Shown: piece after piece, positions 1-64,000 of the stretch | Layout of the letters: every line of letters starts with the position of its first letter | How positions within the stretch are numbered: position 1 is the stretch's first letter | IMG/VR virus record: IMGVR_UViG_3300037067_004861 | Reading direction: 5' to 3' (one strand) | Source: a virus | Lineage: Duplodnaviria; Heunggongvirae; Uroviricota; Caudoviricetes | DNA length: 64,000 bases | Position numbers and translations under genes: made by a program | The notes under the pieces: model-generated | The model's input: the letters and a program-made list of their open reading frames with translations, nothing else | Told to the model about the DNA's origin: nothing | The model's database searches: none

Positions 1-65
1 GGCTATGCAATAGCTGCATTCGTTATAATTCTGGCAATTGACGTTAGCCATGCTCTTGCCTCTTA

Positions 66-312
66 TGATTGTAGTATCCCTGATTGTAGTATCCCTGATT
101 GTAGTATCCCTGATTGTAGTATCCCTGGTTGTAGTATCCCTGATTGTAGTATCCCTGATTGTAGTATCCCTGATTGTAGTATCCCTGATTGTAGTATCCC
201 TGGTTGTAGTATCCCTGATTGTAGTATCCCTGATTGTAGTATCCCTGATTGTAGTATCCCTGATTGTAGTATCCCTGGTTGTAGTATCCCTGGTTGTAGT
301 ATCAGGGAGTCC
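66..312. repeat. Tandem array of a 15-bp unit (gattgtagtatccct, with a G variant ggttgtagtatccct), about 16 copies arranged in a 75-bp higher-order period (DDDDG x3)
   Basis: Direct reading; ORFs 38..340(+) and 63..359(-) are periodic translations of this array. Confidence 0.9.
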
Positions 313-317
313 GGGAA

Positions 318-345
318 TCCTGGAATCCTGGAATCACTGATTCCT
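318..345. promoter_or_regulatory. Cluster of GGAATCC / GAATCAcTGATTC half-sites; member of the palindromic motif family GGAATCC-N-GGATTCC
   Basis: ggaatcctggaatcctggaatcactgattcc; related palindromes at 988, 1111, 4351 and 4946. Confidence 0.4.
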
Positions 346-514
346 AGAGGGTGACGCATACCTTGGCGTAGAAGCCCTCGCGTTCATCGTCTCCCTCTTG
401 ATAGGGGTCGATGATGAAACGAGAGGGGCCAGCCAACCACACTCCAACACCGCGTTGCAGTTCTTGACTGAGAACGGCGGCTGCCCGCCTAGCCTCATCA
501 TAGGTAGCGTACAT
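344..514 (-). CDS. Small hypothetical protein (about 56 aa); ends ...VTL* with GTCACCCTCTAGGA at the gene junction
   Basis: ATG at 514 preceded by aggagg-like RBS (ctaggaggaaagacc); same strand as neighbours; below the 60-aa ORF-track cutoff. Confidence 0.3.
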   Translation of the reverse strand: MYATYDEARRAAAVLSQELQRGVGVWLAGPSRFIIDPYQEGDDEREGFYAKVCVTL

Positions 515-525
515 GGTCTTTCCTC

Positions 526-855
526 CTAGAGGGTGACACGCAGGACGCCACCGTTAGGGCTATCGCTCAGAGCAATCATGGCGTATCGGCGTTGTCTACG
601 TTTGAAGTAGGCTATGGCCCGTTCGATCGTCCAGGGCTCCTGGAGCGGGATGCGGTAACTCTTGGGGCCGGCCTCAAGGATCATCGTGTTGGCTGTAACG
701 GTTGCGTTCATCGTAGTGCCCTCCAAGATAGACGTACTAACGGAAGAGGTGGTCGTTCCTAGCAAAAAAGGAAGCTTGGGCCCGTTTCTCTTCGGCACGC
801 AGGTATCGGGGAATCCTAGATTCACGACGTCGCTCGGGCAAGTAGCGGGCGACAA
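526..855 (-). CDS. Hypothetical protein; C-terminus ...RVTL*; stop is followed by a GGAGG RBS for the 344..514 ORF
   Basis: ORF track; GC-rich block; start uncertain (alternative frame 737..901 encodes a 54-aa membrane peptide coupled by ATGA to 898..1131). Confidence 0.35.
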   Translation of the reverse strand: MSPATCPSDVVNLGFPDTCVPKRNGPKLPFLLGTTTSSVSTSILEGTTMNATVTANTMILEAGPKSYRIPLQEPWTIERAIAYFKRRQRRYAMIALSDSPNGGVLRVTL

Positions 856-897
856 CCAAAGCTAGGACAGCCAAGATAGCGGAGACGGTCAAAGTAG

Positions 898-1131
898 TCA
901 TGGTTTGTCCTCCCTTTCTACTTCAACTATACCACGGAATCGGTGGTTGTCAAGTCTTTTTAAGAAAGAAAAGGATTTTAATATCCAAGAATCCGGGAAT
1001 CCCGGATTCTTTACAATCCTAGGCATGGGTGGATTGTTGTCGATCCATCCGGTGCAACCAGTCAAATCTTGGCAACCTATGCAACCTATGCAATCGGTGC
1101 AATCTCCACAATCCAGGATTCCCGGCTTCAC
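898..1131 (-). CDS. Cys-rich protein with CGDCTDCIGCIGC...GCTGWIDNNPP motif; related to 1468..1722 and 9517..9768; GTG start
   Basis: Shares the G[KC]TG[WY]xxNxPP tail with the other Cys-rich ORFs. The C-terminal 40 aa read through the palindromic DNA motif, so the reading frame or extent is doubtful. Confidence 0.3.
   Translation of the reverse strand: MKPGILDCGDCTDCIGCIGCQDLTGCTGWIDNNPPMPRIVKNPGFPDSWILKSFSFLKRLDNHRFRGIVEVEREDKP
988..1012. promoter_or_regulatory. Perfect 12-1-12 palindrome AAGAATCCGGGA-a-TCCCGGATTCTT; candidate operator
   Basis: Direct reading; belongs to the GGAATCC-N-GGATTCC motif family. Confidence 0.45.
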
Positions 1132-1411
1132 GGTTACATGCGTTTCTCGATTACACGCATCTTTGACGCTATTTTAATTGCTTCTTTTTTTCAAAAATGG
1201 CGAATCTTTGGGAATCCTTCGTAGCTGATTCCTGTTGAACGTCGCTAACGAGGCGACGGAGGGCCACTAATTCCTCAAGGCCCTGGGCCAAGCCCGCCCA
1301 GGTAGCTTGGCGAGGAGGAAGAGAGCAGACACGTTCGATGCGTTTACTGTCAATCATGGTACCCTCTCCCCTTCTACTCAACTCTACCACATTGCCCAGC
1401 CTTGTCAAGGA

Positions 1412-1435
1412 TATTCTGATAAAAATATCAGAATA
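1412..1435. promoter_or_regulatory. 10-4-10 palindrome TATTCTGATA-aaaa-TATCAGAATA next to a TTGACA hexamer
   Basis: Direct reading; intergenic between 1169..1408 and 1468..1722. Confidence 0.35.
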
Positions 1436-1467
1436 TCACAACCCAGGTTGCTATTATGACAATAATA

Positions 1468-1722
1468 TCATTTCCGTGGTTTGTTCCGATAGTAGCCCGT
1501 CTTGCCAACCAGCTCAAAACATTCGGCACAATCGACACAATCCACACAATCCTCACAGTCACTGCAGAAGTCACAATTGGTACATCTCTTGCATCGCTCA
1601 CTTTTGCTACAAAGTGTGCAATCCGTACAATCCCTACAACTAACACAACCAGCACAATTCTCGCAGTCCCCACAATACTGCGAATCCGGACAATCGAGAC
1701 ATTTGATATTAGTATCAGACAT
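1468..1722 (-). CDS. Cysteine-rich repeat protein, (DCxxC)n, about 24 Cys in 84 aa; C-terminal GKTGYYRNKPRK
   Basis: ORF track; CxxC periodicity every 3 residues; paralog of 9517..9768. Confidence 0.55.
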   Translation of the reverse strand: MSDTNIKCLDCPDSQYCGDCENCAGCVSCRDCTDCTLCSKSERCKRCTNCDFCSDCEDCVDCVDCAECFELVGKTGYYRNKPRK

Positions 1723-1786
1723 GGTACAATCCGTAAACAGAGAAAGAGGGGCAGCCTAGGTTTCCTAGGCTGCCCCTCCGAATGGG

Positions 1787-2821
1787 TTAGGCGTTGACTA
1801 CCTCTTTCGAGGCTTCCATAGCCTCCTGCAGAAGGGTATCAATCTCAACGTCGCCAACGTGTCGGCGGAGAGTGGCGAGGGCCGACGCCGCAATCTCCAA
1901 GGAGACGGCGTAATCGTCACAATCCGTCAACGTCTCCCCGCCCTGCCCGGTTGCCGCCAAGAGGACTCTCTTGACAATCTCCGATCGGGCCGTTTGGCCA
2001 CGGTCAACCGCCTGCTTGGGGGTAAGGCTCTTGGCCGTCTGGGTGGCCTCGTCCCCCTTGTCCTTGGGGGACATCACCTCATCCCACGCTACACGGAATA
2101 GGGGGCCGTCGCCCGCCGGGTAGTTAGCGTATTCCTTGCCAAACACGCCGAACAGACCGTTGATCTTCTGCCATTGCATCGGTGTGGATTTTGGCGAATA
2201 CACCGCTTTTTCCATTTCCGATTGAACGAATTGGGGCAGCCGGGCCAGGTTGGCACGAATCTGCACATAGCTCCGATTGGGGGCACCGGGGGTTTTGCCT
2301 TTGGTGTGGAAGATGCCGAGGATAGTGGCAATCTCCGCCTGCCCCTCTCCGATGCCAACAAGCTGCCGGATAGCCAAAAACTGGCTCCACTGGTCCAACG
2401 GCTCCCGGTCGGCGGCTGGGTCGTGGTCGATCCGGAGTCGGGTTTCCTCCGCTTCGGTGAGGCCCTTGTAAACGATACAGGGCACCTTCCCACCACCCAG
2501 AACCTCGGCGTAGGTGCCGGGCTCATTGTCCCGCAAAAATTGCAGGCTCTTGGCCCTCCGGTTGCCCCTCAAAACGAGATACTGGCCGTCGCTCTTCTCA
2601 CTCACCATAAGCGTCGAATCGGGCTGCCAGCCGTGCCTCTTGATGAGGTCGATCATGCCGGGAAGGTTGTAATTACGCTCGTCTCGGGGGTTGCCCCCGA
2701 AAATGAGGGCGTCAACCGGAACAAGCGTCGTCGTCTGCTTAGCCATTTCAATCACTCCAAACAAAACAAAGGGAACAAGGGGAACAAAGGGGAGAGGAAT
2801 GATATTATAATCAATCCTCAA
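1787..2821 (-). CDS. ParB-like N-terminal (sulfiredoxin-fold) nuclease-domain protein; likely true start at Met26 (about nt 2746, MAKQTTT)
   Basis: LVLRGNRR motif (ParB GxxRxxA box); GC-rich codon usage unlike most of the window; promoter-like TGATTATAATATC at 2800. Confidence 0.6.
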   Translation of the reverse strand: MRIDYNIIPLPFVPLVPFVLFGVIEMAKQTTTLVPVDALIFGGNPRDERNYNLPGMIDLIKRHGWQPDSTLMVSEKSDGQYLVLRGNRRAKSLQFLRDNEPGTYAEVLGGGKVPCIVYKGLTEAEETRLRIDHDPAADREPLDQWSQFLAIRQLVGIGEGQAEIATILGIFHTKGKTPGAPNRSYVQIRANLARLPQFVQSEMEKAVYSPKSTPMQWQKINGLFGVFGKEYANYPAGDGPLFRVAWDEVMSPKDKGDEATQTAKSLTPKQAVDRGQTARSEIVKRVLLAATGQGGETLTDCDDYAVSLEIAASALATLRRHVGDVEIDTLLQEAMEASKEVVNA

Positions 2822-3023
2822 ATTGCTGTATATCCTTACAAACGATCAGAACGTAAGAGGCCACGTATCCGAAAGCCGCCGATGCCAGGGCACGGAAGGG
2901 GTCAAAATCATTGTGAACGGCACTAACCGCGAAAACCGTCGACAACAGAGCAAACGGAAGAGTCGCCAAAATCGAGATAACCTGCATTGTCGGCCTCACT
3001 AGGAAAAGTGATACTATTGTCAA
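2811..3023 (-). CDS. Small hydrophobic hypothetical protein (two predicted TM segments)
   Basis: ORF track; minus-strand array. Confidence 0.35.
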   Translation of the reverse strand: MTIVSLFLVRPTMQVISILATLPFALLSTVFAVSAVHNDFDPFRALASAAFGYVASYVLIVCKDIQQFED

Positions 3024-3220
3024 TTGTTATCCTCACCAGTCACAACCCGGATAACCGGATGCCCATCGTCGAGCACGCCACTGGCAACAGAGGCTTGGCT
3101 AAGGCCGGCTGCAAATAGATCATCATCGGTATCATCCATGGAAACCGTTACAGTGCAGTCCAATTGCCACGGTTGCAACAATTGCAACGCCGAGAGTAGT
3201 TCGCGGTAGGTTGGCAACAC
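3020..3220 (-). CDS. Small acidic hypothetical protein
   Basis: ORF track; lies downstream of a consensus promoter at 3271..3298; 4-nt start/stop overlap with 2811..3023. Confidence 0.4.
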   Translation of the reverse strand: MLPTYRELLSALQLLQPWQLDCTVTVSMDDTDDDLFAAGLSQASVASGVLDDGHPVIRVVTGEDNN

Positions 3221-3270
3221 TTTCCGATACCCCTCTTGTGGGTGGTGTGGTAACTCTCGGCCTCTACTCC

Positions 3271-3298
3271 ATTATACCATGGCCTGGCATCGTGTCAA
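3271..3298 (-). promoter_or_regulatory. Sigma70-type promoter on the minus strand: TTGACA-16 nt-TATAAT
   Basis: Reverse complement reads ttgacacgatgccaggccatggtataat, with both hexamers consensus; upstream of 3020..3220. Confidence 0.65.
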
Positions 3299-3329
3299 GA
3301 GGAATTGTAAAGATTCCAGGAACCACCCA

Positions 3330-3668
3330 TTAGAGGGGTAGTTCTTCCACCAGCCACGAACTACTATCCTGATCGTAGGAACCGTTTTGATCCCCATGAT
3401 TGACAGCGTCGTAATTGCCGCGAAGAACGGAATCCCGGGCCTCATCGCTATGAGTGGCATAAACTGTGTAAACGGAATAACTCACACTTGGAACCGACAC
3501 GATGAAGCGCCTGAGTCCGGCAGCCTTGGCGAACCTCTCGGGGACGAACCGTGGGTTGGCTATCGAGGCCACGTCCATCACGGCATCGGCAATTGCCTGT
3601 TTGTTCATTTTATCCGGTTCATCCAGGATAATCCGAGCAAACTGCACTAAGTCTTTTTTCGTTAGCAT
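3330..3668 (-). CDS. Hypothetical protein (112 aa)
   Basis: ORF track. Confidence 0.4.
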   Translation of the reverse strand: MLTKKDLVQFARIILDEPDKMNKQAIADAVMDVASIANPRFVPERFAKAAGLRRFIVSVPSVSYSVYTVYATHSDEARDSVLRGNYDAVNHGDQNGSYDQDSSSWLVEELPL

Positions 3669-3672
3669 AGGT

Positions 3673-3948
3673 TCACTCCATATATTCGGAAGAATTGAGT
3701 GAGGCCGTTAAAGTCGCTACATCCGGAACCTTGAGAATCAAGAACCGCTCGATGTCCAGGGGCGACCATTCCTCGCCGGTGGCATCCTCAGTGATAGCCT
3801 GCACATTCCGCAAACCATGCAGCATCACTACAACCCTCAATGCCTCGCCGAGGGTCATGGACTCGATGGTGTGGGTGCTCTCGGCACCGGGCTGTTTGAG
3901 AGCGGAGCGGGATCGTTGGACGCGAAGAGAGAACCGTTGCAACGTCAT
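3673..3948 (-). CDS. Hypothetical protein (91 aa)
   Basis: ORF track; lies downstream of the promoter at 3999..4027. Confidence 0.4.
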   Translation of the reverse strand: MTLQRFSLRVQRSRSALKQPGAESTHTIESMTLGEALRVVVMLHGLRNVQAITEDATGEEWSPLDIERFLILKVPDVATLTASLNSSEYME

Positions 3949-3998
3949 CGTAGATCATCCTAGGATATGAGGAAGAGGGTGTTTGCCCCGACACCACT

Positions 3999-4027
3999 AT
4001 CCTACCATGGCTAGGGCCAGGTGTCAA
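3999..4027 (-). promoter_or_regulatory. Sigma70-type promoter on the minus strand: TTGACA-17 nt-TAGGAT; paralogous to the promoter at 3271..3298 (shared ACCATGGC...GTGTCAAGA context)
   Basis: Reverse complement reads ttgacacctggccctagccatggtaggat. Confidence 0.55.
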
Positions 4028-4081
4028 GAAGAAAACCGGTGGAATTGTTTGTTTCGATTCTAAGGGCAGTATATTCTACAG

Positions 4082-4172
4082 CCAGGTGCCAGGTGCCAGG
4101 TGTCCGGTGTCCGGTGTCCGGTGTCCGGTGTCCGGTGTCCGGTGTCCGGTGTCCGGTGTCCGGTGTCCGGTG
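4082..4172. repeat. Heptamer tandem repeat: (ccaggtg)x3 then (tccggtg) about x10
   Basis: Direct reading; ORF 4021..4479 is its translation artefact. Confidence 0.9.
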
Positions 4173-4220
4173 GGATTATGACAACATAGGTTTGATATTT
4201 TACACACCCTTTAGCGGGGT

Positions 4221-4350
4221 AGGGATTGTAACAATAATAGGGATTGTAACAACAATAGGGATTGTAACAATAATAGGGATTGTAACAATAATAATGATTT
4301 TAAGGATTGTAGTGATTTTAAGGATTATTACGGTTATTACGGTTGATTTT
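4221..4350. repeat. 18-bp tandem repeats (agggattgtaacaataat, x4) followed by shorter gattttaaggatt and ttattacgg repeats
   Basis: Direct reading. Confidence 0.85.
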
Positions 4351-4372
4351 AGAATCCAGGATTCACTGATTC

Positions 4373-4476
4373 CTATACGCACACCTACCCCGGCGCTCCC
4401 GGGCAGAACGAGAATCGTACTTTCAAAGCATAACTATACGCACACCTACCCCGGCGCTCCCGGGCAGAACGAGAAT
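4373..4476. repeat. Two copies of a 43-bp direct repeat (tatacgcacacctaccccggcgctcccgggcagaacgagaat), each holding a CCCGG-cgctc-CCGGG hairpin, separated by about 20 nt
   Basis: Direct reading. Confidence 0.85.
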
Positions 4477-4718
4477 TGAAAATGTAAAGAAAATGATGAT
4501 TTTGAAAATTGATTTTCAAATCATAATGTCATAATAATGAGAACACTATTGGACAATGGTTAATCTCTTATGACGCTAGAACGCCGTCTCACGCCCTCCA
4601 ACGCCCCAATGGCTCCCAAGACCAAAATGGGAAATGGGCTCCCTAGGCACGCAGCTAGGGCCCTTAAAAGGGAATCCGTAGCCGTGGCCACGGAAGCCGC
4701 GAGGGGTAGCCGGGAAGT

Positions 4719-4812
4719 CCATAAATAATAATACTTTTTCCTATTCCCCTATAGGGCATTTTTATTAGAAAGAGCCCTATAGGGGAATAGGAAAAAGTAT
4801 TATTATTTATGG
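4719..4812. repeat. Perfect inverted repeat with 38-bp arms (ccataaataataatactttttcctattcccctatagggc) and a 17-nt spacer; cruciform or hairpin-forming
   Basis: Right arm 4774..4812 is the exact reverse complement of left arm 4719..4756. Confidence 0.9.
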
Positions 4813-4945
4813 AGAGGCTAAGTCTAGGCTACGGCTAGACTTACGGAATTATACTGTTTTTATGTCCACCTTCACATAACTATTGTCCAATAGTGAACTC
4901 ATCATTATTTGGCCTTTTAGAGCTTTTTAGAGCTTTTAACGAAAA

Positions 4946-4974
4946 GCAGGAATCCAGGATTCCTGGATTCCTGC
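4946..4974. promoter_or_regulatory. Palindrome gcaGGAATCCaGGATTCCtggattcctgc; strongest copy of the GGAATCC-N-GGATTCC motif
   Basis: Direct reading. Confidence 0.45.
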
Positions 4975-4994
4975 AACAATTAAACTAAGAATTA

Positions 4995-5354
4995 TTAAAC
5001 AATTCTTTTCGTCAGCTCAGGAAGTGCAACCTCAGTAATAAGATTATTCTCAACTAGGAGGTCAACAATCTCAATGGCTACGCCGTCAACAAACGCTTCT
5101 TCATTAAGAACCACTTCTTTTAAAAGCATGGGGTTGCGATCCAAGACTCCGTGAATCAACTCGTGGATCAAGGATTCAAGGATGCACCGATTCGGTTGCT
5201 CAGTACATACTCTAATGGTCCTGCTATTATAATCAATATAACCTAAGTACTTCTTGTCTTCACAGTTAATAACCGTGGGTACTTCAGCACTCTGAGCCAC
5301 ATATTCAATAGTGTAATCCACACCCCTAATAGTAATAGCAGTAGGTAGTTTCAT
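4995..5354 (-). CDS. Putative zinc metallopeptidase (HExxH: LIHELIHGV), ImmA/IrrE- or SprT-like
   Basis: HELIH motif in a 119-aa protein. Confidence 0.4.
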   Translation of the reverse strand: MKLPTAITIRGVDYTIEYVAQSAEVPTVINCEDKKYLGYIDYNSRTIRVCTEQPNRCILESLIHELIHGVLDRNPMLLKEVVLNEEAFVDGVAIEIVDLLVENNLITEVALPELTKRIV

Positions 5355-5395
5355 AATTATTCTTTATCCTGTTTTGATACTATTATTATTATTTC

Positions 5396-5668
5396 TTATT
5401 TAATGTTCTTTACGAAATCAGTAATCATTGGAACCAATGATGTTAGGCCACCACTAAAATACATGGCTGCAATTACTACGGCAATCACTGCCAGTGAAAT
5501 GAAACTCCATTTCCTTTCCTTGGCTACCGTAGCACGGGCTTCAACAATAGCCTTACGGCCTTCTAACCTTGTCTTCATACGCTCTGTCCGTATTGTTGAA
5601 AACTTTTTATCTGTTTTTACAGCATCATTGTCTTCACTCTTGGATCGACGATTCCTAAAAATTCCCAT
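5396..5668 (-). CDS. Hypothetical protein with basic N-terminus and a C-terminal TM segment
   Basis: ORF track. Confidence 0.4.
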   Translation of the reverse strand: MGIFRNRRSKSEDNDAVKTDKKFSTIRTERMKTRLEGRKAIVEARATVAKERKWSFISLAVIAVVIAAMYFSGGLTSLVPMITDFVKNIK

Positions 5669-5695
5669 TTGCTTTTCCTTGTTAATTACTTACTT

Positions 5696-5872
5696 TTAAG
5701 AAACAAAAGACTCTGCTTCCCACCAATCCCCGCAATAGCCATTATAATAGCGATACTGGATGGTAGCAAATTCCAGCCACCTCCAATCGTCTTTTAAACA
5801 TAAGGGAAGAAATAAGAACCTTCTCCTGATTTTAATATCTCCACACTTTAGTGGTTCATATTTGTATCTCAT
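5696..5872 (-). CDS. Small hypothetical protein (58 aa), paralog of 5936..6106 (MRYKYEP...GDIKIRRRFLFLP...)
   Basis: Manual translation; the two ORFs align (GDIKIR.rFLFLPL.L.d.W.WL.F.TI.YRYY.GY.G.WW.AE); below the ORF-track cutoff. Confidence 0.4.
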   Translation of the reverse strand: MRYKYEPLKCGDIKIRRRFLFLPLCLKDDWRWLEFATIQYRYYNGYCGDWWEAESFVS

Positions 5873-5877
5873 AGTTT

Positions 5878-5952
5878 TCTTAAACCTTAAACCTTAAACC
5901 TTAAACCTTAAACCTTAAACCTTAAACCTTAAACCTTAAACCTTAAACCTTA
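5878..5952. repeat. Heptamer tandem repeat (aacctta), about 10 copies; overlaps the 3' end and stop of ORF 5936..6106
   Basis: Direct reading; a shorter copy sits at 6106..6125. Confidence 0.9.
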
Positions 5953-6106
5953 AAACTGTCTCGGCGTTCCAATAGTTTCCGCTATAACCTTCGTAATAAC
6001 GATACAGAATCGTTACAAACTGCAGCCACCACCATTTACCATCTAAATACAGTGGTAAGAACAGGAACTTATCCCTGATTTTAATATCACCGTCTTTGTA
6101 TTTCAT
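5936..6106 (-). CDS. Small hypothetical protein (56 aa), paralog of 5696..5872
   Basis: Manual translation MKYKDGDIKIRDKFLFLPLYLDGKWWWLQF... Confidence 0.4.
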   Translation of the reverse strand: MKYKDGDIKIRDKFLFLPLYLDGKWWWLQFVTILYRYYEGYSGNYWNAETVLRFKV

Positions 6107-6122
6107 TCTTAATCCTTAAACC

Positions 6123-6503
6123 TTAATCCATAATCCTGGGACCATTGGCTACGTCATTATATTCCACTAACTTATAGAGCTTGGTGTTACCCTTATTATG
6201 GCTTTTCAAATACTCTTCGGTAAGAGCAGATGCCTCTTCATAATCGTTACCTCGCCATATACAAACACCGTCTTCATTAGTAATAACGTAATTATTGCTT
6301 TCTATTTTAAGATTCCGATGATCCACTACCTTAGCGTAACAGGTTTCCATGGTAATATTGGCCTCTGAGAAGACTGCCTCTAGGCTAGCATCAGCACATG
6401 CCTGCCCGAAACTATCGTAGAGGTGGATAGCTAATGTACTCTTACTAAAATAGTCACGAACTATTACGGCATAAGTCTTACCATTATTATGCCTGTCTTT
6501 CAT
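6123..6503 (-). CDS. Hypothetical protein (126 aa)
   Basis: ORF track; 4-nt overlap with the GNAT gene. Confidence 0.45.
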   Translation of the reverse strand: MKDRHNNGKTYAVIVRDYFSKSTLAIHLYDSFGQACADASLEAVFSEANITMETCYAKVVDHRNLKIESNNYVITNEDGVCIWRGNDYEEASALTEEYLKSHNKGNTKLYKLVEYNDVANGPRIMD

Positions 6504-6955
6504 AAGTACACTCCTCTTTCAAAGACATAGCCGTCGCGCCCATCCGGATAGAGATTTGATCTAACGCTAACGGCGTTCCATCCCCAAGATTGCAACCACG
6601 GGATGTTGTTGTTCTCTTCATGGACTACCATGAAAAGCTGCTTAATCTTCTGCTGCTGAGCGACTCTAAGAAGATCACGATGAAGCGTAGAGCCGTGACC
6701 TTTATTCCGATATTGCTTAGCAACACACAGTTTATGAATGTGTAAAGCTATAGCTTTGTTATTAACAGTTATTACCTGATAGGAACTGAAACCAATAACA
6801 CCAAAACTATGCCTCTCTAGAGTATTATTCTCCAAGACACGGACTTTCAAATCCCCCAGATCAGCCCAAGAATTCTCCCACCATGGAAACTTGTAGCTCT
6901 CCCTATCTATCTCTTCGAGATACGGGATATGGTGGGGTTTGAAATCTGTAACCAT
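6500..6955 (-). CDS. GNAT-family N-acetyltransferase
   Basis: Acetyl-CoA binding motif QYRNKGHGSTLHRDLL (Q/RxxGxG/A). Confidence 0.6.
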   Translation of the reverse strand: MVTDFKPHHIPYLEEIDRESYKFPWWENSWADLGDLKVRVLENNTLERHSFGVIGFSSYQVITVNNKAIALHIHKLCVAKQYRNKGHGSTLHRDLLRVAQQQKIKQLFMVVHEENNNIPWLQSWGWNAVSVRSNLYPDGRDGYVFERGVYL

Positions 6956-6985
6956 ATTCTTTTCTTCTTATGATATTCTTTTCTT

Positions 6986-7159
6986 TTAATCTGAGAACGG
7001 GAAGAAGAAGTAATTGAAAACACTACCTATTGTCACACCACAAAGCATCCCATTAATGGTTGGCCAGGATAGTTCCCCTCGCAGCAGGTAAAAGCCGCAG
7101 CCACATAACACCACGGAGAACAACGCAATCGGTAGAATAGTTAGTAGTTTCTTATTCAT
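6986..7159 (-). CDS. Small membrane or lipoprotein-like protein (57 aa; signal-peptide-like N-terminus, VVLCGCG)
   Basis: Manual translation; below the ORF-track cutoff. Confidence 0.3.
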   Translation of the reverse strand: MNKKLLTILPIALFSVVLCGCGFYLLRGELSWPTINGMLCGVTIGSVFNYFFFPFSD

Positions 7160-7162
7160 TTT

Positions 7163-7232
7163 CTTGCCTTCTTAATCTTGCCTTCTTAATCTTGCCTTCT
7201 TAATCTTGCCTTCTTAATCTTGCCTTCTTAAT
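7163..7232. repeat. 14-bp tandem repeat (cttgccttcttaat) x5; overlaps the 3' end of ORF 7200..7511
   Basis: Direct reading. Confidence 0.9.
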
Positions 7233-7511
7233 CTGATCTTTGTTTTCAAAATCCTGATAATAATAGATTTTACCGTTTTCGTCCTTAATATAACCGGCTT
7301 CCGGAAATTCAAATACTCTTCCATCTTCTAGAGCCCCGGCGTCTTGGTACAATTCCGCAAGAAGTTTACTAATCTTCTTAATCTTTGATTTTAACATCTT
7401 GTCGTCAGCTAGAATATGATCTACGATCTCTCTTTCAAAGATATCCATAACAAGATAAGCACGGTCGGTCATCTCGTGATAGTGCCATCTATCTAGTGGT
7501 GTTTTATTCAT
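7200..7511 (-). CDS. Hypothetical protein; C-terminus is encoded by the tandem repeat
   Basis: ORF track. Confidence 0.4.
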   Translation of the reverse strand: MNKTPLDRWHYHEMTDRAYLVMDIFEREIVDHILADDKMLKSKIKKISKLLAELYQDAGALEDGRVFEFPEAGYIKDENGKIYYYQDFENKDQIKKARLRRQD

Positions 7512-7521
7512 ATTTCTTCTT

Positions 7522-7704
7522 TCAACGATCTTGGATGTTTGGTATGTACACGTCTCCTGACGTTTCGCAATTAGGACATATGATATTATAATCTACAGCC
7601 TGGGTGCCTAGTGGTATCTCCACTTGTGAGCGTCGGTGACAGTTTGAGCAGCCTATAACCATGGAATAAGTAGTCTTTACTTCTTTCGGCTTCTTAAAGA
7701 ACAT
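7522..7704 (-). CDS. Small zinc-ribbon protein (CSNCH...CPNCE)
   Basis: Two CxxC pairs. Confidence 0.4.
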   Translation of the reverse strand: MFFKKPKEVKTTYSMVIGCSNCHRRSQVEIPLGTQAVDYNIICPNCETSGDVYIPNIQDR

Positions 7705-7710
7705 ATTTTA

Positions 7711-8652
7711 TTATCCCCTAGTCATGTCATTAAAGAGCTGGTCATCGCCGTTATCCGTAATAGAACTGTCCAAAGCTAGGCATCGTGCAGCGCTTTCCTC
7801 TTCTGATAAATCCCTGAAAATCCAACCACTCAGAATCACGTCCCAAGCATTGCTTATGTTAATGAACAATGCGTCTTGGTATTCCGGTGATATCCGCAGC
7901 CGATGGGTTGCGAACCGCAGCCGGGAGGCCGGACCACATATCTGGTCAATACCCGTAATCATGTCCGGCGATCCAATTGGCTCGCCAAGAAGCCATGAAT
8001 AAATAGACAACTGGTCCGCCCAGCCCCTATCCCCGTCTTCTAGGTGCATGGCGATATTGATATAAACGCCACGAACCTTTTGGAGATGGCAGTCCTTATG
8101 AATCTTGTAATCCACGCCGCCGTTTTCACGGAGCTTCACGAAGCCACGCATAGGACTCTTTAACGAATTACTACAGTAGCCGTTGACTTTCCAATCATAA
8201 ATGACCCGAGCCCCGTCTTCATTGATAAAGAAAATATCAGGCTTACCTAAGAGAGGCACACCCTCGATATCTCCCTTGATACTAAACTCGAATCGAGGAG
8301 GCCCGACTGCGGCCTCTAGCTCCAAAAGTAAGTCTGCTAGACACCCCGTGTTCTTATAGGCTTCAAAGACCTTCTTGCCTTCTTCCCACGCCCACGTCCT
8401 GTTATGTTCCTCGACTTGGGAATTGAAAATATCCTTGAGCGCGTATCCGTGACTCTCGGCTTCCGCGGCTCCGAACAGCTTTGTATAAAGGTAACTTTTG
8501 ACGTAGGCGTCGAACGCACTACCAATACTCATTGGCTTAGTTTGCGGTTCTCTTGGCGACCGCACGTCGCTAAGGTATCTACTATAAAAGAGTTCAATAT
8601 CATCGTAGAACAGCTTAACGCTGGTTGGACTCATGTATTCCGGAAGTCTCAT
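7711..8652 (-). CDS. PD-(D/E)XK superfamily nuclease (RecB/Cas4/phage-exonuclease-like)
   Basis: Motifs IGSAFDAYVK ... GKPDIFFINEDGARVIYDWK (D...D/ExK). Confidence 0.5.
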   Translation of the reverse strand: MRLPEYMSPTSVKLFYDDIELFYSRYLSDVRSPREPQTKPMSIGSAFDAYVKSYLYTKLFGAAEAESHGYALKDIFNSQVEEHNRTWAWEEGKKVFEAYKNTGCLADLLLELEAAVGPPRFEFSIKGDIEGVPLLGKPDIFFINEDGARVIYDWKVNGYCSNSLKSPMRGFVKLRENGGVDYKIHKDCHLQKVRGVYINIAMHLEDGDRGWADQLSIYSWLLGEPIGSPDMITGIDQICGPASRLRFATHRLRISPEYQDALFINISNAWDVILSGWIFRDLSEEESAARCLALDSSITDNGDDQLFNDMTRG

Positions 8653-8680
8653 AATTATTATGCTTTCTTTTTATGCTTTC

Positions 8681-8827
8681 TTATAGGGAATAGTTGAGAG
8701 TTCTACGGACAATGTATCCTATGAGAGCAAATGGACTTAAAAGTATCACCCCTACTATCACTATTGGGCTTATAAAGATAAGAACACCTATGCCAAGATA
8801 ACCTAGGAAACGGTCAAAATTATTCAT
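8681..8827 (-). CDS. Small membrane peptide (48 aa); ATGA start/stop overlap with 8824..9060
   Basis: Manual translation. Confidence 0.3.
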   Translation of the reverse strand: MNNFDRFLGYLGIGVLIFISPIVIVGVILLSPFALIGYIVRRTLNYSL

Positions 8828-9060
8828 GCTTGCTCTATGGATAGTGTACTCTTAATCAGGAAGGCACCGGTCATATCTGTATCATAATCTTTATTATTAT
8901 CATTCTCCGGAACTATACTAGCAATATAGACGTTACAGCCCCAGTAGTATCGGCATTCATCCCAATCAAAAGTTAAAAACTCTAAACCCCTATCGCCCCA
9001 TCGGGCATAATGATAGTTAGTTAATGTGAATGGCTTCATAGTGTTAAAAATCTCTCCCAC
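8824..9060 (-). CDS. Hypothetical protein
   Basis: ORF track. Confidence 0.4.
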   Translation of the reverse strand: MGEIFNTMKPFTLTNYHYARWGDRGLEFLTFDWDECRYYWGCNVYIASIVPENDNNKDYDTDMTGAFLIKSTLSIEQA

Positions 9061-9245
9061 CTATCAATAATACGCTCCGTATCTTCGGTGATAGGACCGG
9101 GCTCCCTGTCAGCATAGGCGACTTCATCGGGGACAGCCGTAACTACAATCCCTCCGGGCTTGATAATCGTACAATTACTTCCAGGAATCTCCAACTTCGC
9201 TAATAGGGTTAGGAGATTTCGCTTACTTAGAAGGACGTGATCCAT
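9036..9245 (-). CDS. Hypothetical protein
   Basis: ORF track; TGATTATAATATC motif immediately upstream (9247..9260). Confidence 0.4.
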   Translation of the reverse strand: MDHVLLSKRNLLTLLAKLEIPGSNCTIIKPGGIVVTAVPDEVAYADREPGPITEDTERIIDRWERFLTL

Positions 9246-9278
9246 GATTATAATATCCTATTACACCTTATGATAGTT

Positions 9279-9500
9279 TTACAACTCTGTGATTTTAAGA
9301 TCAATCTTTACAATACGCATCTGCTTCTTGACATCCGGATTATAGAAATAGTTGTCATTAAGACCCCGGAGATGTTCTATTTTCTCTTTTATAGCTCTCT
9401 CACTAGGTTCTAGTTCCATTTTATATGGAGAACACATATATAAGTCAGTATAGCCTTCATGGAATAGAAAGGCATCACCCACCATTATTGTGTACATCAT
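9279..9500 (-). CDS. Hypothetical protein
   Basis: ORF track. Confidence 0.4.
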   Translation of the reverse strand: MMYTIMVGDAFLFHEGYTDLYMCSPYKMELEPSERAIKEKIEHLRGLNDNYFYNPDVKKQMRIVKIDLKITEL

Positions 9501-9516
9501 ATTACCTTTTAAAGGC

Positions 9517-9768
9517 TTACTCTTCCGGAGGCTTATTATTCACCCACCCTGTTTTCCCGCATAGTCCACTACAGTTCTTGCAGCAGTCACAGTCTTCACA
9601 GGAGTCACAGCTTACACAATCGCGACATTCGATGCAGTCGAAGCAAAGGCAGCAATCGTCGCAATTACGGCAACTGTTGCAGTCAACACAATGTGTACAC
9701 TCTTCACAGTCATAGCATGATAGGCAATGCCTACAGTATCGACACCCTTGACAGTCATTATTAAACAT
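9517..9768 (-). CDS. Cysteine-rich repeat protein (CxxC)n, about 26 Cys in 83 aa; C-terminal GKTGWVNNKPPEE
   Basis: Paralog of 1468..1722. Confidence 0.55.
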   Translation of the reverse strand: MFNNDCQGCRYCRHCLSCYDCEECTHCVDCNSCRNCDDCCLCFDCIECRDCVSCDSCEDCDCCKNCSGLCGKTGWVNNKPPEE

Positions 9769-9792
9769 AATTATAACCTTTATTTTTTGATT

Positions 9793-9936
9793 TTAATAGC
9801 AGAGGAACACGACAAGAAGAATGGTTATTAACAATATGGGATGTGGACGATTACAGCACTTGGGACAATCACAGCTTTTGGGACAAATACTGCAGTCCTC
9901 ATAATTACAACAATTACTGCAACAATTATTGTACAT
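9793..9936 (-). CDS. Small Cys-rich peptide (47 aa; CC pairs, then a hydrophobic C-terminal anchor)
   Basis: Manual translation MYNNCCSNCCNYEDCSICPKSCDCPKCCNRPHPILLITILLVVFLCY. Confidence 0.3.
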   Translation of the reverse strand: MYNNCCSNCCNYEDCSICPKSCDCPKCCNRPHPILLITILLVVFLCY

Positions 9937-9946
9937 AATTTTTATT

Positions 9947-10177
9947 TTACTTTCTAACCGCGAAGTCAAGGAAAAAGGTATCCAATCTCTCCCCCTCCGG
10001 AGTCCAGAACTCCATCATCCCGTTGATATAATCTAAACTAATCGAGGGAACCTTGTCTCCAACAATATAATCATGGTTATTGCCCTCTAATGCAGTTTTG
10101 AGAGTACAATCAAGATAATTGTAGCAAAGCTCGTCGATTAGTTCACACTCTTTGGAAGTGAAAAGCTTATCTAGCAT
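9947..10177 (-). CDS. Hypothetical protein, paralog of 10223..10441 (M[LI]DKLFT...)
   Basis: ORF track; N- and C-terminal similarity between the pair. Confidence 0.4.
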   Translation of the reverse strand: MLDKLFTSKECELIDELCYNYLDCTLKTALEGNNHDYIVGDKVPSISLDYINGMMEFWTPEGERLDTFFLDFAVRK

Positions 10178-10222
10178 AGCCTTATCCTTATTTTTAATCT
10201 TTGATATTAGTCGATGATATTT

Positions 10223-10441
10223 TTAGTCGATGATATTCAACTCAATCTTTGATCTCTTCAAGACTATGCCCTCATTACCACAGAATTCGAGGATTCCATT
10301 TTCATAGTCTACGTTAATCGAGGCAACAACGTAACCCTTCTTGAATCCACTAACGTCCTTTAATAGAGTACAACTGTAGAACGAGAATAGGCAAATACCG
10401 TGCTGGCCCCAGTCATCCCAAGTAAATAGTTTGTCTATCAT
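10223..10441 (-). CDS. Hypothetical protein, paralog of 9947..10177
   Basis: ORF track. Confidence 0.4.
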   Translation of the reverse strand: MIDKLFTWDDWGQHGICLFSFYSCTLLKDVSGFKKGYVVASINVDYENGILEFCGNEGIVLKRSKIELNIID

Positions 10442-10445
10442 AGTC

Positions 10446-10790
10446 TTATTTCCATTCTGTTCTTACCTTGAAAGCAAGAATCTTATCATCTAGCTTTATG
10501 TGAGAAGTGGTATCCCAACCTAATATCAGAATCTTCAACAACCATATACATAAACTGAAAATATCGTTCTCATTCAAAAACACAAGAAGAAGATTATCCT
10601 CATGCTCTTCAAGTCTCGAACCACCCACATCCGGGATGATATTAATATCCTTGTAAATTCCTAAACAGGGATAACCAAGGGAAACTAGTTTATAAGTAAT
10701 AAAACGATTTAGCATATTTGCAGCAATGGCCCTATCCATTGTGATTTTAAGAGTCTTTCCATAGTCTTCAATAGCAGTAACGGTATTCAT
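10446..10790 (-). CDS. Hypothetical protein
   Basis: ORF track. Confidence 0.4.
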   Translation of the reverse strand: MNTVTAIEDYGKTLKITMDRAIAANMLNRFITYKLVSLGYPCLGIYKDINIIPDVGGSRLEEHEDNLLLVFLNENDIFSLCIWLLKILILGWDTTSHIKLDDKILAFKVRTEWK

Positions 10791-10794
10791 TTTA

Positions 10795-11022
10795 TTATTT
10801 TACTTTCACAACTAAACCATTAACTATTGTCACTTGGGCATACCAGGAATGCGGAGCAGGGTACCATGGACCCTCGACTGCTACTGTACCATGATTGTTA
10901 CTATTATTATCAGAACCATTATTATAGTTTAATGGTCCAGGTTGGTAAACCCGTACTTCTTCACCGGAAGCCACGGCTTCTTTCAACGCTTTCTTCGTTT
11001 TGAAATTCTTAGTGCAGTACAT
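10795..11022 (-). CDS. Hypothetical protein (75 aa; Asn/Gly-rich middle)
   Basis: ORF track. Confidence 0.4.
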   Translation of the reverse strand: MYCTKNFKTKKALKEAVASGEEVRVYQPGPLNYNNGSDNNSNNHGTVAVEGPWYPAPHSWYAQVTIVNGLVVKVK

Positions 11023-11467
11023 TTAAAACACTCCTTGGCAGATGCTTAATTAGATAACGTGCTAATTTGTAGTCCAACACGGCGGAGCAATGCGGACATT
11101 TATAGCAGGGCTCTCGTTTATCGCATGTGCAAGGCGTATGGTAAGCCAGGACATACACATCCCTAACATTGTGCGAATAGTAAGGAGAATGGTAATGGGC
11201 AGCCGCGATACGTGTGGCTAAACTATATTTCTTGGCCAAGCGTGGGGAGATTTTAAGATCAATTCTCGTTGGCTCCAAGAGCAGACGCAGGTGCTCCTCC
11301 GCGTCTTCGAGGAGACTTGTAATACACTTGTATTTCTCCTGCTTTATGAAATCCTCGGAATCGCGGAATCCTAGATTCCTGTTGACCATACGCATTGTAA
11401 ACTCGGAGCCAAGAAAAAAGAAGAAATTGAGATGACATAAGGCATAGCGTTTAACTAAATCATTCAT
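11009..11467 (-). CDS. Hypothetical protein with C-terminal Cys/His cluster (HTPCTCDKREPCYKCPHC)
   Basis: ORF track. Confidence 0.4.
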   Translation of the reverse strand: MNDLVKRYALCHLNFFFFLGSEFTMRMVNRNLGFRDSEDFIKQEKYKCITSLLEDAEEHLRLLLEPTRIDLKISPRLAKKYSLATRIAAAHYHSPYYSHNVRDVYVLAYHTPCTCDKREPCYKCPHCSAVLDYKLARYLIKHLPRSVLNVLH

Positions 11468-11669
11468 AGTAGTGCAGCCCTAATCTAGCTAGTCGGATTA
11501 AAATCTCCATGTCCACGGCATCGAAACCATAGACTATCTTATTCCTAGCGGAGTCAATATCCATACCCTCAGTGAATACAGAGTTAAAATGCTCCTTTTG
11601 TCGTGGCGTATAGTATCCATAGACTTGTTGCAGCCACCACTTCTCTTCTTGAAGCTGTTGGTTATTCAT
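11460..11669 (-). CDS. Hypothetical protein
   Basis: ORF track; TGATTATAATATC motif upstream (11683..11696). Confidence 0.4.
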   Translation of the reverse strand: MNNQQLQEEKWWLQQVYGYYTPRQKEHFNSVFTEGMDIDSARNKIVYGFDAVDMEILIRLARLGLHYYE

Positions 11670-11689
11670 CTTGTTATAACAACCTTTGA

Positions 11690-12478
11690 TTATAATATCC
11701 TCGCTGCCTTATTCGTCCAAGAATACGTCAATTCTCCATTAGGCCAGAAGATCAGTTGACGCTGTTTCCGAGGATTCACGGATTCGGTGAGGCAATTACT
11801 CACGGCGACGTTGTATCCTTGGTAATTATAAACACGGAGACCGTAATCGTACTCCAATAACAAATCCGCATAACCCTCTAAACAGTCTCTAAGCCAATCT
11901 AATGAAGAATGGAACTCCGTGGCATGACTTACTTCACGGAAGGTCGACTGCATGACTCCGGGAGTCGTGATAACATTAACCATATCCCCTAAATTAGTGA
12001 CGCCACCTTTAACCACGGTGACGTTAAGACGCACAGCCAAGCCAGCCTTGTTAGCATAAGCAATGACCTTACGATAGTCATAGTCTTCCGGGAGACCCAT
12101 TAACTGATTATTGATTATATTATCGGGATGGGCGATAGATAGGCAAAGCGTAGTGAGACCGTTCTCTTCTAATTGTGCAACTCCGGCTTCTGATAATAGG
12201 GCCCCGTTAGTCATTAACTCAATGAAGTCAAAGCGGTAACGATGCAATCGTTCCGTGTACTCTACTAAGAGGTCCCAATGCAGCGTCGGCTCACCTTTTC
12301 CGGTGAGAATCGCGGTATCCGTGATTCTATTAGCCCAGGCACAAACCCTATTGAAGCGGTGCCAATTGGGGGTTAATGTAAGATCGAAATTGGTTTTAGT
12401 TCTCTTGGCTATGCACCAAGGGCAGGAGGCGTTGCACTTCTTATCCCCAACGACAACGGAGAAAGTATCGAAATTCAT
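11690..12478 (-). CDS. Radical SAM enzyme (small; QueE-, NrdG- or PflA-activase-like)
   Basis: N-terminal CNASCPWC (CX3CX2C) and GKGEPTLH (GGEP-like) motifs. Confidence 0.6.
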   Translation of the reverse strand: MNFDTFSVVVGDKKCNASCPWCIAKRTKTNFDLTLTPNWHRFNRVCAWANRITDTAILTGKGEPTLHWDLLVEYTERLHRYRFDFIELMTNGALLSEAGVAQLEENGLTTLCLSIAHPDNIINNQLMGLPEDYDYRKVIAYANKAGLAVRLNVTVVKGGVTNLGDMVNVITTPGVMQSTFREVSHATEFHSSLDWLRDCLEGYADLLLEYDYGLRVYNYQGYNVAVSNCLTESVNPRKQRQLIFWPNGELTYSWTNKAARIL

Positions 12479-12635
12479 ATTGTTACCTTATTTCTTATTC
12501 TCTGATAGACTTATCAAGTAAGCCATTCCAAGTAAAAATAGTGCCACAGAGGATAATACAATCGGTGTACCGAACACATTTTGCAGAACCAAAAGACCTT
12601 TAATGAGCATGATCTTATTATCCTTATAATTAAAA

Positions 12636-12720
12636 GCCTGGGGCAGGAGTCGAACCTGCTAATCCGCACTGGATGCAAGCAGAGCCAGCACGAGCGTGTC
12701 CCGTCCACAACCGCCCAGGC
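12636..12720 (-). tRNA. Non-canonical 85-nt tRNA-like element, copy 1: perfect 7-bp acceptor stem and a canonical T-arm (GCAGG-TTCGACT-CCTGC), but the D and anticodon arms do not fold canonically
   Basis: Hand folding; identical to 13193..13277; sits inside a roughly 120-bp direct repeat. Confidence 0.4.
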
Positions 12721-12737
12721 GATATCTTAGTAATCTA

Positions 12738-12953
12738 TTATCTTTGTATCCTATTGACAGTATGAATATAGTATTCTGCACCAGTATTAGTTACTATGGC
12801 CCTCATGGTGTCAAGATTCACTTTAACATCTATCTCTGAGGGACCAAAATATTGACTCTTAATAATAAGCTTGATATCCTCTTCATCCGTAGCAAAATCT
12901 TCTAATACATCATCGAAATATGGACCTAATGTCACAAGATAAACAGTATTCAT
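12738..12953 (-). CDS. Hypothetical protein (71 aa) flanked by the two tRNA-like repeats
   Basis: ORF track. Confidence 0.4.
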   Translation of the reverse strand: MNTVYLVTLGPYFDDVLEDFATDEEDIKLIIKSQYFGPSEIDVKVNLDTMRAIVTNTGAEYYIHTVNRIQR

Positions 12954-13192
12954 AGTAATACACTTGTCCTTATTAATTACTCCTTAATTATTCTATTCTT
13001 TCTAAGATATAAATACCTAAGCCTGCCGTCAGAGAATCCTTGAGCTTTTCGTATAGTTCCTTGTTGCAATTAAGGCAAAGGGTCAGGGTTTCACACATAT
13101 TGATTCCATAAGTGACTCTAACCACGGATTCATGGTTTCTGCAGATTTGGCAAAGCATCCTATTATCCTATGATCTTACCCTATAATTAAAA

Positions 13193-13277
13193 GCCTGGGG
13201 CAGGAGTCGAACCTGCTAATCCGCACTGGATGCAAGCAGAGCCAGCACGAGCGTGTCCCGTCCACAACCGCCCAGGC
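13193..13277 (-). tRNA. Non-canonical 85-nt tRNA-like element, copy 2 (identical to 12636..12720)
   Basis: Exact duplicate including the flanking ttatcct...ataattaaaagcc and gatatcttagtaatctatt. Confidence 0.4.
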
Positions 13278-13283
13278 GATATC

Positions 13284-13532
13284 TTAGTAATCTATTTCTT
13301 GGTATTTAGGACGCATACGATTTAGACAACCACAATACGGACATGGGATGCCTATATGTTTGTCTACTAATGTACCCCTTGGAATACATAGATTGATGTT
13401 ATGTGTACAATTAGTGCAGTAGCATTTAGCTTTATAAGTCTTGGATTTGGATTTGGTTAATAGTGTTATTAGAATTTGCATAATCACTATCATCACGAAA
13501 ATGATAAGGAAACCAATATCGGAGTATGTCAT
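13284..13532 (-). CDS. Small membrane protein with zinc-finger-like Cys pairs (CYCTNC...CPYCGC)
   Basis: ORF track. Confidence 0.4.
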   Translation of the reverse strand: MTYSDIGFLIIFVMIVIMQILITLLTKSKSKTYKAKCYCTNCTHNINLCIPRGTLVDKHIGIPCPYCGCLNRMRPKYQEIDY

Positions 13533-13543
13533 AATGTTTTACT

Positions 13544-13897
13544 TTATGCTATATGTGGAGTAGGAGGATTACCGTCTAACACTGTTTGAACGGTACGTGT
13601 AACATCACGGATTCTCGTATCCCTCTCTTCTCGGAGGGCATTCTTCAACCCGTCCCAAGCCTCCTCAACTGTTGGGAACAGTAGCTCCGGTGATTTATAG
13701 TAATCATTATGGCAGGCCCCTGTGACAAGGATTTTATTATCAACTACCTTTTTGTATATTACCTCAAATATCTTACACGTGACCCTATTATTAGACATGA
13801 AATCATAATAATAGCCGTAGAGAGTAACACCCGGCGTTAGATGACCGTTGCCTTGACCGCATGTCGGACAGTATTTAACGAAGTCTGAAAGTTTCAT
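13544..13897 (-). CDS. Hypothetical protein, member of a 3-gene tandem paralog family (with 13910..14227 and 14241..14546)
   Basis: Shared pattern: YTY.F.I...N.....YK..FKE........G......P..LF.T.EEAW.GLK.AL...R..RI. Confidence 0.5.
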   Translation of the reverse strand: MKLSDFVKYCPTCGQGNGHLTPGVTLYGYYYDFMSNNRVTCKIFEVIYKKVVDNKILVTGACHNDYYKSPELLFPTVEEAWDGLKNALREERDTRIRDVTRTVQTVLDGNPPTPHIA

Positions 13898-13909
13898 GGT
13901 TTTAATACC

Positions 13910-14227
13910 TTATACCAATACCAACGGCATAGTAGAGTTACTTACTACCCTATCAATTGCATCCGAAATATCCTTGATTCTAATAACCTTTAGTCCTAGA
14001 AGGGCTATTTTCAATTCCTCCCAAGCTCCCTCTGGTGTCCCAAACAATAGTGACGGGCTGTAATACCGAATAACTCCCCTATTGACACAAGAAATAATAC
14101 CCTTGTATTCCTCTTTAAAGAAAACCTTGTACAAGTAATATACTACACAATTATTATCTAGAATTTTATATTCATATGTGTACAGTGCCGCACCATTATC
14201 CATATTAACGAAGTCAGTTAGTTTCAT
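13910..14227 (-). CDS. Hypothetical protein, paralog family member
   Basis: See 13544..13897. Confidence 0.5.
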   Translation of the reverse strand: MKLTDFVNMDNGAALYTYEYKILDNNCVVYYLYKVFFKEEYKGIISCVNRGVIRYYSPSLLFGTPEGAWEELKIALLGLKVIRIKDISDAIDRVVSNSTMPLVLV

Positions 14228-14240
14228 AGTTTTAATCCTA

Positions 14241-14546
14241 TTATTTTAATCCTAATACTTCTGGCATCGGGCCATCCACAATACTCTTAATATCCTCCAA
14301 GATACCCCTGATCCTATTATCTCTTTCCTTTAGGGCGGCTAGTTTCAAACCCTCCCAAGCTTCCTCTGGTGTTAGGAATAACATCTCTGGTTCTAGATGC
14401 CAATCATAATAACCATTAAAGACAATAATGCGATTGCCAAGCTGCTCTTTAAATGTCACCTTGTATAGGTTACATACATTATGGCCTATGATATCAAAAT
14501 CATAGGTATACAATATAGTGCCTGGAGGTTTATTAACGAAAATCAT
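14241..14546 (-). CDS. Hypothetical protein, paralog family member
   Basis: See 13544..13897. Confidence 0.5.
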   Translation of the reverse strand: MIFVNKPPGTILYTYDFDIIGHNVCNLYKVTFKEQLGNRIIVFNGYYDWHLEPEMLFLTPEEAWEGLKLAALKERDNRIRGILEDIKSIVDGPMPEVLGLK

Positions 14547-14746
14547 TTGAATACTACTACCTCTGTAACGGGATCGGTTGTATAGGTACTATTGTCTTCA
14601 AAAGTAAAGACCGCTGGCTCTTTTAATTGTAATGGATCAACGTTTCTGAGAATATAATCTTTAGTCACTACATCCGTGTAAACAATGAGTCTATTATCAA
14701 ACAATATGAATATCGCTCCGCACTCAGTTCTGAAGATTACTACCAT
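14543..14746 (-). CDS. Hypothetical protein
   Basis: ORF track; 4-nt overlap with the upstream gene. Confidence 0.35.
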   Translation of the reverse strand: MVVIFRTECGAIFILFDNRLIVYTDVVTKDYILRNVDPLQLKEPAVFTFEDNSTYTTDPVTEVVVFK

Positions 14747-15290
14747 TGTTCATAATAGTTTCTTTGTTTAGGCCAACATGAATCAGGCATCGACCCCTAC
14801 TGAAATCCGTTAGCTGTGCTCGCTCGACCAGGACGCCATACGTCCGCAGGCTCTTCTTCACTTCCCTAGTTAGGTGACTGGTGATTTTCTGCCTGTCCTC
14901 TTGGATTTGGGCTAGCGTATGCGAGGTAATGAACTCACAGAGCACAGCTAGAGTTTCGTCGACGATAGCATTATCAACGTCGTTAGTGTCTACTAGGGAC
15001 TTCTCCGCGTCATCGACGATATACCTAACCATGCAGCCAACGGCTACGCTAATACCATCCTTAGTGGTTAGAGTCTGGGTAGCTAGATTCACGGTCTGCC
15101 TGTTCGCAGCCCGGTGGTATAGGACTGACCAAAACGGCCAATACCATATGATTCCAGGCTCTAGGACAATAATGATGTTACCTCTTTTGATAATAACACC
15201 AACATCGACCTTCTCTAGATGGTACCACGTAGGTATTAGGCTGCCTAATACCTCCATCAGCTTACTAACCCATCCGAATAAGTTTTCCAT
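14724..15290 (-). CDS. SPFH/band-7 (stomatin/prohibitin-like) domain protein
   Basis: VIIKRGNIIIVLEPGIIWYWPF...TKDGISVAVGCMVRYIVDD matches the SPFH core pattern. Confidence 0.45.
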   Translation of the reverse strand: MENLFGWVSKLMEVLGSLIPTWYHLEKVDVGVIIKRGNIIIVLEPGIIWYWPFWSVLYHRAANRQTVNLATQTLTTKDGISVAVGCMVRYIVDDAEKSLVDTNDVDNAIVDETLAVLCEFITSHTLAQIQEDRQKITSHLTREVKKSLRTYGVLVERAQLTDFSRGRCLIHVGLNKETIMNNGSNLQN

Positions 15291-15292
15291 AG

Positions 15293-15613
15293 TTATTTCC
15301 TAATCCATACAGCCCCAGAAATAGTGTAGCCTAATGTCTTTAGATAATCGTCTACACGATCATACATGGGGCTGTTTGATATATAAATCTGTTTTGGGAG
15401 AAAAGGCTCCGCCATTTTTAGGGTATACAGAATCGTCCCACGAGCCAAATGCCCCGGAAAAGCTAGGGAATCAAAAGTCATGTATTCCAAGCACTTAACA
15501 AGTAAGTCTATGGAATCCGTTTTTATACACCCCTTGTCAGGATTATGGAATTGCAGTAGGAACATAGTTAGTCTTCTTGTTCGTGCTTGTGGGTGTGATA
15601 GTATTTTTGACAA
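15293..15613 (-). CDS. Hypothetical protein
   Basis: ORF track. Confidence 0.4.
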   Translation of the reverse strand: MSKILSHPQARTRRLTMFLLQFHNPDKGCIKTDSIDLLVKCLEYMTFDSLAFPGHLARGTILYTLKMAEPFLPKQIYISNSPMYDRVDDYLKTLGYTISGAVWIRK

Positions 15614-15876
15614 GCAATATCATAACCATCCCAGTTATCTACTCCCGCTGCCTCCAAGCAAGTAAGAAAGGAATCCCTGTCAAGAAGATGCTCATACATT
15701 TCTTTAGTGATGGAAACTATCATAGCTCATACCCCTTATATCTGTTGTAGCCAGGCTTACAGTCCAGGCATTTCTTACCTTTCCTACGCTCGAATCGGGC
15801 CTTCCAGCGTTTCAACCACCAATGATATGACTTAGTATGTCTTCCTTGGTAACAGATACCACTAGCGTCGGCCTTC

Positions 15877-16188
15877 TCATTCTTTGCCATAATCCACGGC
15901 CCTGAACTCATAATGACTACTTTGATTTTTGATTAGAATCCTTAAAGCCTCGTCTCTAGCCTTTTTACTCTTATATGTTTTCCATATACCCCAGTCCTTA
16001 TGGAATAGGAAAGACCAAGTGCTTTTACGGGCTTTGCACTCTATTCCCCAAACCTTCTTAATTTTCTTTTTATTAGAGGGTGGCTTCTTATTAGGCTTAT
16101 CCTCTTCACTTTCCCACGATGAAACAGGCATACCAAACTCCATTATCTGCCAGAACCATGGCACAACCATAGTATTTGCACTCACCAT
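15877..16188 (-). CDS. Hypothetical basic protein
   Basis: ORF track. Confidence 0.35.
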   Translation of the reverse strand: MVSANTMVVPWFWQIMEFGMPVSSWESEEDKPNKKPPSNKKKIKKVWGIECKARKSTWSFLFHKDWGIWKTYKSKKARDEALRILIKNQSSHYEFRAVDYGKE

Positions 16189-16612
16189 TAACTATGGACC
16201 AATGCCCCTTGGACTTCTTCCATGATTTATACATTTCCTCAGCAGCGTCTTTCTGATTCTGCTTAGGCCAACTCTCGTTTGCGGCCTCCTCGAATCCTTG
16301 ACAGTCCTTAACTGTATCTCTTAGACGGGAGACACGGAGGGCCCATCCTTGGTGCCCTTGCCTTTGTACTTTGGCTTGATAGGCCGCGTGAGCCTCGGCC
16401 TCTTTTTGGAGAATAGGATGTTGCCTACCACTAACCGGACTATTAACACCGATTAGGTGCCCAGCTACCATTAACTCTTCATTAGGAGTGAGAATCGCGG
16501 AGACTATAATTAGTGATATTAAAATCATGGATTCTCCAAATCTTGTGCTTCGACCGCGTTCTTCATTAGTGTATAGACTATAATCCCAGTAAGGGCAGCC
16601 CGCTCTCCGCAT
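16106..16612 (-). CDS. Possible CAP/SCP (PR-1-like) domain protein with an N-terminal TM segment
   Basis: GHWSIVNGECKYYGCAMV...GVWYACFIVGK resembles the CAP1/CAP2 motifs; weak. Confidence 0.3.
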   Translation of the reverse strand: MRRAGCPYWDYSLYTNEERGRSTRFGESMILISLIIVSAILTPNEELMVAGHLIGVNSPVSGRQHPILQKEAEAHAAYQAKVQRQGHQGWALRVSRLRDTVKDCQGFEEAANESWPKQNQKDAAEEMYKSWKKSKGHWSIVNGECKYYGCAMVLADNGVWYACFIVGK

Positions 16613-16749
16613 CTAGTTTGAACATCCGCTATATATTTGAATAAGGTAGGCTGCTCTGCGGCCAGCTTATTGATAGCAGAAACGAAATAATCCTTCTCAT
16701 TAGATGCAATAACAGACCAGATATGATCTACGGTTATGGTGGGCAACAT
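16525..16749 (-). CDS. Hypothetical protein, paralog of 16752..17009
   Basis: Shared PTIT..H...........AI.....Q....KY......F..L...A.EA..LE pattern. Confidence 0.4.
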   Translation of the reverse strand: MLPTITVDHIWSVIASNEKDYFVSAINKLAAEQPTLFKYIADVQTRCGERAALTGIIVYTLMKNAVEAQDLENP

Positions 16750-16751
16750 TA

Positions 16752-17009
16752 TTAATCTTCCTCTAACTCTGCGGCTTCGATAGCATTAACTAATAGTTGA
16801 TAGAACAAGGCACAGATAGTAATATCTTCAACAGCCGTTGGCGATTGCGTTCGGAGCATATCAAAGAAGTATGGCTGACTCGTAATAAATGTCTTGATCT
16901 CGTACTCTTGTTCATCAATAGTCCTGGTAGAGGCTAGGAACGCTGCCATATGTTCTCTAGTGATAGTAGGAATATTCATTATTATCCTTGTTCTTATTTT
17001 ATCCTTCAA
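16752..17009 (-). CDS. Hypothetical protein, paralog of 16525..16749
   Basis: ORF track. Confidence 0.4.
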   Translation of the reverse strand: MKDKIRTRIIMNIPTITREHMAAFLASTRTIDEQEYEIKTFITSQPYFFDMLRTQSPTAVEDITICALFYQLLVNAIEAAELEED

Positions 17010-17069
17010 TAATTACACGGAGTAAGTATCCTAGGGCCACGGAAGCAAGAATTTCAAGTAATAGAATTA

Positions 17070-18137
17070 TCATTCTTCACCCCGGATTCTCCAAAACCTG
17101 GCTTCCTTTGGAATGCCGTCGTCACTTAGCTCTCGATACTTGAACTCAATCGTCGTACCTCGCGGATACAAGGGATGGGTGACGTATTCCGGAGCCACCA
17201 CACCAGGGAAGTCCACAGCGAGTCTTGTATAGTCAGGATTGTTGAAGGCACGTTGCTGGTGAGTGAATCCTGAGAGCTTCAATTTCTTGCCATTAAAATC
17301 AATTATCAAGGCCCCCATTAGTCCTAGTAACTGACCGGTTTTACCTTCTTCACCAAAAGTATATCCCGTGACAACGCCGTCAGCGGTGTCCCATGGCTTG
17401 TACTTTAACAGATTATGACTGCGTTCCGGGAGCCATTGACTCTCGGGTCGCCGCAGCATTACACCTTCACCCCCGGCTTCTAAGTAACCATTAAGATAGT
17501 TCTCCATCTCCTCGACTGCTTGAAGATGCTTAACGGCTAAACGCATTTGTGGAACCAAGGAAATAACACCACCAGGAAATAATGCTGACTTTTTTGAGAG
17601 CCATTGAAGCGTTGTCTCGAAACCCCAAGAAACGGAACTACCCTTGACTCCTCGCTCTTTCGCCCAAGGCAAGGCGTTTACCACTCGGAAAGAGTAGTCA
17701 TTTCTGATCTTAATATCACGACTCCGAAAGACGATTTCCGGGGACGGTGAGTCGAAGACCCTGTAGCCAACGCCCTGCCAATCGGCGTCGTTAGGCTCGA
17801 AATTGGCGATAGTCTTCCGGAGTGTTTGGAATCCTCGGATACCACCGTATAGCTCTCCATCTAACGTGATATCCGGTAGGTTATCAAGCCACCACTCTGG
17901 GGCGTGAATAACCTTGCCTGTTCGACTCCATAGCCCGGTAGCGATTACCTCGTCTACTAGACGACTGTCTTTGTAAGTATTGGCGTAAGGCACTTGTTCC
18001 GCAGGGACTCCGCGGCTGATCCCGCCATCCCAAAAGCATCGGGTGCCGTCGAGCTTCTCGGAGAGAAACCACCCTCCGATATTATTTTTACCTGGATTGA
18101 ACGTATGGGCCAACATTAGGTATTCACTTTTCGCCAT
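17070..18137 (-). CDS. ATP-dependent DNA ligase (compact, Chlorella-virus/T7-like); an RNA ligase cannot be excluded
   Basis: Motif I KLDGTR, III LDGEL, IV EGVMLR, V LLKYK. Confidence 0.6.
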   Translation of the reverse strand: MAKSEYLMLAHTFNPGKNNIGGWFLSEKLDGTRCFWDGGISRGVPAEQVPYANTYKDSRLVDEVIATGLWSRTGKVIHAPEWWLDNLPDITLDGELYGGIRGFQTLRKTIANFEPNDADWQGVGYRVFDSPSPEIVFRSRDIKIRNDYSFRVVNALPWAKERGVKGSSVSWGFETTLQWLSKKSALFPGGVISLVPQMRLAVKHLQAVEEMENYLNGYLEAGGEGVMLRRPESQWLPERSHNLLKYKPWDTADGVVTGYTFGEEGKTGQLLGLMGALIIDFNGKKLKLSGFTHQQRAFNNPDYTRLAVDFPGVVAPEYVTHPLYPRGTTIEFKYRELSDDGIPKEARFWRIRGEE

Positions 18138-18354
18138 AGTTAGCCTCGAAAACTTCTCTCATATTGGTTGTATAGGAAAGTACAACTTTTACCCAATAAG
18201 ATTGAGTATCACGATCAAAGAACCATCTATTTTTCTTACAATCTAAAATACGCTTTAGATAGAGAGGCTTAGAATTCACAGGAACTAGAAAATACTGCCT
18301 ATTCTCTTCAGAAATAGTATTTAAGGAATCCAACCACTTCGTGAATTTACTCAT
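18124..18354 (-). CDS. Hypothetical protein, paralog of 18347..18523 (MSKF.eWLDSL.TI.E)
   Basis: ORF track. Confidence 0.4.
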   Translation of the reverse strand: MSKFTKWLDSLNTISEENRQYFLVPVNSKPLYLKRILDCKKNRWFFDRDTQSYWVKVVLSYTTNMREVFEANYGEK

Positions 18355-18523
18355 TGCTCACCCAATATGATTGTGTGTCACTATCATAGAACCATTTATT
18401 ATCAGGGCAGTTTAAAACCATTTTCCGGAAGAATGGATTAGAGGTTGCTGGTATTTGGAGATAACTCTTACCATTCTCGATAATAGTATCTAGGGAGTCC
18501 AACCACTCGGAGAATTTACTCAT
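18347..18523 (-). CDS. Small hypothetical protein (58 aa), paralog of 18124..18354
   Basis: Manual translation MSKFSEWLDSLDTIIENGKSYLQIPATSNPFFRKMVLNCPDNKWFYDSDTQSYWVSNE. Confidence 0.35.
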   Translation of the reverse strand: MSKFSEWLDSLDTIIENGKSYLQIPATSNPFFRKMVLNCPDNKWFYDSDTQSYWVSNE

Positions 18524-18740
18524 TAGTGTCCTTTATGAAGTAAGCCTGCTTAAAAGCATTGTATTCCATTGCAAAATCACAGTCGAGACACACAACCAAT
18601 CGACTTCGGCGTGTTATGATTTTCTTATCACCAATCGCCGTGTACTTACCATCCTTGGTTAAGGAGAAATCTTGAGCCGTTATCTCACCAAAAACTTTAT
18701 CCTGGAGTCTGGTAGAATTACAACGTGGGCAGGTCTTCAT
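18516..18740 (-). CDS. Zinc-ribbon protein (CPRCNS...CLDCDF)
   Basis: Paralog of 18892..19080. Confidence 0.4.
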   Translation of the reverse strand: MKTCPRCNSTRLQDKVFGEITAQDFSLTKDGKYTAIGDKKIITRRSRLVVCLDCDFAMEYNAFKQAYFIKDTNE

Positions 18741-18891
18741 TTTAATTCCTATTATCTACTTATAGACCAAGTAAATTCGTCTCTCATAATCATAGACTTT
18801 AGCAGTCACACAAGGTAGAATTTCTTGGCCATTAAGATATACTTCGTAATCCTCTAGGTTAGGAATAACCTGAAGCCACTCCAACAGTTCT

Positions 18892-19080
18892 TTACCGGTC
18901 ATTATCATCCTCCAGGAAACTAGCGGATACTACGAAATTGCATTTAGCACAAGAGACTATCTGCGTTGCTTTCTGTGTAACAACAGGCTTGCCAATAACG
19001 GTTTCAGTAATCTCTTGTCGTGTGACCTTGCCGAACAGTGTATATAAGAGTGTGGGGCATTTACAGTGTGGGCAGATCAT
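18892..19080 (-). CDS. Zinc-ribbon protein (CPHCKC...CAKCNF)
   Basis: ORF track. Confidence 0.4.
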   Translation of the reverse strand: MICPHCKCPTLLYTLFGKVTRQEITETVIGKPVVTQKATQIVSCAKCNFVVSASFLEDDNDR

Positions 19081-19236
19081 TACATACCCACTAGTTGCTG
19101 GAGTATCTTGTTTAATTCTAATTGGAGAACAAGATCAGGAGTATTGTAGGATTCACAGTTTAATTCCCGTAGGAGCTTCAACAGCCGATACTTCTTCTCT
19201 TGAATCTCTCCTAGCAACCGTGAAGCCTCTTCCAAT

Positions 19237-19551
19237 TTAGGGTTCTGTGTGAGCATAGTGATGGATATCCATTAAAAGGTCTTCATTATCATTGATTTCA
19301 TTATCAATTTTGGAGATAATCCACTCTTTCCAATCGTCATGGTCCCAGAACCATTCTGCCGGAATCCGGGACTCCCCGAACTCAACATAATTGAAAGAGT
19401 AGTCGAGGATTATTATTTCATCGTCTAGGGGCGGTGTAGTATTATCGCCCTTGTCCCCAGGGATGACAGTGTAGATTATATCCAGTGGTATACGGCATTG
19501 CCAACCGATATAGATATCGTGCGTATAGGTGCCTATCATTTTACTACCCAT
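19237..19551 (-). CDS. Hypothetical acidic protein
   Basis: ORF track. Confidence 0.4.
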   Translation of the reverse strand: MGSKMIGTYTHDIYIGWQCRIPLDIIYTVIPGDKGDNTTPPLDDEIIILDYSFNYVEFGESRIPAEWFWDHDDWKEWIISKIDNEINDNEDLLMDIHHYAHTEP

Positions 19552-19835
19552 GAAACTTCACATTCGATATAAGTAGCCACTGGAGACGGGATAATATGAT
19601 TGTATTGATTACAGAATTGCTCAACGGCGAAACGATGATTCTCTTCCATGGTCATGTCATCGTTATAGTGTGTAACCACGTACCTATTACCTAGACCGGT
19701 GGCAATGATTTTAGCATCAAAGGTTGGGGTTGGCGGTCGGTATACAGTTCTGAGTTCAAACATCCTCGACTCCACAGATAGTGCAGAAACGATATGGTAT
19801 TTCGTAAATCCCGTAGTATACTTGTCCCCAAACAT
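19536..19835 (-). CDS. Hypothetical protein
   Basis: ORF track. Confidence 0.4.
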   Translation of the reverse strand: MFGDKYTTGFTKYHIVSALSVESRMFELRTVYRPPTPTFDAKIIATGLGNRYVVTHYNDDMTMEENHRFAVEQFCNQYNHIIPSPVATYIECEVSWVVK

Positions 19836-20076
19836 GTGGGCATCGTTTTATTAGGTGGTGCTGCTCTTTCCGCAATTCTCTTAACTGATTATTGTAATTT
19901 ACTTTAACCTCATCTATTTGGAGACGTATACTACGCAGCCTTTTCTTAATAGTCTCTGGTTTTAAAGTCTTTTTATTATTCATTTTGTTATTATTCATTT
20001 TATTATTATTCATTTTATTACCCACAATGCACCTCACAGTCCCCACAGATAGCACAATAGGTGTATTCTGCATCAA
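19756..20076 (-). CDS. Hypothetical protein, 3-gene paralog family (KTLKPETI.rRi..L...; C-terminal RC.H...CxICG zinc finger); N-terminal MNNNK repeats come from a 15-bp DNA repeat
   Basis: Aligned with 20018..20245 and 20254..20547. Confidence 0.45.
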   Translation of the reverse strand: MMQNTPIVLSVGTVRCIVGNKMNNNKMNNNKMNNKKTLKPETIKKRLRSIRLQIDEVKVNYNNQLRELRKEQHHLIKRCPHVWGQVYYGIYEIPYRFCTICGVEDV

Positions 20077-20245
20077 TGAATTTAATAGTTTTTAGAATGT
20101 GATTGCATCGTTGCTGTATCGCTGTGATTTCCATCTCAAGATCATTGTCGACTTTATGGTAGGCTTCTTTGGCTAGGTATCTTTGCTGTTGTAATTCCTT
20201 GATACGTCGACTAATAGTCTCTGGCTTTAACATATTATTTTTCAC
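20018..20245 (-). CDS. Hypothetical protein, paralog family member
   Basis: See 19756..20076. Confidence 0.45.
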   Translation of the reverse strand: MKNNMLKPETISRRIKELQQQRYLAKEAYHKVDNDLEMEITAIQQRCNHILKTIKFIDAEYTYCAICGDCEVHCG

Positions 20246-20253
20246 TACCTATG

Positions 20254-20547
20254 TTAGTCACTATAATTTAGCTGCCTGTGGCCATAGATAGTGCAAACGG
20301 TAAACACCGCACCCACAGATAGTGCAGAAGTGTCTAACGAATGGTTACACCGTTGCCGCAAAGCTTCGATTTTATTGTCAATATCTTTGGCAATCTTAAA
20401 ATGTGTATCGTTGTTACAGATTGCTTGCTTGTATAACTTTTGGATACGTCGCCTAATAGTCTCTGGCTTCAAAGTCTTATTATTAGGCATTAATATCCTC
20501 TTCCAGTACATTCTCAACGACGGCTTCGATATCAACCCACATTCCAC
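20254..20547 (-). CDS. Hypothetical protein, paralog family member
   Basis: See 19756..20076. Confidence 0.45.
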   Translation of the reverse strand: MECGLISKPSLRMYWKRILMPNNKTLKPETIRRRIQKLYKQAICNNDTHFKIAKDIDNKIEALRQRCNHSLDTSALSVGAVFTVCTIYGHRQLNYSD

Positions 20548-21127
20548 TACTTTCCTCTTCCCAATAGATGTTACTACGCTCCCGGACCTTCTCGAAGAGA
20601 CTCCTTAAATCATCACTTTCGATATTAAGATCAAGATCATAATCCAACTTCTTTTCCAAAGCCTTCAAGAAGTCATGCCTAACCCAATTCTCCCAAGCCT
20701 CATCCTGTGCGTCCAAACACATTCCGCCGTAAAGCATTTCATCCAGAAGAGGATAGCTAAGTAGGGCTTCGATGCGGCTGATTATAAGATCAAAATCTCC
20801 CCGCGGGCACGTCAGTAGTTTACCCAATTCGATAAAGACCGTGGAACTACCCCAACCACCTTCGCAAGGATGCACGAAATCATAAACCTCGAACTCATAC
20901 AGAATAGCCTCAGAATTGGATCGCTCAACAATGGAGCCACCGTAATCGGAGAAGGAAGTATAGGGCACCTGAACTAGGATATTATCATAATCCTTATCGA
21001 ATAATAGATTATGATTACAGGGTGCTAGCTCTGAGAAGTGCAGGGCGCAAATGTCTTCTAACTTGTCAATACCTATGTAGCGTTGCAGAGTTAGATTTAA
21101 ATCGAGAATCTTTTCTAAGCGTGTCAT
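20483..21127 (-). CDS. Hypothetical protein (214 aa)
   Basis: ORF track. Confidence 0.45.
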   Translation of the reverse strand: MTRLEKILDLNLTLQRYIGIDKLEDICALHFSELAPCNHNLLFDKDYDNILVQVPYTSFSDYGGSIVERSNSEAILYEFEVYDFVHPCEGGWGSSTVFIELGKLLTCPRGDFDLIISRIEALLSYPLLDEMLYGGMCLDAQDEAWENWVRHDFLKALEKKLDYDLDLNIESDDLRSLFEKVRERSNIYWEEESSGMWVDIEAVVENVLEEDINA

Positions 21128-21360
21128 AGTCCTCTCTCCTTGATTATATTCTCAATGCTGTCGGGTTCAAATGCCATGGAGTCATCATCCACTAAAATGT
21201 ATTCCACTACCTCTTGTCTTGCTTCTACTAGGGACACATCGTCTCCTGGATAGTTCTCATATGTGAGTTTAAAATCTCTTAATGCCTCCCGGAGATGGGT
21301 TGGAGGGTAGTACGTAATCAGTTTTTTATTGCGGTAGAGGGAGTATCCAAAGACTGTCAT
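21124..21360 (-). CDS. Hypothetical protein
   Basis: ORF track; 4-nt overlap. Confidence 0.4.
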   Translation of the reverse strand: MTVFGYSLYRNKKLITYYPPTHLREALRDFKLTYENYPGDDVSLVEARQEVVEYILVDDDSMAFEPDSIENIIKERGL

Positions 21361-21370
21361 AGTTTAATCC

Positions 21371-21538
21371 TTATTGCTCAATCCTGGTTAGGGACAGGGT
21401 AAGATTGGCTTCAGGATAAGCATTCTCCCACATCCTCCAATCCTGGATTGCTTGCCCCAAGGTATCATAGTAATAACGCAAGGTGCGTTTAGAGAGATTG
21501 ATTCTAAGGGTATACTCTGTATCAGAGTTTTTAATCAT
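21371..21538 (-). CDS. Small hypothetical protein (55 aa), paralog of 21542..21682 (shared WENAYPEA)
   Basis: Manual translation. Confidence 0.3.
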   Translation of the reverse strand: MIKNSDTEYTLRINLSKRTLRYYYDTLGQAIQDWRMWENAYPEANLTLSLTRIEQ

Positions 21539-21541
21539 AGT

Positions 21542-21682
21542 TCAATCCTTTAATAGGGCAAGGCTTGCTTCAGGATAAGCATTCTCCCATCCCAACCATT
21601 CGTCGATAGCCTGTTCCAAGGTCTCATAGTCACGGTTTATGGTGAGTTTATCAAGACTAATTCTGAGGATATATTGCGTCAT
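21542..21682 (-). CDS. Small hypothetical protein (46 aa), paralog of 21371..21538
   Basis: Manual translation. Confidence 0.3.
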   Translation of the reverse strand: MTQYILRISLDKLTINRDYETLEQAIDEWLGWENAYPEASLALLKD

Positions 21683-21692
21683 AATTTAATAC

Positions 21693-22001
21693 TCATAGTT
21701 CCGGCCTAGTTTTGTTTCGGTAGGCTACAGCTAGACCCTGCTTAATAGCCTTCTTCTTCGCGGCTTCCCTTGATGACTTGCTTCCCGGAGTATAGGTGTA
21801 CTTGGCCCCGCTTGTTCCCCACTGGTAGGCGGGCTTACCGTCTTTAGTTGTTCGATGTACTGGCATGGTTATCCTAGCGGAAAGTGAAAAGACCAACTTG
21901 AGGTTTATTATCAAAATCCAAGTCGAAGAAGGCTTTGGCAAAGATTCGATTGAACTCTTCAAAGGATAGTGTCCTGTTCTTTCCGACTTGCACGGGGGCA
22001 T
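21693..22001 (-). CDS. Hypothetical protein; the conserved core probably starts at internal Met (MPVHRTTKDGKPAYQWG...)
   Basis: ORF track. Confidence 0.35.
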   Translation of the reverse strand: MPPCKSERTGHYPLKSSIESLPKPSSTWILIINLKLVFSLSARITMPVHRTTKDGKPAYQWGTSGAKYTYTPGSKSSREAAKKKAIKQGLAVAYRNKTRPEL

Positions 22002-22152
22002 AGGATAAGAAGATATCGCCGTTATCCTCTAGACGGATTTGGATTTTAGGAGCACAGTCTCCGGAATCCACGTAGAAACGATCCAATGGATACTTAATCT
22101 CTGCTCGGATAGGTTCTGACCAAGCACTACTATCAAAGGCTTCTGGGTTCAT
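21874..22152 (-). CDS. Hypothetical protein
   Basis: ORF track. Confidence 0.4.
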   Translation of the reverse strand: MNPEAFDSSAWSEPIRAEIKYPLDRFYVDSGDCAPKIQIRLEDNGDIFLSYAPVQVGKNRTLSFEEFNRIFAKAFFDLDFDNKPQVGLFTFR

Positions 22153-22408
22153 TATTATCTTCTCTTAGGATTCGGCTATAGTATTCCTCGGCTATTGGAT
22201 CAATAGCCTCATTTTCGGCAATGATTTTATTATCCTTGAGCAAGGCTACCTTGACTTCCAATTCATGGTGATAGTCACATAGCTCATAGTATTTGTTGAG
22301 GGCATCAACATAGCTGTTAAAATCAAAAGTAGTGATATCGTCTTTGGACCAACCCACCTTAACTTGGTAGGACTTCTTCATTATTATTACCCCTGATAGT
22401 ATACTCAA
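22133..22408 (-). CDS. Hypothetical protein
   Basis: ORF track. Confidence 0.4.
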   Translation of the reverse strand: MSILSGVIIMKKSYQVKVGWSKDDITTFDFNSYVDALNKYYELCDYHHELEVKVALLKDNKIIAENEAIDPIAEEYYSRILREDNNEPRSL

Positions 22409-22649
22409 TCCTACCGTAATTGGTCATAGCGTCTTCAATTGCACCAAGACCCCTCCTTAAATAGAAATCTCTCTCACCATCATCAAAGAAACCATCGCCA
22501 TCTATATAGGAGCAAAACACCTCTACTCCCTTATATTCAGCACTATAGTAGCCATGCCTAACACGCATGTATCCAATCTCTTCCCCATCTAGATAAACGT
22601 CGTATTGCTCTGGCCATGCACGAGATGTTTGTACTAATTCAAATTTCAC
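22359..22649 (-). CDS. Hypothetical protein
   Basis: ORF track. Confidence 0.4.
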   Translation of the reverse strand: MKFELVQTSRAWPEQYDVYLDGEEIGYMRVRHGYYSAEYKGVEVFCSYIDGDGFFDDGERDFYLRRGLGAIEDAMTNYGRIEYTIRGNNNEEVLPS

Positions 22650-22909
22650 TGTAATACCTCTACTTCAATAGTGCCCGTTGGCAGAATAGTGGCAAAGAAT
22701 TCGGGGTTGTTTTTCTGTAAATATCTTAATGCAAAGACTCTGAGATTACCATCAATAATAGTCAAATCCTTAGTGACGCAAACCCTATGATACTTGCTCC
22801 AATCATCATCCCACCCATAAGTTAGAATAGATTTTAAGATTGGTTCGTGTAGTTTTATTTCCCGTAAAGAGTATGGATTAAAAGACAACCCATCAATGTG
22901 AATCTTCAT
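22646..22909 (-). CDS. Hypothetical protein
   Basis: ORF track. Confidence 0.4.
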   Translation of the reverse strand: MKIHIDGLSFNPYSLREIKLHEPILKSILTYGWDDDWSKYHRVCVTKDLTIIDGNLRVFALRYLQKNNPEFFATILPTGTIEVEVLQ

Positions 22910-22933
22910 CTTACCCTGCCTTTAAAATCATAA

Positions 22934-23007
22934 TGAGCCCGGCGGGACTTGAACCCGCGGTCTACGGATTAAAAGTCCATTGCTTTCCCAAACTAAGCTA
23001 CAGGCTC
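22934..23007 (-). tRNA. tRNA-Lys (anticodon UUU)
   Basis: Hand-folded cloverleaf: acceptor GAGCCTG/CGGGCTC, D-stem GCTT/AAGC, anticodon arm ATGGA-CTTTTAA-TCCGT, T-arm GCGGG-TTCAAGT-CCCGC. Confidence 0.8.
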
Positions 23008-23019
23008 TTATAGTTATAG

Positions 23020-23568
23020 TCAGAGTTCACCGTGTTCGGCTAAGAGTTTCTTGGCCGCAGCTATTTCCCGAACCATGTTCATACGTTCTTGAATATTTTT
23101 CAAAGCAAGTTTAGATTCATGGATTCGTGTAATATCATCTTCGGTAAGAAGGTTCATATTGCTTAGGTCATCAATTGATAGTGGTCGTGAAACTTCATAT
23201 TGTTCACCATATGACTCATCCATGGTAGATGTAAAATATGTGTTATCACTAAAAACAAGAATACACTGTGGTGTATATAGTTCAATAACTTTGGCTATAA
23301 TTGTTTTACCAACACAAGTGTGAGTGTAAGTAAAACGTGATAGGATTTCTAGTTCAACAATACTGCCACCCCCAGTTGTTAAATAAGAAGTAACGTCTGC
23401 TACTTCAACAGTAGCTTTACGTTGATTAATAGGCTCCCTTCGGTAGGGTGCGTAATCTGATACTATAATCTCAGGATTAATTTGTTCAATAGTACAATCC
23501 ATGAAAGCCTTGAATCTCCGCCCTTCGATCTCAACTACCTTACCACTCCGTACAAGCATTGGTTTCAT
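23020..23568 (-). CDS. Hypothetical protein (182 aa)
   Basis: ORF track. Confidence 0.45.
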   Translation of the reverse strand: MKPMLVRSGKVVEIEGRRFKAFMDCTIEQINPEIIVSDYAPYRREPINQRKATVEVADVTSYLTTGGGSIVELEILSRFTYTHTCVGKTIIAKVIELYTPQCILVFSDNTYFTSTMDESYGEQYEVSRPLSIDDLSNMNLLTEDDITRIHESKLALKNIQERMNMVREIAAAKKLLAEHGEL

Positions 23569-23609
23569 CGTTATACTTTCTTAAAATAATTAGCTTTAAG
23601 ACTTTGTAG

Positions 23610-23873
23610 TCAGGAAACTTTAAAATCCACAGCCAGTTCTTTTAGAGTAATAGCATCCTCTAATAGACTCGCTGCTTCCTGTTCTTTCTGAGTTGCCTTT
23701 CGGAGAAGCCATGCTCTGCAGAAGATATTAAGATCATCTAGGCTATCAAAAACCCATGTTCCATAATACTCAGTCCTAGTTAAATTGGAGATTGTGAGGA
23801 TATATTTCCAATTCTTTTGGATTATAAGTTTATAATCCAACCTGGTTAGTTCATGGTAGGTCATTAGAAACAC
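23610..23873 (-). CDS. Hypothetical protein
   Basis: ORF track. Confidence 0.4.
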   Translation of the reverse strand: MFLMTYHELTRLDYKLIIQKNWKYILTISNLTRTEYYGTWVFDSLDDLNIFCRAWLLRKATQKEQEAASLLEDAITLKELAVDFKVS

Positions 23874-24067
23874 TCATTGTGATAGGTTGCCCAGGCATCG
23901 TCATAATACTCACAGACTCTGTTGTAACAATCTTCACATGATTCTTGGTAATTGAGAATATCCTCAACGTAGCAGGTATTCAAACGTCTTATACCTACAT
24001 CCCTACGATAGCACCCACAAAATGGACATTTTCGCCATCCCAAAAGTTTTAGTATAAGGTTAATCAT
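23864..24067 (-). CDS. Small Cys-rich protein (CPFCGC...CEDCYNRVC)
   Basis: ORF track. Confidence 0.4.
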   Translation of the reverse strand: MINLILKLLGWRKCPFCGCYRRDVGIRRLNTCYVEDILNYQESCEDCYNRVCEYYDDAWATYHNECF

Positions 24068-24261
24068 AGTAGTGCCAAGAATCCCATAATCCCAAGAGCA
24101 CCGAACATAAGGGACGCCCAGAAATAGACTTGCTCACCCGTGGCTCCTAGTTCATAGATAGCAACCCCGGTAACAAGGAAATTGTAGGCGATCATCATAC
24201 AGATATAGATTGTGGTGAGCATGTTAAATATCCTGTTGGCTTTCATAGTGACATTCGTCAC
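24064..24261 (-). CDS. Small membrane protein (two predicted TM segments)
   Basis: ORF track. Confidence 0.4.
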   Translation of the reverse strand: MTNVTMKANRIFNMLTTIYICMMIAYNFLVTGVAIYELGATGEQVYFWASLMFGALGIMGFLALL

Positions 24262-24649
24262 AAATTATGTAGAGTGTATGGTCGTCATGTATCTCATCGG
24301 CAAATGGATCGACTCGTGGAATCTCCTCGTCACCACTCACTTCGTTCTCACAGAAATAACAAGTACCATTGGGACCGGACAACACCTCTTCCATATTATC
24401 CTCAACTACTGAGTCCTCAACTAGGATAGTAAGCTCAGTGGCAAGGCCATGGCACCGAAAATCCCTAGGGATATCCAGAGAATCCTCACCACGTAACTGG
24501 GACGACAATGATTTTATAATCTGTAAAGCCTCGTCGTTAGTTACCTCAAGAACACCAACCTTATTGTTTCCAAACTGTTGTATGTCAATCTGCATTTGTT
24601 CTGACCGTTTCAAAGGTTGTTTTGATTTTATACTCAACGAGACTGACAA
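24224..24649 (-). CDS. Acidic hypothetical protein with a C-terminal CxxC...CxxC
   Basis: ORF track. Confidence 0.4.
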   Translation of the reverse strand: MSVSLSIKSKQPLKRSEQMQIDIQQFGNNKVGVLEVTNDEALQIIKSLSSQLRGEDSLDIPRDFRCHGLATELTILVEDSVVEDNMEEVLSGPNGTCYFCENEVSGDEEIPRVDPFADEIHDDHTLYIICDECHYESQQDI

Positions 24650-24811
24650 CTAACTCATTATTGTACTTATTGATACTTATTAGATGCCTATAGTGCTTAT
24701 AAGCTTCCTCATAATGATTACCAAAATCAACGTCATCAGTCCCGGTTAGACTGACTAAATAACCAACAGTACATAGGTTCACCATAATAAGTCCTATTTA
24801 GTAGTTCCTAT

Positions 24812-25087
24812 TTAGTAAAGGTCCGCTTCACTTGCATCACACTCATCACAGGACGGTTGATGGAAAAGACATTGGGTCAAGCAGTACTCTTCCGTAACAT
24901 TACGTTGGACCATCGAACAGTAGAACAACATAGTAATCAGTCCTGAGTAAAAGAAAGAAAATGTAGCGAGCCCGATTACTCTTGTCTTTATAAGACCCAT
25001 TCTAAAAGATTTTAGACGGGTGACAAGACCCACGACCGTTGTATAGGTACGGGCTGAGCGGGGCAATATTATTGGTTTGTGGCACAT
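24812..25087 (-). CDS. Hypothetical membrane protein
   Basis: ORF track. Confidence 0.35.
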   Translation of the reverse strand: MCHKPIILPRSARTYTTVVGLVTRLKSFRMGLIKTRVIGLATFSFFYSGLITMLFYCSMVQRNVTEEYCLTQCLFHQPSCDECDASEADLY

Positions 25088-25153
25088 ACGCCTTTATCAA
25101 ACCTCAACAACGATCATACTCGCTGTATGCTGCCGCTACATTATTTTAGGATA

Positions 25154-25378
25154 TCAAATATCTGTGAAACTAATCTCCATTTTCTTAATCACACCACTAC
25201 TCTTAATAGTCCCACATAGTGGGGTCTCAGAACAGGTTGGATCATTAAGGAACTCTTCAATATCTTTAAGATTCTTCCACCAAGCAATTGCATCAGGAAA
25301 GAAGACAGAGCATAATGAGTAATCACCATCATCAAAATTGAGATAATATCCGTCAACCATTATGATATAGTATGTCAT
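25154..25378 (-). CDS. Hypothetical protein
   Basis: ORF track. Confidence 0.4.
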   Translation of the reverse strand: MTYYIIMVDGYYLNFDDGDYSLCSVFFPDAIAWWKNLKDIEEFLNDPTCSETPLCGTIKSSGVIKKMEISFTDI

Positions 25379-25395
25379 GTTATTACCTTATAATT

Positions 25396-25773
25396 TTAAA
25401 TTAGAAACTCCGCTACTTCACAGAGTAGACTCTTGTTGGTTTGGCTGGCCCGGACGACGCGGAGACTCTTAACTTTGACAGTATTATCAGTGATGGGGCA
25501 CCGTCGGAGAACCTCAGCCCGTGCTTTCGGCATAAGGATACATTTCAAGCCAAGATGTGTAAGATGCTCCGAATCCTGGAGACGCCATTCTGGTTCAATT
25601 TCCGTGATTTCCGGAACGAAGGCCCTACCATAAATAAAGGGAGGCTTGTTCTCCGTAACCTCTACCGTGAGTATGGCTTCACCATTCATCGCCGTGAGAA
25701 TACTATCAACGGCTGGCACGGTAGACAATACATTGCGGTACTTCTCAGACCAATCACTTAGACTCATTTTCAT
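25396..25773 (-). CDS. Hypothetical protein
   Basis: ORF track. Confidence 0.4.
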   Translation of the reverse strand: MKMSLSDWSEKYRNVLSTVPAVDSILTAMNGEAILTVEVTENKPPFIYGRAFVPEITEIEPEWRLQDSEHLTHLGLKCILMPKARAEVLRRCPITDNTVKVKSLRVVRASQTNKSLLCEVAEFLI

Positions 25774-26302
25774 ATCTCCTAGCTAGTCTCTGACGAATCT
25801 TGGATACTTCACTTCGCGTTATCTTCAACGTCTTGGCTGTTTGGGTATCGGTGAGCCCGGAACGCCGGCACTCCACCACAGATCGTTCAATAGGGAGTCG
25901 GATAATAGCATCAATCGTGTCCTCGAACTCCAACTCATCGAATGGATTCGCGGATGCAATATCCTCTTCTATTGAAGAATACTTGAAATTAGCCTTGCGT
26001 TTCGGTGTCCGGATAGCAGCATTATTATGGATGGCTTGACAACAAGCGTCCTTAATCATGCTGCATAGGTATGATGTGATATTTCTATCATTACGTAGTT
26101 TGTGAACGGCTCGCACTAATCCTAGAGTCGCGGAATCCAGCATCTCCTCGTAGTCGTGCGTGAACCGGGAGTAGTATTCCGAGAACCTAAGAACATATGG
26201 CATATGACATAGGATAAGGGCGTCATAGTTTTCACTGTTCTTATATTCGATTAAAATATCATCGCTTGGGTGTGGCGGAAAAGTCACGTTTTCGTACATC
26301 AC
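25754..26302 (-). CDS. Sigma-70 family RNA polymerase sigma factor (phage-encoded; ECF-like, regions 2 and 4)
   Basis: Region 2: YEEMLDSATLGLVRAVHKL...SYLCSMIKDACCQAI. Region 4 HTH: LTDTQTAKTLKITRSEVSKIRQRLARR. Confidence 0.6.
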   Translation of the reverse strand: MMYENVTFPPHPSDDILIEYKNSENYDALILCHMPYVLRFSEYYSRFTHDYEEMLDSATLGLVRAVHKLRNDRNITSYLCSMIKDACCQAIHNNAAIRTPKRKANFKYSSIEEDIASANPFDELEFEDTIDAIIRLPIERSVVECRRSGLTDTQTAKTLKITRSEVSKIRQRLARRYENESK

Positions 26303-26428
26303 TATTTTCCTTGTTATTATCCTTACTGTTATTCTTATCTGATAGACGAATTCGGTAGCTACGTGATTTTAATAGCGCCTCACCCTCTTTCATGGCCTTC
26401 TCGTCTAACTCCGTCCACTCGTATGCCA

Positions 26429-26698
26429 TTATTGATCCTCTATTCTTACCATCGTCTTACAGTCTTCGGGGATAGTGAACGCCTCGAAAATCTTACCACG
26501 TACCCCAGTCTTAGGTCGGTCCCTTATTGCCTTCATTAAGGACTTGTTACTGAATCCTAGTGGTATGGCGGGTCCGGCGTAGGTGGCATTATAACCATCG
26601 CTCTTGTATTGCCCGCACGACAAGCCACATTTACAGTGTCGGATTTCATAATCACATTTAACCACATCATGGCATTCGCTGCAATAGAATAACTTCAT
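26429..26698 (-). CDS. Zinc-finger protein (CSECH...CDYEIRHCKC)
   Basis: ORF track. Confidence 0.4.
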   Translation of the reverse strand: MKLFYCSECHDVVKCDYEIRHCKCGLSCGQYKSDGYNATYAGPAIPLGFSNKSLMKAIRDRPKTGVRGKIFEAFTIPEDCKTMVRIEDQ

Positions 26699-26707
26699 TA
26701 TTATACC

Positions 26708-27394
26708 TTATACCTCTGCCAGAACTTCAAATTCCTTGCAACGCCACTTATCCCCGGCCCTATGGATATCTGTCTTCTTCGTCCTAACCTTGATAATGGG
26801 GCCACGAGAATTGGTGTTTGACTCTTGAAATTTCAAGACCATGGCAACCGTAGGGTAAAGATAGAGGCCAGGATGGCATTCGGTCTTGCAGGTGGAGAAA
26901 TATGGAGCCTTTACTTTATCTCCAACACTATAGCTACCACTATTCAAACGCCTTTTAGAGCGATAACCGATAATATAATCACCATCCTCCTTGAATCCTC
27001 TGTAATCTGTGTTTAATGTGTTCCTGGGATCAAGAGCAGTATGGTTGATGTTGGCCTCAGTGAGATTAATATCATAGAGGTCCGTTTCTTGCAGATAGGC
27101 TCCTTGGAGATTGGCTCCATGGAGGTTAGCTTCCCATAGATATGCGTATAGGAGATTAGTACCTTGGAGATTGGCCCCTGGGAACTGGGACTGCATTAGT
27201 ACAGCTCCTTGGAGATTGGCTCCTTGAAGATTGGCTCCTTGGAGATTGGCTCTTCGGAGATCGGCTTCTCGAAGATTGGCGCCTCGGAGATCGGCTTCCC
27301 GGAGATCGGCCTCATAGAGATTAGCTCTTTCTCCACCTTCTCTATCTTGTAGCCAAAGACTATGCTTTTCCAGGGCGACTTTAATATCAATCAT
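26708..27394 (-). CDS. Pentapeptide-repeat protein with a conserved unrecognised C-terminal domain (paralog 1 of 3)
   Basis: A(D/N)LxxA(N/D)L repeats; C-terminal DYRGFKEDGDYIIGYRSKRRL...TECHPGLYLYPT...KWRCKEFEVLAE is shared with 27408..28148 and 28599..29399. Confidence 0.7.
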   Translation of the reverse strand: MIDIKVALEKHSLWLQDREGGERANLYEADLREADLRGANLREADLRRANLQGANLQGANLQGAVLMQSQFPGANLQGTNLLYAYLWEANLHGANLQGAYLQETDLYDINLTEANINHTALDPRNTLNTDYRGFKEDGDYIIGYRSKRRLNSGSYSVGDKVKAPYFSTCKTECHPGLYLYPTVAMVLKFQESNTNSRGPIIKVRTKKTDIHRAGDKWRCKEFEVLAEV

Positions 27395-27407
27395 GGCTTA
27401 ACCCTTA

Positions 27408-28148
27408 TTATTCATACTCTGCCAGAACTTCAAACTCCTTGCAACGCCACTTCTTACCAGCCTTATGAATATCTGTCTTCTTCGTTCTTACCACAATTAT
27501 AGGGCCCCAAGAATTGGGATTTCCTCTTTGAAAGTTCAATACCATCTCTATTGTAGGGTAGAGATAAAGGCCCGGATGGCATTCTGTCGTACAGGTGGAG
27601 AAGTAAGGGGCTTTTACTTTCTCTCCGATACTGTAGTGACCACTATTCAAACGCCTTTTCGTCCGGTATCCGATAATATAATCACCATCCTCCTTGAAGC
27701 CTTTATATTCCATATTCAAGGTATTTCTTGGGTCCAGAACAGTACCGGTGATCCTGGCCCTGGTGAGATTAGTTCCGTAGAGGTCAGTTTCCTGTAAACA
27801 GGCTCCTTGGAGATTGGCTTCAGAGAGGTCAGCTCCCGATAGATGTGCGTATAGGAGATTTGCCCATTGAAGGTTGTTTTCTCGAAGGTTGGCCTGCATT
27901 AAGTAGGCTCCGCTGAGTGAGGCTCCTTTGAAATTAGCTACTTGAAGATCGGCCCCATGGAATGTAGCATAGGAAAGATTAGCATATTGTAGGTTGGCAC
28001 CACGTAGGTCGGCTTTGGTGAGATCAGCATTTTGAAGGTCAGCTTCGCGGAGATCGGCTCCTAGGAAATTTGCTCGCTCTCCGTCCGGATCACCGTGAAG
28101 CCACTTCCTATGGGAATCTAGAATGCCTTTAATAGTGATATCAATCAT
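27408..28148 (-). CDS. Pentapeptide-repeat protein with the same C-terminal domain (paralog 2 of 3)
   Basis: See 26708..27394. Confidence 0.7.
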   Translation of the reverse strand: MIDITIKGILDSHRKWLHGDPDGERANFLGADLREADLQNADLTKADLRGANLQYANLSYATFHGADLQVANFKGASLSGAYLMQANLRENNLQWANLLYAHLSGADLSEANLQGACLQETDLYGTNLTRARITGTVLDPRNTLNMEYKGFKEDGDYIIGYRTKRRLNSGHYSIGEKVKAPYFSTCTTECHPGLYLYPTIEMVLNFQRGNPNSWGPIIVVRTKKTDIHKAGKKWRCKEFEVLAEYE

Positions 28149-28151
28149 AAT

Positions 28152-28493
28152 TTAACCTTTAAAATCAATTACACCGTACTCAGAGTTGGTGATAGTGTAA
28201 TAGCAACGTCGGACGCCAACCATTTGCATAAATGATCGGCAGGTCCGACAGGGTGTCGCATTAGCGTAGTCACCATTCTTTAGGACACGGACGACATAAA
28301 CAATAGAACCCTTATCCAACTTCCTGCACAATCGGGCTTCGGCATGAGCCTGCGGTTCCGGATATCGGCAAGGCAGATTAGTTGATTTTACTATCGTTCC
28401 ATCGGCCCTAAGTCCCACGGCTCCGATACAATATCTCCTGATATCATTCTTTTTGATAGCAATACGTTCGGCTAATCGGAACATGCGTTTCAT
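28152..28493 (-). CDS. Cytidine/deoxycytidylate deaminase-fold zinc enzyme (CDA, dCMP-deaminase or TadA-like; 113 aa)
   Basis: Zinc-binding motifs HAE and PCxxC (HAEARL...ATPCRTCRSF). Confidence 0.6.
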   Translation of the reverse strand: MKRMFRLAERIAIKKNDIRRYCIGAVGLRADGTIVKSTNLPCRYPEPQAHAEARLCRKLDKGSIVYVVRVLKNGDYANATPCRTCRSFMQMVGVRRCYYTITNSEYGVIDFKG

Positions 28494-28518
28494 GGTTGTA
28501 TATCTTTAATAGTAAAAG

Positions 28519-28591
28519 TAGGACGGGAAGGAATCGAACCTTCGGCCACGACTTTATAAGAATCGCACTCTAACCACTGAGTTACCGTCCC
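28519..28591 (-). tRNA. tRNA-Ile (anticodon UAU)
   Basis: Hand fold: acceptor GGGACGG/CCGTCCT (G1-U72), D-stem ACTC/GAGT, anticodon arm CGATT-CTTATAA-AGTCG, T-arm GAAGG-TTCGATT-CCTTC. Confidence 0.75.
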
Positions 28592-28598
28592 ATTCCTT

Positions 28599-29399
28599 TT
28601 AGTATTCTGTCTCGGACAGGACTTCAAACTCCTTGCAACGCCACTTGTCTCCCGCCCTATGAATATCCGTCTTCTTGGCTTTCACTTTAATGATAGGACC
28701 TGCTAGGGAGGTACTGTGGGTATACATAAAGTTTAATACCATTTGAACCGTGGGGTAGAGGTAAAGACCTGGATGGCATGGAGAAAAGCTAATAGAGAAG
28801 TAAGGTGACGTAACTTTCTCCCCGACTGTGTATTCCCCATCGTTCATAAGACGCCTTTTCGTCCTGTATCCGATAATATAATCACCGTCCTCCTCAAATC
28901 CTTTGTAGTCTCTATTAGGCGTATTACTTGGATTGAGACAAGTGCGGATGAGATCGGCTCCTTCTAGATCAGCCCCATAGAGGGCAGTCTCAGAGAGAGC
29001 AGCCCAACGGAGATCGGCTCTTTGGAGATGGGCATTTTGAAGGTCAGCTTCTCGGAGATCGGCTCCTTGGAGATTGGCTCCTTGGAGATCGGCTCCTTGG
29101 AGATTGGCGTAACATAGTTTTGCATGTTGTAGATTCGCTTTTTGGAGACAGGCATATTTAAGATTGGCTTCTCGGAGATCGGCTTCTTGTAGATTGGCTC
29201 CTTGGAGATTAGCGTGACATAGGGTGTTCCCTCTTAAACTAGCATAAGAGAGATTGACTCCTGGAAGATCGGACCCATTTAGAATGACTCCTTGGAAATT
29301 TGCTCTTTCTCCACCCTCTATATTCTTGAGCCAAAGACTGTGCTTTTCCACGGTGGTTTTAATATCAATCATTGTATTTCCTAAATTAGAGTTATCCAT
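28599..29399 (-). CDS. Pentapeptide-repeat protein with the same C-terminal domain (paralog 3 of 3)
   Basis: See 26708..27394. Confidence 0.7.
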   Translation of the reverse strand: MDNSNLGNTMIDIKTTVEKHSLWLKNIEGGERANFQGVILNGSDLPGVNLSYASLRGNTLCHANLQGANLQEADLREANLKYACLQKANLQHAKLCYANLQGADLQGANLQGADLREADLQNAHLQRADLRWAALSETALYGADLEGADLIRTCLNPSNTPNRDYKGFEEDGDYIIGYRTKRRLMNDGEYTVGEKVTSPYFSISFSPCHPGLYLYPTVQMVLNFMYTHSTSLAGPIIKVKAKKTDIHRAGDKWRCKEFEVLSETEY

Positions 29400-29587
29400 A
29401 TATAGGGTTCCCCACCATTAAACTCACCGTGCATGATTCGTGATATTTGAGCCCCTTTTCTGGCTTTTGAAATAAGGTAATCACCCACTCTTGGGGCAGT
29501 TACAAACTTGGAGGGCCACTCCTCTTCATTCAATCGGTCATCATTAGAATGATAATAATACGTTCTCATTTCAGTTCTCCGGCTCAC
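29381..29587 (-). CDS. Hypothetical protein
   Basis: ORF track. Confidence 0.35.
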   Translation of the reverse strand: MSRRTEMRTYYYHSNDDRLNEEEWPSKFVTAPRVGDYLISKARKGAQISRIMHGEFNGGEPYIWITLI

Positions 29588-29614
29588 AAAATAAAATCAA
29601 TGATAATAAAATCA

Positions 29615-29652
29615 ATCATCGCATGGATCAAATATATGACCCATGCGATGAT
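29615..29652. promoter_or_regulatory. 12-bp-arm inverted repeat ATCATCGCATGG-13 nt-CCATGCGATGAT in AT-rich intergenic DNA; GATATTATTATCA motif follows directly
   Basis: Direct reading. Confidence 0.4.
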
Positions 29653-29666
29653 ATTATTATCAATTT

Positions 29667-29820
29667 CTAGTTTTCCGTAAAATCAATATCATCCTCCAAG
29701 TGTTGGATTTTGCGGCACAACGCAATAGCCTCGACCTTCTCTCTGCTTGTCAACTTATCCTTCTCCATTATCTCTGCTAGCCTAGTTTCATACGCTTTCA
29801 ATTCGGCAATTCGATCCATG
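29667..29820 (-). CDS. Small coiled-coil protein (about 50 aa), minus strand (MDRIAELKAYETRLAEIMEKDKL...)
   Basis: Manual translation; preferred over the plus-strand ORF 29710..29898 because it matches the local gene orientation. Confidence 0.3.
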
Positions 29821-29974
29821 GCAGTAACCTCTTGTGGGTGGCCGGGGCTATACCACTATATTACCATGGATTCGCGGAATCTAGGGAGAAAACTATGAAG
29901 ATTATGGATTATAGGATTTTGATATTGATATTACTATAATCGGAATAATGATATTATTATCAAAAATAATATTA

Positions 29975-30439
29975 TCAAACTAAAACTAAATTGAACCTCC
30001 AGAATATTTGAATATTGATTTTACAATCATCTAGAGGGTAGATTCGTCCCTGTGGGTCATATATCTTCCCCTCTTCATGATTCCAGGCTACCGCGTGCCA
30101 ATAGGTCCGAGCCTTACCGCATAGGATACCATCACAACACTTCAAATGATTATGAAATCTATTCTCATCGAATTGGAGAACAAATTCATCATCTCCATAG
30201 ACAGTCTGGACCGGCCTTGGCTCTATGGGTGTTACCGCGAACCCACGAGCCAAAGCTATATCTATAATCTCTTGAGTATGGAATCCTTTTCTCTGGGCCG
30301 GTCCTTTGAGATCAGGATGAATAATCTCACTACCGTCGTGTCCTACTGTCGCTATTAACTCTTCTACCGCCACACCCATGACCATAGCAGCAGCGGTAAT
30401 ACTGCAAGACCAACTATTTGGTTGTTTTAGTAGAAGCAT
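29975..30439 (-). CDS. Papain-like cysteine peptidase (C39-like fold)
   Basis: NSWSCSITAAAMV (Cys box) and WHAVAWNHEEGKIYDPQG (His box). Confidence 0.45.
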   Translation of the reverse strand: MLLLKQPNSWSCSITAAAMVMGVAVEELIATVGHDGSEIIHPDLKGPAQRKGFHTQEIIDIALARGFAVTPIEPRPVQTVYGDDEFVLQFDENRFHNHLKCCDGILCGKARTYWHAVAWNHEEGKIYDPQGRIYPLDDCKINIQIFWRFNLVLV

Positions 30440-30462
30440 AGCTTATTTTAATCCTATTAGGA

Positions 30463-30942
30463 TTACTCTTCTTTAGTTTCCAGATCATCAATTGATAATT
30501 CAATCAGATTCGTCACATACTTATAAACGCTTTTCGGCACGTTACAGCCGATTACTGTGACATTAATCCCAAGATTACCCAGTTTCTTGTAGAGAGGTAT
30601 TAAATCGGGATTCGAGGAGCAAATGATTACATTATCAATTGAGTGATCGTTTACCCCGGTCAACACGTCCGTGGCTACCCCGACACCCCACGAGCATCGT
30701 TGAATCTTGCGATCTCCGATATTAAGAGTATAGGGCTTCTTGTATTTCGTAATGAAGCCCAACGACCGCAGATAGTGAATAAACGGTGAAGCCTCATTCT
30801 CGGATTGGCAACCATAAGCGATAGCCAGGGTTAGGTTCTCGCACCGTTCCTTCAAGAGAACATAGTTTAGTTTCCCTACTCCGAACTTCTTTTGTAGTTT
30901 GAAATAGAGATCACTGATATCAACATACAGACCGGTCTTCAT
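30463..30942 (-). CDS. NYN/LabA-like (PIN-fold) domain protein
   Basis: LYVDISDLYF ... VGVATDVL ... VIICSSNPDLIPLYKKLGNLGINVTVIG pattern. Confidence 0.45.
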   Translation of the reverse strand: MKTGLYVDISDLYFKLQKKFGVGKLNYVLLKERCENLTLAIAYGCQSENEASPFIHYLRSLGFITKYKKPYTLNIGDRKIQRCSWGVGVATDVLTGVNDHSIDNVIICSSNPDLIPLYKKLGNLGINVTVIGCNVPKSVYKYVTNLIELSIDDLETKEE

Positions 30943-31705
30943 TTCTTAATTCCTCTGCTATAGCTACTGAGTTTGAAGTGCCAATAATATCAGCACCGGC
31001 GTCAATGAAAAGTTTTAATTGCGAAGCCGTTTTAATACCACCGGCGGCCTTGATTTTAAAATCATCAGCCCTATTCCAGTGTCGGAGATTATCCCATAGT
31101 CTTACAGTTGGTAATGTGGCACCACTCTTACCCCACCCCGTTGAGGTCTTGATTGCATAGGCACCGCTATCATAAACTATATGCCAAGCATCCTCTAGTT
31201 CTGTTGTGGTTAGGAGACACTCTTCAACAATAATCTTAACTCTAACACCGTGGACATTAGCCTCATCGACTAACTCCGCTAAGTCTTCGGCTAAGAAACG
31301 TGGACGCCTATCCTTGAAATCTCCTATATTCCAAACTACATCGACTTCATTGGCCCCATCCCCGATTGCATCAGCTACCTCACGTAGTTTAGCCGTTTGG
31401 GTAGAATACCCAAGAGGGAAGCCAATAACTGTAGCAATAAGAAGATCATAATCACTATATCTTACTGCATAATCTACTTTGGTGGGTGGGATACATATCC
31501 CACGGAAACCATATTTCTTGCACTCATCAATGAGTCTATCAATATCCTTCTCTGTGGTATCCGGTCGTAGTAGAGTATGGTCAATTCTGTCAAGCATTCT
31601 GTTCTCCGAAGAAAAGTGATATTTCTTGTTCTGCATTCTCCGTGGATGCGTGGATGCAATTATACCGACACGGTAGTGTGGCAAAGTCATGTCGTATAAC
31701 AGCAA
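30920..31705 (-). CDS. deoC: Deoxyribose-phosphate aldolase (DeoC); likely true start at Met37 (about nt 31597), 4 nt after the ndk stop
   Basis: IDHTLLRP...CIPP...TVIGFPLGYSTQ...EVDVVWNIG...IKTSTGWG...IKAAGGIK are the DeoC class I aldolase motifs. Confidence 0.7.
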   Translation of the reverse strand: MLLYDMTLPHYRVGIIASTHPRRMQNKKYHFSSENRMLDRIDHTLLRPDTTEKDIDRLIDECKKYGFRGICIPPTKVDYAVRYSDYDLLIATVIGFPLGYSTQTAKLREVADAIGDGANEVDVVWNIGDFKDRRPRFLAEDLAELVDEANVHGVRVKIIVEECLLTTTELEDAWHIVYDSGAYAIKTSTGWGKSGATLPTVRLWDNLRHWNRADDFKIKAAGGIKTASQLKLFIDAGADIIGTSNSVAIAEELRNEDRSVC

Positions 31706-31979
31706 CTATCTCACGAACTGCGTATACCGCGTCCTCACCGACAACTACTAAGCCAAGTAATGGGGCGCTAAGCATAAAGATTTTATTATCATCATAAACC
31801 ATATCCCCATGTAATCGAAGATGTGGATACATCTTACCGTACCACTCATCATCTTTTTGGAGGAGAGCGGCACCTGTTATCCGCAGATACTTGTCCTCTA
31901 TTCTACTAATAATCCGCCCAATAAGACCACGCTCTTGGGCGTCTGGTTTTATAATCACTAGCGTTCGTTCGACTGACAT
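31590..31979 (-). CDS. ndk: Nucleoside diphosphate kinase
   Basis: TLVIIKPDAQERGLIGRIISRIE and NCIHASTENAEQEISLFF (active-site His). Confidence 0.7.
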   Translation of the reverse strand: MSVERTLVIIKPDAQERGLIGRIISRIEDKYLRITGAALLQKDDEWYGKMYPHLRLHGDMVYDDNKIFMLSAPLLGLVVVGEDAVYAVREIVAVIRHDFATLPCRYNCIHASTENAEQEISLFFGEQNA

Positions 31980-32548
31980 TTCTTTCTCTCTATATATTTT
32001 TGTATCAATTTTATAACATCAATAGCATCGTCGATAGCGTTGTGTTGGACTATGGGTGGCATTTCAGCTCTAAGTTGACACGTCTTCATATCCGGAACAA
32101 CATATCCATCTACTTCTTGGTTCCAGTATAACATACCGGGATCGAGGATTCGGTGTCTCCAGGCTATAATATCATTCCAACCGGGCATTTTCTCCAGGAA
32201 TCGTGCGTCGAAAGTCCCATAGTTCTTCCCAGCGATAGTTATTTTGTCCTTGCTTCCCAAGCCATTGTTTTCTAGGAAACCTCGGAATCGAGGAGCCAAC
32301 TCTTCTGGCTTCAAGTAGTGATGTGACCAGTTCGCGTCCTTCAATGCTATATGCTTTAGTATTGCGGAGTTCATCTGCAAGGCATATGTGTCACCGACTA
32401 CCGGCTCATTGATTATATAAGCAGCGAAGATTGGTAGGTCATCGAGATACTTACTGCCATCATAGATTACCGCACCGAACTCTAGTATTTGACAGTAATC
32501 TGGATTAAGACCAGTAGTCTCTAAGTCTATGCTAACGTAGTTTATCAT
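31958..32548 (-). CDS. DEDDh 3'-5' exonuclease (DnaQ/epsilon-like)
   Basis: Exo I SIDLETTGL; Exo III HNAIDDAIDV. Confidence 0.6.
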   Translation of the reverse strand: MINYVSIDLETTGLNPDYCQILEFGAVIYDGSKYLDDLPIFAAYIINEPVVGDTYALQMNSAILKHIALKDANWSHHYLKPEELAPRFRGFLENNGLGSKDKITIAGKNYGTFDARFLEKMPGWNDIIAWRHRILDPGMLYWNQEVDGYVVPDMKTCQLRAEMPPIVQHNAIDDAIDVIKLIQKYIERKKCQSNER

Positions 32549-32809
32549 TTATCTCTCAGCCGTTAAGAGGAGCCAAAGTGGGTCACTAGCTTCAACAATA
32601 TGGGCCAACCGCCCAGAGTCTTTCGCTGCATTCTCTACCCTATGCCTATTCGCAGCATGGAAGGGTAGGTTATATATGTGTTCGTTAGTCTTGAGTTTAT
32701 AATCAATTGTGGCCAACTCATAGCCTAAAACGAAACATTGGGGTTTAGAATAATCAACTAGCTCGTCGTTATCTATACAGAAGGATTTTATTAGTCTGAA
32801 GGATTTCAT
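32549..32809 (-). CDS. Hypothetical protein
   Basis: ORF track. Confidence 0.35.
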   Translation of the reverse strand: MKSFRLIKSFCIDNDELVDYSKPQCFVLGYELATIDYKLKTNEHIYNLPFHAANRHRVENAAKDSGRLAHIVEASDPLWLLLTAER

Positions 32810-33150
32810 TTATTCATATCCGGGATTTTTAGGAACTGATACCAATTCGGGTAGGTGAATAGCTTCTGATACTCTTTCTCCGTCGCCGCTGTTAATATCC
32901 ATATCCCTACCCCAGCAGCAGTCATTCTTGGGAACGTCTCTAGCTGCGCGGCAGTGAACCTATAGTGTTCTGGATTCTTAACCTCAACCCACCGACTACC
33001 GTAGCGTTTCTGGGCGATATAGAGATCAGGCATCCCCGTTTGGAATGTGGAGCCATGGATTACTTTAACAAACCAGTCCCGCTCTTTCAAGAATTTAATA
33101 AGGGCTAATTGAATCTTTGCTTCCGGCCCCTTCTTATGAATTACAGCCAT
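32806..33150 (-). CDS. VRR-NUC domain nuclease
   Basis: GMPDLYIAQKRYGSRWVEVK ... QLETF (PD-(D/E)XK of the VRR-NUC type). Confidence 0.5.
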   Translation of the reverse strand: MAVIHKKGPEAKIQLALIKFLKERDWFVKVIHGSTFQTGMPDLYIAQKRYGSRWVEVKNPEHYRFTAAQLETFPRMTAAGVGIWILTAATEKEYQKLFTYPNWYQFLKIPDMNK

Positions 33151-33379
33151 TTTCTTTACCTGTTACTTTGGCTAGAGCAATAAGTCTAAGAGCCGTAGTA
33201 AGATATTCATCCCTAGCCATACTGTCGTCACAACCCTCAGCTAGGAGGAGTAGTTCCCTAGCCCTTGTGATATAGTAGAGAGGATAGCCAACATCCGCCA
33301 CCACACTCATCACCCCGTATTTCGGATCAAAGATTCCATCTCTAAGGGCAGACGCTATTTTAGTTTTCGTTGGTTTCAT
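33134..33379 (-). CDS. Hypothetical protein
   Basis: ORF track. Confidence 0.4.
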   Translation of the reverse strand: MKPTKTKIASALRDGIFDPKYGVMSVVADVGYPLYYITRARELLLLAEGCDDSMARDEYLTTALRLIALAKVTGKENGCNS

Positions 33380-33398
33380 TAGTTATTCTCTATTCCTA

Positions 33399-33647
33399 TT
33401 AGTTATTCTCTATTCTCAGGATATCAGAATCAATGAATCCTATTTGTTGTAGCTTTCCTAATACCTTTTTAATGGCTTTGGATAGGGTTCTGGATTTGAC
33501 GTTGAAGGTTAAACATAACCTACCAGCACGTTGGTGGACATAGATATTATCATCAAACTCGGCTATACGCTCCACCATCTTAACATTATATTGGAATAAA
33601 TCAATTAGAGTGATAGTTAAATCAAAATCTATTTTCATGGTCTGCAC
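33399..33647 (-). CDS. Hypothetical protein
   Basis: ORF track. Confidence 0.4.
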   Translation of the reverse strand: MQTMKIDFDLTITLIDLFQYNVKMVERIAEFDDNIYVHQRAGRLCLTFNVKSRTLSKAIKKVLGKLQQIGFIDSDILRIENN

Positions 33648-34030
33648 ATACCTTGAGTTTGTGAATTATCCTCTTCCTCTTCGACAACCTTATTGGGACC
33701 AAAAAGCTTCGGCCTCTTATTTCTCCAGGCTAGTAGCAAGGCTTTACCATATTCTTCAATGAGTTCTTGCTCTTTGAGCCCCTCGATTCCATAGATTTTG
33801 TAGCGTTCCCACGTTTCAGCCGAAACTAGTTTCCAGATGTTATAGACGTTCTTATAGTCATCGGACATATATAAGTCATGGAGCCAGTCAAACGCCTTCG
33901 AGCATGTATCAATACGGAAGCGACCGCTCTTCATATTGACTTGACTAGCAGGAATCTTAGCGGCGAGAAGCACGGGACGCATCTTGTCGAGAAGAGAGGT
34001 AATCGTATCACGGGTATCCGGGGCCACCAT
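33635..34030 (-). CDS. Hypothetical protein
   Basis: ORF track. Confidence 0.4.
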   Translation of the reverse strand: MVAPDTRDTITSLLDKMRPVLLAAKIPASQVNMKSGRFRIDTCSKAFDWLHDLYMSDDYKNVYNIWKLVSAETWERYKIYGIEGLKEQELIEEYGKALLLAWRNKRPKLFGPNKVVEEEEDNSQTQGMCRP

Positions 34031-34031
34031 C

Positions 34032-34370
34032 CTATTTTCCTTCCTTTTTTGTTTTGATTGCTTTTATCAATTCTTCTTTCCACATACGACTATAATTCGG
34101 TATATGCAGACGAGAAGCAATACGTCTTAATTCACGGGCTGTCAGACTCTCGTACTCACCGGAGTAAATGAGATTAGCCCACTCTCGTATACTATCAGGC
34201 TGTATTCTCTTGAAATACCGAAACACTTCTTTCCGCTGTTCCTTTGTGGCCTTTGTCCACGCTATCATAAACATTTCACTATTGACCAAGCGTTCTTGAT
34301 TCCGCAAATCCAGCAACTTCTTGTGATGAACGATTTTAATATCATCAGCCGTGATTCGTTCGATTCTCAT
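34032..34370 (-). CDS. Hypothetical protein with a C-terminal Rho_N/SAP-like motif (LRRIASRLHIPNYSRMWKEELIKAI)
   Basis: ORF track; motif read by eye. Confidence 0.4.
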   Translation of the reverse strand: MRIERITADDIKIVHHKKLLDLRNQERLVNSEMFMIAWTKATKEQRKEVFRYFKRIQPDSIREWANLIYSGEYESLTARELRRIASRLHIPNYSRMWKEELIKAIKTKKEGK

Positions 34371-34627
34371 TAGCGGTATCCATCAAAAATATAAGTATAG
34401 GGTTTACCAGTATTCTTCTTATAAACGCACTCATGTCTTGGCAATATACTACATGGTTCAATACACTCGGATACAATTGGTCTAGTTGAATATTTGGAGT
34501 AGAATATCAATTCCGGAAGATATCCTGGTAGTATTATAATTTGACCATCCTTAGGTCCACCTAATAACTGTACTTCCATAAGTTGCCTATGATAATATGA
34601 TATTAAAAGCATAATAATAAAAGCCAC
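34370..34627 (-). CDS. Hypothetical protein
   Basis: ORF track. Confidence 0.35.
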   Translation of the reverse strand: MAFIIMLLISYYHRQLMEVQLLGGPKDGQIIILPGYLPELIFYSKYSTRPIVSECIEPCSILPRHECVYKKNTGKPYTYIFDGYR

Positions 34628-34694
34628 CGGTAGGAATTGAACCTACAACCTGTTGATTACAAATCAACTCCTCTACCTATTGAGGTACAGTGGC
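34622..34694 (-). tRNA. tRNA-Thr (anticodon UGU)
   Basis: Hand fold: acceptor GCCACTG/CGGTGGC, D-stem CCTC/GAGG, anticodon arm GTTGA-TTTGTAA-TCAAC, T-arm GTAGG-TTCAATT-CCTAC. Confidence 0.8.
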
Positions 34695-34695
34695 A

Positions 34696-34767
34696 CTGTG
34701 CGGCCAGGACTTGAACCTGGAATCAACTGCTTAACAGGCAGATGCTTAACCATTAAGCTACCGCACA
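34696..34767 (-). tRNA. tRNA-Asn (anticodon GUU)
   Basis: Hand fold: acceptor TGTGCGG/CCGCACA, D-stem GCTT/AAGC, anticodon arm TCTGC-CTGTTAA-GCAGT, T-arm CCAGG-TTCAAGT-CCTGG. Confidence 0.75.
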
Positions 34768-35058
34768 AACTAATTTTTGTGTCGCACCTAGTCCAAATAC
34801 AATTGACTGATATATCATATCATAATATTGGTAAAATGTAAAGAAAAACTTTTCTTTTGGGTTAAGATCTTTTAAGAGTGAGTTCACTACTAATTTTAGA
34901 TTATTTTTTTCTATTTCAAAATCCTCCTGAGGTATCCATTCTACTATGTGTCCATAAAATCCTACAGGTGGTCTTGGGAATAGTGATAGGGACACAAAAA
35001 TAGATTTAAACTCTAACTCTGTATACACAATGGCAAAAGCATCTACCATAGTAATCAT
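34753..35058 (-). CDS. Hypothetical protein (3' end overlaps tRNA-Asn by about 15 nt)
   Basis: ORF track. Confidence 0.35.
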   Translation of the reverse strand: MITMVDAFAIVYTELEFKSIFVSLSLFPRPPVGFYGHIVEWIPQEDFEIEKNNLKLVVNSLLKDLNPKEKFFFTFYQYYDMIYQSIVFGLGATQKLVCAVA

Positions 35059-35067
35059 GGCTGCCCC

Positions 35068-35292
35068 TTACACCGTTACAATGTGGTCTGTCACTGTTCT
35101 TAATAACCAACCGTCTGCATTAAACCAATGAATTAGTACCGTATTGTCGCTATGGCAAATTTCAATAACATTGCTGAGTGGGTCATTATCCACCCTGAAT
35201 GTTTGTTTACTCATTTTAGGATACGTCGATTCAAATATTTCAGTATATCCTAGACTCTTACAATACTCATAAACAATGTCTTTAGTGGTCAT
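35068..35292 (-). CDS. Hypothetical protein
   Basis: ORF track. Confidence 0.4.
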   Translation of the reverse strand: MTTKDIVYEYCKSLGYTEIFESTYPKMSKQTFRVDNDPLSNVIEICHSDNTVLIHWFNADGWLLRTVTDHIVTV

Positions 35293-35606
35293 GGCTGCTC
35301 CTGGGCGTCCTGAGCTAAAAGAACTTTAATATCATCTTGGATATATAAACCAAATATGTATTTGCTACCAGGCTTTAGTATTCTAAATATAGCTATTAGC
35401 GCCTGATCTAAATTCATTCTTTCTACCTGGGGATCATTGCTAATTCTCCAGGCTACATTTCGGCAATAATTCCAGAAATCTGATTTAGGGACTCTTTTAA
35501 ATACGTAAATGGCCTCACAATTGGAATCAGATAATAACATTTGATAAAGTGTGCTAAAAGTATCTAACATAGTTACCCCTTTAATGCTTAGGAGGAATCC
35601 AACCAA
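35289..35606 (-). CDS. Hypothetical protein
   Basis: ORF track. Confidence 0.4.
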   Translation of the reverse strand: MVGFLLSIKGVTMLDTFSTLYQMLLSDSNCEAIYVFKRVPKSDFWNYCRNVAWRISNDPQVERMNLDQALIAIFRILKPGSKYIFGLYIQDDIKVLLAQDAQEQP

Positions 35607-35889
35607 ACTCTTTAATTGGTTTTAAAATCAAAACATGGTAATTATAGTTACCATACAACGTATAGCATTCAATCTTGAATTTCTGATCCAGTTGTATTGT
35701 GTTGACAAGATTACGGAGATTGCGCATCGTGTTATCTTCTGTATGTTGGGAACAAGCAAACATACAGCTAATAGTTCCCCTTAAACTTATAGGGGCGGAG
35801 ATTTTACTCTCAATTATCTCAACGCAATCAACATAATCTTCTAAATAGTCATGGACAGTTTTCACGAATTCACTATGGTAGTCTATCAT
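35581..35889 (-). CDS. Hypothetical protein
   Basis: ORF track. Confidence 0.4.
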   Translation of the reverse strand: MIDYHSEFVKTVHDYLEDYVDCVEIIESKISAPISLRGTISCMFACSQHTEDNTMRNLRNLVNTIQLDQKFKIECYTLYGNYNYHVLILKPIKEFGWIPPKH

Positions 35890-35903
35890 TATTTTCTAAT
35901 TCC

Positions 35904-38183
35904 TTATTTATCACCCCAACTTGCTCTATATGTTTTCCAATCCATGCCAATAAGTGGTACGATCGGCCTATAGCTTTCTACCACTGTATGTACAATCTCT
36001 TTCACTTCATCTACCTTAGATGGGTCTACGGGAGTCAATACTTCATCATGGATATTCATTGGCTGTACTAGCCACTTATGCACGCCATAAGGCTGTACGT
36101 CCCATACTCTACGTTGCAGTTCTTTAGTTATTCCCGCTCCTGTGGATTGGATTTCGTGATTAGCCGCCGCCCGCATATTGCTTGCTTGGATATTAAAAGC
36201 AGAAGCGAACAACGCGGATTGTGCTGCCCCCGCTACCGTCTGCATCCTATCGCGGCGTTTCACTTTCAACTTAATGAATTTCCAGCCTTTCGGTGGGTTC
36301 TGGGCTAGATTAAATAGCTCCTTACATATCCTGTTCTCAAGAGTGAAATAACGCGGGAAACCAAGAAGACTCTCAATGTAATCGGAAGGCTCTGCCCATA
36401 TGACTGCCGAACCAATACCGCCCGGCTGCCGCATAGAGCAGAACATATCGAAAATTCGTTGTCTTGCTTTGGCGATTCCAGGATATCGTTTGGCGAAACT
36501 CTCGTAGGCTTTATTGGCAGTCTCGGCATCAATATGTAGCCGGTTCTCTAGTGTCTGGGCGTTACCGCCGTAATTCATGGCAAAAATACCGCTCTTACCC
36601 GCCTTATACATATCGTTTTCAGTCTTCTCTGATTTGAGTATATCCTCATAAGAGAAACCAGGAAACAGTTCTTGGGCGAATAGGCCGTGGATTTTAAGCC
36701 GGGTCTTCCCGTCTTTGCAGTCCTTGCAACCTTTTCCCTCGCATTTTGGGCAGTCAATCTCCGTTAGTAGGTCTTCACGTAGTTTGGGGTCTTTATACAC
36801 GGCCTCACTGATTGCTACCTCGAAACTATCGAAGTCCCCACCGCATAGTATGTGTCCATTATCGGCTAACGGGAAGCACTCTCTTATCTCTTTCACCCCT
36901 TTAATACCTTGGGGGTTCAAACCATCGGCACCACTCATCCGCCCGGACAGGGCACCGATAGCCTTGAAGGAGGCATGGAACCGTTCGGATTTGATAAGTT
37001 TATCAAAAAGCTCAATCTCTTTATCAGCGCCACGGGCATCCAAGACTTCTTGAGCCCGCTTCGCGGCGACGGTGTTTCCTTTCCACTCCGAGATAGATTT
37101 AAGAACCTTTTCCCCAGTGCCTTCCTTGTCGATAGTGACCATGGCTTCCGCAGCGGACATTACCTCACGGAGATAACCTTTCACCGCGTTAGGGGCGGTC
37201 TTGACGCTACCGCGCTTAGCTATGGCTAAATCCCTTTGCTTCTTTAAGCCCTCGACATCCAACTTATAACCCCGCCACCGCACGGCACCAATCATGCAAG
37301 CCAATTCAGAGTCAGTATCTCCGGGTTCGGGAGACTCGAAAAACTTGTATAAGTCTCTTGTGTAGACAATATCGTTAGCTGCGTATTTCCGGGCTAGATC
37401 ACTATAAGCCCAGTGATTGATATGGTGATGGATTACTTCCGGCCAGGCGCCCTTCCAATTGCTCTTGTTGCCAACGGCATTGGCGAAAGGAGCATAACCT
37501 AATTCCACTGGATTCCAATGCTCATTGACTCCAATATCAACTAGCTTCAAGATCAAGTCTTCCTTGACTCCTAGAGCATGTTGAGCCAGATTCTTCAATG
37601 ACCCTGAGGCACTGAATTTGAGAACAATATCTTTGAAGTCCGGGTCCACGTCGCCATTAGGCAGTTCTAAATCCCTGATCTGCCATTGTGGTGCGTACTT
37701 GTCCTTCCGACGTGAGAAATAGATTCCATCCAGTTCAATCCTGTCTTCTAGTTCATTACGCAGTAACGTAGCCAAACAGGTGGGGACTCTTTTCACACGT
37801 ATATCACTACGCTCCATTAAACTCTGATATGGACCCTTCCTAGCCCATAACATAACGTCACATGCTCTTTTCGGCTTCAAGCAGACATTGCTACCGCGAG
37901 CCTTGTATTCCAATTCCGCGATATACTCGATATTGTCTTCCGGGATGATATTATAATCATCAGCCAGAACGAAGGTGGTATAGGCTTTATACAAATGGTA
38001 CCAGTCGAACGCCAGATTGAAGCCACACACATCCTGTTGTGCTAACCACTCCAATAAATCTATACTCTCACTTATAGGATGACGCCAAAACTCCCACATT
38101 TTAATATCACCATCGTCTTCGGCGTATTGCAGTAATACGACGAAACTATGGAGGCCGCAGGTTTCGGTGTCAAGGTATATCAT
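35904..38183 (-). CDS. Family-A DNA polymerase with an N-terminal 3'-5' exonuclease domain
   Basis: Exo I YLDTETCGL; motif A CGGDFDSFEVAI; motif B KAGKSGIFAMNYGG; motif C MNIHDEVL. Confidence 0.8.
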   Translation of the reverse strand: MIYLDTETCGLHSFVVLLQYAEDDGDIKMWEFWRHPISESIDLLEWLAQQDVCGFNLAFDWYHLYKAYTTFVLADDYNIIPEDNIEYIAELEYKARGSNVCLKPKRACDVMLWARKGPYQSLMERSDIRVKRVPTCLATLLRNELEDRIELDGIYFSRRKDKYAPQWQIRDLELPNGDVDPDFKDIVLKFSASGSLKNLAQHALGVKEDLILKLVDIGVNEHWNPVELGYAPFANAVGNKSNWKGAWPEVIHHHINHWAYSDLARKYAANDIVYTRDLYKFFESPEPGDTDSELACMIGAVRWRGYKLDVEGLKKQRDLAIAKRGSVKTAPNAVKGYLREVMSAAEAMVTIDKEGTGEKVLKSISEWKGNTVAAKRAQEVLDARGADKEIELFDKLIKSERFHASFKAIGALSGRMSGADGLNPQGIKGVKEIRECFPLADNGHILCGGDFDSFEVAISEAVYKDPKLREDLLTEIDCPKCEGKGCKDCKDGKTRLKIHGLFAQELFPGFSYEDILKSEKTENDMYKAGKSGIFAMNYGGNAQTLENRLHIDAETANKAYESFAKRYPGIAKARQRIFDMFCSMRQPGGIGSAVIWAEPSDYIESLLGFPRYFTLENRICKELFNLAQNPPKGWKFIKLKVKRRDRMQTVAGAAQSALFASAFNIQASNMRAAANHEIQSTGAGITKELQRRVWDVQPYGVHKWLVQPMNIHDEVLTPVDPSKVDEVKEIVHTVVESYRPIVPLIGMDWKTYRASWGDK

Positions 38184-38186
38184 AGT

Positions 38187-38510
38187 TTACTTCTTTAGTT
38201 GCTTGTACTTCTCAGCGAAAAGTTCGGATTGCAGCGAGAAAACTAGTTCACTCATTTGCTGATTCTGTTTATCCATGAGACTCAGTTTAGTCTGTAGATC
38301 GGCGTTCATCACCCTAATCTCGTTGGCTCGATCTATAATCTGTTGGCATCTTGCATCAGCTTCCTGTAACTTAATGAGACACAATTTCACACTCTCAGAT
38401 TGATTATGGAGCGTGTCCACAGTGATATAGGAAACAGATAGACAAGCAATAAAGATAACGATAATCATAAGTCGTTGGAACATAGTTTCCCTTTCTTTCT
38501 TTTCTTTCAA
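38187..38510 (-). CDS. Membrane-anchored coiled-coil protein (N-terminal TM plus coiled coil; i-spanin- or FtsL-like topology)
   Basis: ORF track; topology read from the sequence. Confidence 0.35.
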   Translation of the reverse strand: MKEKKERETMFQRLMIIVIFIACLSVSYITVDTLHNQSESVKLCLIKLQEADARCQQIIDRANEIRVMNADLQTKLSLMDKQNQQMSELVFSLQSELFAEKYKQLKK

Positions 38511-38716
38511 TCCCAGGAGTCAATAATAAGAATATCATCTACCCAAAATATGAAACCAAACCACTGGACCCACATAGCCGAACGTATCGTTTTACTTTTA
38601 ACATCCAAGTAGGTAGCTCCATAGGTCCATGGATACAGTTGTTGTAAGCACCATAGAGTCTTTGAGTTACTCCGTATATAAGATAGGTGCCTTAGGAATT
38701 TTTTAAATTCGGACAT
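38507..38716 (-). CDS. Hypothetical protein
   Basis: ORF track. Confidence 0.35.
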   Translation of the reverse strand: MSEFKKFLRHLSYIRSNSKTLWCLQQLYPWTYGATYLDVKSKTIRSAMWVQWFGFIFWVDDILIIDSWD

Positions 38717-38718
38717 TT

Positions 38719-39543
38719 CTAAACCTCTACATCCTCGAAAGGCAACACATAAGGGATACCCTTATCCCGTGCGGCCCGTTTGATATCAAAATATAAGTCA
38801 GCACTACTGATATTACCGTTCGCCCAGGCCAGGGCTCGTGTAACTAAACTATAACCAAGCGTATCCCCGATATGCTTTATCATATCCTGTACTGTCGATA
38901 CGGATTGACGTTTCTTGACGAAGGGGCGTTGGGCTGGCTTCTTCCCAACATCCAAACCCTTTTGCCCATTAAGAAGTGAAGTCTTGATTTTCCTAACAGC
39001 CGCGTACTGATCGTCTGCACTGTCGAGAGTAGCTAATTGCCTAATCTGATATTGATTCAGAACACCAGCCGCGGCCTCCTCTTGAATCTCTTTCGGTAGT
39101 TTGAGTAAGTCTAAACGCACCTGTACCCAAGACCGTGACTTACCCAATTCTTTAGAAATTTGATCTTGAATTAGACCTAATCCCCTTAGTTTCTCTACCG
39201 CATGAGCCTCCTGCAGAATATTCAGTTCTTCGCGTTGCAGGTTCTCCGTGAGGTTGAGTAATCGGGCTTGTAGTTCGGATAACCCCGTCCGAATCATCGC
39301 TGGAATCTCAGTCTTCTTCAAGACGCGGCAGGCAGCGAACCGTCTGTGACCAGCAATGATTCTATAATCATAATTGGGTCCACTAGTTAGCGGTTGGACA
39401 GTAATAGGGAACTGTAGACCATTACGGTCTATGTCCTTGGCTAATTCGGAGACACTAAGTAAGGAGATAGTACCCCTGCAATTGAAATCACTATCACTAA
39501 AAATACGATTGATAGGTATGTTTTTTACTTGATAATCATCCAT
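38719..39543 (-). CDS. ParB-like nuclease-domain/HTH protein
   Basis: YRIIAGHRRFAA (ParB box) followed by an HTH region; adjacent to the DNA methyltransferase. Confidence 0.6.
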   Translation of the reverse strand: MDDYQVKNIPINRIFSDSDFNCRGTISLLSVSELAKDIDRNGLQFPITVQPLTSGPNYDYRIIAGHRRFAACRVLKKTEIPAMIRTGLSELQARLLNLTENLQREELNILQEAHAVEKLRGLGLIQDQISKELGKSRSWVQVRLDLLKLPKEIQEEAAAGVLNQYQIRQLATLDSADDQYAAVRKIKTSLLNGQKGLDVGKKPAQRPFVKKRQSVSTVQDMIKHIGDTLGYSLVTRALAWANGNISSADLYFDIKRAARDKGIPYVLPFEDVEV

Positions 39544-39742
39544 TGCTAATTCCTTGACATATTAGAATTACTATCCCAAGAGGATACATGAGTAGAGAAA
39601 TGAACCAGAGAAATATAAAGAAGTCCTCTACTCTTGTATCCTGGGTTGCCCAAGTAAGGACAGGTAGAATAAGCCAACTAAATGGGGGAGCAATAAATGT
39701 AATTGCCCCAAGGATACTACACATTGCTAATTCCCTAGTCAC
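39536..39742 (-). CDS. Small membrane protein
   Basis: ORF track. Confidence 0.35.
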   Translation of the reverse strand: MTRELAMCSILGAITFIAPPFSWLILPVLTWATQDTRVEDFFIFLWFISLLMYPLGIVILICQGISNG

Positions 39743-39773
39743 CGTTAGAAACTGGCTCTATCACGGGGCAACG

Positions 39774-40535
39774 TCATGCTCGGCTGATAGGAAGCCCGTG
39801 CTCCTCGGAGATGTTCCGGCAATAGGTGCTGTCCAGGTCGATCAGCGTGCATGACCGGCCGATTCGCTCGCAGACACGCAACGTCGTGCCGGTGCCGGCG
39901 AACGGGTCAATGACGGTGTCGCCCATCTTGGTGCTGAACAGCAAGCACCTTTCGACCAACCCCTCGTTAAGCTGTGTCGGGCACCATGGCCGGCGCTGCT
40001 TCGAGTTGCCGGTGACTCTCGGGAAGTCGAACACATCGCCCGGAACACGGCCTCGTGGATCAGCCCTCTTGTCTCCGTTCTCCTGCCGCCAGGAGGGCAC
40101 GCGAATGGCGTCGGGGTAGAACGCGGCATCGGGCCACCACAGACGAAGCAACGGGCGGTGGTTGTTCCCGAAGTCGTGATGGTTGTGCTGGCCGAACGTG
40201 AAGGTCTGGATGCAATTTTTGGCCGATAGTCGCGGGTTGGCTTTCAGTAGCCTCCAGACGATCATGCCCATGGCGAAACTCCACTTGGAGTTGTACGACA
40301 TCCACACCACGGGGGCCTTGCCAACGAACGCTTGAAGAAGCGTGTCGAGAAGATCAACATACTCATCGTCTGGCAGGTTGTCGTTGTGTTCGCTGTAGCC
40401 GAGCTTGATGTTGTCCGGCGGATCGGCGAAAATGCAATTCGCGTTCGGGATATGCTCAAGGACGTGAAGGCAATCGCCGTGGTAGAGATAGTGCATGATT
40501 AGTTTCCTAATTATCGAAACCCAGTAAGAGAGCAC
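39774..40535 (-). CDS. DNA methyltransferase (N6-adenine or N4-cytosine, beta class); conspicuously GC-rich gene
   Basis: Motif IV IFADPPDN precedes motif I IDPFAGTGTT; GC far above the surrounding genes, so the track shows many overlapping spurious ORFs. Confidence 0.7.
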   Translation of the reverse strand: MLSYWVSIIRKLIMHYLYHGDCLHVLEHIPNANCIFADPPDNIKLGYSEHNDNLPDDEYVDLLDTLLQAFVGKAPVVWMSYNSKWSFAMGMIVWRLLKANPRLSAKNCIQTFTFGQHNHHDFGNNHRPLLRLWWPDAAFYPDAIRVPSWRQENGDKRADPRGRVPGDVFDFPRVTGNSKQRRPWCPTQLNEGLVERCLLFSTKMGDTVIDPFAGTGTTLRVCERIGRSCTLIDLDSTYCRNISEEHGLPISRA

Positions 40536-40619
40536 ATACTAAGATAACAGTAGGAATAGATACTATAACGATACACGTAAAAACGAGTAGTGCAGTCTCT
40601 CCGTTATCTATTTTCATAG

Positions 40620-41795
40620 TCAATACTTCCTGTCTTTTAGGATTGTACCATAGCGTTTGGGGCCTAGGTGTTCCCTGTCGGAGCGTAACTTTACGTTAAG
40701 CCGCCAAGAGATTCCATGATCCTTATGTACGCCATGCACTAACTGTGATGGCTCCGAATAGCTAGACAAACTATTATAGACATATGGCGTCGTCGCCACC
40801 CACGTCCCGTTTAGGAGTGTCTCGCCATTAAGAGCGCTTTGCGTTGCGATATTGTGGAAGTGACCAAAACAATAGTAGTCAATACGCTTATCCATTGAGG
40901 AGTTAAGAGCGGTCAACCGTCGTGTCTTACGCTCGATACCATACCATGGGATGCCACTCCAGCTTTTAATATCATCTCCGTGGGCAACATGGAATCCGTG
41001 ACCCTCGATATCAAGATTCACACTGAAAGAATCCGGAATCAAGAAATCAACATTCTTTAAGTCTTGGCAATATGATTCCGCTATTCTCGCTACTAGATAG
41101 TCCCAGTTATCCGTGGGATTATTGTAGTCTTTCTTTATGGAACGGCGACCGTGATTACCGGGGACATAGACCACATGAATCTGTGGAAAATATGCCGCTA
41201 AATCCCTATACATAAGGGCGTGCATTTGTCCGATACCGTAGCAGTTATCGAACATATTACGATAGTAACTATGGTCCACCGACTTATGAATTTCACCGGA
41301 TGTATGATCCCCGTGAGCTAGTATATAAACCTCATGGAAGTCATAGTTTGATAATGTTTGCAGGGCGAATTTGATAACAGTATCAACATACGTCTCGGCC
41401 CGTCGAAGCATAATAGGGAAAGTCACCCGCTCAAGATTCCCTACTTGATGTGGCAGAACTAGTTCATCGGCGTGCTCATCCGTTAAATGGAGACATAGAG
41501 TCTCCGTAATCTTTTTTTCAACTAATTTGAATTTAGGGCATCCAGCCAATGGCTTAATAGGTTTGATAAGTTGTCGGGCTTCATCGGCGAGGGCAACGAA
41601 AACACTATTATCCCGTTGGGCAGCCTCATAGGCTTGCTTGTAGCGAGTACGATCGTCCTTCAGGGCGATATTCTCGGCCTCCAACTGTAAAATCTTTTTA
41701 TTAGTTGGATCGGCCTTAGCCTCTACCTTTTTAGCCTCTACCTTTTTAGTCATTGCTATTCCTAGTTTATATAGTTGGTGAAATCCGTGAACCAA
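40620..41795 (-). CDS. Calcineurin-like metallophosphoesterase (SbcD/Mre11- or phosphatase-like) with an N-terminal coiled coil
   Basis: LHLTDEHAD, ILAHGDHTSG, VPGNHG, HVAHGDD motifs. Confidence 0.55.
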   Translation of the reverse strand: MVHGFHQLYKLGIAMTKKVEAKKVEAKADPTNKKILQLEAENIALKDDRTRYKQAYEAAQRDNSVFVALADEARQLIKPIKPLAGCPKFKLVEKKITETLCLHLTDEHADELVLPHQVGNLERVTFPIMLRRAETYVDTVIKFALQTLSNYDFHEVYILAHGDHTSGEIHKSVDHSYYRNMFDNCYGIGQMHALMYRDLAAYFPQIHVVYVPGNHGRRSIKKDYNNPTDNWDYLVARIAESYCQDLKNVDFLIPDSFSVNLDIEGHGFHVAHGDDIKSWSGIPWYGIERKTRRLTALNSSMDKRIDYYCFGHFHNIATQSALNGETLLNGTWVATTPYVYNSLSSYSEPSQLVHGVHKDHGISWRLNVKLRSDREHLGPKRYGTILKDRKY

Positions 41796-42076
41796 TCATC
41801 AAAGGTTCGCTTATCAATCATACTATTACCATCGTCTTCATATCGTGTAACTAGATCAACTACTATAGTTTTAAACTCAGCTATATTTACAGGGATATCG
41901 TTTACGGAGTTGACCATTGACGCTAAGATATTAAAATCAAAATCACACATACATAATATCTTGTAGCATCGCGGGCAGATAGGACCATAATTAGTTTTAT
42001 GCACGTTATAGGTCTGAGTAATATTCTCAGTGTTTCCACAATATTTGCATTTCATTTTTCTTTCATATTCTTTCAT
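41762..42076 (-). CDS. Zinc-ribbon protein (CKYCGN...CPRC)
   Basis: ORF track. Confidence 0.4.
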   Translation of the reverse strand: MKEYERKMKCKYCGNTENITQTYNVHKTNYGPICPRCYKILCMCDFDFNILASMVNSVNDIPVNIAEFKTIVVDLVTRYEDDGNSMIDKRTFDDWFTDFTNYIN

Positions 42077-42082
42077 TTTCTT

Positions 42083-44389
42083 TTATTCTTTCTTTAGTTT
42101 CGACTTCAAATCCCCAAGAGTCAGAGATTGTAAATCCCTTTTCTGTTTAAGATTAGTTAGAACCAGTTCGTCCGTGGGGAGATGAATAAGATCAATAATA
42201 GTGGCTCCTCTATTCGTGTCCATTCCGATACGGTGGATTCGGTCTTCCGATTGGATACGTGATTCGCCATTAAAATCATTACTGTAATAGATAATAACGG
42301 GGGAGGCCGTTAGGGTTATACCCATCCCCGCCGCACCAGGTTGACCGATGAAAGCAATCCGTGGATACTTTTCCAGTTCGTCTTGGAAGTTGCTAAGCGG
42401 ATCACCGGGGATATTACTATGCCATCCACGCCCGTCAACCCTGATCCAGGCCCAACCATTGGCCTCACAAATCGCGACAATCCTGTCAACGCTGCCAGTG
42501 AAACCCCCATAGATGACAACTCGGCCAATCTCCATGTATTCATCGAGTAATTCGCACAATGCCTCTTCCTTTGGAGTCTCAATGAATTGAGCCGTGCGTT
42601 CGTGGACTTTCCGCGTCCCCTTACCGCCACAGCCATCACAATCCACATATTCGAGTTGATTTTGTAGATCAGTCTCGTTTGGCCGGGAATCCTCTGGCAG
42701 ATTGGCATTAAGCATCGGGTTCTTAATGGTGCCCTTGCCATTGCAAACAGGGCAGGTTTCCGTACCGACTTCTTTCTCAACATATTGGAAGCCATCGCTT
42801 AGTTCCCTCAATAATGTTAATCCCGCCACAACAGTATGGGATGTTTCAATGATAGTATTAGCAATATCAATGATAGACTGAGAGGGCGGGAGATTGATAA
42901 TTTTGTAGATTTTGTCAGGAAGGTCAATAAAATCCTTCTTGAACTGAACAAGAACCAACCCCTTCATACGCTCATGTAATTTGTAAACCTCGTTCTCCGA
43001 GGGCGTATATGGGTGGTCACAATCAGTGTGGTCATCATAGTAACCACCGCAGATGGAACACTTCTTTTCGTCATCAAGCCAAGAAACAATAGTTGGGTAA
43101 GCCTGCCCGAAAGCAGAGTCATTCTTTTTAATGATAGCTAAACGCTGCCTAAACTTATGGTAGTCGCCCTCTTTCAGGAAACCAGGACAAGCTATCTTGC
43201 ATTGTTGGAACCAGTCTGCCGGACTCTTTGGGGCAGGGGAACCAGTTAATAAGAGAATAAAAGCGGACTCTCCCCAGTAGTTTCTGACAATCTCTGCTAG
43301 TTCATAAGCAGCCACGGATCGTTGAGCCGTTGGGTTCTTTGTCCTAGATGATTCATCGAAGACAATACCCATTGGGATATCACAATCCCTAATGTGATTC
43401 TTACTGACTTTAACTAACTCATTGTAGGTTAATAGCCGTGGATTGATTTTACAATCCCAAACTTTGAACTCCCTGCTTACCCCTCTTAAAGCAGACCGTG
43501 GAGCAGCATACCACCAGTTAGGATTGCCAGACCGCTCCATTGCCTCGATCGTTGCCAAGGTTTTACCGCAGTTATGTACAACGATACCATTAGCAAGGAA
43601 ACTATGATATGGTTCTTCACAAACAATATCATAAACAGAGGAGTAACCAACTGGTTTCACAGATACAACGAAATCATAGTATAGTGTATGTTGGCTACTA
43701 TCATAGACATTCATACTTGTTCTTACTACATCACCAGGAACTAAATCCTTTGCTTCCTTGTATTCATCATAGTTAAAACTTATTTCATGGTCCGGTGTGA
43801 CACGCAGAACATATCCACGCTCGGTGGTTATTTCTACTACCTCCTTGAAACCCTTAAAAATTACGTCTTTAACATCAGCCTTGGCTCGTTTGCCTTGGCT
43901 GTCAAAAGTCCTAATTCTATATCTATTAGTATGGGCTTTCTGATGGAATAAGAAATTAAATTTCTCCAAAGTCCACTTAGCTACGTTAGTTTTATTTCCA
44001 CCAAAAATCTCTACTATCGCGGCTCCATCCACACACCCCATCTCACCAGCATAAACTACTTGCTTATAAGTAAGCATGAAGTCAGCGGCATAACGCTGAT
44101 TGATATACAACGGTCGGACATAATCATGTTGAATGATAGGCTTATCATATTTACCATAAACATCCACACCTTGAAGATATTTTAATCTAAAAGCATTATG
44201 ACTGGAGTTATTGATTCTCCATATCTTTCTTGGTGGGTCGTCATAACCACACCAGTGGGCACCATCCATAGATTTTATTTCAGCTATAAGTCCCTTATTA
44301 AAGGAGAATGTCACATAGATATAGTTGTCAACGTAATCTAATGACACTGGAAACTTATATTTACCAACCCTTAATTTAGTATTTATCAT
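42083..44389 (-). CDS. SNF2-family helicase/ATPase interrupted by a mini-intein in the Walker A motif
   Basis: N-extein ...AGEMG joins C-extein CGKTLATIE to give GEMGCGKT; DEAD-like FDES; LLLTGSPAPKS (SNF2 motif III); HRIGM (motif VI). Confidence 0.7.
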   Translation of the reverse strand: MINTKLRVGKYKFPVSLDYVDNYIYVTFSFNKGLIAEIKSMDGAHWCGYDDPPRKIWRINNSSHNAFRLKYLQGVDVYGKYDKPIIQHDYVRPLYINQRYAADFMLTYKQVVYAGEMGCVDGAAIVEIFGGNKTNVAKWTLEKFNFLFHQKAHTNRYRIRTFDSQGKRAKADVKDVIFKGFKEVVEITTERGYVLRVTPDHEISFNYDEYKEAKDLVPGDVVRTSMNVYDSSQHTLYYDFVVSVKPVGYSSVYDIVCEEPYHSFLANGIVVHNCGKTLATIEAMERSGNPNWWYAAPRSALRGVSREFKVWDCKINPRLLTYNELVKVSKNHIRDCDIPMGIVFDESSRTKNPTAQRSVAAYELAEIVRNYWGESAFILLLTGSPAPKSPADWFQQCKIACPGFLKEGDYHKFRQRLAIIKKNDSAFGQAYPTIVSWLDDEKKCSICGGYYDDHTDCDHPYTPSENEVYKLHERMKGLVLVQFKKDFIDLPDKIYKIINLPPSQSIIDIANTIIETSHTVVAGLTLLRELSDGFQYVEKEVGTETCPVCNGKGTIKNPMLNANLPEDSRPNETDLQNQLEYVDCDGCGGKGTRKVHERTAQFIETPKEEALCELLDEYMEIGRVVIYGGFTGSVDRIVAICEANGWAWIRVDGRGWHSNIPGDPLSNFQDELEKYPRIAFIGQPGAAGMGITLTASPVIIYYSNDFNGESRIQSEDRIHRIGMDTNRGATIIDLIHLPTDELVLTNLKQKRDLQSLTLGDLKSKLKKE
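43571..44035 (-). mobile_element. Mini-intein (about 155 aa, no endonuclease domain evident) within the SNF2 helicase P-loop
   Basis: Starts CVDGAAIVEIFGG (block A), TPDH (block B), ends FLANGIVVHN followed by Cys+1. Confidence 0.65.
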
Positions 44390-44922
44390 GCTTTATACTC
44401 TAGCAAAAAAGTTCCATCAGCTAGGTTTTTACGGCTGTAATTACTAAAGATATACTTAAAGCCGCATTGATTAAAGAATTCTAAAGCCTTATTAAAGATA
44501 TATCTTATTTCGACATCATGCTCAATATTATCAAGTGCAGCTATTACTGCGGTACGCCATTGTAATAACGTGCCGGATATATAGGCTACTCGTTTGTGGT
44601 CATTCCTAGCCGAAATGATATTAAGATCAGATAGCTCTGATAACTTTAGAAGAGTCGTCGGTGTGGTTGTCAGTATGAAACTAAAGAATAAGTGTCGTAG
44701 TGTCGTAGATGATTTTGATAATGTGTCTACTGATTTTAATATCTTTCCAACACGAAACTCATCTAACGATACTAGGAATTTGGCATAATCTGATAAGTGC
44801 TGACCATCAATATCAACACCGCGGGACGGACTATGGCCCGTTAAATCAGATATAATCTTTAGATATTCTCCCCACATTATGGAGGAGCCTGATATTGGTA
44901 TTATGTCTGATTTAAAAGTCAT
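44386..44922 (-). CDS. Hypothetical protein
   Basis: ORF track; ATGA overlap with the helicase gene. Confidence 0.4.
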   Translation of the reverse strand: MTFKSDIIPISGSSIMWGEYLKIISDLTGHSPSRGVDIDGQHLSDYAKFLVSLDEFRVGKILKSVDTLSKSSTTLRHLFFSFILTTTPTTLLKLSELSDLNIISARNDHKRVAYISGTLLQWRTAVIAALDNIEHDVEIRYIFNKALEFFNQCGFKYIFSNYSRKNLADGTFLLEYKA

Positions 44923-45000
44923 AGTAGAAATCCATAGTAAAAATCCATAAACAGCACTAAGGGCTACCTATAAAATAGATAGCCCTTAGTTCAAATATTA

Positions 45001-45639
45001 TTATCCTCGATTACTGGAATCGTCCACCGACTCTACCTCATTCTTGGGTGGGTTGCGGAACCGTTCTAGTTCTAGCGTCAACCGTGCCAAATCAGGTGGA
45101 GTTAATGGAGTCGAACATGGTAGTGAGACTGGACCATGCCACTTATACTTATCCTTCGTGATAACCTTGGATTTCAGTGTAATACCTTGTCGAAGGTATG
45201 GTTGCATCTTCTTCGATTCACGCCTTGCCGTCTTGCTACACATAAATAGTGTTGCATACTTATTTGGACCAGGTACGTAAACTAGGTACTCGGGACCAAA
45301 CATACATCCCGAATCCGGGACATCGGACTTAGCCATAATCTCCTTGAACAGAGCGACGGAGGTATCGTACTCTACGAGAACGGCGTCACCGCTTGAGTCA
45401 ACAGCCTTCGGCCGCCAATCCGCGAGAATAATATCAACTTCCGTACCCAAGTCAGTGATGACACTATCATCAACTAATCCCCAATGTCCAATAGGGATAA
45501 GACCGTCCGTGCAGGCACCAGACTTGGCACCGAACAACTGCAGACGTGAGGGGAAAGATGAACCTCCTGACGTTACATCTTCAAAGTTTGTGAGATTACT
45601 ATTATTTTCAAAGTCCTGTGGAATTAAGTCATTACCCAT
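45001..45639 (-). CDS. Hypothetical protein (212 aa)
   Basis: ORF track. Confidence 0.45.
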   Translation of the reverse strand: MGNDLIPQDFENNSNLTNFEDVTSGGSSFPSRLQLFGAKSGACTDGLIPIGHWGLVDDSVITDLGTEVDIILADWRPKAVDSSGDAVLVEYDTSVALFKEIMAKSDVPDSGCMFGPEYLVYVPGPNKYATLFMCSKTARRESKKMQPYLRQGITLKSKVITKDKYKWHGPVSLPCSTPLTPPDLARLTLELERFRNPPKNEVESVDDSSNRG

Positions 45640-45737
45640 ATGATTTTATTATCCTTGGTTTGTGTTAAAACGGCTCGCACCGTCCTTAATTAAGCACGGT
45701 GTGAGAACTCCTTCCACACATGGTGGTTGAGCTAAAG

Positions 45738-45773
45738 CCACACCGCCCCGCCCATACAGGCGGGGTAGTGTGG
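45738..45773. other. GC-rich imperfect palindrome CCACACCGCCCCGCC-catacag-GGCGGGGTAGTGTGG inside a roughly 180-bp GC-rich non-coding island; candidate parS-like site or structured RNA
   Basis: Direct reading; further hairpins at 45676..45702. Confidence 0.4.
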
Positions 45774-45821
45774 AAACTTGAAATACTTTCCAAAGTGTGC
45801 CATTACTGGCATGGAAAGTTA

Positions 45822-46769
45822 TTAACCCTCAAGTAGCTTCGCGGCTTCCGCAGCAGCCTCATCAGCACGCTTCTTGGCACGCTCAATTTGACGACGCTTC
45901 TTGGCATCCTCAACCTGGCGACGCTTCTCATTGTACTCAGCTTCCTGCTGGGCCAAGCTAATGGGGTCAAGATTAATGGCGAAAGCAACACCTAACCTAA
46001 ATCCATCAACGGCGGTGGTCGCACCGACCTGGTCGCACATCGCACGACCGACTTCACCCTGCTCCAACTCCGTCTTTAGCTCCGCCATCTTGCGGGCATG
46101 TGGGACTGGGGTAAACGAAGGAGCCGATGCCTCACGGCCTTCCTTGACTGCCTGTCGTAACTCAGCGATCCGAGCCTGCACCGTAGCCACGAACTCAGCC
46201 GGGGCCGTCGTCATCGCGGAATCAACAAAGTTAAGTTGCTCTTCCGGCGGGAGCTTAGCAAGAATGACGGCATTGCTAACTGTGATTTTACCATCATCCA
46301 CAAGAGGCTGGACCCGCTCATCCAACTTGAGCAGACCCAAACGCTGGCTGACCCATGACGAACTCTTGGCCAGATGTTGGGCCATCTCCGAAACCGTCAT
46401 GGTCGGATTGCTGGCGAAAATCCGTTGAAGTTGCTTCGTGTACTCAACGGGGCGAGTCTCAATCGTATGGATGTTAGCCATAATCTGAGCTTCGAGGACT
46501 TCGGAATCGTCTAGAGAGACGATGTTTACCGGAATCTCGTCGAGGCCAAGATCAAGAACAGCCGAGAATCGGTGAAGGCCATCAACTAACTCATAATACG
46601 AGATAGTGTCGCCATCAACCTCTTCCGTCTTGCTTCGCACGCTGATAGGATTCAACAGGCCACTACGGGCGATTGAATCACGAAGACCAACATAACCCTC
46701 CGACTCACTGTTCACGGCACGCAACGCAACTGGATTTTTCCGAATCTCGCTGACCTTAATAACACTCAT
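45822..46769 (-). CDS. ParB/Spo0J-like protein (nuclease/CTPase N-domain, HTH, basic C-terminus)
   Basis: YELVDGLHRFSA (ParB box); C-terminal KKRRQIERAKKRADE. Confidence 0.6.
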   Translation of the reverse strand: MSVIKVSEIRKNPVALRAVNSESEGYVGLRDSIARSGLLNPISVRSKTEEVDGDTISYYELVDGLHRFSAVLDLGLDEIPVNIVSLDDSEVLEAQIMANIHTIETRPVEYTKQLQRIFASNPTMTVSEMAQHLAKSSSWVSQRLGLLKLDERVQPLVDDGKITVSNAVILAKLPPEEQLNFVDSAMTTAPAEFVATVQARIAELRQAVKEGREASAPSFTPVPHARKMAELKTELEQGEVGRAMCDQVGATTAVDGFRLGVAFAINLDPISLAQQEAEYNEKRRQVEDAKKRRQIERAKKRADEAAAEAAKLLEG

Positions 46770-46846
46770 CTTAGAAACCTCTTTTAAAGAGAAAAGAAAA
46801 TGATTTTAGTCTCACTTACTAAAATCATACAATACACGGAGTTGAT

Positions 46847-47272
46847 AATAATATCAAAGATCGAAATGTCGAAATATCAATATCAAATGGCAATAATCAA
46901 TATCAAAATAAAACCTACATAAAAGCCCGGTAGCAATACATATAGGACATATACGCCTATACTGCGGCGTCAAAACCCATAAAATAAGAAAACCTTTTCC
47001 CCTTTCCCTACAGGGCCTTCTCCTCTTCAATTAGCCCCTGGGGCAGAATAGGAATAGTTTTCTTATTTTATTCGACCATACAACCGTTAGATACCCTATA
47101 TGTATACGTACCCCCAACTTACGAAAGGTTTGGGCATCCGGACGCCACAACACAACAATATAGATGAATAAGACTTCCATAAATGATATTGATTATTTCA
47201 ATTTGATTTTGATATTTTGGTTTTTCGTATTTTGATATTATTATCATTCCACCTATTAGTGATATTATTATC
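46847..47272. promoter_or_regulatory. Origin-like divergent intergenic region: AATATCAA/ATCAATATCA iterons (46847..46908), the same iterons inverted (47184..47240), central nested inverted repeats, 2x GATATTATTATCAT before the primase ATG
   Basis: Direct reading; lies between the parB-like gene and the primase-helicase gene. Confidence 0.55.
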
Positions 47273-50017
47273 ATGCCAACTAAAAGTAAAGCCATTTCCG
47301 CCTTCCTAAAATCACATACGCATAGTGATTTAGCAGCATTATACAACCTTGGGATGGAAGTCCAAGTTAATGTTGCGCAGGATTCGGGTGATCCCATAGA
47401 GGGAGAATCCGGCTATACAGGGCGGATGTGGAGAGGATATAGTGATGGCATCCAAACTTGGAAACCATTTCGTATACCATGGAATGCCAAAGTATCACCT
47501 GAGTATTCTGAGACTACTATCAAAAATGGAGTCGAGAGGCCAAAACAACTTACTTGGGATTTAGCCCAACATGCCGAAGGTATAGGAATGACCGGGTGGT
47601 GTTGGACTGAGCGCGTATCAAAGTGGGTTGCTTTCGATTTTGATAATATTGCCGCACACCCCTCTTCTGGTATTTCCGCTGCAGAATTACAGCAAATTCA
47701 AGAAGCCACCTGTAAGATACCGTGGATTACTATTAGGAAATCCACGAGTGGACAGGGATTGCATCTCTATGTGTTCCTAGATAATGTACCTACAGAAAAT
47801 CATACCGAACATGCAGCCTTAGCTAGAGCTATTCTAGGTAAGATGACAGCTACCACTGGCTTTGCTTTTGATAGTAAAGTCGATATCTGTGGTGGTAATA
47901 TGTGGGTATGGCACAGGAAGATGGCAGGCACGGATGGCCTTACCCCGATCAAGGTAGGCAGAACGCTGATTGATATTCCTGTCAATTGGAAAGACCATCT
48001 CCCTGTAATCCAAGGGAAACGACGTAAAAATCTCCCCCATTATGTGGAAGGACAAGACCTAGATCAGTTTGAACAACTCACCGGACAACGGCCGCGAGTG
48101 AAATTGGATGAAGGTCATAAGAAATTATTATCATATTTAGATGAAATTAAGGCACAGTGGTGGTATGATAATGATAATCATTTATTAGTCTGCCATACTT
48201 TCGATCTCAAACGTGCCCATGGCGAGTTAAAATTACGTGGTATTTTTGAGACTTTAGCTACAGGACATAGCGGTGCGGCTCAAGGAGCAGACCACAATTG
48301 TTTTTGTGCCCCCTTAGAACATCCAGAAGGAGCCTGGGTAGTGCGACGCTTCCATCCCGGGGAACAGGAACACCAAACATGGTCTCAGGATGTTTCTGGG
48401 TGGACTAAATGTTATTTTAACAGGGAACCTACGTTAGATACTGCCGCCCGTGCCTTCAAAGGAATCGAAGGTGAGCGGGGAGAATTCTTCTTCAATGACG
48501 CAAAAACCGCATCTACTGCTCTGCAAACCGTAGGAACCACTCTTAAACTACCGTCGTGGGCTGAGAATAGGGATACTATTATCAAACCACACAAGGACGG
48601 TAAGAGATTGATAGTCAAAATCAAAAGAGAAAGTACGGATAGATACGACGATATTGACGGTTGGAGAGAAGATAAGGGGTTTTGGACTAAGATTTTTGAC
48701 GCTAGATTAGCACAATCGGAGTCCTCGGAACCCCAGAATTATGATGGATTCATTAGACATATTGTGTCATGTGAGAGAAAAGATGCAGGTTGGTCTATTC
48801 GTTCTGAAAACCAATGGCATGATGAACCACTCACTCACATTAAATTAGCTCTTAAATCAGTTGGATTATCCGACCCCGATGTTAATAAGACATTAGGGAA
48901 CTGTATTTTGAATGGTTGGATTCTTGTTAATAAACCATTCCAACCAGAGTATCCCGGTAATCGTGAATGGAATAGAAACGCTGCCCAACTACGTTACACT
49001 CCGCAGCAAGAAGAACCATTTAAACACCCAACATGGGACCGTGTATTAAACCATGCGGGTTCTGGTTTTGATATTGCTATCAAACATGATGGTTGGTGTC
49101 AAGCCAATGGTATAAGTAATGGTGGTGATTATTTAAGATTGTGGGTTGCGTCATTAGTACAAGAACCCGCAGTACGGCTTCCTTATATTTTCTTATATAG
49201 TCCTGAACAAAAGACAGGTAAATCAACACTACACGAAGCCCTCCAACTTCTTGTAACCCGTGAAGGTTATATAAAGGTCAATCATGCCTTGTTGAGTGAG
49301 GGTGGTTTCAATGGTGAAATGGTTAGTGCCGTTTTATGTGCATTAGATGAGTGCGATTTACGCAAGAATAAACAAGCTAAGAATAGAATGAAGGATTGGG
49401 TTACGTCGCGTGATATCACAATCCATGCTAAAAATGGTACACCATATCTTATTCAAAACGTAACGCATTTTATCCATACTGGTAATGACCCTGCGGAATG
49501 TGATATTACCACTGGTGATACGCGAGTAAGTTTCAGTAGGGTTCCTATACTCAAAGCAGAAGAATTAATTCCAAGGGACACACTTTTCTCATTACTAGAA
49601 CGTGAAGCATCGGCCTTTATTGCTACACTATTGAAGGTAGAACTACCCCCATTAGTGGATAGGTTAGGTGTCCCAGTCATTGAGACATTGGAAAAGCGTA
49701 TTAGTGCCCAGTCTAATCAAGATGAGTTCCATACTTGGTTGGATGAATGTACCTTCCGAGTACCTGGGGAAAGCATTCGTTATAGTGACTTTTACGCGAA
49801 ATTCGTGAACTGGCTCGATCCATCAGATGCAATGAACTGGTCTAAGATTCGTGTTGGTAAGAATCTACCTACTGATTGCCCTAAAGGTCGGTTATCAGCG
49901 GACGGTAGTCAATACCATATTGCCAATATCTCTTTCACTGAACCAGTTCCACAACAACTAGCACAACCAAAATATGTCCTCCGTGGTGAAGTATTGGTAT
50001 TGGAGGATAAACTATGA
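47273..50017 (+). CDS. Bifunctional primase-polymerase / SF3 (D5/P4-alpha-like) helicase
   Basis: Prim-pol motif TSGQGLHLYVFL; Walker A SPEQKTGKST in the C-terminal half. Confidence 0.7.
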   Translation: MPTKSKAISAFLKSHTHSDLAALYNLGMEVQVNVAQDSGDPIEGESGYTGRMWRGYSDGIQTWKPFRIPWNAKVSPEYSETTIKNGVERPKQLTWDLAQHAEGIGMTGWCWTERVSKWVAFDFDNIAAHPSSGISAAELQQIQEATCKIPWITIRKSTSGQGLHLYVFLDNVPTENHTEHAALARAILGKMTATTGFAFDSKVDICGGNMWVWHRKMAGTDGLTPIKVGRTLIDIPVNWKDHLPVIQGKRRKNLPHYVEGQDLDQFEQLTGQRPRVKLDEGHKKLLSYLDEIKAQWWYDNDNHLLVCHTFDLKRAHGELKLRGIFETLATGHSGAAQGADHNCFCAPLEHPEGAWVVRRFHPGEQEHQTWSQDVSGWTKCYFNREPTLDTAARAFKGIEGERGEFFFNDAKTASTALQTVGTTLKLPSWAENRDTIIKPHKDGKRLIVKIKRESTDRYDDIDGWREDKGFWTKIFDARLAQSESSEPQNYDGFIRHIVSCERKDAGWSIRSENQWHDEPLTHIKLALKSVGLSDPDVNKTLGNCILNGWILVNKPFQPEYPGNREWNRNAAQLRYTPQQEEPFKHPTWDRVLNHAGSGFDIAIKHDGWCQANGISNGGDYLRLWVASLVQEPAVRLPYIFLYSPEQKTGKSTLHEALQLLVTREGYIKVNHALLSEGGFNGEMVSAVLCALDECDLRKNKQAKNRMKDWVTSRDITIHAKNGTPYLIQNVTHFIHTGNDPAECDITTGDTRVSFSRVPILKAEELIPRDTLFSLLEREASAFIATLLKVELPPLVDRLGVPVIETLEKRISAQSNQDEFHTWLDECTFRVPGESIRYSDFYAKFVNWLDPSDAMNWSKIRVGKNLPTDCPKGRLSADGSQYHIANISFTEPVPQQLAQPKYVLRGEVLVLEDKL

Positions 50018-50223
50018 ACCTGCAAAAGATTATAGAATCATTGAATCAATCCCAGCGGGCTCAATTAATGACGGCTTTCAACCATCATTTTACACAGCGT
50101 GTTGTCTTTCCAGATAACACATTTATTGGAGTTAATATCGTGCCCGGTCCTGATATTTTAATCACCGAGCAAACAGGGTGTTGGTCCATTGGTAAAATTC
50201 TGAGGAGAAAGCCGTGTCAATAA
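50014..50223 (+). CDS. Hypothetical protein
   Basis: ORF track; 4-nt overlap with the primase gene. Confidence 0.35.
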   Translation: MNLQKIIESLNQSQRAQLMTAFNHHFTQRVVFPDNTFIGVNIVPGPDILITEQTGCWSIGKILRRKPCQ

Positions 50224-50777
50224 TCTTAGGTATTGGTTATAAAAAAGGGTCAGGGAAGAATACCCTTGGTAAATTAATAAACACATATCTCCAACGATGT
50301 TGTGGAAAATGTGTTACTAAACAGGTATCCTTTGCAGAGAAACTAAAGGATATTAGTTACCAACTCTATGGATGGGCTGGTTTGAAGCGTGGGATATACT
50401 ATGAAACCCATTATGACGAGAAAGAAGTAGAACTACCACAACTTGATTTAACTCCAAGAGACATATGGATTGGCGTTGGTAATGGAATGCGTGGAGTTTA
50501 TACTGACACATGGATTAACTATGCCTTACATGGTGTCAAGGCAAACGTGGTCTTAATAACAGATATGGGTTTCACTAATGAAGCCACTGCTATTAAGAAG
50601 GCAGGTGGTTTCACCTGTAAAATTACTAGAGAAGGAATCCCAAGGGGCATGGATGCCCGTGAGACAGAGTTAGATTCATGGACTAATTGGGATTTTAAAA
50701 TCAATAACAATGGTGGACTAAGTGATCTAAATCATCAGGCAGAAGCGATAGGTAATTTTATCTTGGAGAAGATATGA
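50214..50777 (+). CDS. P-loop kinase, T4 gp1-like deoxynucleoside monophosphate kinase candidate
   Basis: GIGYKKGSGKNTL P-loop at the N-terminus. Confidence 0.5.
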   Translation: MSIILGIGYKKGSGKNTLGKLINTYLQRCCGKCVTKQVSFAEKLKDISYQLYGWAGLKRGIYYETHYDEKEVELPQLDLTPRDIWIGVGNGMRGVYTDTWINYALHGVKANVVLITDMGFTNEATAIKKAGGFTCKITREGIPRGMDARETELDSWTNWDFKINNNGGLSDLNHQAEAIGNFILEKI

Positions 50778-50980
50778 TCGAGAATAGACAGAAATTCATT
50801 TTAGTGGGTGGTCCATTCACTAGTGATATCCACTATATTAAGAACCCACCCAAAAAGTATGTGGTTCCGATGCCTACGAATCCCCACTACTATTTTGCAG
50901 TTTATATTGTCACAAGAGAGTATACTCGACTTGGCGAACGCATAGCTATTTTCTCCCACTGTAAGAAGAGACAACAATGA
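50774..50980 (+). CDS. Hypothetical protein
   Basis: ORF track. Confidence 0.3.
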   Translation: MIENRQKFILVGGPFTSDIHYIKNPPKKYVVPMPTNPHYYFAVYIVTREYTRLGERIAIFSHCKKRQQ

Positions 50981-51537
50981 ACAGAAACCGATTAGCCTAC
51001 ACCCGTGGCTACCTATGTGGGGCCATGGATCGAGTCCAAGACGGGGGTATTGGATGGCGAAAAGATATTCAACGAGTCTTCAAGAACTATAAAATCCAAT
51101 GGATGGACCCGTCCAATAAGCCAATAGATATTGGTATTGAAGACTTAGAGAATAGAGCCTACCGGCGTAAATGCAAGGAAGCCGGTAGATATGATATGGT
51201 TCAAACTGATATGAAAATCATTCGTTGCGTTGATCTCCGGATGGTTGATATCAGTGACTTCATCGTTGTCAATCTCGATACATCTGTACACGCTTGCGGG
51301 ACTTATGAAGAGTTGACTTGGGCTAATCGTGGAAAGAAACCAATCATAATTAGAGTAGAGCAGGGTAAGTCCGATTGTCCAGATTGGATTCTAGGAACCA
51401 TACCACATGAGATGATCTTCTCGACATGGGCCGAGGTATACTCTTATCTCAAGCATGTTGCCAGAGACGATTATTTCGAGACTTTCCGGCGGTGGTGTTT
51501 CTTTGACTTCCATGGAGAAAAAGAATGCAGTACCTAG
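50977..51537 (+). CDS. Nucleoside 2-deoxyribosyltransferase / DNPH1(Rcl)-like N-glycosidase-fold protein
   Basis: GYLCGAMD ... VVNLDTSVHACGTYEELTWANRGKKPII matches the NDT-fold motifs. Confidence 0.45.
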   Translation: MNRNRLAYTRGYLCGAMDRVQDGGIGWRKDIQRVFKNYKIQWMDPSNKPIDIGIEDLENRAYRRKCKEAGRYDMVQTDMKIIRCVDLRMVDISDFIVVNLDTSVHACGTYEELTWANRGKKPIIIRVEQGKSDCPDWILGTIPHEMIFSTWAEVYSYLKHVARDDYFETFRRWCFFDFHGEKECST

Positions 51538-52208
51538 GAGGCAAGTCTGCTATAGGTCGAGAAATAGCAGAGATAATAAAATCATATGCCTTCATAGATC
51601 AAACGATTTATGAACCCTTCTGTGGGGCTGCTAATGTTACGCAATATCTAGCCCCGTATAAAGTCGAGGCATCAGATATCCATAAGTCATTGATACTGTG
51701 CCTGCAAGCAGTGCAACAGGGGTGGCTACCGCCAACCTCTGTGTCAGAACAAGAATACAAAAGACTCCAAAATCTCGTTAAAGAAGGTGAGGAGTCCGCC
51801 CTTCTAGGATTCGTTGGATTCGCGTGCTCTTGGGGCGGTAAATGGTTTGACGGATATGCTCGCGGGCATAATAGGAACTATGCTGAGGGGTGTCAACACT
51901 CTCTTCTTAAACGTATAAAGAAATGTACAACCACGACTTTCACACATAAGAACTACCGTAATCTCAAGCCCAGTAACTCAGTAGTTTATTGCGACCCGCC
52001 ATATCGAGGCACCACTGGTTATGGTGGTGTATGGTGCCCAGTCACATTCTGGGAGACAATGAGGCAATGGTCGAGAACTAATAAGGTGCTTATTTCAGAG
52101 TATACGGCACCTGATGATTTTAAAATCATAGCCTCATTCTCACACGATTCCATGGATGGTTTAGCCTCTAAAACAGTTACCGAACATTTATTTAAGTATG
52201 GTGGATAA
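51525..52208 (+). CDS. dam: DNA adenine methyltransferase (Dam/D12 class)
   Basis: YLGGKS...IYEPFCGAANV (motif I) and VYCDPPY (DPPY motif IV). Confidence 0.7.
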   Translation: MQYLGGKSAIGREIAEIIKSYAFIDQTIYEPFCGAANVTQYLAPYKVEASDIHKSLILCLQAVQQGWLPPTSVSEQEYKRLQNLVKEGEESALLGFVGFACSWGGKWFDGYARGHNRNYAEGCQHSLLKRIKKCTTTTFTHKNYRNLKPSNSVVYCDPPYRGTTGYGGVWCPVTFWETMRQWSRTNKVLISEYTAPDDFKIIASFSHDSMDGLASKTVTEHLFKYGG

Positions 52209-52537
52209 TGAAGATACTATTAAAAGCAATATCCTGGGAGTTCGTATCTAATCTAATTTGTTTCTATTTAGCCTTTCTTATGTTTGGTAACTTCTATAGT
52301 TGTTTGATTTTCACTATCATCTGTATAGTTGTTAAGATACTGCTTTTCTGTCTCCACGAATTGTTGTGGAAAAAGGATATTTCAACACGCCAAGTATATG
52401 ATTACTTGACAGATTGTTTCTGGGAAGTAGCCTCAAGACCCCATAATACTTGTTTCTTGGAACTGCGTTTTAATGTACGTTTCCTAGAGTTCTTATCCGA
52501 AGTGTCCCGGTGTATGGGGAAAAAGATAAATGGCTAG
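52208..52537 (+). CDS. Small membrane protein (holin-like topology, unverified)
   Basis: ORF track; two or three hydrophobic segments. Confidence 0.35.
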   Translation: MKILLKAISWEFVSNLICFYLAFLMFGNFYSCLIFTIICIVVKILLFCLHELLWKKDISTRQVYDYLTDCFWEVASRPHNTCFLELRFNVRFLEFLSEVSRCMGKKING

Positions 52538-53138
52538 ATCATCCAAATATCTCTTCGGTAATTTATTGTGTGCTGTAGACGTGGAGACAACAGGTTTGGT
52601 GGCCGGTTATAATGATATCTGGCAGGTGTGCGTATTACCACTAACAAGCGATTGCACGCCAGCAAAAGACTGTATGCCCTTCTACATGAATATGAAGGTT
52701 AGGTATCCAGATCATATTGAACCTAAAGCCATTAAATTAAGCAAAACGAAGTTTGCTATAAGTCAACAATCCGCGATAGACCCATGGTCTTGCGCAGATT
52801 TATTTGACGAATGGTTTCAGAAATTAAACCTACCTTTTGGAAAGAAGATTGTACCATTAGCACAGAACTGGCCTTTCGACAGGGCCTTCATACAAGAATG
52901 GTTAGGTATTGAAACCTTCGATCAGTTCTTCTCTCCGCACTACCGTGATACAATGGCTGCCGCTATTTTCCTAACGGATATAGCGGATTTAAAGCAAGAA
53001 CCACAGTTCTTTATGAGATTCAATCTAGGTACGTTATGTGCTAGATTGGGTGTCACTAATTTATGTGCCCATGACGCCCTACAGGATTGCCTTGCTACAG
53101 CGGAAGTCTATAATAGACTTTTACGTTGGGCGGCATAA
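52530..53138 (+). CDS. DEDDh 3'-5' exonuclease (second copy)
   Basis: Exo I AVDVETTGL; Exo III CAHDALQDCL. Confidence 0.55.
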   Translation: MARSSKYLFGNLLCAVDVETTGLVAGYNDIWQVCVLPLTSDCTPAKDCMPFYMNMKVRYPDHIEPKAIKLSKTKFAISQQSAIDPWSCADLFDEWFQKLNLPFGKKIVPLAQNWPFDRAFIQEWLGIETFDQFFSPHYRDTMAAAIFLTDIADLKQEPQFFMRFNLGTLCARLGVTNLCAHDALQDCLATAEVYNRLLRWAA

Positions 53139-53154
53139 CATAATCTAAAACACA

Positions 53155-53197
53155 AAAACCGTACATCAGAAATTCTGATGTACGGTCTTTTTATTTA
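53155..53197. terminator. Bidirectional rho-independent terminator (accgtacatcagaa-a-ttctgatgtacggt hairpin with T-runs on both strands)
   Basis: Direct reading; separates the converging plus-strand operon and the minus-strand tail module. Confidence 0.7.
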
Positions 53198-53204
53198 AAA
53201 ACTT

Positions 53205-53381
53205 TTAATTAAAAGAGCGCAGTGTCTTAGCCAAAGCAATTTGTCGCTTGGTTGCGGTACTTACTCCTTTGGGTGGATTAGCCACATAAGCCGATACTGA
53301 CATACCAGCAGCCTTGGCCTTACGTGTTAATGCTCCGGGATGTTTGATAGCACCCTTAATCCAGTTCTTTTTCTTTGCCAT
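53205..53381 (-). CDS. Small basic protein (58 aa) MAKKKNWIKGAIKHPGALTRKAKAAGMS...
   Basis: Manual translation; below the ORF-track cutoff. Confidence 0.3.
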   Translation of the reverse strand: MAKKKNWIKGAIKHPGALTRKAKAAGMSVSAYVANPPKGVSTATKRQIALAKTLRSFN

Positions 53382-53418
53382 TTATTTTACCCTCTTATTT
53401 TACCTTTACTATTTTAAT

Positions 53419-54036
53419 TTACCATAGTTTCTTAGGACAGTTCTCTGTAGCCATAGCTATTTTGTTAAGTAAGGGGTACCCACTTGTTGTTACTGGACAT
53501 CCACAACCTTTACAAATGTCCTTCATTGGGTCACGCCAATCGCATTTCGCACAAAACGTCGTGCGTATATTATCAATGGCTTCTTGCGTCCGTGAGGGTC
53601 GTCCAGCGGCTATCCATTTCCTTACTGCAGTCTGATAGTTATTTATCCTAGTCAATAAGTTTGGCGCCTCCCCAGGAACTAACTCCTTACTCTCTCCATC
53701 CTTAACAGAGAGTAGATTATTATGTTGTGGACACCGATTACATTCTTTGATAGTAATATCTTTACGACTGCAGGTGCAGTGCGCCCTGAAACGTGTTAGT
53801 TCTTGTCGGCAAGCACAAGACCCAACTAAGTTCCCCCAGAATTCAGGTAGATTTTCATTATTAGCGGATATTATACTTTTAGTGGTAGTCTTTTTCGGGG
53901 ATTCTATTAAAGGAGCATCACTTATCTCACCGCTAACGGTGTCCCGGTAATAGACCGTTCGTTTACCAGCTTTTATTCGGACTATTCTTTGTCTGGCCAT
54001 ATTATATCTCCACTTCTTTTGAATTGAAGATTTCAC
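53419..54036 (-). CDS. Cys-rich protein (205 aa) at the distal end of the tail module
   Basis: ORF track; start may be the MARQ Met. Confidence 0.45.
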   Translation of the reverse strand: MKSSIQKKWRYNMARQRIVRIKAGKRTVYYRDTVSGEISDAPLIESPKKTTTKSIISANNENLPEFWGNLVGSCACRQELTRFRAHCTCSRKDITIKECNRCPQHNNLLSVKDGESKELVPGEAPNLLTRINNYQTAVRKWIAAGRPSRTQEAIDNIRTTFCAKCDWRDPMKDICKGCGCPVTTSGYPLLNKIAMATENCPKKLW

Positions 54037-57000
54037 CGTGGTTTGGTTCGGCTGAACTACCCGGACAAGTTACACAACCCTCTCCCTTTCCAGTGGGATC
54101 GGATATTGACTTCATCGAAGGCATACCATATACAGTAGGATAACCTACTTCAAATGCGGTACAACTCTCTTGTGTCAACTGCCATTCTCCTACGATCCTA
54201 TTATATGCCGCACAAGCCGAAGCAGCCGATCCATAAGTATAGTATCTATGGAATAATTGGCCCGTACAAGGTGCCTTACCCTTTCCTAGTTTACTACAAC
54301 CAAGACCACTACATGGGTGTATAAGAGTGGGTACAACTACTAAAACCGTTATTTCATAAATACAGCCAATACCCTCTTCTGGTTCTCCTGGATTATGATT
54401 ATTATCCGGTAGGTGTGTACTACTTGAAATATCCCCCTCTTTAGGATCGGGCAGTCTATATTGTGTGCGAGCCCCTTCATTGACTCTCCGCTGCAGTCGT
54501 TCAAACTCCTCGATCTCCGGGTCTTCGGGCTCGAAATCAATAATATCAGATATGTCACAGGTTATTACTGGTGTGGTATCACCGATATCAGATGGATAGT
54601 TGTCTCCAGAACTATAAATAATGGAGTTATCAATCACATACCCACTACGTAAAACGTGACCCTCTGGTGGTGTGATTATAAAATCATAACCAGCACCAGA
54701 GTATGGTTCATCTTCCTCAGTTGGGAATTTCGCTAGTTGGTTCTGCGCAGCCGGCCATGCCCAAATATATGGTGTCGTTGTTCCAGCCAGTAACGGTGTC
54801 CAACCAGTGAAATCTATCTTGTTATTTGACTCATCAAAAGTCATGGATGTTATGACACATTTACCAGTGAACACCGCTAGGTTTAATTGAACACAATCCA
54901 ATAAATCTAAATCCAGGTGTTTCATCGGGGTCGAGAACTCAACCGACTTCCATGAATTTGATTCTCTAATTAACCAGAAGGTTGCTGACTTTAGTATTGT
55001 ATCATAAGTATTCTGTGTATAGTAGTCATAACTTACTTCGTGCGTACCATACTTTTGTATATTATGTTTTAGAACTATCTTAGCATCCGTGGGTATATCC
55101 CTATCGACACCAGCCTCTTGTCTCTTCCAATTTATAATATGTTTAGTATTAAGGTCTTCACTCTCAGTATGTGTGATAAGGAAAGACTCGGCTATGATAT
55201 CCGTTTCCGTTAATGTCTTGACCACTGTTGGTTCTGCCGATAAGTACCGAATATACATTGTATTGTCACGGATATACACGGCACAACGACTCTGATGGGC
55301 GATATCCTTGATTAGGTCAAAGACATTCTTTCTTTCTTTAAGATAGAAGTTAGATGGATAGTTCGTTAAAGCAGTCTTCACGGAAGCAAAGGAAGTAGTA
55401 TCGGCGACTATGTTTGTGTACTTCGTAAGAATCCATTCAATAATGTCTACCGGATTCGGGCCCACCGAGGACGTGAAGGAAACATATAATTCATCCTCCC
55501 AGTCAGAATCAATCTGACTCAATTTCCTGGATAGACCTATTTCAACAACGTCATAGCCGATATAGTCAGTTTCATAGATTGTATAGTAATCTACTGGTAC
55601 TTCCAACAATAAACTACGACCGGTCTTGAATTTCTTGTAGGCAGCAACACTATTAACTGTCCCCGGCAATAGACTCACAATATACATGATCTCGGATTCA
55701 TTCTCTAGATATACTTCTGTGCCAGCAGGAATCCAGTGGAATTCTGCAGCCTTCATTTCATCATATAGTTTCTTTGATTCGGCGACACCCTCAACTAGAC
55801 GCCGCGTTGTACCGCCCTCGTCTAGGCAATCCGCTAATACGGTTTCCGGACCAGTCCACTTATAAGCCACTCCCTGTAGAAGAGGCAAGTGGTATCCCGC
55901 CGCGAGTATAGCATCTATTTGAACATCTGGATAGGCGTCAGCCGCATCATAGTTATAAGTTAATCTGCTCCATCCACCCTGATAGGGAAGCATACTACGT
56001 GTTACTGTGGTAGTTAGTTGATATAGTGGAATATCAACGCAACTCTGATGAATCCACTCCTCGTATTCCGGATGTTGTCTATCAATAATCGTGAAGACAT
56101 TACCACTGAATGTGCCTTTGAATTTCGCGCCATTAATATTGAGAGTAGTAATCTCGTTTTGAGGAAAATTCTCACCATTGACAATAGTAAGTGTTGTATG
56201 TTCATATAATTTCTGTTGTTCTTCTTGATAAAGAAGATTACAAATCTCATACATGCGGTTATCAACGCAATCCGTATCAATACCCGTACTTACTACCTCG
56301 GCCGTCTGTTGCCAATCCGCGGGTTCATATTTACCAGGTTGTGTTGAAGATTCCTGCCACTGGTCTTCCTCACCAAAAGGAATATCCCAACCATTTATTG
56401 GATTGCCATATGGCGTATCAATAGTTTGTGTTCCAGTAACAACTTCTGGACACATTATTTTTTGAGCTTGACAAATCCTATGAGGAAGAGTGAAATCACT
56501 GATTCCCTCCCCATAGAGAAGTGTACCACGTCTTGGTGAGGTCAGTTGTACTGCTTGCATATTGCAAACAGTGCCAAAAACTAATGGCCATACCTTACCA
56601 AGAGCCTCTTCCGGAATAGAAGGGAAATCCCCCTCCTCCATTGAGAATCCTACTTCAATATCATCGAACTGTGTAAGAACGGTGAAGGAGAGAGTGCGGG
56701 TACCTTCGGTCCATGTTATTGGACTGTGTATTTCTCCCTGATGCAGTAGGATTTTATAATCAAGTGGATGGCCATCAAATAGTAAGTAAATCCATACTTT
56801 TTTATGGTTAATATCAACTGAATCAATAATAGATTTTAATATACCAGCATGGTCATCTAAAGTTATTGTTAGATTCTGTGCCTCCGTTACTTCATCTACC
56901 GTTGTGGTGCAGGTAAGACCGGAGGCATCTATCAGTAGTGGGTAGGGATAATCCGCACCATCTATTTTCTTATCGGAATAAAGGATTTTAGAATCATTCC

Positions 57001-57085
57001 ACTCTACCTCTATGAGAATAGAGTATTCCTGCGCATAATTATTGTTGAGTCTACTCAATACTTGAGGAGATAGTTCTCGCATCAC
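54002..57085 (-). CDS. Large tail/baseplate structural protein (1027 aa; tail tip or hub candidate) with a Cys/Gly-rich C-terminus
   Basis: Size and position downstream of the tape-measure gene; no motif-level assignment. Confidence 0.5.
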   Translation of the reverse strand: MMRELSPQVLSRLNNNYAQEYSILIEVEWNDSKILYSDKKIDGADYPYPLLIDASGLTCTTTVDEVTEAQNLTITLDDHAGILKSIIDSVDINHKKVWIYLLFDGHPLDYKILLHQGEIHSPITWTEGTRTLSFTVLTQFDDIEVGFSMEEGDFPSIPEEALGKVWPLVFGTVCNMQAVQLTSPRRGTLLYGEGISDFTLPHRICQAQKIMCPEVVTGTQTIDTPYGNPINGWDIPFGEEDQWQESSTQPGKYEPADWQQTAEVVSTGIDTDCVDNRMYEICNLLYQEEQQKLYEHTTLTIVNGENFPQNEITTLNINGAKFKGTFSGNVFTIIDRQHPEYEEWIHQSCVDIPLYQLTTTVTRSMLPYQGGWSRLTYNYDAADAYPDVQIDAILAAGYHLPLLQGVAYKWTGPETVLADCLDEGGTTRRLVEGVAESKKLYDEMKAAEFHWIPAGTEVYLENESEIMYIVSLLPGTVNSVAAYKKFKTGRSLLLEVPVDYYTIYETDYIGYDVVEIGLSRKLSQIDSDWEDELYVSFTSSVGPNPVDIIEWILTKYTNIVADTTSFASVKTALTNYPSNFYLKERKNVFDLIKDIAHQSRCAVYIRDNTMYIRYLSAEPTVVKTLTETDIIAESFLITHTESEDLNTKHIINWKRQEAGVDRDIPTDAKIVLKHNIQKYGTHEVSYDYYTQNTYDTILKSATFWLIRESNSWKSVEFSTPMKHLDLDLLDCVQLNLAVFTGKCVITSMTFDESNNKIDFTGWTPLLAGTTTPYIWAWPAAQNQLAKFPTEEDEPYSGAGYDFIITPPEGHVLRSGYVIDNSIIYSSGDNYPSDIGDTTPVITCDISDIIDFEPEDPEIEEFERLQRRVNEGARTQYRLPDPKEGDISSSTHLPDNNHNPGEPEEGIGCIYEITVLVVVPTLIHPCSGLGCSKLGKGKAPCTGQLFHRYYTYGSAASACAAYNRIVGEWQLTQESCTAFEVGYPTVYGMPSMKSISDPTGKGEGCVTCPGSSAEPNHGEIFNSKEVEI

Positions 57086-57465
57086 TTTTCCTCAAAGGTT
57101 AAAGTAATATGGGTATATTCATCATTCTGTGGGCCAGATAGTTTTGCGAAGTCTGTAAAACTAAATGGATTAGAAGTAAAATATCCCGACCACGTTTTAC
57201 CTAGATGGTCCACTATTTTAACAGGAGAGGAATAGAAGACTTTAAAGAACGCCTTTAGTTCCAAGGCTTTCTCCAAGGATATCTTGAATCCCCACTGCAT
57301 ACGCTTACGTTTACCGCGACTCTTTTTTGTTGTATAAAGAGTACCATCCATACTCTTTAGAATCCCTACCTCACCAATTGTGTTAGTCTGGTCCCCTAAC
57401 TCGGGACTAGGTAGTACCGTAGTAATATATGGACCAGATAGGGGTGCCAATATTCTAAACATCAA
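57082..57465 (-). CDS. Tail-module protein (127 aa)
   Basis: ORF track; 4-nt overlap coupling. Confidence 0.45.
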   Translation of the reverse strand: MMFRILAPLSGPYITTVLPSPELGDQTNTIGEVGILKSMDGTLYTTKKSRGKRKRMQWGFKISLEKALELKAFFKVFYSSPVKIVDHLGKTWSGYFTSNPFSFTDFAKLSGPQNDEYTHITLTFEEK

Positions 57466-58906
57466 TCAGTTCCCCTACAGCAGTATTAGTAAGAGTCAAT
57501 GTTGTAGTGGCAATAGGATTATAAATTCCTATCACCGAAGTCGTGATTTCAAAATCAATAGTTTCTGTTAATGTTCGTACATAGTCTACCAGAGTCGAAG
57601 CACTATTAACCATATCCACATGATTGGCTTCGGGGTAGTAGTCAACTAGTTCACCCACGAAAGTAAATGAGAATGACCAGTTATGTTCATAGTTCTGGAT
57701 AGCAGAGTTCTCTCCACTAGAGATAACGCCATACCAAACACGGCCCTCCCAATCCGTTAATGATATCTCCTGACCCAGATAGTCATTGATAAAATCAATA
57801 ACGTCATCCACTTCGGTTTTTAGAAGACCAAAGAAATTAAGGGTCAGTGTATTTATTTTAGGCCAAATCGGATCGGCATAAATAATGAGTTCACCACCAC
57901 GAGTCTCTTGGTTAATTCTATTGAAGGCTAAGGCATCCTGATTATCCAGTTCCGGACCCCTCAACACTACCTCCGTTACGACTTCACCAACAGATGGGTA
58001 ACGTAGTGTAATACCATTACCACTCTCTTCTTGTTGTAGTGGCTCCGTTAAGGGAAGATCATCTAGAATAGATAATTCCGTAACCCCAAGGAATGGGTGG
58101 TATAAGTGTTGATAACAAGGATCATCAAGATAGTACGTAATAGCCTGACCAATACTTAAATCCTGGACCACCGTTTTATGGTAGGTTGTCTCCGTGTCAA
58201 GAGTGATATTAAAATCAATCTCCTGAACTGGTATCCCTCTTGTTTTGCCAACTAGAATTGATTGTGTGAAAACTAAAGTGCTGGTTGCAAGGGTGAGACG
58301 TTCGGCATCCGCTGTTAATACAAAACTCTGCAAAACACTGGAGAAATAAGCACGACCTGTTGTAGCCTCTAAATCTAGTGTCGTTACAACAGCAACAGGG
58401 AAATTCGTATTACGGCTGCTAACTGTGAAGTAAATTCTGTTAGAGGCATTGATATAGTAAGGTTGCTGTACCGCCACCGTTTGTGTCAGAACTAGATTTG
58501 TAGTGGCTGTCTTCCACCCTTCTATCTCTAATCCGATACTAAAATCAAGATCAGTGTTTACTACTTCTCTTTCATTAGGAAACCAAAAATAAGATGAATC
58601 AGTATCCACGTCCAAAGTAGTAATAGCTGATATACGTTGTCCAGAAAAACCATCGAAATCAAAACCAAGACTATTATTTACATAGACGTTGATTATCTTT
58701 ATTGCTGTTACAGTGGCCGTTACCACTAGGTCATTAGTTACGAAAGGTGGAGAAATAGCTTCTGTTAGAATTTCAACATATTGATTAGTAACTCTAAGAT
58801 TACCATCCTTATTTACTAATATATCAGCATATTGGGCAGTGGTCCTTAGTGAACCACTGCCCACAGCTAATACATCAACACATTGATTAGTGGCTCGGAG
58901 AACCAT
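57455..58906 (-). CDS. Tail structural protein (483 aa) with N-terminal repeats NQCVDVLAVG / NQYVEILTEA
   Basis: ORF track; sits in the tail module. Confidence 0.5.
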   Translation of the reverse strand: MVLRATNQCVDVLAVGSGSLRTTAQYADILVNKDGNLRVTNQYVEILTEAISPPFVTNDLVVTATVTAIKIINVYVNNSLGFDFDGFSGQRISAITTLDVDTDSSYFWFPNEREVVNTDLDFSIGLEIEGWKTATTNLVLTQTVAVQQPYYINASNRIYFTVSSRNTNFPVAVVTTLDLEATTGRAYFSSVLQSFVLTADAERLTLATSTLVFTQSILVGKTRGIPVQEIDFNITLDTETTYHKTVVQDLSIGQAITYYLDDPCYQHLYHPFLGVTELSILDDLPLTEPLQQEESGNGITLRYPSVGEVVTEVVLRGPELDNQDALAFNRINQETRGGELIIYADPIWPKINTLTLNFFGLLKTEVDDVIDFINDYLGQEISLTDWEGRVWYGVISSGENSAIQNYEHNWSFSFTFVGELVDYYPEANHVDMVNSASTLVDYVRTLTETIDFEITTSVIGIYNPIATTTLTLTNTAVGELIDV

Positions 58907-58908
58907 AA

Positions 58909-59925
58909 TTATCCAACCTTAATTCCAAACTCTGCGGCATTAAGACCAGTGATAGTCCAAGCCACAGTAGTAGCGGGATCAACCTCTGCTATTCGTTTCT
59001 TGTTTACATAATTCACCGAACCAATGACCTGAGCGGTATCATCATAGTTTGTAGAATTACTTCTAATAGTAGTCTTCAAACTATAGTTAGTGGCATCCGT
59101 TTCCTTACAACACGTATTAACTTGAATGCCGAAAATATCACCTACATCCGCAACATCATCATATGTGTACAAATCTAATTTATCCGTAGTATCACTTTCG
59201 ATATATGATGTATCATCATCAATAATATCTTCATTTGCGGCTGCATAATTACTACCACTTTTTGGCGTCCATTGTGTGGAGTTTCCTGCACCATCCGGAC
59301 GTATAGCAAGGACACGGCAGTTACCAAGGAAGTCATTATTTATGCTTCCTGCACCATCACAAATATATAAGTCATCAATACTCAGCGGGTATGTTGATTT
59401 AAAATAGATGTTATCATGGTAGGCAGATGCTGCCGGTTGGGTGTCAATCCCTGTGCCACTTAGGACAGTAGTACCACCAATCTTTAATTCATAACTACCG
59501 GTACTATTATCAGTAACAACTTTGAACTCAAGCCAATACCATGTATTGGGGGTTAATCCTAATGTTGCAGTGGAGGCTATAGTTGTGACACCCAATCGCA
59601 CGGATAGTTCACCAGTATCCAACCAACGAACACCCATACCATCTGTGGTACCAGTACGTAAAAGTAGAATATTATTGGCGCCACCACTACTAATTTTAAA
59701 AGCCAAACCAATAATAATAGTGGCATTCGTTGTTAATATAGGAGTGGATAATTCAATGGTAGAGGAAGCCAGTTCTATACAGTAACCAGCCAAACGTCCT
59801 GCCTCAATATCAATACCACTCTCTGTTACTGCATTATATCGACGACCCATCACTCCAGTTGGTGATGGGGCGCTTCCAGTTGACGTACCATATCCCTCAA
59901 AACCGTCAATCCATAATAGAGACAT
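58909..59925 (-). CDS. Tail structural protein (338 aa)
   Basis: ORF track. Confidence 0.5.
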   Translation of the reverse strand: MSLLWIDGFEGYGTSTGSAPSPTGVMGRRYNAVTESGIDIEAGRLAGYCIELASSTIELSTPILTTNATIIIGLAFKISSGGANNILLLRTGTTDGMGVRWLDTGELSVRLGVTTIASTATLGLTPNTWYWLEFKVVTDNSTGSYELKIGGTTVLSGTGIDTQPAASAYHDNIYFKSTYPLSIDDLYICDGAGSINNDFLGNCRVLAIRPDGAGNSTQWTPKSGSNYAAANEDIIDDDTSYIESDTTDKLDLYTYDDVADVGDIFGIQVNTCCKETDATNYSLKTTIRSNSTNYDDTAQVIGSVNYVNKKRIAEVDPATTVAWTITGLNAAEFGIKVG

Positions 59926-60423
59926 TTACGCACCTATTGTATAGGTTAGCTTAATTGTGTCGCCACTACCAGCATTGATAACCGAGGTCAGTAGGGCTGT
60001 TGCCCACAGTATTCCAGTCGTGCCACTCTTCGTGGCATTGGATGTTAGGAACACACCCCTAATAACGCAGGTGGCATTGATACTAAAATCAACGGTAGTA
60101 CCATTGGTCATCGCGCGTGTTGCAGCCGCGTCCGGAGTCCATGCGGGCCTGGCAGCCTCTGTATAGGTTACTAGTTCAAGCCAACCAGCATGACTAGCCA
60201 TTACATCGGCATCCGCTAGTCCTGTATAACTAGCATTATTGATTAGTCCTAGATACCATGTTGCTACTGGGGCACCACTTCGGAATTCAGTCTCTAAGAC
60301 GTGTTCGGCACCTTCATCTACAACACCATTTGGAAATGTCTGTGTGTTCTTTAAAACACCTTTCTCATCAAAATGTTGTAAAGTAAAAAGGCCCCTTGGT
60401 TTTAGTTTATTGGAAATACCCAT
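59926..60423 (-). CDS. Tail structural protein (165 aa), directly downstream of the tape-measure gene
   Basis: ORF track. Confidence 0.5.
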   Translation of the reverse strand: MGISNKLKPRGLFTLQHFDEKGVLKNTQTFPNGVVDEGAEHVLETEFRSGAPVATWYLGLINNASYTGLADADVMASHAGWLELVTYTEAARPAWTPDAAATRAMTNGTTVDFSINATCVIRGVFLTSNATKSGTTGILWATALLTSVINAGSGDTIKLTYTIGA

Positions 60424-60433
60424 TGTGACTCCT

Positions 60434-63400
60434 CTAACTTAGTTTTAACGTGTTACGTCGAATCTCTCTACGGATAACGGTAGCAACATTAAGAGCATCT
60501 TGTCTATTATTATTTGTTCCACTCATATTGACATTAATATCACCGACGTTTACTACCGGTCCACCGTTAGACTTGAATGAAGGACGCATCCCAGCATTCA
60601 TAGCAACTAGTTGAGTATAGAATTGTCTGGATGCCTTTGGATTAGCAATAAACTCTCCAGGACTCAACATAGCAGGTATTTTATCAGTACCTCTTGTGAA
60701 ACCACCGGAGGCCCGATATAATAATCCACCTAATTGTTTTCCCGTAGAAGTTTGAGCACTCGCCTGAGCTATAGCTTGTGCCGTAGCAACCGCCTGCGCA
60801 GAAACAGCTTGAAGAGCACCTATCATACTCTGCGCAGCAGCATTTACCGCACCGGCTCCAGCCGATGCACCACTTGCGATATTATTGTTTAAAGCAGACC
60901 CTACATTCTGACTAGATGTAATGTTTTTGGTTTCCCAAGACTTAATGGCTCCCTCGAATTGTTTGAGTCTCGACATTGCTGTCGATCCCACATCCATTTT
61001 CTCAGTTTCTTTGCCAATACGTCCTTGGGCCTCCGAGGCTTCCGTAGCTAAACCAATAAGTTCCCTAAGAACACTAGATTCATCGCCCTCCAGTAATCCA
61101 GAAAGATACCCAGAGAAGAGTCCCTTTTTCCCTCTAGCCTCACCAAAAGAATCAGCAATGGCACTTAAATCTTTGAGTTGTTGAGCAAATTCTACTGTAT
61201 CCGTTTGACCACTGCGCATGGACTCAAATAATTTAGCCACCCTATTATCTAGGTCTGTTATCAATGCACTACTATCAAAATCAATTGGTGTAACAAACTT
61301 AGTTTTCTCTAATTCAGCTCTAAGTCTATCACGTATGGTACCCTCACGCTCCAGGGTAGCATTTATCCGCTCTTGCTCTTCGCCTACGGTTTTTTGAGCG
61401 GTTGAGTAATCCCCTAGTTGTTGACCCAGAGTAGCCAATCTATTCTGTTGTTCAAATGGCGTCCCTGCCCCAACTAAGGAGTCAATAATGGGCTGCATTG
61501 ATTTAGAAGCACTAGCAGCGAAGGTTTGGAATCGTGCTTCAATTCGATCAATAGAGGCTATTGTGGCTTTCTCAAAAGTAGTTACCTGACCCGTAATAGG
61601 ATCGAAGAAGTTTATTCCAGAGACGCCACGAAACTCTTCCGTTAGTCCAAGAGCCTTTGCTAAACCACCCTTACCTTTTATGTTAGTTAGTTCTTCATCA
61701 ATAAGTTTAGCAATCTGTTTTAATTCTGCCTCAGCCTTAGCACGTTGCTCAGGATCAAGATTTATTAAACCACCAGCAGCGTCCTTGTCCATCTGCTCCA
61801 TTTTCTTACGCTGAGCAGTATACGTATCAATTAACGAATTAAGATAGGTCTTACTTTGTTGGATACTAGCTGATTCCTGTTTCGCTAGTTTACCCCTATT
61901 AATAATCTGTTGGCCAAGAGCTTTCTGAATATCAGCCTGTTGACGTAGAGAATTGCGGACGTTATCCTCAGCCTTTCTAACGAGATCAACATTCTTTATT
62001 TGATCTGCACTGCTTAGAGCGGTCTTCGCTTGCTCTTTAGCCTGTGTGGAATAATCCTTAGCCAGTTCCGTGTTTCCTTGACGGAAGGCCGCAATAGATT
62101 GTTGTTGTAGTCGCTGACTCTCAGCGATCCGTTTCTTTATTTGTTCGGCTTCTGATAGACTTCTAAGGGATCGTTCAAAATTGAAGTCTTTGAATTCAAA
62201 GAATAGGTCTTTCAATGCCTCGTTAATAGGCTTTAAAGCGCCATGTAAATCCTTAGTTTTGCTTATAAGATCATCGAAAGCACTAGTAACAGCATACTTA
62301 TTGAATGTGAAATTAATAGGAATGACGGTACTATCAGCGTCTTTAGCACGCATGATAATACTATCAAAGAAAGCGTTCGCCGCCGTACCACTCTCTTTAA
62401 GTTGATCTTTTAGACTATTGAATTGAATCTCTTCCAACTGTCCAGTAGTAGAGATCATCTCATTATAGAGTTTAGCACGATCTTGTAGATACTGTTGTAG
62501 TACGCTTAGTTGTTTTGAAGCACCCTCTTGAGCTGCCTCAATCTCCGCACGTACTGCAACGAGGTTTGCTTTATGTCGCGCCTCCGTTGATTTTATAATC
62601 TCATCATCCGCGGCTTTGGCAGCAGCAGATGCACGATTGTAGACGGCTTGCAAAGCCGCCACTGCTGCAAAGGCTATAGCCGCCCATGTTAGTGGGGACT
62701 TCATCAAAGACTTGAGAGCGTTCGTGGCATTAAGAAAAATACCACGTAAACCAGTCACTTGGAAAGTTAATATCCCTAGTGCCTGAGCAGTTTTATTTGC
62801 TGCTATTTGTGCTGTTGCAAAACCAGTAACCCAACTCTGGAATGTACCCTTAATTACTTTCGACGCAACATACCAAGTAGCCGTGGCAACAACTAACGCT
62901 TTGGTCATGGCCCCAATTGCCGCAGGAGCCCCACCAAAGAACTTAAAGAAGGTTAGACTATAGGCAGTAATATCCCGACCTATTTTGGTAAACGCAACGC
63001 TGACCTTATTTAATTCTATCTCTACTTGTTTGGCGTTCGTATTGAAAACAAGGGCTTTTGATTTCTCAAGAGTGCTAGCACTAGCTTCTTTAATTTGTTG
63101 TAGATAGGAGATATAGCGTTCGGCCGATTGTCCTGTTAAACCTAAAGCACCACGGATAGCACGGACACGACTATATAGTTCACCTAGTTCCGTAGCTGTA
63201 GCATTACTGCCCTCAGTAATCTTCGTTAAGAACCCCTGGAAACCATAAGCTTGTATACCAGCCTCAGAAGATGCGATACCTAATTCATCGAAACGTTGAC
63301 GTAAGGCTTCGGTAGGTTTAATTAATTTTAATTCAATGTTAGTGATTAGGGTATACGCTTCATTGTATTTAATACCACTGATAGTTAGTGTAGCTAGAGA

Positions 63401-63745
63401 AGCCGCCACTTCATCGAAATTAACCCCCAGTTCACTGCTTAAAGCAGTAACGCGACCAATTGTATCACCTAACTCTTGACCGCGAACACGGCCTAAGTCG
63501 ATCATTCGGAATAACTTACCAGATACCGTTTCGGCATCGGAAGCAGCCATGCCATAACTATTCATTACAGCAGAAAGCAAATTCACTGACGAACCAAGGT
63601 CAGTTACTGCCGCGATAGAAAAATCACTAGCTGTTTGCAATAAATTAAAAGTATCGGCGGCCCCCACTACCTGGTTGGATAGAATCTCATACGTACCTTC
63701 TGTAACCGCTTTTAGTGGTTGTCCAGTGGCCTCAGAGAAAGCCAT
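60434..63745 (-). CDS. Tail tape-measure protein; the open frame probably continues upstream past the window end, so it is partial
   Basis: More than 1100 aa, long coiled-coil Ala/Gln/Lys-rich body, TP901-type N-terminal core (SAVMNSYGMAASD...LGRVRGQELGDT). Confidence 0.75.
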   Translation of the reverse strand: MAFSEATGQPLKAVTEGTYEILSNQVVGAADTFNLLQTASDFSIAAVTDLGSSVNLLSAVMNSYGMAASDAETVSGKLFRMIDLGRVRGQELGDTIGRVTALSSELGVNFDEVAASLATLTISGIKYNEAYTLITNIELKLIKPTEALRQRFDELGIASSEAGIQAYGFQGFLTKITEGSNATATELGELYSRVRAIRGALGLTGQSAERYISYLQQIKEASASTLEKSKALVFNTNAKQVEIELNKVSVAFTKIGRDITAYSLTFFKFFGGAPAAIGAMTKALVVATATWYVASKVIKGTFQSWVTGFATAQIAANKTAQALGILTFQVTGLRGIFLNATNALKSLMKSPLTWAAIAFAAVAALQAVYNRASAAAKAADDEIIKSTEARHKANLVAVRAEIEAAQEGASKQLSVLQQYLQDRAKLYNEMISTTGQLEEIQFNSLKDQLKESGTAANAFFDSIIMRAKDADSTVIPINFTFNKYAVTSAFDDLISKTKDLHGALKPINEALKDLFFEFKDFNFERSLRSLSEAEQIKKRIAESQRLQQQSIAAFRQGNTELAKDYSTQAKEQAKTALSSADQIKNVDLVRKAEDNVRNSLRQQADIQKALGQQIINRGKLAKQESASIQQSKTYLNSLIDTYTAQRKKMEQMDKDAAGGLINLDPEQRAKAEAELKQIAKLIDEELTNIKGKGGLAKALGLTEEFRGVSGINFFDPITGQVTTFEKATIASIDRIEARFQTFAASASKSMQPIIDSLVGAGTPFEQQNRLATLGQQLGDYSTAQKTVGEEQERINATLEREGTIRDRLRAELEKTKFVTPIDFDSSALITDLDNRVAKLFESMRSGQTDTVEFAQQLKDLSAIADSFGEARGKKGLFSGYLSGLLEGDESSVLRELIGLATEASEAQGRIGKETEKMDVGSTAMSRLKQFEGAIKSWETKNITSSQNVGSALNNNIASGASAGAGAVNAAAQSMIGALQAVSAQAVATAQAIAQASAQTSTGKQLGGLLYRASGGFTRGTDKIPAMLSPGEFIANPKASRQFYTQLVAMNAGMRPSFKSNGGPVVNVGDINVNMSGTNNNRQDALNVATVIRREIRRNTLKLS

Positions 63746-64000
63746 GACTTGGTTGGCTAATCCCTCGAAGTCTCCCTGATACTTTTCACCGATAGTCTGG
63801 ATTTCAGCTAAATTGATTTCAAATTCACGAGCGGCTGTTGCGGCATCAACAAAGGCACTTGTTAAACTAGAAACTGCCTGGTGTATATACTGAATAGCAA
63901 AAATACGAACAACAGCCTGCCAACTAAGAATCGTGGATAAGAATGATTTCTTATTCTTTTCCGCAGTTTCTTCAATTACATTACCTAATTGCTGTTGTGT

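Follow-up and report, generated by a model that had tools for sequence, protein, structure and literature searches.

A duplicated tRNA-like element in an intergenic cassette of a bacteriophage operon

Genes and repeats at the locus

We analysed a 64,000-nt stretch of DNA from an uncultivated tailed phage, referred to here as the window, in which two copies of a tRNA-like element lie among small genes on the minus strand. The phage occurs in the samples JGI 3300035208, ENA ERZ27247350 and SRR6484325. Read leftward, the first of these genes is an 82-amino-acid (aa) ORF (13284..13532) with an N-terminal hydrophobic segment and a CxxC...CxxC motif, for which no Pfam or PHROG match was obtained. 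It is followed by the first copy of the element (E1, 13193..13277), a 56-aa CxxC...CxxC ORF (12988..13158) with no family match in Pfam or PHROG, a 71-aa ORF (12738..12953) that matched only itself among 5.8 billion proteins, and the second copy (E2, 12636..12720). A 40-aa hydrophobic ORF (12488..12610) and the gene for a 262-aa radical SAM protein (11690..12478; CxxxCxxC motif; Pfam PF04055, 1.7e-10) come next, and essential-looking genes carry on downstream in the same orientation. Both copies share the orientation of all neighbouring genes. A preliminary description of this DNA had placed one small gene between the copies; there are two, of 56 and 71 aa. It had also taken the radical SAM protein for a QueE/NrdG-like enzyme. 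All NCBIfam matches fell far under their cut-offs, no QueE or NrdG model reached its own, and only the generic Pfam domain could be assigned.

The two 85-nt copies were 100% identical. When the window was searched with the 85-mer, allowing up to three mismatches, the sole matches were 12636–12720 and 13193–13277 on the minus strand, with 0 mismatches each, and 100 shuffles gave none. A repeat search placed each copy within a 118-bp direct repeat (99–100% identity, 557 bp apart), confirming the repeat of about 120 bp reported before. Copy 1 of the repeat (13179..13296, minus strand) comprises 19 nt upstream of E1, E1 itself and TTTTAATTATAGGG, and includes the last four codons and the TAA stop of the 82-aa ORF. 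Copy 2 (12622..12739, minus strand) comprises AATAGATTACTAAGATATC, E2 and TTTTAATTATAAGG. Beyond the 118 bp, across a 4-nt indel, the similarity runs on through TAAGATCAT toward the next start codon, reaching the ATG itself in copy 2 and stopping some 12 nt before it in copy 1. Apart from this indel, the repeat takes in the stop-codon region and much of the downstream ribosome-binding region. Only two copies of this cassette occur in the 64 kb.

Each copy of the element starts 6–13 nt past a stop codon and ends 25–34 nt ahead of the next ATG. The discriminator base of E2 is U (12635) and CCA is not encoded. The interval 12609..12635 (minus strand) runs from a U-rich trailer, UUUUAAUUAUA, through a Shine-Dalgarno region, AAGGAUAAUAAGAUC, to the ATG that opens the 40-aa ORF. 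A comparable trailer and Shine-Dalgarno stretch follows E1 (13158–13192), and AAGGATAATA is a recurring pre-ATG motif in this phage. In the four genuine tRNAs of the phage, CCA is likewise unencoded and a U-rich trailer stands right after the discriminator. The GC content of the element is 66%, compared with 45–54% in these tRNAs and about 41% in the genome. On the minus strand of the repeat, a scan for the sigma-70 consensus gave no strong promoter; a sigma factor is encoded by the phage itself, and the promoters it serves may differ.

Fold and tRNA classification of the element

The stems quoted in the preliminary description were present in both copies. The acceptor stem, GCCTGGG/CCCAGGC, is a perfect 7 bp (5′ strand at 13271–13277 in E1 and 12714–12720 in E2; 3′ strand at 13193–13199 and 12636–12642). 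The T-arm, GCAGG-TTCGACT-CCTGC (13200–13216; 12643–12659), has a 5-bp T-stem and the T-loop GGTTCGACTCC, which matches GGTTCRANYCC, the motif used for locating plant t-elements (PMC1920247). In place of the anticodon arm stands a long hairpin (13223–13248; 12666–12691), whose 7-bp stem GTGCTGG/CCAGTGC contains five Watson-Crick and two G-U pairs and whose 12-nt loop, CTCTGCTTGCAT, is at 13230–13241 in E1 and, as CUCUGCUUGCAU, at 12673–12684 in E2. The loop is laid out as CU, 8 nt and AU. The variable region is at 13217–13222 in E1 and, as GGAUUA, at 12660–12665 in E2. The D and anticodon regions had been thought to fold solely as the 7-bp stem, which overlooked a near-canonical D-arm (13252–13266; 12695–12709) of 4 bp, UGUG/CACG (U12-G15/C23-G26), with the loop GACGGGA, which includes GG and ends in A. 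Four nucleotides (CGGU) separate the acceptor stem from the D-stem where the canonical number is 2, and 3 nt follow the D-stem instead of 1. The base at position −1 is C, not the preferred U.

With the acceptor stem and T-arm enforced, the predicted fold is a four-arm cloverleaf, the best structure having −33.8 kcal/mol in a cloverleaf range of −31.6 to −33.8. The unconstrained minimum, −35.5 kcal/mol, lies 1.7 below the best cloverleaf and is not tRNA-like, and the minimum-free-energy z-score against shuffles was only −0.75. An exhaustive scan of element positions 8–61 found no perfect 5-bp stem with a 7-nt loop. A class-II (Ser-like) fold, obtained with ARAGORN at a relaxed threshold, was 6.5 kcal/mol worse than the cloverleaf, had neither U33 nor a purine at 37, and was rejected. 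The complement of the loop, AUGCAAGCAGAG, considered as the target of an antisense seed, matched the window no better than chance, and the loop sequence was found in the literature only in unrelated primers. In other viral contigs, hairpins unrelated to this one are topped by the same 16-nt apex, GG-CUCUGCUUGCAU-CC.

The window was scanned with a minimal tRNA descriptor (7-bp acceptor stem directly abutting a 5-bp T-stem, TTCRANN loop, 68–95 nt in total). The scan returned the four ARAGORN tRNAs, E1, E2 and nothing else, and 200 locally shuffled windows gave three matches in all (about 0.015 per window). The tRNA resemblance of the acceptor/T-arm geometry is unlikely to have arisen by chance. 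Other T-loop-like matches in the window (18325, 18494 and 35594) were inside coding sequence.

ARAGORN at default called neither a tRNA nor a tmRNA at the element, the intron option likewise gave nothing, and Rfam at gathering thresholds did not call it. At these settings neither ARAGORN nor Rfam assigned an isotype, in keeping with the earlier view of a non-canonical tRNA-like element. Measured against canonical tRNA (RF00005/ARAGORN), the element has the acceptor and T-stems, lacks the 5-bp anticodon arm with its 7-nt loop, U33 and purine 37, and scores below threshold. Deletion of any five loop bases in silico gave a tRNA call at the ARAGORN default threshold, as Ala, Glu or Gln, and the relaxed threshold gave Glu(ctc) with a 5-nt "intron". 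To make these calls, ARAGORN has to shift the acceptor stem by 2 nt, accept mismatches and shorten the T-stem to 4 bp.

The best Rfam match, and the sole family above noise, was tRNA-Sec (RF01852), with 20 bits and E = 0.37 over the acceptor stem and T-arm only. The T-arm had been described as almost identical to that of selC. The T-loop UUCGACU does match tRNA-Sec, and an extended D-stem is possible when G9-C29 and G10-U28 are added to the 4-bp core, but the score is well under the cut-off of 47 bits. Members of that family have an 8/5 (or 9/4) acceptor/T geometry, a 6-bp D-stem, a UCA anticodon, a long variable arm and at least 47 bits, whereas the element is 7/5, with C8 unpaired, no UCA in any loop and no long variable arm, and we rejected this assignment.

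Other RNA classes were also rejected. A tmRNA has a tRNA-like domain, a tag reading frame and pseudoknots in about 300 nt or more; the sole tmRNA call was "permuted", at a relaxed threshold (-ps80), with the tag unidentified, across a protein-coding ORF, and was regarded as spurious. Neither Bacterial Y RNA (YrlA) nor skipping-rope RNA was matched in an Rfam search of 900 nt, even at E ≤ 10. Among 303 tRNAs, the best combined 5′ and 3′ match was tRNA-Thr(CGU), which has G1-C72, C2-G71, C3-G70 and U73 in common with the element; the ranking mixed isotypes, and no ancestral isotype could be assigned.

Comparison with a related phage and homologue searches

The closest related phage (L132) was found via its radical SAM protein (84% identical) and carries neither copy of the element. 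On a blastn synteny map, the copies lie in two insertions relative to L132, both on the minus strand. The first, of 1.59 kb (12950..14538), carries a tandem of three paralogues (101, 105 and 117 aa) together with the 82-aa ORF, E1 and the 56-aa ORF; a profile of the three paralogues gave self matches only. In the second (12480..12727), 248 nt stand against 11 nt in L132 and contain the E2 cassette and the 40-aa ORF, which is absent from L132. E1 and E2 are each within a separate lineage-specific insertion of orphan small genes, and the 71-aa ORF is the only gene of this stretch with an L132 counterpart. A mini mobile element, one of the possibilities raised in the preliminary description, is retained in a weaker form, as part of a duplicated intergenic cassette in these insertions, but not in the stronger form. 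The radical SAM enzyme appears not to be tied to the element, because its L132 orthologue has no element upstream. More distant homologues of the enzyme occur in unrelated phages among NAD-salvage genes.

No homologue of the element was found in IMG/VR, JGI metagenomes, INPHARED or GTDB genomes by exact-pattern or BLAST searches, which a divergent relative would escape. In IMG/VR, the exact 23-nt pattern of variable region and T-arm had 0 matches, and the 17-nt D-arm pattern had one, inside an HNH gene. A pattern of the loop and T-loop had 0 matches in IMG/VR and four in JGI metagenomes, none of the four being a homologue. Blastn against INPHARED with the element gave only 20–30-nt T-arm matches to assorted tRNAs, and the 4-kb region had no match there at all. 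A covariance model of the element (R1) gave 26.9 bits for an irregular tRNA-like element of 91 nt in L009; a family link was rejected because ordinary phage tRNAs reach 29 bits with this model. The unrelated L009 element also gave a weak match, of 18 bits, to skipping-rope RNA.

A candidate processing element and competing explanations

We tentatively favour, at somewhat less than an even chance, the interpretation that E1 and E2 are tRNA-derived, non-decoding elements that would be cut by RNase P and RNase Z in the manner of t-elements, within a duplicated intergenic cassette. An RNase P/Z processing signal in a polycistronic transcript was among the earlier suggestions and is now ranked first, as a prediction from the sequence. 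To our knowledge, tRNA-like punctuation of phage mRNAs has not been described. The analogy is with plant mitochondrial t-elements, non-canonical cloverleaves at which mRNA ends are set by RNase P and RNase Z (PMC1920247; Forner et al. 2007; Hanic-Joyce et al. 1990); the two enzymes cut at the ends of the t-element, and CCA-like nucleotides are added (PMC1920247). The sequence and structural features of t-elements (PMC1920247) were found in the phage element: a non-canonical cloverleaf, a perfect pseudo-uridine arm (GGTTCRANYCC), an acceptor stem and a position in mRNA flanks abutting coding regions. Like t-elements, it is not thought to decode. Unlike them, it belongs to a bacteriophage and a bacterial RNase P/Z setting rather than an organelle, its cleavage is predicted, it is part of a duplicated cassette, and its anticodon arm is a well-formed long hairpin, not a degenerate region.

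In the proposed mechanism, E1 and E2 would be part of a polycistronic transcript that runs leftward through small phage genes, and would present intact features seen by tRNA-processing enzymes, namely the 12-bp acceptor/T-arm minihelix, the consensus T-loop and a D-loop with GG. With the long hairpin and its 12-nt loop standing where an anticodon arm should be, the RNA could not read codons, and on the modelled fold the element cannot be an ordinary decoding tRNA. Host RNase P would cut immediately 5′ of G1, six nucleotides past the upstream stop, and a 3′ nuclease (RNase Z, or RNase E and exonucleases) would cut past the U discriminator, within the U-rich trailer. The operon mRNA would be converted to separately stable pieces, with the Shine-Dalgarno site of the next gene at the new 5′ end, and a tRNA-shaped RNA of about 85 nt would be set free and could receive CCA. 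We infer cleavage, stability and CCA addition from the sequence. The cassette of about 120–135 bp, made up of the stop-codon region, element, U-rich trailer and ribosome-binding region, would travel as a unit; its duplication took place among orphan genes, in a stretch rich in indels. The non-tRNA-like unconstrained minimum with its weak z-score, the C at position −1 and the 4-nt linker speak against this proposal. Also counting against it, L132 has orthologous genes without any such element, and since this close relative does so, the element appears not to be needed for the operon.

An unlikely but serious alternative is a functionless relic, in which a tRNA gene was broken by insertions of 5 nt in the anticodon loop and of a few nt around the D-arm and variable region, and was then copied passively by cassette recombination in a hyperplastic region. 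The degenerate tRNA of the preliminary description fits this anatomy, and the ARAGORN call does return when five loop nucleotides are removed. The PeSL cassettes of T4-type phages, each an early promoter with a simple terminator-like stem-loop, provide a precedent (PMC2839356, PMC4122927). As with PeSLs, near-identical short intergenic cassettes flank small orphan ORFs in hyperplastic regions that differ between close relatives, here two cassettes with indels against L132 at each, and the direct repeats could mediate gene gain or loss. Unlike PeSLs, the present cassette is built around a tRNA-shaped structure of 85 nt, gave no promoter in the sigma-70 scan and exists in only two copies in the 64 kb. 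Passive copying would agree with an element that is part of a repeat reaching into flanking regulatory sequence, in indel-rich orphan-gene DNA, and that is absent from the nearest relative; moreover, phage contigs not infrequently contain irregular tRNA-like genes that evade ARAGORN and Rfam. However, all 12 acceptor/T-arm base pairs and the T-loop consensus are perfect and the remainder is remodelled, which is not how neutral decay would look. The long hairpin, too, is well formed, with a 7-bp stem, and the high GC content has been kept in an AT-rich genome.

We also consider it improbable, though worth weighing, that the released anticodon-less RNA is itself the product, a trans-acting tRNA mimic. 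It would then serve as sponge or decoy against a host factor whose target is the acceptor/T-arm or the overall tRNA shape. Such a factor could be a tRNA-targeting defence nuclease, a 3′-end-modifying toxin, the CCA-adding enzyme, EF-Tu or a synthetase. Phage tRNAs can counter tRNA-cleaving defence systems. The recognition surfaces (acceptor stem, T-arm and D-loop GG) are intact and the decoding loop is destroyed, the GC content suggests a foreign origin or strong structural selection, and two copies could provide dosage. Yet the flanking ORFs are orphans with no partner protein encoded nearby, no collection searched held a homologue, and the anticodon loop by which anticodon nucleases recognise their targets is abnormal here. 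The major identity elements for an anticodon-independent synthetase are also absent, as 3:70 is C-G and not G-U, there is no long variable arm, and position 73 is U. The mascRNA-type tRNA-like RNAs of eukaryotes are released from long transcripts by RNase P/Z; the phage element resembles them in that a small tRNA-like RNA would be freed from a longer transcript, and it has no sequence relation to them. A combined function, in which tRNA punctuation of the phage transcript would yield an excised RNA of about 85 nt acting as a decoy in trans, with the conserved-looking 16-nt apex as a reusable recognition module, is less probable still.

We regard as quite improbable a transcription terminator or insulator, in which the GC-rich multi-branch fold closed by the 7-bp acceptor stem, together with UUUU, would attenuate transcription between cistrons. 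The trailer UUUUAAUUAUA does follow the closing stem directly, and hairpins with the same 16-nt apex in viral contigs L002 and L003 resemble intrinsic terminators with U-tracts. A consensus terminator scan, however, did not flag the element, which offers four consecutive U only, after a multi-branch structure rather than a GC-rich hairpin with a 3–8-nt loop. The identical kind of U-rich trailer stands behind the phage's genuine tRNAs, and the genes downstream in the same orientation look essential.

Very unlikely, too, is a real decoding tRNA whose anticodon loop is expanded or is trimmed after transcription, to give Ala-UGC (CUCUG removed), Glu-CUC (GCUUG removed) or a reader of an extended codon. 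The loop opens with CU and closes with AU, like C32 U33 ... A37 U38, its seven 3′-proximal bases, CUUGCAU, equal a canonical Ala-UGC anticodon loop, and IMG/VR holds phage tRNA-Ala(UGC) genes with a GGACGGGA D-loop and an identical T-loop. The ARAGORN calls described above point the same way, but they rely on the shifted acceptor stem, mismatches and shortened T-stem, and the choice of the five nucleotides removed is arbitrary and alters the isotype. We know of no 5-nt bacterial tRNA intron, trimming system or other mechanism that removes 5 nt from an RNA loop, which counts against the intron-containing tRNA proposed earlier. The alanine identity pair G3:U70 is absent, and the anticodon stem would be 7 bp, not 5. 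Frameshift-suppressor tRNAs have 8-nt anticodon loops, and the natural expanded loops known are of 8–9 nt; the element shares an expanded loop with these suppressors, but 12 nt on a 7-bp stem is far past known decoding tRNAs. Allo-tRNAs combine a normal 7-nt anticodon loop and a long variable arm with an acceptor/T geometry of 8/4 or 9/3 (Mukai et al. 2017, via PMC7609411). Within the wider group of irregular tRNAs, allo-tRNAs and pseudo-tRNAs, to which the B. cereus tRNA-Other belongs, some are translation-inactive and linked to mobile DNA (PMC7609411, PMC3399842). Like these, the element is tRNA-shaped, breaks cloverleaf rules (e.g. extra nucleotides between the acceptor and D-stems) and is missed by standard detectors; unlike allo-tRNAs, it has a 7/5 geometry, a short variable region and a 12-nt loop.

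The duplicated attP-type core of the preliminary description, derived from a host tRNA gene, is highly improbable: tRNA genes are common integration sites and the element has a complete tRNA-like 3′ half, but the 21 nt of that half, GGTTCGACTCCTGCCCCAGGC, occurred once in 596 Gb of 185,579 GTDB species genomes (a collection from which the true host may be absent), in a coding region and not a tRNA, no integrase was found among the 30 ORFs scanned, which included two ParB-like proteins, and both copies are complete, in direct orientation and inside the operon, not at genome ends.

Processing of mRNA punctuated by tRNAs is found in mitochondria and in a few long RNAs of eukaryotes. Should RNase P/Z prove to cut the element, such processing would extend to a bacteriophage operon, and tRNA-like cassettes would be seen to move together with orphan genes within hyperplastic regions. 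Should the released RNA prove active in trans, it would represent a phage tRNA mimic of a new type. The element is an orphan of a single lineage, and its significance is potential rather than demonstrated. As tRNA-shaped elements with abnormal loops escape ARAGORN and Rfam, phage tRNA-like inventories are probably under-counted. Several of the irregular tRNA-like genes that evade both programs lie in phage tRNA arrays.

Structure of the duplicated element and its cassette

The two copies of the tRNA-like element, E1 and E2, lie on the minus strand at 13277-13193 and 12720-12636, respectively. As previously noticed, they are exact 85-nt copies of each other inside a direct repeat; this repeat is 118 bp long (13296-13179 and 12739-12622), with copies 99% identical and 557 bp apart. 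Beyond it, similarity runs on via TAAGATCAT toward the next start codon with a 4-nt indel, reaching the ATG itself after E2; after E1, approximately 12 nt separate its end from the ATG. The elements begin 6-13 nt past a stop codon and finish 25-34 nt ahead of the next ATG. Because the repeat extends to the stop-codon side and toward the next ATG, the repeated unit is an intergenic cassette that runs from the region around the upstream ORF's stop codon, through the element and a U-rich trailer, into the downstream ORF's Shine-Dalgarno region, much of which it includes. The feature is genuine and was correctly spotted: an uncultivated phage carries, in an intergenic cassette that has been duplicated, a tRNA-shaped element that lacks an anticodon.

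The acceptor stem (element positions 1-7 and 79-85) consists of seven Watson-Crick pairs, and the T-arm (62-78) reads GCAGG-UUCGACU-CCUGC. At 30-55, a 7-bp stem with two G-U pairs closes a 12-nt loop, CUCUGCUUGCAU, followed by the variable region GGAUUA (56-61). This hairpin agrees with the preliminary description, but the statement that the D and anticodon regions fold only in this way overlooked a near-canonical D-arm at 12-26 (UGUG-GACGGGA-CACG; 4 bp, with a 7-nt loop containing GG and ending in A), whose stem can be extended by G9-C29 and G10-U28. The first two bases of the 12-nt loop, CU, and the last two, AU, are comparable to anticodon-loop positions 32-33 and 37-38, with eight bases between them where three are expected; inside the loop, the pairs U40-A47 and G41-C46 can close a CUUG tetraloop. 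A search of the whole central region for a 5-bp stem with a 7-nt loop found none.

An explicit cloverleaf model gave −31.6 kcal/mol, and folding under the constraint that the acceptor stem and T-arm form gave, as the best structure, a cloverleaf of −33.8 kcal/mol. The unconstrained minimum was a non-tRNA fold (−35.5 kcal/mol, z-score −0.75). A class-II (Ser-like) fold was less favourable (−25.1 kcal/mol) and was rejected.

We scanned the window with a minimal tRNA descriptor (7-bp acceptor stem abutting a 5-bp T-stem, TTCRANN loop, length 68-95 nt). It recovered exactly the four tRNAs called by ARAGORN/Rfam, E1, and E2, against three matches in total in 200 locally shuffled windows, supporting the non-canonical tRNA-like nature first proposed for the copies. 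The element was called neither by ARAGORN, by default or with the intron option, nor by Rfam at gathering thresholds. In the permissive mode of Rfam, tRNA-Sec was the sole clan member reported (20 bits against a cut-off of 47, E = 0.37), in an alignment confined to the acceptor stem and T-arm. In silico removal of any five bases at positions 37-42 yielded a default ARAGORN tRNA call, in which the acceptor stem was displaced by 2 nt and the isotype varied with the bases removed (Ala-UGC, Ala-CGC, Glu-CUC, or Gln-CUG). Therefore, it is the oversized loop that blocks recognition, and the most fitting description is a tRNA-derived cloverleaf unable to decode. Its GC content is 66%, compared with 45-54% for the phage's tRNAs and approximately 41% for the genome. 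The four genuine tRNAs have no encoded CCA and carry U-rich trailers straight after the discriminator; the element shares these features, with a discriminator U followed by UUUAAUUAUA.

Genomic setting and distribution

The window is a tailed-phage genome encoding a family-A DNA polymerase, DNA ligase, intein-containing SNF2 helicase, primase/helicase-like DUF5906 protein, tape-measure protein, sigma factor, two ParB-like proteins, and DNA methylases. No integrase was found among the 30 ORFs scanned. All ORFs around E1 and E2 are on the minus strand. An 82-aa ORF lies ahead of E1, two ORFs (56 and 71 aa) rather than the single small gene described separate the copies, and a 40-aa ORF and then a radical SAM gene lie past E2. 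The QueE/NrdG-like assignment of the latter was not borne out, as Pfam matched only the superfamily domain and no NCBIfam match reached its cut-off. Just upstream of E1, three tandem paralogous ORFs (13544-14546, minus strand; 117, 105, and 101 aa) share 35-41% identity and lack any homologue beyond this phage; their repeated intergenic starts show up as repeat families D1, D3, and D4.

A nucleotide search of INPHARED with the window gave no match. Identical sequence of the same phage is present in a few samples; one assembly ends inside the element, a break expected because the element is a repeat. The nearest relative is L132, a contig of GCA_043956535.1, with radical SAM proteins 84% identical. 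L132 is syntenic with the window from tRNA-Lys to past the radical SAM gene and lacks both copies. Relative to it, the window contains an extra 1.59-kb block (14538-12950; the three tandem paralogues, the 82-aa ORF, E1, and the 56-aa ORF) and a second of 248 nt (12727-12480; the E2 cassette and the 40-aa ORF). In L132, the spacer before the radical SAM gene (7973-8000) is a triple tandem repeat, ACTATAGGATATA x3, at the position occupied in the window by the E2 cassette and 40-aa ORF. A functional link between the radical SAM gene and the element is unlikely because the L132 orthologue has no element upstream.

The genes of both blocks had no homologues among 5.8 billion proteins. Exact-pattern or BLAST searches, which divergent relatives could escape, found no homologue of the element in IMG/VR, JGI metagenomes, or INPHARED, and its 21-nt 3' half gave one chance match, in a coding region, in GTDB genomes. 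The element is lineage-restricted.

Possible function of the element

The 12-bp acceptor/T minihelix, T-loop, and D-loop GG would be the parts recognized by RNase P, RNase Z, and the CCA-adding enzyme, kept while the decoding loop was destroyed. Plant-mitochondrial t-elements, whose cloverleaves are non-canonical but include a conserved GGTTCRANYCC arm, are cut by RNase P and Z to give mRNA ends and gain non-templated C/A residues (PMC1920247). They show the same pattern as the phage element, with processing-enzyme features kept and the decoding loop lost. Since the copies sit between a stop codon and the next ATG among co-oriented genes, we rank first, tentatively, that the element may be a tRNA-type punctuation signal in this gene string, which would also release a tRNA-shaped RNA of approximately 85 nt.

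The element could instead be a trans-acting tRNA mimic or decoy, or an inactivated tRNA copied passively by recombination; we consider each unlikely. A terminator or insulator is improbable, as a terminator scan of the cassette detected none, and a tRNA that decodes by way of an expanded or trimmed loop is marginally less probable. The duplicated attP-type core suggested earlier is very improbable, given no host tRNA match in GTDB and no integrase among the ORFs scanned.

In T4-type phages, PeSL cassettes (PMC2839356, PMC4122927) offer a parallel to this cassette-like duplication among orphan genes in a region rich in indels, but neither a promoter nor a terminator was detected in the element's cassette. 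The element can be seen as a variant of two known groups, the tRNA-like elements that act in processing and the irregular tRNA-like genes of phages.

Related motifs and other observations

The 16-nt apex of the long hairpin, GGCUCUGCUUGCAUCC, recurs in IMG/VR at the tips of long hairpins with different stems in contigs L002, L003, and, more weakly, L005; the 16-mer has 12 matching loci, as many as chance predicts. What is unusual is only their surroundings, and the hairpins were singled out after the fact. These hairpins (L002, 1163-1200, plus strand; L003, 895-932, minus; L005, 4998-5035, plus) are intergenic in unrelated viral contigs, and their stems differ yet are complementary around an apex identical to that of the element. 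U-tracts follow those of L002 and L003, and a type II hammerhead ribozyme lies elsewhere in L002 (4347-4421). Contig L137 carries the 12-mer CUCUGCUUGCAU immediately next to a miniature tRNA-like helix (4663-4714, minus strand), in which a 6-bp acceptor-like stem (GUCAUC/GAUGAC) encloses a perfect T-arm (GCUGG-UUCGACU-CCAGC). This helix is intergenic, upstream of a 116-aa ORF, and had no Rfam match.

In contig L009 (9473-9563, minus strand), an irregular tRNA-like gene of 91 nt combines a perfect acceptor stem, a T-arm (loop UCCGACU), an encoded CCA, and the 16-mer in reverse orientation. ARAGORN and Rfam did not call it (weak matches: skipping-rope, 18 bits; tRNA-Sec, 17.5 bits). A covariance model of the E1/E2 element scored it at 26.9 bits, inside the ordinary tRNA range (up to 29 bits), so no family is claimed. 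Other tRNA-shaped elements in IMG/VR contigs, whose acceptor stems and T-arms are well formed but which both ARAGORN and Rfam (gathering thresholds) passed over, were Sec-like elements with a CUUCAAA loop in L152 (~89-170, minus) and L172 (~161-245, plus), an 88-nt element in L153 (~286-373, minus), one with a 6-bp D-stem and UAU loop inside a tRNA array in L156 (4510-4589, plus), and one with a CUUAAAA (UUA) loop and CCA end in L175 (~8803-8874, minus).

Elsewhere in the window, the intein splicing domain of the SNF2-type helicase ORF (42083-44389, minus strand) covers residues ~164-273. Pentapeptide-repeat proteins are encoded by three genes in a row (228, 246, and 266 aa) at 26708-29399 (minus), with tRNA-Ile(UAU) (28518-28591) between the second and third genes, and a sigma-70-like factor is at 25754-26302. 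Small, extremely cysteine-rich ORFs lie at 9517-9969 (minus), one of 83 aa with many CxxC motifs and one of 58 aa with CC/CxxC runs. The GC content is 0.50-0.54 over 1-4000 and falls to ~0.41 at 4000-4800, where dense non-coding repeats comprise ~11 copies of CACCGGA, then three of CACCTGG, 4-5 copies of TTGTTACAATCCCTATTA, two ~45-nt copies of ATTCTCGTTCTGCCCGGGAGCGCCGGGGTAGGTGTGCGTATAG, and a long inverted repeat (ATACTTTTTCCTATTCCCCTATAGGGC...) at 4730-4800. This repeat region may be a genome end, origin, or regulatory region.

Follow-up and report, generated by a model that had tools for sequence, protein, structure and literature searches.

Pentapeptide-repeat paralogs of a divergent tailed phage share a C-terminal domain with a predicted ADP-ribosyltransferase fold and a non-canonical conserved site

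Qnr, MfpA, and AlbG, which are made of pentapeptide repeats, have the shape of DNA and bind gyrase. Qnr and MfpA consist of repeats throughout (~180-220 aa) and bind gyrase or topo IV in the form of a DNA-sized dimer.

The ADP-ribosyltransferase (ART) fold is found in several small enzymes, including the RNA 2'-phosphotransferase Tpt1/KptA, the rifampin ART Arr, the phage anti-CRISPR AcrF11, the Rhs toxins TreTu/TreX, and Alt, ModA, and ModB of phage T4. The superfamily is marked by an H-Y-E or R-S-E catalytic triad, whose acidic residue is conserved in strand 5. Phages use ART-fold enzymes for host takeover (T4 Alt/Mod) and against CRISPR (AcrF11). The ADP-ribosylation superfamily also includes the uncharacterized BC2332, a bacterial protein of 210 aa from Bacillus cereus (PDB 2aua), which represents SCOP d.166.1.6 ("BC2332-like").

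The rIIB protein of T4 is an anti-defence (anti-RexAB) protein whose mechanism is unexplained. It has an N-terminal HTH, works with a partner, rIIA, and carries a C-terminal domain at aa ~207-309 with the precomputed Pfam tag PF26926. A jumbo-phage paper (PMC7824862) describes rIIB only as a transcription factor, and a term search of it returned no mention of pentapeptide repeats. Literature searches returned no title or abstract that describes a phage fusion of pentapeptide repeats to an ADP-ribosyltransferase or that gives rIIB an ART fold, and no papers on DUF7666.

The locus described here lies in a 64,000-nucleotide stretch of viral DNA, referred to as the window. It holds three tandem paralogs (W1, W2, and W3), and the open reading frames lie exactly where the first-pass annotation had placed them. 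A deaminase and a tRNA gene, both of which the annotation had also recognized, sit between W2 and W3. The features are as follows.

26708..27394, minus strand: W1, open reading frame of 228 aa
27041-27394, minus strand: W1 pentapeptide arm, aa 1-118
26708-27040, minus strand: W1 C-terminal domain, predicted ART fold, aa 119-228
27204..27322: 15-nt tandem DNA repeats, each equal to one pentapeptide, in the W1 arm (TRF)
27408..28148, minus strand: W2, open reading frame of 246 aa; the copy used for the structure model
27744-28148, minus strand: W2 pentapeptide arm, aa 1-135
27408-27743, minus strand: W2 C-terminal domain, predicted ART fold, aa 136-246
28152..28493, minus strand: CDA-fold zinc deaminase, 113 aa, HAE...PCxxC (PF00383, E 9e-8)
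28518..28591, minus strand: tRNA-Ile, anticodon UAU (ARAGORN; Rfam RF00005, 67.7 bits)
28599..29399, minus strand: W3, open reading frame of 266 aa; the most divergent of the three
28944-29399, minus strand: W3 pentapeptide arm, aa 1-152
28599-28943, minus strand: W3 C-terminal domain, predicted ART fold, aa 153-266
29009-29210: second tandem-repeat array, in the W3 arm (TRF)

The host genome of these genes is that of a very divergent tailed phage. Its backbone is very remote, with a PolA that is 25% identical to that of the nearest deposited phage. Neither megablast of the block nor tblastn of the C-terminal domain gave a match among 50,697 deposited phages. A promoter and terminator scan found no enrichment over shuffled sequence. 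The 15-nt arrays create shadow open reading frames in alternative frames (PISKEPISKE...), and the metagenome gene caller took one of these over the real start of a paralog. W1 is not frameshifted or truncated: the JGI call P0001, which begins at Met67, reflects the choice of an alternative-frame open reading frame on a contig that is 100% identical to the window.

The N-terminal arms of all three proteins are bona fide pentapeptide repeats. PF00805 matches W1-W3 with E-values from 2e-32 to 3e-52 (W1, 2.4e-32; W3, 2e-37) and bit scores of 110-174 (cutoff, 20.2). Each arm contains 19-26 consecutive in-register pentapeptides of the A(D/N)LxG type, and the number of coils differs among the copies. 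In W1-W3 the arm is acidic (pI 4.8-5.3, net charge -5 to -7). Across the wider family it is only mildly acidic and near neutral (median net charge -1.9 per 100 aa). Its length there runs from 20 to 228 aa (median 88), and it often has just 2-4 coils.

The annotation had likened the arms to Qnr and MfpA as DNA mimics. The repeat type is the same and the W1-W3 arms share the acidity, but the comparison goes little further. W2 scores 27-47 bits with the Qnr models, for which the NCBIfam cutoffs are 240-500, and 39.5 bits with the MfpA model, for which the cutoff is 360; it thus falls outside both families. Qnr and MfpA are repeats throughout, whereas W1-W3 have a shorter, length-variable arm of 118-152 aa followed by a separate domain of 110 aa, an enzymatic-looking and conserved addition that Qnr, MfpA, and AlbG lack. 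The low acidity of the family as a whole and the short arms do not favor a strict DNA mimic. On these sequence comparisons, Qnr/MfpA-type mimicry appears weakened for the paralogs.

The C-terminal domain is common to W1-W3, as originally proposed. The copies are not identical, sharing 69-82% of their amino acids, and the domain is longer than the ~95 aa first given, at about 105-110 aa including a conserved T-[CV]-L-D-P-x-N-x-P-N junction. The annotation had not recognized the domain, and it is indeed uncatalogued: there is no match in Pfam or PHROG even at E<=10, and a PHROG scan at E<=1 returned noise only. It does not match a well-characterized family with a mundane role.

Relatives of the domain are nonetheless numerous. 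A word-indexed protein search with a single domain query recovered 3 relatives, and an exhaustive HMMER search was required to reveal 359 cluster representatives (50% identity) at E<=1e-3 and 205 at E<=1e-10. The family thus comprises at least 359 clusters at 50% identity. Within it, the family HMM matches W1 with an E-value of 6e-40 and W3 with 6e-38. Members are nearly all metagenomic and viral, and nearly all have the same pentapeptide fusion. PF00805 is present in 123 of 150 representatives, the remainder being mostly short or truncated. The domain is always at the C-terminus, followed by a median of 2 further residues. Database labels for members are "hypothetical protein" or the generic "YjbI with pentapeptide repeats". 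The family is unnamed in every source, and curated domain models miss most of its members.

Conservation in the domain is concentrated in a small set of residues: R (147/147), F (149/150), S (146/150), C (146/150), H (145/150), P (148/150), G (150/150), Y (136/150, with F in 12 more), a second H (134/150), K (142/150), and a second R (148/149). They fall in the motifs GYR, FST, CHPGLY, H, and KWR, and all are kept in W1-W3. Numbered along the domain, the invariant residues include R27, F48, S49, C55, H56, Y60, H93, K98, and R100. In W1 the motifs are GYRS143, FST166, CHPGLY173, and IHRAGDKWR210; W3 retains GYRT, FS(I), CHPGLY, and IHRAGDKWR.

In the structure model, the domain adopts the split beta-sheet fold of ADP-ribosyltransferases (SCOP d.166.1). 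The closest structure to the modelled domain is BC2332, with 17% identity in the structural alignment. Homology at the sequence level was not detected, as the family profile had no match among PDB sequences at E<=10. Because the profile misses BC2332, the searches revealed no connection of BC2332 to a pentapeptide arm. ModA and ModB, which are R-S-E mono-ARTs, have no sequence similarity to the domain (hhalign probabilities of 0.4% and 0.2%).

The conserved residues were tentatively assigned to the NAD+ pocket by secondary-structure order and known ART topology. R, S/T, and Y are conserved, but the acidic residue is not, and neither triad is present. There is no conserved catalytic Glu, Asp, or Gln. 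A canonical R-S-E reading with GYR, FST, and FEV as the triad was rejected since the candidate Glu (FEV in the window) occurs in 26 of 149 members. The strand that bears the acidic residue in canonical ARTs carries an invariant K-x-R in this family. Canonical H-Y-E or R-S-E chemistry is thus unsupported, and the domain could be non-enzymatic.

A second set of matches leads to rIIB. The top Foldseek matches of the domain in BFVD are rIIB proteins (E 3.5e-4 to ~1e-2, TM ~0.6), and DUF7666 proteins are also among the matches (E 6e-3 to 9e-2). With hhalign, the domain and the rIIB C-terminal profile align over 89 co-linear columns (P 5.7e-4, probability 29%), pairing TeCHPGLY with TCSxGLH and KWR with KMR. 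In an empirical null, none of 345 unrelated proteins aligned over at least 80 columns, and the single-sequence score was attained by 1. The DUF7666 model, PF24703, is matched by 3 members out of 37 and by 3 out of 150 (E ~1e-4); W1-W3 themselves do not match it even at E<=10. Searching the rIIB profile against PDB gave noise only.

The family and rIIB have in common a basic residue in beta1, T-C-x-x-G-L-[Y/H], K-x-R, and an alignment that is co-linear over the whole domain. In both, the domain is C-terminal and follows a DNA-related N-terminal module in a phage protein. They differ in that module, which is an HTH in rIIB and a pentapeptide arm here, and in F-S-T, H56, and H93 (domain numbering), which are specific to the family and absent from rIIB. 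No rIIA or rIIB homologs are found in the window or in related loci. The domain is plausibly a remote relative of the T4 rIIB C-terminal domain and of DUF7666, on weak statistics.

The three copies are old duplicates, and all are under purifying selection. A recent duplication or repeat artefact was rejected on a dS between paralogs of 0.9-1.6 together with a dN/dS far under 1. The C-terminal domain is strongly constrained (dN/dS 0.10-0.14). The arm has a dN/dS of 0.36-0.46 and evolves 3-4 times faster than the domain. Recurrence of the domain in 359 clusters, together with purifying selection in the window, makes it more than a chance occurrence.

The annotation had described the paralogs, deaminase, and tRNA as a system-like cluster, and the related loci do not bear this out. 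The family was found at 18 IMG/VR loci compared with 2 MAG contigs (among 185,579 species genomes), counts that are lower bounds since the search used a tighter alignment. The other viral loci, 18 of them, each have one copy of the gene, and no neighbor recurs among them. Neither a deaminase nor a tRNA-Ile lies near the homolog in 20 loci, and no protein cluster recurs there. The homologs' neighbors are phage replication and nucleotide-metabolism genes, so members do occur outside a defence context. No PADLOC model matches the paralogs, the deaminase, or the small open reading frames beside them; the only match is a weak NYN at 30463-30942. The family is essentially viral and stand-alone, with no obligatory partner gene.

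Could the block nevertheless act as one system, for example by coupling a DNA mimic to the editing of tRNA or nucleic acids? The genes are co-directional and tightly packed, 3-24 nt apart, with the tRNA 7 nt past the W3 stop, and the best NCBIfam match of the deaminase is TadA. That match, however, reaches 24.9 bits against a cutoff of 150, placing the deaminase outside TadA and leaving it a generic member of the CDA fold. The window has four phage tRNAs, and A34 is found in none of them. AUA accounts for 24% of Ile codons in the window, with 0-2 per paralog. DeoC, NDK, and an exonuclease adjoin the block, which points to an ordinary nucleotide-metabolism deaminase. With the deaminase, tRNA-Ile, and recurring protein cluster all absent near homologs elsewhere, this reading is largely refuted and highly improbable. 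From its surroundings, the deaminase is judged a probable passenger of the nucleotide-metabolism module and not a partner of the paralogs, and tRNA-Ile(UAU) is likewise judged a passenger, part of the phage tRNA complement. Somewhat less improbable, yet still unlikely, is a classical DNA mimic, in which the helix itself would be the effector against restriction enzymes or DNA-binding defences, or would protect topoisomerase, and the C-terminal domain would be a dimerization or stabilizing cap. Genuine repeats, acidic arms in W1-W3, the precedent of the DNA-shaped gyrase binders, and a location in a DNA-metabolism module are all in keeping with it. The Qnr/MfpA scores, however, are far below cutoff, and the arm is near neutral family-wide, fast-evolving, and anywhere from 20 to 228 aa long. 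The supposed accessory domain is moreover the most conserved part of the protein, with an invariant polar constellation.

A counter-defence role of a different kind, similar to that of rIIB and non-enzymatic, is a possibility to which we give a minor share of our confidence. The domain would have lost ART catalysis and would act by binding, so as to sequester or block a host sensor, effector, or small molecule; the arm would serve as a scaffold or spacer, and three copies would cover variants of the host factor. Against this, there is no rIIA partner and no rIIB-type N-terminal HTH. Moreover, eleven polar or small residues are near-invariant over more than 150 clusters (50% identity), and the C-terminal dN/dS is ~0.1, a pattern seen more typically in catalytic or ligand pockets than in protein-protein interfaces that follow evolving host targets.

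Our preferred reading, held tentatively and at somewhat under even confidence, is that W1-W3 are stand-alone intracellular two-domain effectors for host takeover or counter-defence, in which the targeting arm varies while the ART-fold domain, of a non-canonical kind, stays constant. The architecture itself is a mildly acidic, length-variable pentapeptide beta-helix, the T-C-L-D-P-x-N-x-P-N junction, and a constant domain of ~105 aa. The arm would be the variable target-docking module and may offer a DNA-shaped surface to a host protein that handles DNA or acts in defence. The constant working end would be the ART-fold domain. Its putative site combines R (beta1), F-S-T, C-H-P-G-L-Y, H, and K-x-R where canonical ARTs have E-x-E, with the Y of C-H-P-G-L-Y probably at the nicotinamide-stacking strand position. 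The domain is predicted to bind NAD+ or an ADP-ribose-type nucleotide and to perform a non-canonical transfer. Candidate chemistries are a Tpt1-like reaction on a phosphate group and a thiol- or histidine-assisted reaction. A host factor would be disabled or redirected early or midway through infection. Triplication would supply three arms, for up to three targets or target variants, with one chemistry. A role in host takeover or anti-defence, which the annotation had suggested, is therefore still plausible given the ART fold and the rIIB-like matches; the DNA-mimic route proposed for it is not upheld.

A broader and doubtful possibility is that the domain, the rIIB C-terminal domain, DUF7666, and BC2332 form one branch of the ART fold, unconnected until now. 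In this branch, a T-C-x-x-G-L-[Y/H] loop-strand and K-x-R would replace the catalytic E-x-E. Members would share a non-canonical NAD+- or nucleotide-linked activity that phages use against host defence. The targeting module in front of the domain would be exchangeable: an HTH for rIIB, a pentapeptide arm in the present family, and ankyrin or DUF4116 repeats in giant viruses.

The family amounts to hundreds of clusters, is phage-specific, and is uncatalogued. With an ART fold assigned, it becomes a candidate new class of phage effectors that can be put to the test, and the non-canonical conserved site suggests chemistry unlike that of known ARTs. The combination of a variable arm, a constant domain, and three-fold expansion suggests a modular targeting principle. 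The possible kinship with rIIB points to C58, G61-L62-H63, K101, and R103 of T4 rIIB (numbering of the aa 195-312 fragment, residue 1 = F195). If true, the single-branch reading would be the first to give the rII function, long unexplained, a concrete biochemical hypothesis and residues to mutate.

W1, W2, and W3 are paralogs composed of a pentapeptide-repeat (PRP) arm and a C-terminal domain. They are found in a block of tightly spaced genes (gaps of 3-24 nt).

Features of the block and its flanks
25754-26302, minus strand: sigma-70 region 2-like factor, flanking the block
26708-27394, minus strand: W1 ORF, 228 aa
27408-28148, minus strand: W2 ORF, 246 aa
28152-28493, minus strand: 113-aa CDA-fold deaminase (PF00383, E 9e-8), between W3 and W2
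28518-28591, minus strand: tRNA-Ile(UAU) (ARAGORN; Rfam tRNA 67.7 bits), between W3 and W2
28599-29399, minus strand: W3 ORF, 266 aa
30463-30942, minus strand: NYN-domain (LabA-like) putative RNase, flanking the block (weak PADLOC NYN match, E 3e-4)

The three ORFs, pentapeptide repeats, deaminase, and tRNA of the first-pass annotation are all present (ORFs, Pfam, ARAGORN, Rfam). Each paralog matches PF00805 (Pentapeptide; E 2e-32 to 3e-52) and carries 19-26 in-register A(D/N)LxG pentapeptides after a short N-terminal cap helix. The C-terminal domain, described as identical and about 95 aa, is indeed shared but spans ~105-110 residues at 69-82% identity. It was rightly called unrecognised, with no Pfam or PHROG match even at E<=10. 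Window 26644-28002 also occurs, at 100% identity, on the JGI metagenome contig L001. The public W1 protein P0001 begins at Met67 because a metagenome gene caller split W1 and took an alternative-frame ORF in repeat DNA; given the identity of L001, a frameshift was rejected and the truncation is an annotation artefact. Shadow ORFs encoding PISKEPISKE-type peptides arise from the 15-nt arm repeats in an alternative frame (window 27196-27390 and 28964-29155, both minus strand; L001 613-807).

Other elements are found near the block. Directly downstream of W1, an 89-aa ORF (26429-26698, minus strand) has a CxxC...CxC spacing that hints at a zinc ribbon; no family matches it, and it is not kept beside homologs elsewhere. 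A hairpin (29615-29652, minus strand) with a 16-bp perfect stem and T-rich tail sits just upstream of a 68-aa ORF overlapping the start of W3, and may be a transcript boundary or processing site. The 154-aa ORF at 29975-30439 (minus strand) matches nothing in Pfam, PHROG, NCBIfam, or PADLOC; by eye, its N-terminal QPNSWSCSITAAAMVMG looks like a putative papain/C39-type cysteine-peptidase motif.

A word-indexed search with the domain returned only three relatives. When 1.84 billion cluster representatives were searched exhaustively by HMMER with a profile of 5 sequences, 359 were returned at E<=1e-3, 205 of them at E<=1e-10. Nearly all of the best 150 are proteins of 150-290 aa that end in the domain, and PF00805 precedes it in 123; most others have short or truncated PRP arms. 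Family arms range from ~20 to 228 aa (median 88), and the domain is followed by a tail of 2 aa in the median. In family member P0034 (480 aa), a long Cys-rich stretch extends the C-terminus. A second search gave 178 members, all metagenomic and either unnamed or generically named. The domain escapes curated models.

Conservation among these 150 representatives is concentrated in short motifs. These are G-Y-R-[TS] (R in 147/147), F-S-[TV] (F 149/150, S 146/150), T-x-E-C-H-P-G-L-Y (C 146, H 145, P 148, G 150, and Y 136 of 150, with F in 12 more), and K-W-R (K 142/150, R 148/149). A further His is conserved in 134/150, and the junction T-[CV]-L-D-P-x-N-x-P-N is near-invariant as well. W1-W3 keep every invariant residue.

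Scans with just two peptide patterns, whose counts are lower bounds, found the family on 18 IMG/VR viral contigs; 185,579 bacterial and archaeal species genomes yielded only 2 contigs, both from MAGs, which makes the family essentially viral. Deposited phage genomes lack the domain at the tblastn level. The two bacterial matches are a Rickettsiales contig (L022) and an Actinobacteria contig (L023). L023 may be a mis-binned phage or prophage, since it has several gene clusters in common with viral contig L014.

The domain has the ADP-ribosyltransferase (ART) fold. AlphaFold models from 5 sequences (pLDDT 80) and from 50 (pLDDT 91.7, pTM 0.84; five concordant models) show the same topology. There is no sequence-level match to PDB chains or to T4 ModA/ModB. 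SCOP places BC2332-like proteins in the ADP-ribosylation superfamily as family d.166.1.6 (PMC3000352), and a ProFunc match links the BC2332 site to the catalytic sites of diphtheria toxin, exotoxin A, and cholix (PMC3024214).

Residues were placed in the site from secondary-structure order and known ART topology, with no superposition. R27 would lie in strand 1, where ARTs carry H or R, and K98-x-R100 in the strand that normally holds E-x-E. F48/S49 and G-L-Y60 are ~11 residues apart, a spacing like that of the pair of aromatic positions flanking nicotinamide in diphtheria toxin and PARP1. Canonical ART catalysis is unsupported because neither triad, H-Y-E or R-S-E, keeps its acidic residue; the Glu of the window 'FEV', which resembles the catalytic Glu, is found in only 26/149 members. 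Tpt1, the second-best PDB match, is an ART-fold enzyme that works without the Glu, its Arg/His-rich site attacking a phosphate. By this analogy, a non-canonical NAD+-dependent reaction is conceivable.

The duplications are old, as dS between the paralogs (0.9-1.6) is near saturation. The domain has a dN/dS of 0.10-0.14 and the arms 0.36-0.46; the arms are 46-60% identical and differ in coil number. The 15-nt tandem repeats in arm-coding DNA could promote coil gain or loss. Arms are acidic in W1-W3 (pI 4.8-5.3) and domains basic in W1 and W2 (pI 9.1-9.4), biases that are weak across the whole family.

Deposited phages are only very distantly related to the window, a segment of a tailed-phage genome (PolA identity 25%).

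Other genes of the window
30920-31705: DeoC
31590-31979: NDK
35904-38183: PolA
60434-63745: tape measure
Also encoded: helicase, primase, exonuclease, ligase, DEDD exonuclease

The proposal that paralogs, deaminase, and tRNA form a system found no support. At 18 other viral loci the family gene occurs as a single copy, with no tRNA-Ile or deaminase nearby and no recurrent neighbour cluster beyond near-duplicate contigs. Neighbours there include DnaB, beta clamp, dUTPase, methylase, ParB, resolvase, and HTH proteins. PADLOC does not match W1-W3. The family gene thus stands alone as an accessory gene in the DNA-metabolism modules of phages, with the deaminase and tRNA as passengers. The deaminase has TadA as its best NCBIfam match (24.9 bits, cutoff 150); its sole relative in deposited phages is in the 485-kb uncultured phage LR745208 (40% identity). 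The tRNA is explained by AUA making up 24% of Ile codons in window ORFs, with 0-2 per paralog. Four phage tRNAs (Lys-UUU 22934-23007, Ile-UAU 28518-28591, Thr-UGU 34622-34694, Asn-GUU 34695-34768) all decode A/U-rich codon boxes; window GC is 42.8%.

The Qnr/MfpA-style DNA mimicry first suggested by the repeats is weakened, because the paralogs fall outside Qnr/MfpA, the arms are short and variable, and constraint is strongest on the C-terminal domain.

Foldseek matches among predicted viral structures are mostly rIIB of T4-like and other phages (E 3.5e-4 to ~3e-2, query TM ~0.6). By hhalign, the whole domain aligns to T4 rIIB residues 207-309 (P 0.003), and to a small rIIB C-terminal profile over 89 co-linear columns (probability 29%, P 5.7e-4). 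T-e-C-H-P-G-L-Y pairs with T-C-S-x-G-L-H of rIIB, and K-W-R with K-M-R. Among 345 unrelated phage proteins used as an empirical null, one reached the single-sequence score, over 29 columns only, and none aligned over at least 80. These alignments are suggestive of remote homology between the domain and the rIIB C-terminus.

T4 rIIB (L024 2966-3904) has an N-terminal HTH, with several HTH Pfam models at aa 7-50 just under gathering thresholds; its C-terminal relatives bear the precomputed Pfam tag PF26926. The protein counteracts RexAB by an unknown mechanism (PMC10312443), is toxic by itself, and sets off a bacterial gasdermin response (PMC10312443; PMC12409349). An earlier comparative paper treats rIIB as a transcription factor (PMC7824862). 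Neither rIIA nor rIIB homologs occur in the window or related loci.

DUF7666 proteins are also among the Foldseek matches, and three family members weakly match Pfam DUF7666. DUF7666-like domains, likewise returned by Foldseek, follow ankyrin (Megavirus), DUF4116 (Bodo saltans virus), or pentapeptide repeats ('Pentapeptide', Rheinheimera phage Barba28A) in giant viruses and a Rheinheimera phage. In P0022, too, the domain follows DUF4116.

A fusion of pentapeptide repeats with an ART-fold (rIIB-C/DUF7666-like) domain, or an ART fold for rIIB, was not found in the titles and abstracts searched, nor by a term search of PMC7824862. The family is a novel form of two known kinds, PRP proteins and members of the ART superfamily. 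It is possible but rather unlikely that it reveals a broader branch of the ART fold, so far unrecognised, that also takes in rIIB. The main rival reading is a non-enzymatic binder resembling T4 rIIB; the best-supported one is a modular effector. Its arm would be a variable targeting module, and its ART-fold domain the constant working end, with a non-canonical site that may use NAD+ or a nucleotide. The effector would act inside the cell in host takeover or counter-defence, and three copies would provide three specificities.

Follow-up and report, generated by a model that had tools for sequence, protein, structure and literature searches.

A phage deoxyribose-phosphate aldolase and its NDT-fold partner: a possible pathway for deoxynucleotide disposal

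What might a deoxyribose-phosphate aldolase (DeoC, or DERA) be doing in a phage? The gene lies in a 64,000-nucleotide stretch of phage DNA (the window), in a minus-strand block at 29975-32548 that a sequence-only reading had taken for an unusual nucleotide-metabolism set; it was suggested that DeoC and a nucleoside deoxyribosyltransferase (NDT)-like protein encoded elsewhere in the window could belong to a salvage route supplying or rerouting deoxyribose and deoxynucleotides, possibly for a non-canonical DNA base. Our own answer, to which we give a probability of about 0.55 as a whole, is that DeoC would be a working class I aldolase which, with the NDT-like enzyme, makes up a two-step branch for the disposal of deoxynucleoside monophosphates (dNMPs), that a dNMP kinase and a nucleoside diphosphate kinase (NDK) make up a competing branch, and that DeoC and three of its neighbours (Exo1, NDK and NYN) are co-transcribed accessory genes inserted between two core genes, one for a 114-residue nuclease-like protein and one for a C39-like peptidase.

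Five genes and a variable slot

All five genes of the block are present, arranged head to tail with mostly overlapping stop and start codons, and profile matches and motifs agree with the identities first proposed for them (DEDDh exonuclease, NDK, DeoC, NYN protein and papain-like protease). The DEDDh 3'-5' exonuclease Exo1 (31958..32548, minus strand) matches Pfam RNase_T at 1.5e-7 (32.6 bits against a cut-off of 24), phrog_192 at 2.7e-15 and the PolC exonuclease domain 2p1j in the PDB at 4.9e-5, and its D-E-D-H-D motifs are readable in DLETTG, FDARF and HNAIDD. NDK (31590..31979, minus strand) matches Pfam NDK at 1.3e-22 (80.6 bits, cut-off 27) and falls below the NCBIfam equivalog level (83 bits against a cut-off of 155); it keeps the catalytic His, with NCIHAS aligned to NIIHGS of solved NDKs, as well as Lys, Arg and Asn residues, and has lost about 10 residues of the Kpn loop, so that the full-length loop of solved NDKs is absent. 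This deletion is graded among relatives, the form of about 10 residues being specific to the nearest ones. Downstream of DeoC come an accessory NYN-domain (PIN-like) nuclease (30463..30942, minus strand; Pfam NYN 4.2e-13, 50.5 bits, cut-off 24.2), with Asp8, Asp11 and Asp113 invariant among three orthologs, those in loci L005 and L008 being about 50% identical, and the C39-like cysteine peptidase (29975..30439, minus strand), in which the papain-like fold and the Cys/His (Asp) catalytic set are present and for which Pfam and NCBIfam gave no match. A terminator-like hairpin with a 16-bp stem (29615..29652, minus strand) closes the unit.

Do these five neighbours form one metabolic set, as had been supposed? 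They do not: the C39-like peptidase belongs to the core of the lineage, a large and widespread group of PolA phages, and has no link to nucleotides, and the variable slot next to it is where the accessory genes for NYN, NDK and the exonuclease sit. The upstream boundary of that slot is the 114-residue nuclease-like gene (32806..33150, minus strand; phrog_93 endonuclease 8.8e-6, phrog_5702 resolvase 1.7e-5), which is found in 70 of 78 related loci and normally stands directly before the C39-like gene. What lies between the two in relatives may be nothing, NYN alone, NDK with NYN, or ribonucleotide reductase (RNR) with NYN, and in the fullest form RNR, a deaminase, ThyX, NDK, DeoC and NYN; the NYN gene itself occurs in 25 of the 78 loci, usually directly upstream of the C39-like gene. 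Exo1 and an 86-residue gene were seen in this phage only among the relatives examined, the four loci with Exo1 (L001-L004) being one and the same phage. Phages whose proteins are only about 50% identical share the order NDK-DeoC-NYN-peptidase, with stop codons that overlap the next start, and NDK stands directly upstream of DeoC in every phage with a DeoC of the window's type (group A) whose upstream flank can be read.

A word on how these comparisons were made. Searched as nucleotides among deposited phages, the region gave zero matches, and PolA matches at only 25% identity, so no cultured relative is available for comparison. In scans of viral contigs, queries with single proteins (DeoC, primase) found nothing and alignment-based scans were needed. 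For Pfam, the open reading frames of 28 kb were concatenated with Gly-Ser linkers, and spurious Serglycin matches on the linkers were disregarded. Gene absences refer to the 64-kb window, roughly 21 kb of the phage genome lying outside it.

DeoC and the NDT-like gene

The aldolase gene (30920..31597, minus strand; 225 residues) begins not at the TTG at 31705 but at the ATG at 31597, a start that is also called on public contigs and that overlaps the NDK stop codon (ATGCTTGA). Its product scores 191.1 bits on the TIGR00126 deoC equivalog model, above the cut-off of 117.3, matches solved DERAs at 1e-40, and shares with these and with bacterial DeoCs the Schiff-base Lys of IKTSTG and, for the proton relay, the Asp of EVDVV and the second Lys, in IKAAGG, all of which is consistent with a functional class I enzyme. 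The surprise first expressed at finding such a gene in a phage was justified, for only 22 of 50,697 deposited phage records match it; two of the 22 are bacterial Salmonella contigs, and short unannotated records named after Listeria, Staphylococcus and Enterococcus look bacterial too. The window's type of DeoC is a separate clade, 33% identical to the type found next to NDT-like genes and 42% to sampled bacterial DERAs; its nearest neighbours are ordinary bacterial DERAs, including one at 45% identity on a contig encoding Spo0A, which we take to mark Firmicutes. Other lineages have, near the NDT-like gene, a divergent 'DeoC-like' cluster that was not counted as DERA because neither catalytic lysine is present.

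The proposed partner, a putative dNMP N-glycosidase of the NDT/DNPH1 superfamily (50977..51537, plus strand), has the flavodoxin-like alpha/beta fold of that superfamily and belongs to a family with 2,447 matches. All of 42 sequences have Tyr12, Asp86 and Glu112, which correspond to the catalytic Tyr, the Asp/Asn and the Glu nucleophile of the superfamily; a local and weak alignment (hhalign E = 0.15) places Asp86 and Glu112 on Asp80 and Glu104 of DNPH1, and Glu112 aligns with the BlsM motif, again weakly (E = 0.62). Ala106 (Ala or Thr in relatives) aligns, in these same weak alignments, with Ser98 of DNPH1 and a Ser of BlsM, both of them nucleotide hydrolases. At the equivalent position nucleoside transferases have an Asp that binds the 5'-OH, and a small uncharged residue in its place accommodates a 5'-phosphate (PMC12884076). 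This one residue position, taken with the gene context, suggests that the enzyme would act on nucleotides rather than nucleosides. Long NDT-like reading frames in two loci (L022, L039) were considered as domain fusions and discarded, the extension resembling, by eye, an HNH-type homing endonuclease.

Two genes upstream of the NDT-like gene is a deoxynucleoside monophosphate kinase (50214..50777, plus strand; phrog_139 1.4e-29), and the order kinase, small reading frame, NDT-like gene recurs in L249, the sole other group-A phage with a readable kinase region, in keeping with the earlier grouping of the two genes. Downstream follow a D12-class N6-adenine DNA methyltransferase (51525..52208, plus strand; Pfam MethyltransfD12 4.5e-15), which in the window phage separates the NDT-like gene from a DUF2061 gene for a small membrane protein with two predicted transmembrane helices (52208..52537, plus strand; Pfam DUF2061 1e-7). 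A DUF2061 gene adjoins the NDT-like gene in 22 of 80 NDT-like loci, its usual position being directly downstream, and in one case (P0358) the two domains are joined in a single fusion protein. The final gene of the operon encodes a second DEDDh exonuclease, Exo2 (52530..53138, plus strand; Pfam RNase_T 2e-7), which has a 58% identical ortholog in L249 and is only 19% identical to Exo1; a strong bidirectional terminator-like hairpin with a stem of 13-17 bp (53154..53190) ends the operon.

Is there really a functional tie between DeoC and the NDT-like gene, as had been suspected? In relatives the two stand side by side far above chance, DeoC lying directly upstream of the NDT-like gene in 18 of 65 C39-centred, 26 of 80 NDT-centred and 32 of 80 DeoC-centred loci; these samples share contigs and so are not independent, and the frequencies come from these three, a helicase-centred lineage sample stopping short of the gene-pair region. 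The gaps are in many cases only -4 to +11 nt, a DUF2061 gene is usually next, the DeoC sequences concerned have diverged to 35% identity, and the link recurs in separate DeoC clades. In group A the NDT-like gene is found, in the same kinase operon, in both phages where this can be read (L011, L015 and L019 being left out). In the window itself 19 kb separate the two genes, which belong to different operons on opposite strands, and the pairing is far from universal: about half of the NDT-like loci have no DeoC within 10 kb, one relative has none in 30 of its 44 kb, and over the same 10-kb range an NDT-like gene is missing from about 45% of viral DeoC loci. The literature searched contained no description of a DeoC encoded by a phage, nor of the two genes as a pair.

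Why might a phage take a deoxynucleotide apart?

We think that the NDT-like enzyme would cleave the N-glycosidic bond of a deoxynucleoside 5'-monophosphate, giving the free base and deoxyribose-5-phosphate, and that DeoC would split the latter into glyceraldehyde-3-phosphate and acetaldehyde, thereby preventing a build-up of sugar phosphate and drawing the first reaction onward. The dNMP kinase beside the NDT-like gene and the NDK beside DeoC would lead the same dNMPs, presumably derived from degraded host DNA, via dNDP to dNTP, so that the phage might govern both of their fates, keeping them or destroying them; the purpose may be the removal of one particular dNMP, surplus or damaged. It is the conserved partnership in relatives that makes breakdown of a deoxynucleotide to base and small sugars probable for this pair. 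Of the salvage route first envisaged, the link between DeoC and the NDT-like gene is supported, and as to direction the evidence favours breakdown over a supply of deoxyribose. Against disposal it has to be said that there is no clear reason why phages, temperate ones included, should destroy deoxynucleotides. One conceivable reason, correction of a G+C mismatch between host and phage, was set aside because prophage copies in Planctomycetota contigs have a G+C content of about 0.6, which we assume to be close to that of their hosts.

What else could these genes be for? DeoC might act alone, as an auxiliary metabolic gene that, with nucleoside phosphorylases and phosphopentomutase of the host, draws carbon and energy from the deoxyribose of degraded host DNA, and the NDT-like gene of the window phage would then be unrelated to it. 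The closeness of the window's DeoC to ordinary bacterial DERAs, its distance from the NDT-like gene and the many viral DeoC loci with no such gene nearby all fit that idea, which we nevertheless consider rather improbable: no phosphorylase or phosphopentomutase gene accompanies DeoC in the phages examined, the NDT-like gene co-occurs in both group-A phages that can be checked, and in the other clade the two genes adjoin each other very often, given how rare either family is among viral contigs. We give similarly little credence to the view that the block has no shared function and is a mosaic of accessory genes gained independently at a recombination hot spot; the cargo between the 114-residue gene and the C39-like gene does differ from relative to relative, and Exo1 and the 86-residue gene are peculiar to this phage, but a gene order and codon overlaps kept at about 50% protein identity, and a DeoC/NDT-like link that recurs in separate clades, speak against chance assembly. 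The pathway might also run backwards, DERA building deoxyribose-5-phosphate, the NDT-like enzyme adding a base to give a dNMP, and kinase and NDK completing a supply of dNTPs independent of RNR. All four enzymes are encoded in the window, where neither RNR nor thymidylate synthase is found, and DERA is reversible by established enzymology; we regard the idea as very improbable all the same, since making an N-glycosidic bond from free sugar phosphate and base is thermodynamically strongly unfavourable, no such activity of the NDT family is reported in the literature examined, and RNR and ThyX are encoded as well in relatives that have all four genes, from which it follows that the set does not replace RNR.

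There is also the suggestion of a non-canonical base. The NDT-like enzyme might take the deoxyribose-5-phosphate of a canonical dNMP and transfer it, as DmtZ does, to a free base of an unusual kind, with dNMP kinase and NDK lifting the product to the triphosphate and DeoC clearing the sugar phosphate left by a hydrolytic side reaction, so that one base in the DNA would be replaced. DmtZ, an NDT-family dAMP hydrolase and deoxyribose-5-phosphate transferase that releases deoxyribose-5-phosphate, is a phage precedent for such chemistry; it comes from Z-genome phages of the PurZ0 type, Gordonia phage Ghobes and Arthrobacter phage Wayne (PMC12884076). NDT genes are statistically associated with dZ phages, two diverged phages have the kinase next to the NDT-like gene, NDK adjoins DeoC, Asp or Glu18 of the NDT-like family stands six positions past the catalytic Tyr as Asp12 of DmtZ does past Tyr6, and in other lineages the NDT-like gene is flanked by a dUTPase gene, as dmtZ is by dutZ, or by a GT1 glycosyltransferase gene. 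We still hold this to be unlikely. The 64-kb window contains no PurZ, QueC, QueD, QueE, FolE, DpdA, Dut homolog, thymidylate-synthase-like gene, RNR, ThyX, hydroxymethylase or glycosyltransferase; the NDT-like protein, searched by tblastn in the 50,697 phage records, matched just one uncultured megaphage and a Halorubrum virus, and no Gordonia or Arthrobacter phage in spite of the DmtZ carried by Ghobes and Wayne; the two DNA methyltransferases of the phage belong to classes acting on ordinary adenine or cytosine; and relatives with the same genes also encode the canonical supply enzymes RNR, dCMP deaminase and ThyX. Two particular routes are not supported, a Z-genome, since all twelve reading frames of at least 300 residues were scanned and zero adenylosuccinate-synthetase homologs appeared, and a 7-deazaguanine pathway, since the radical SAM protein (11690-12478), in spite of a QueE-like PHROG match at 1.4e-4, is generic and MoaA-like and far under every curated cut-off. 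That protein, the CDA-fold deaminase (28152-28493) and the dNMP kinase had all been named before and are all in the window; a place for the first two in the salvage route is not supported: the radical SAM gene has zero homologs in any related locus, and the deaminase (5 loci in all, 2 of them the window phage itself) is kept in 3 relatives only, never adjoining DeoC or the NDT-like gene. With no direct pointer to it in the window, synthesis of a non-canonical base is possible but unsupported.

Implications and known systems

If the disposal reading holds, why should it matter? Phages are known to reshape nucleotide pools either at the triphosphate level (dUTPase, DatZ, MazZ) or by removing the phosphate from dNMPs. 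In several phage lineages an NDT-fold family other than that of DmtZ, and far larger, is linked genetically to a true DERA, and the coupling suggests that full demolition of a deoxynucleotide, to base, triose phosphate and acetaldehyde, is a recurrent phage strategy. If the substrate proved to be a single dNMP, canonical or modified, phages with unusual DNA chemistry or with a sanitised pool for salvage would be marked out by the gene pair, and the family would offer new nucleotide-specific glycosidases, possibly phosphodeoxyribosyltransferases, for biocatalysis. A bolder proposal, which we regard as a long shot, is that DeoC, the NDT-like enzyme, the DUF2061 protein, dNMP kinase and NDK constitute a widespread and undescribed phage system that edits the pool of deoxynucleotides while they are monophosphates, selectively destroying one canonical dNMP or exchanging its base as DmtZ does; many uncultivated phages, Planctomycetota prophages included, would then have a replaced or excluded DNA base and need no synthetase of the PurZ type.

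How does all this compare with what is known? Two of the smaller likenesses concern the neighbours. The C39 domains of bacteriocin ABC transporters (PCAT1, ComA) resemble the phage peptidase, which is a free-standing protein lacking a transporter domain. The Mimivirus NDK (PDB 2b8p, 2b8q), also viral and with a short Kpn loop, ranks with the best solved matches to that of the window, and its deletion is smaller than the 10 or so residues lost here; a short Kpn loop is linked to altered deoxynucleotide preference in NDK.

Mammalian DNPH1 (Rcl) followed by DERA catabolises hmdUMP and other dNMPs. Similarity to DNPH1 is marginal (that same E of 0.15), a Ser stands where the NDT-like family has Ala or Thr, and the two genes are unlinked in animals, whereas in related phages DeoC and the NDT-like gene form an operon. 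MilB and BlsM, CMP and hydroxymethyl-CMP N-glycosidases of nucleoside-antibiotic pathways, have ribonucleotide substrates; they are about 15% identical to the NDT-like protein, and their product, ribose-5-phosphate, is unusable by DeoC.

The closest characterised relative of the NDT-like protein is DmtZ. Each is encoded by a phage, belongs to the NDT superfamily, has a Tyr/Asp(Asn)/Glu triad and has its gene among others for nucleotide-pool enzymes. A gene of the dUTPase family precedes the NDT-like gene in some other lineages, just as dutZ precedes dmtZ, and DmtZ does, as the NDT-like enzyme may, release deoxyribose-5-phosphate from dNMPs. Phage cleavage of the N-glycosidic bond of a dNMP was first reported in 2026, for this very enzyme in Z-genome phages, and the in vitro assay used E. 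coli DeoC as the coupling enzyme (PMC12884076). The partners differ, being DeoC and DUF2061 here, neither of them reported for DmtZ, and the window has neither PurZ nor DutZ. The bacterial deo operon (deoC-deoA-deoB-deoD), finally, contains a DeoC of the same equivalog family and with the same catalytic residues as the phage enzyme; its route passes through nucleosides, a phosphorylase and phosphopentomutase, none of the enzymes for which is encoded beside the phage DeoC, whose partner would instead yield deoxyribose-5-phosphate straight from the nucleotide.

A composite five-gene block

The five genes at 29975-32548 that the sequence-only reading had picked out as an unusual nucleotide-metabolism set for a phage are real, all on the minus strand and tightly packed: the genes for Exo1 and NDK overlap by 22 nt, those for NDK and DeoC by 8 nt and those for DeoC and the NYN nuclease by 23 nt, a 23-nt gap then precedes the peptidase gene, and a terminator-like hairpin with a 16-bp stem (29615-29652) lies 3' of the block. 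Exo1 is a DEDDh exonuclease, and the NYN gene has a clear Pfam match. DeoC, the deoxyribose-phosphate aldolase (DERA), starts at the ATG at 31597, which gives 225 aa and is the start called by gene callers on public contigs; its score against the deoC equivalog model is 191 bits (cut-off 117), solved DERAs match it at 1e-40, and the Asp, Schiff-base Lys and second Lys of the catalytic site are all retained. NDK (Pfam, 1.3e-22) keeps its catalytic His, and its Kpn loop is shorter by about 10 residues; the deletion comes in graded sizes among the closest relatives and is not seen in remoter ones. The loop is of full length in the related loci L005 and L012, 3 residues shorter in L015, 6 in L011 and 10 in the window, with catalytic residues conserved throughout this series.

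As one set, however, the five neighbours do not hold together, and the block is better seen as a core peptidase gene joined to variable cargo. Phage-sized contigs yielded >336 members of the 154-aa peptidase family, and the peptidase gene is a core gene of a large lineage, since across the 65 IMG/VR loci found with this family it normally sits directly 3' of a homolog of the 114-aa nuclease (32806-33150 in the window), downstream of the polymerase. The slot between nuclease and peptidase may hold nothing, NYN alone, NDK with NYN, or a class II RNR with NYN, and in its fullest form carries RNR, dCMP deaminase, ThyX, NDK, DeoC and NYN. The order NDK-DeoC-NYN-peptidase is repeated in phages that share only 40-57% protein identity with the window; among the related loci examined, Exo1 and an 86-aa gene are found in the window phage only.

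Linkage of DeoC with the NDT-like gene

The proposed tie between DeoC and the NDT-fold protein encoded far away at 50977-51537 (+) is upheld by adjacency in relatives, tested from both sides. The 65 peptidase-centred loci include DeoCs of a second type (30-36% identity to the window's), encoded just upstream of NDT-like homologs that are 41-64% identical to the window protein, often with intergenic gaps of -4 to +11 nt. In 80 viral loci centred on the NDT-like gene, DeoC occurs within 10 kb in 30 and no more than 400 bp upstream in 26, and a gene for the small membrane protein DUF2061 directly follows the NDT-like gene in 22; conversely, 41 of 80 DeoC-centred viral loci have an NDT-like gene within 10 kb (directly downstream in 32), the DeoC-, NDT-like- and peptidase-centred samples having contigs in common and so not being independent. 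Scans of a 2.9-million-contig collection returned roughly a hundred confirmed stretches for each family, and because both are this rare the adjacency is far beyond chance. One database protein fuses the NDT-like domain to DUF2061.

The NDT-adjacent DeoCs diverge from one another down to 35% identity, and their catalytic residues are intact in all. Window-type DeoC forms a separate clade, 42% identical to sampled bacterial DERAs (a sample biased towards relatives of the window protein) versus 33% to the NDT-adjacent type, which fits a second acquisition or a replacement. In L249, the one other phage with window-type DeoC whose distal region was read, the NDT-like protein is 45% identical to the window's and its operon has the same order: primase, small ORFs, dNMP kinase (50214-50777 in the window, rightly recognised in the sequence-only reading), a small ORF and the NDT-like gene, then the second DEDDh exonuclease, Exo2, and a terminator. 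L249 also carries an HNH endonuclease between the NDT-like gene and Exo2, and in two further loci (L039, 17882-19465; L022, 16164-17267) the NDT-like ORF is extended by ~170 aa that by eye resemble an HNH-type homing endonuclease.

The phage, its relatives and their hosts

The window, at 64 kb, covers most of the genome of one uncultivated tailed phage, about 21 kb of which lies outside it, and encodes a tape-measure protein, a family A DNA polymerase, an intein-bearing SNF2 helicase, a DUF5906 primase-helicase, an ATP-dependent ligase, ParB, two DNA methyltransferases and four tRNAs. A nucleotide comparison with 50,697 deposited phage records gave no match, and none of them has a polymerase more than 25% identical to that of the window; the same phage is present in four public metagenome assemblies, on contigs of up to 85 kb, and a helicase search found at least 480 relatives of the lineage. 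The intein in the helicase gene (42083-44389, -) matches PF14890 at 1.1e-10, and the L249 primase (2120-5764) exceeds the window's by 300 aa, which would fit a further intein-like insertion. Three pentapeptide-repeat paralogs with a common conserved non-repeat C-terminal domain (26708-27394, 27408-28148 and 28599-29399, -) flank the small CDA-fold deaminase gene and a tRNA-Ile gene, and runs of adjoining small paralogous ORFs without an assigned function lie at 5696-6106, 13544-14546, 18124-18523 and 19756-20245 (-). There are also four near-perfect tandem arrays, a 15-mer repeated 16 times (66-303), the heptamer GGTGTCC 10.6 times (4099-4172), an 18-mer 4 times (4220-4293) and the heptamer CTTAAAC 10.9 times (5879-5954), in or beside positions 1-4000, where G+C is 0.50-0.54 against ~0.42 elsewhere; as the phage encodes ParB, these could be iterons, origin elements or partition sites.

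Only nine MAG loci among 185,579 species genomes, mostly Planctomycetota, carry the NDT-like family, and they have the same lineage genes with the DeoC, NDT-like and DUF2061 trio at ~0.6 G+C. One of them, on a 1.07-Mb Planctomycetaceae chromosome contig (L167, CAWBLA010000006.1, 8001-9907), has a frameshifted copy of the DeoC and NDT-like region, its NDT-like gene and the gene after it being split over several frames; this copy looks like a decaying prophage and suggests that part of the lineage has Planctomycetota hosts. With a G+C of 0.42, the window phage itself is likely to have another host.

A predicted dNMP N-glycosidase branch and its parallels

Tyr12, Asp86 and Glu112 are invariant in 42 members of the NDT-like family. 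A local profile alignment with human DNPH1, whose query sequence was checked against PDB entries, pairs Asp86 with Asp80, Glu112 with the nucleophile Glu104 and Ala106 with Ser98, albeit weakly (E = 0.15), and the only solved-structure sequence match, the CMP hydrolase BlsM (E = 0.62), aligns at this motif and has Ser at the Ala106 position. In nucleoside transferases the 5' pocket holds an Asp or Asn that binds the 5'-OH, while nucleotide hydrolases have small uncharged residues there that leave space for a phosphate (PMC12884076). Ala or Thr at position 106, together with an operon partner that acts only on deoxyribose-5-phosphate, points to a putative dNMP N-glycosidase, which may hydrolyse its substrate or transfer the sugar phosphate.

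We think that the system is best described, on sequence grounds, as a probable phage dNMP N-glycosidase branch to which a DERA of its own has been added, and we found no report of such a branch in the literature searched. Host DNA, presumably degraded by the phage's several nucleases, would supply dNMPs, some of which would be kept, passing through dNMP kinase and then NDK to dNTPs, and others destroyed, the NDT-like enzyme splitting them into base and deoxyribose-5-phosphate and DeoC turning the latter into glyceraldehyde-3-phosphate and acetaldehyde. Such a branch could serve to clear a single dNMP, whether canonical, surplus, damaged or epigenetically modified, or to harvest carbon. In deoC mutants of enteric bacteria the build-up of deoxyribose-5-phosphate is harmful, and the same harm would explain why a DERA accompanies the glycosidase.

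The original suggestion was instead that DeoC, the NDT-fold protein, the kinase, a CDA-fold deaminase (28152-28493) and a radical SAM protein (11690-12478) could form a salvage route, possibly making a non-canonical DNA base. Those genes are all present, yet we consider base replacement improbable: no enzyme able to make an unusual base was found in the 64-kb window, which also has no RNR, ThyX, dUTPase or GMP reductase. The radical SAM protein is of a generic kind, with homologs in none of the related loci, and the deaminase persists in just 3 relatives (5 loci, of which 2 belong to the window phage itself) and never adjoins DeoC or the NDT-like gene. Relatives sharing the DeoC, NDT-like, kinase and NDK genes also encode RNR, dCMP deaminase and ThyX, which argues against both an RNR-independent synthetic pathway and thymine exclusion. 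The observation and the gene calls have been borne out, and the interpretation only in part.

Among cultured-phage proteins the NDT-like family shows detectable sequence similarity only to those of one megaphage and a Halorubrum virus. Other lineages place a dUTPase (9 loci), GT1 glycosyltransferase (26 loci) or IMPDH/GMP-reductase family gene (25 loci) beside the NDT-like gene, the last hinting at a connection with purines; an IMPDH/GMP-reductase gene occurs within 10 kb in 25 of the 80 NDT-like-centred loci, in many cases 0.5-1.3 kb downstream (L079, L106, L109, L116-L119, L162 and L163 among them). In another group of loci (L133, L136, L138, L141-L146, L148, L157 and L158) the NDT-like gene is followed at ~1.7 kb by one for a DeoC-like protein that has lost the two catalytic lysines (IIPSS instead of VKTST), often with dUTPase directly upstream and GT1 nearby; this may be a different pathway, perhaps of base modification. 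Jumbo-phage contigs of 61-298 kb (L259, 8799-16446; also L254, L261 and L271) carry NDK, DeoC, clamp-loader genes and then, ~5 kb from NDK and DeoC, an NT5C-type 5'-deoxynucleotidase gene that overlaps, stop to start, a distant NDT-like gene; here the theme would be played out at the level of nucleosides. As dUTPase, IMPDH/GMP-reductase, GT1 and NT5C neighbours recur across lineages, NDT-fold enzymes embedded in nucleotide-pool editing are a broad theme.

Of the characterised systems, the closest is DmtZ, from PurZ0-type Z-genome phages; this member of the NDT family hydrolyses dAMP and is also able to pass deoxyribose-5-phosphate on to 2-aminoadenine, and its gene adjoins that for the dUTPase-like DutZ (PMC12884076); a preprint has independently associated NDT genes with dZ phages. 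The window, in contrast, has no PurZ or dUTPase homolog, and DeoC and DUF2061, the conserved partners here, are absent from the description of DmtZ, where E. coli DeoC served merely as an assay reagent (PMC12884076).
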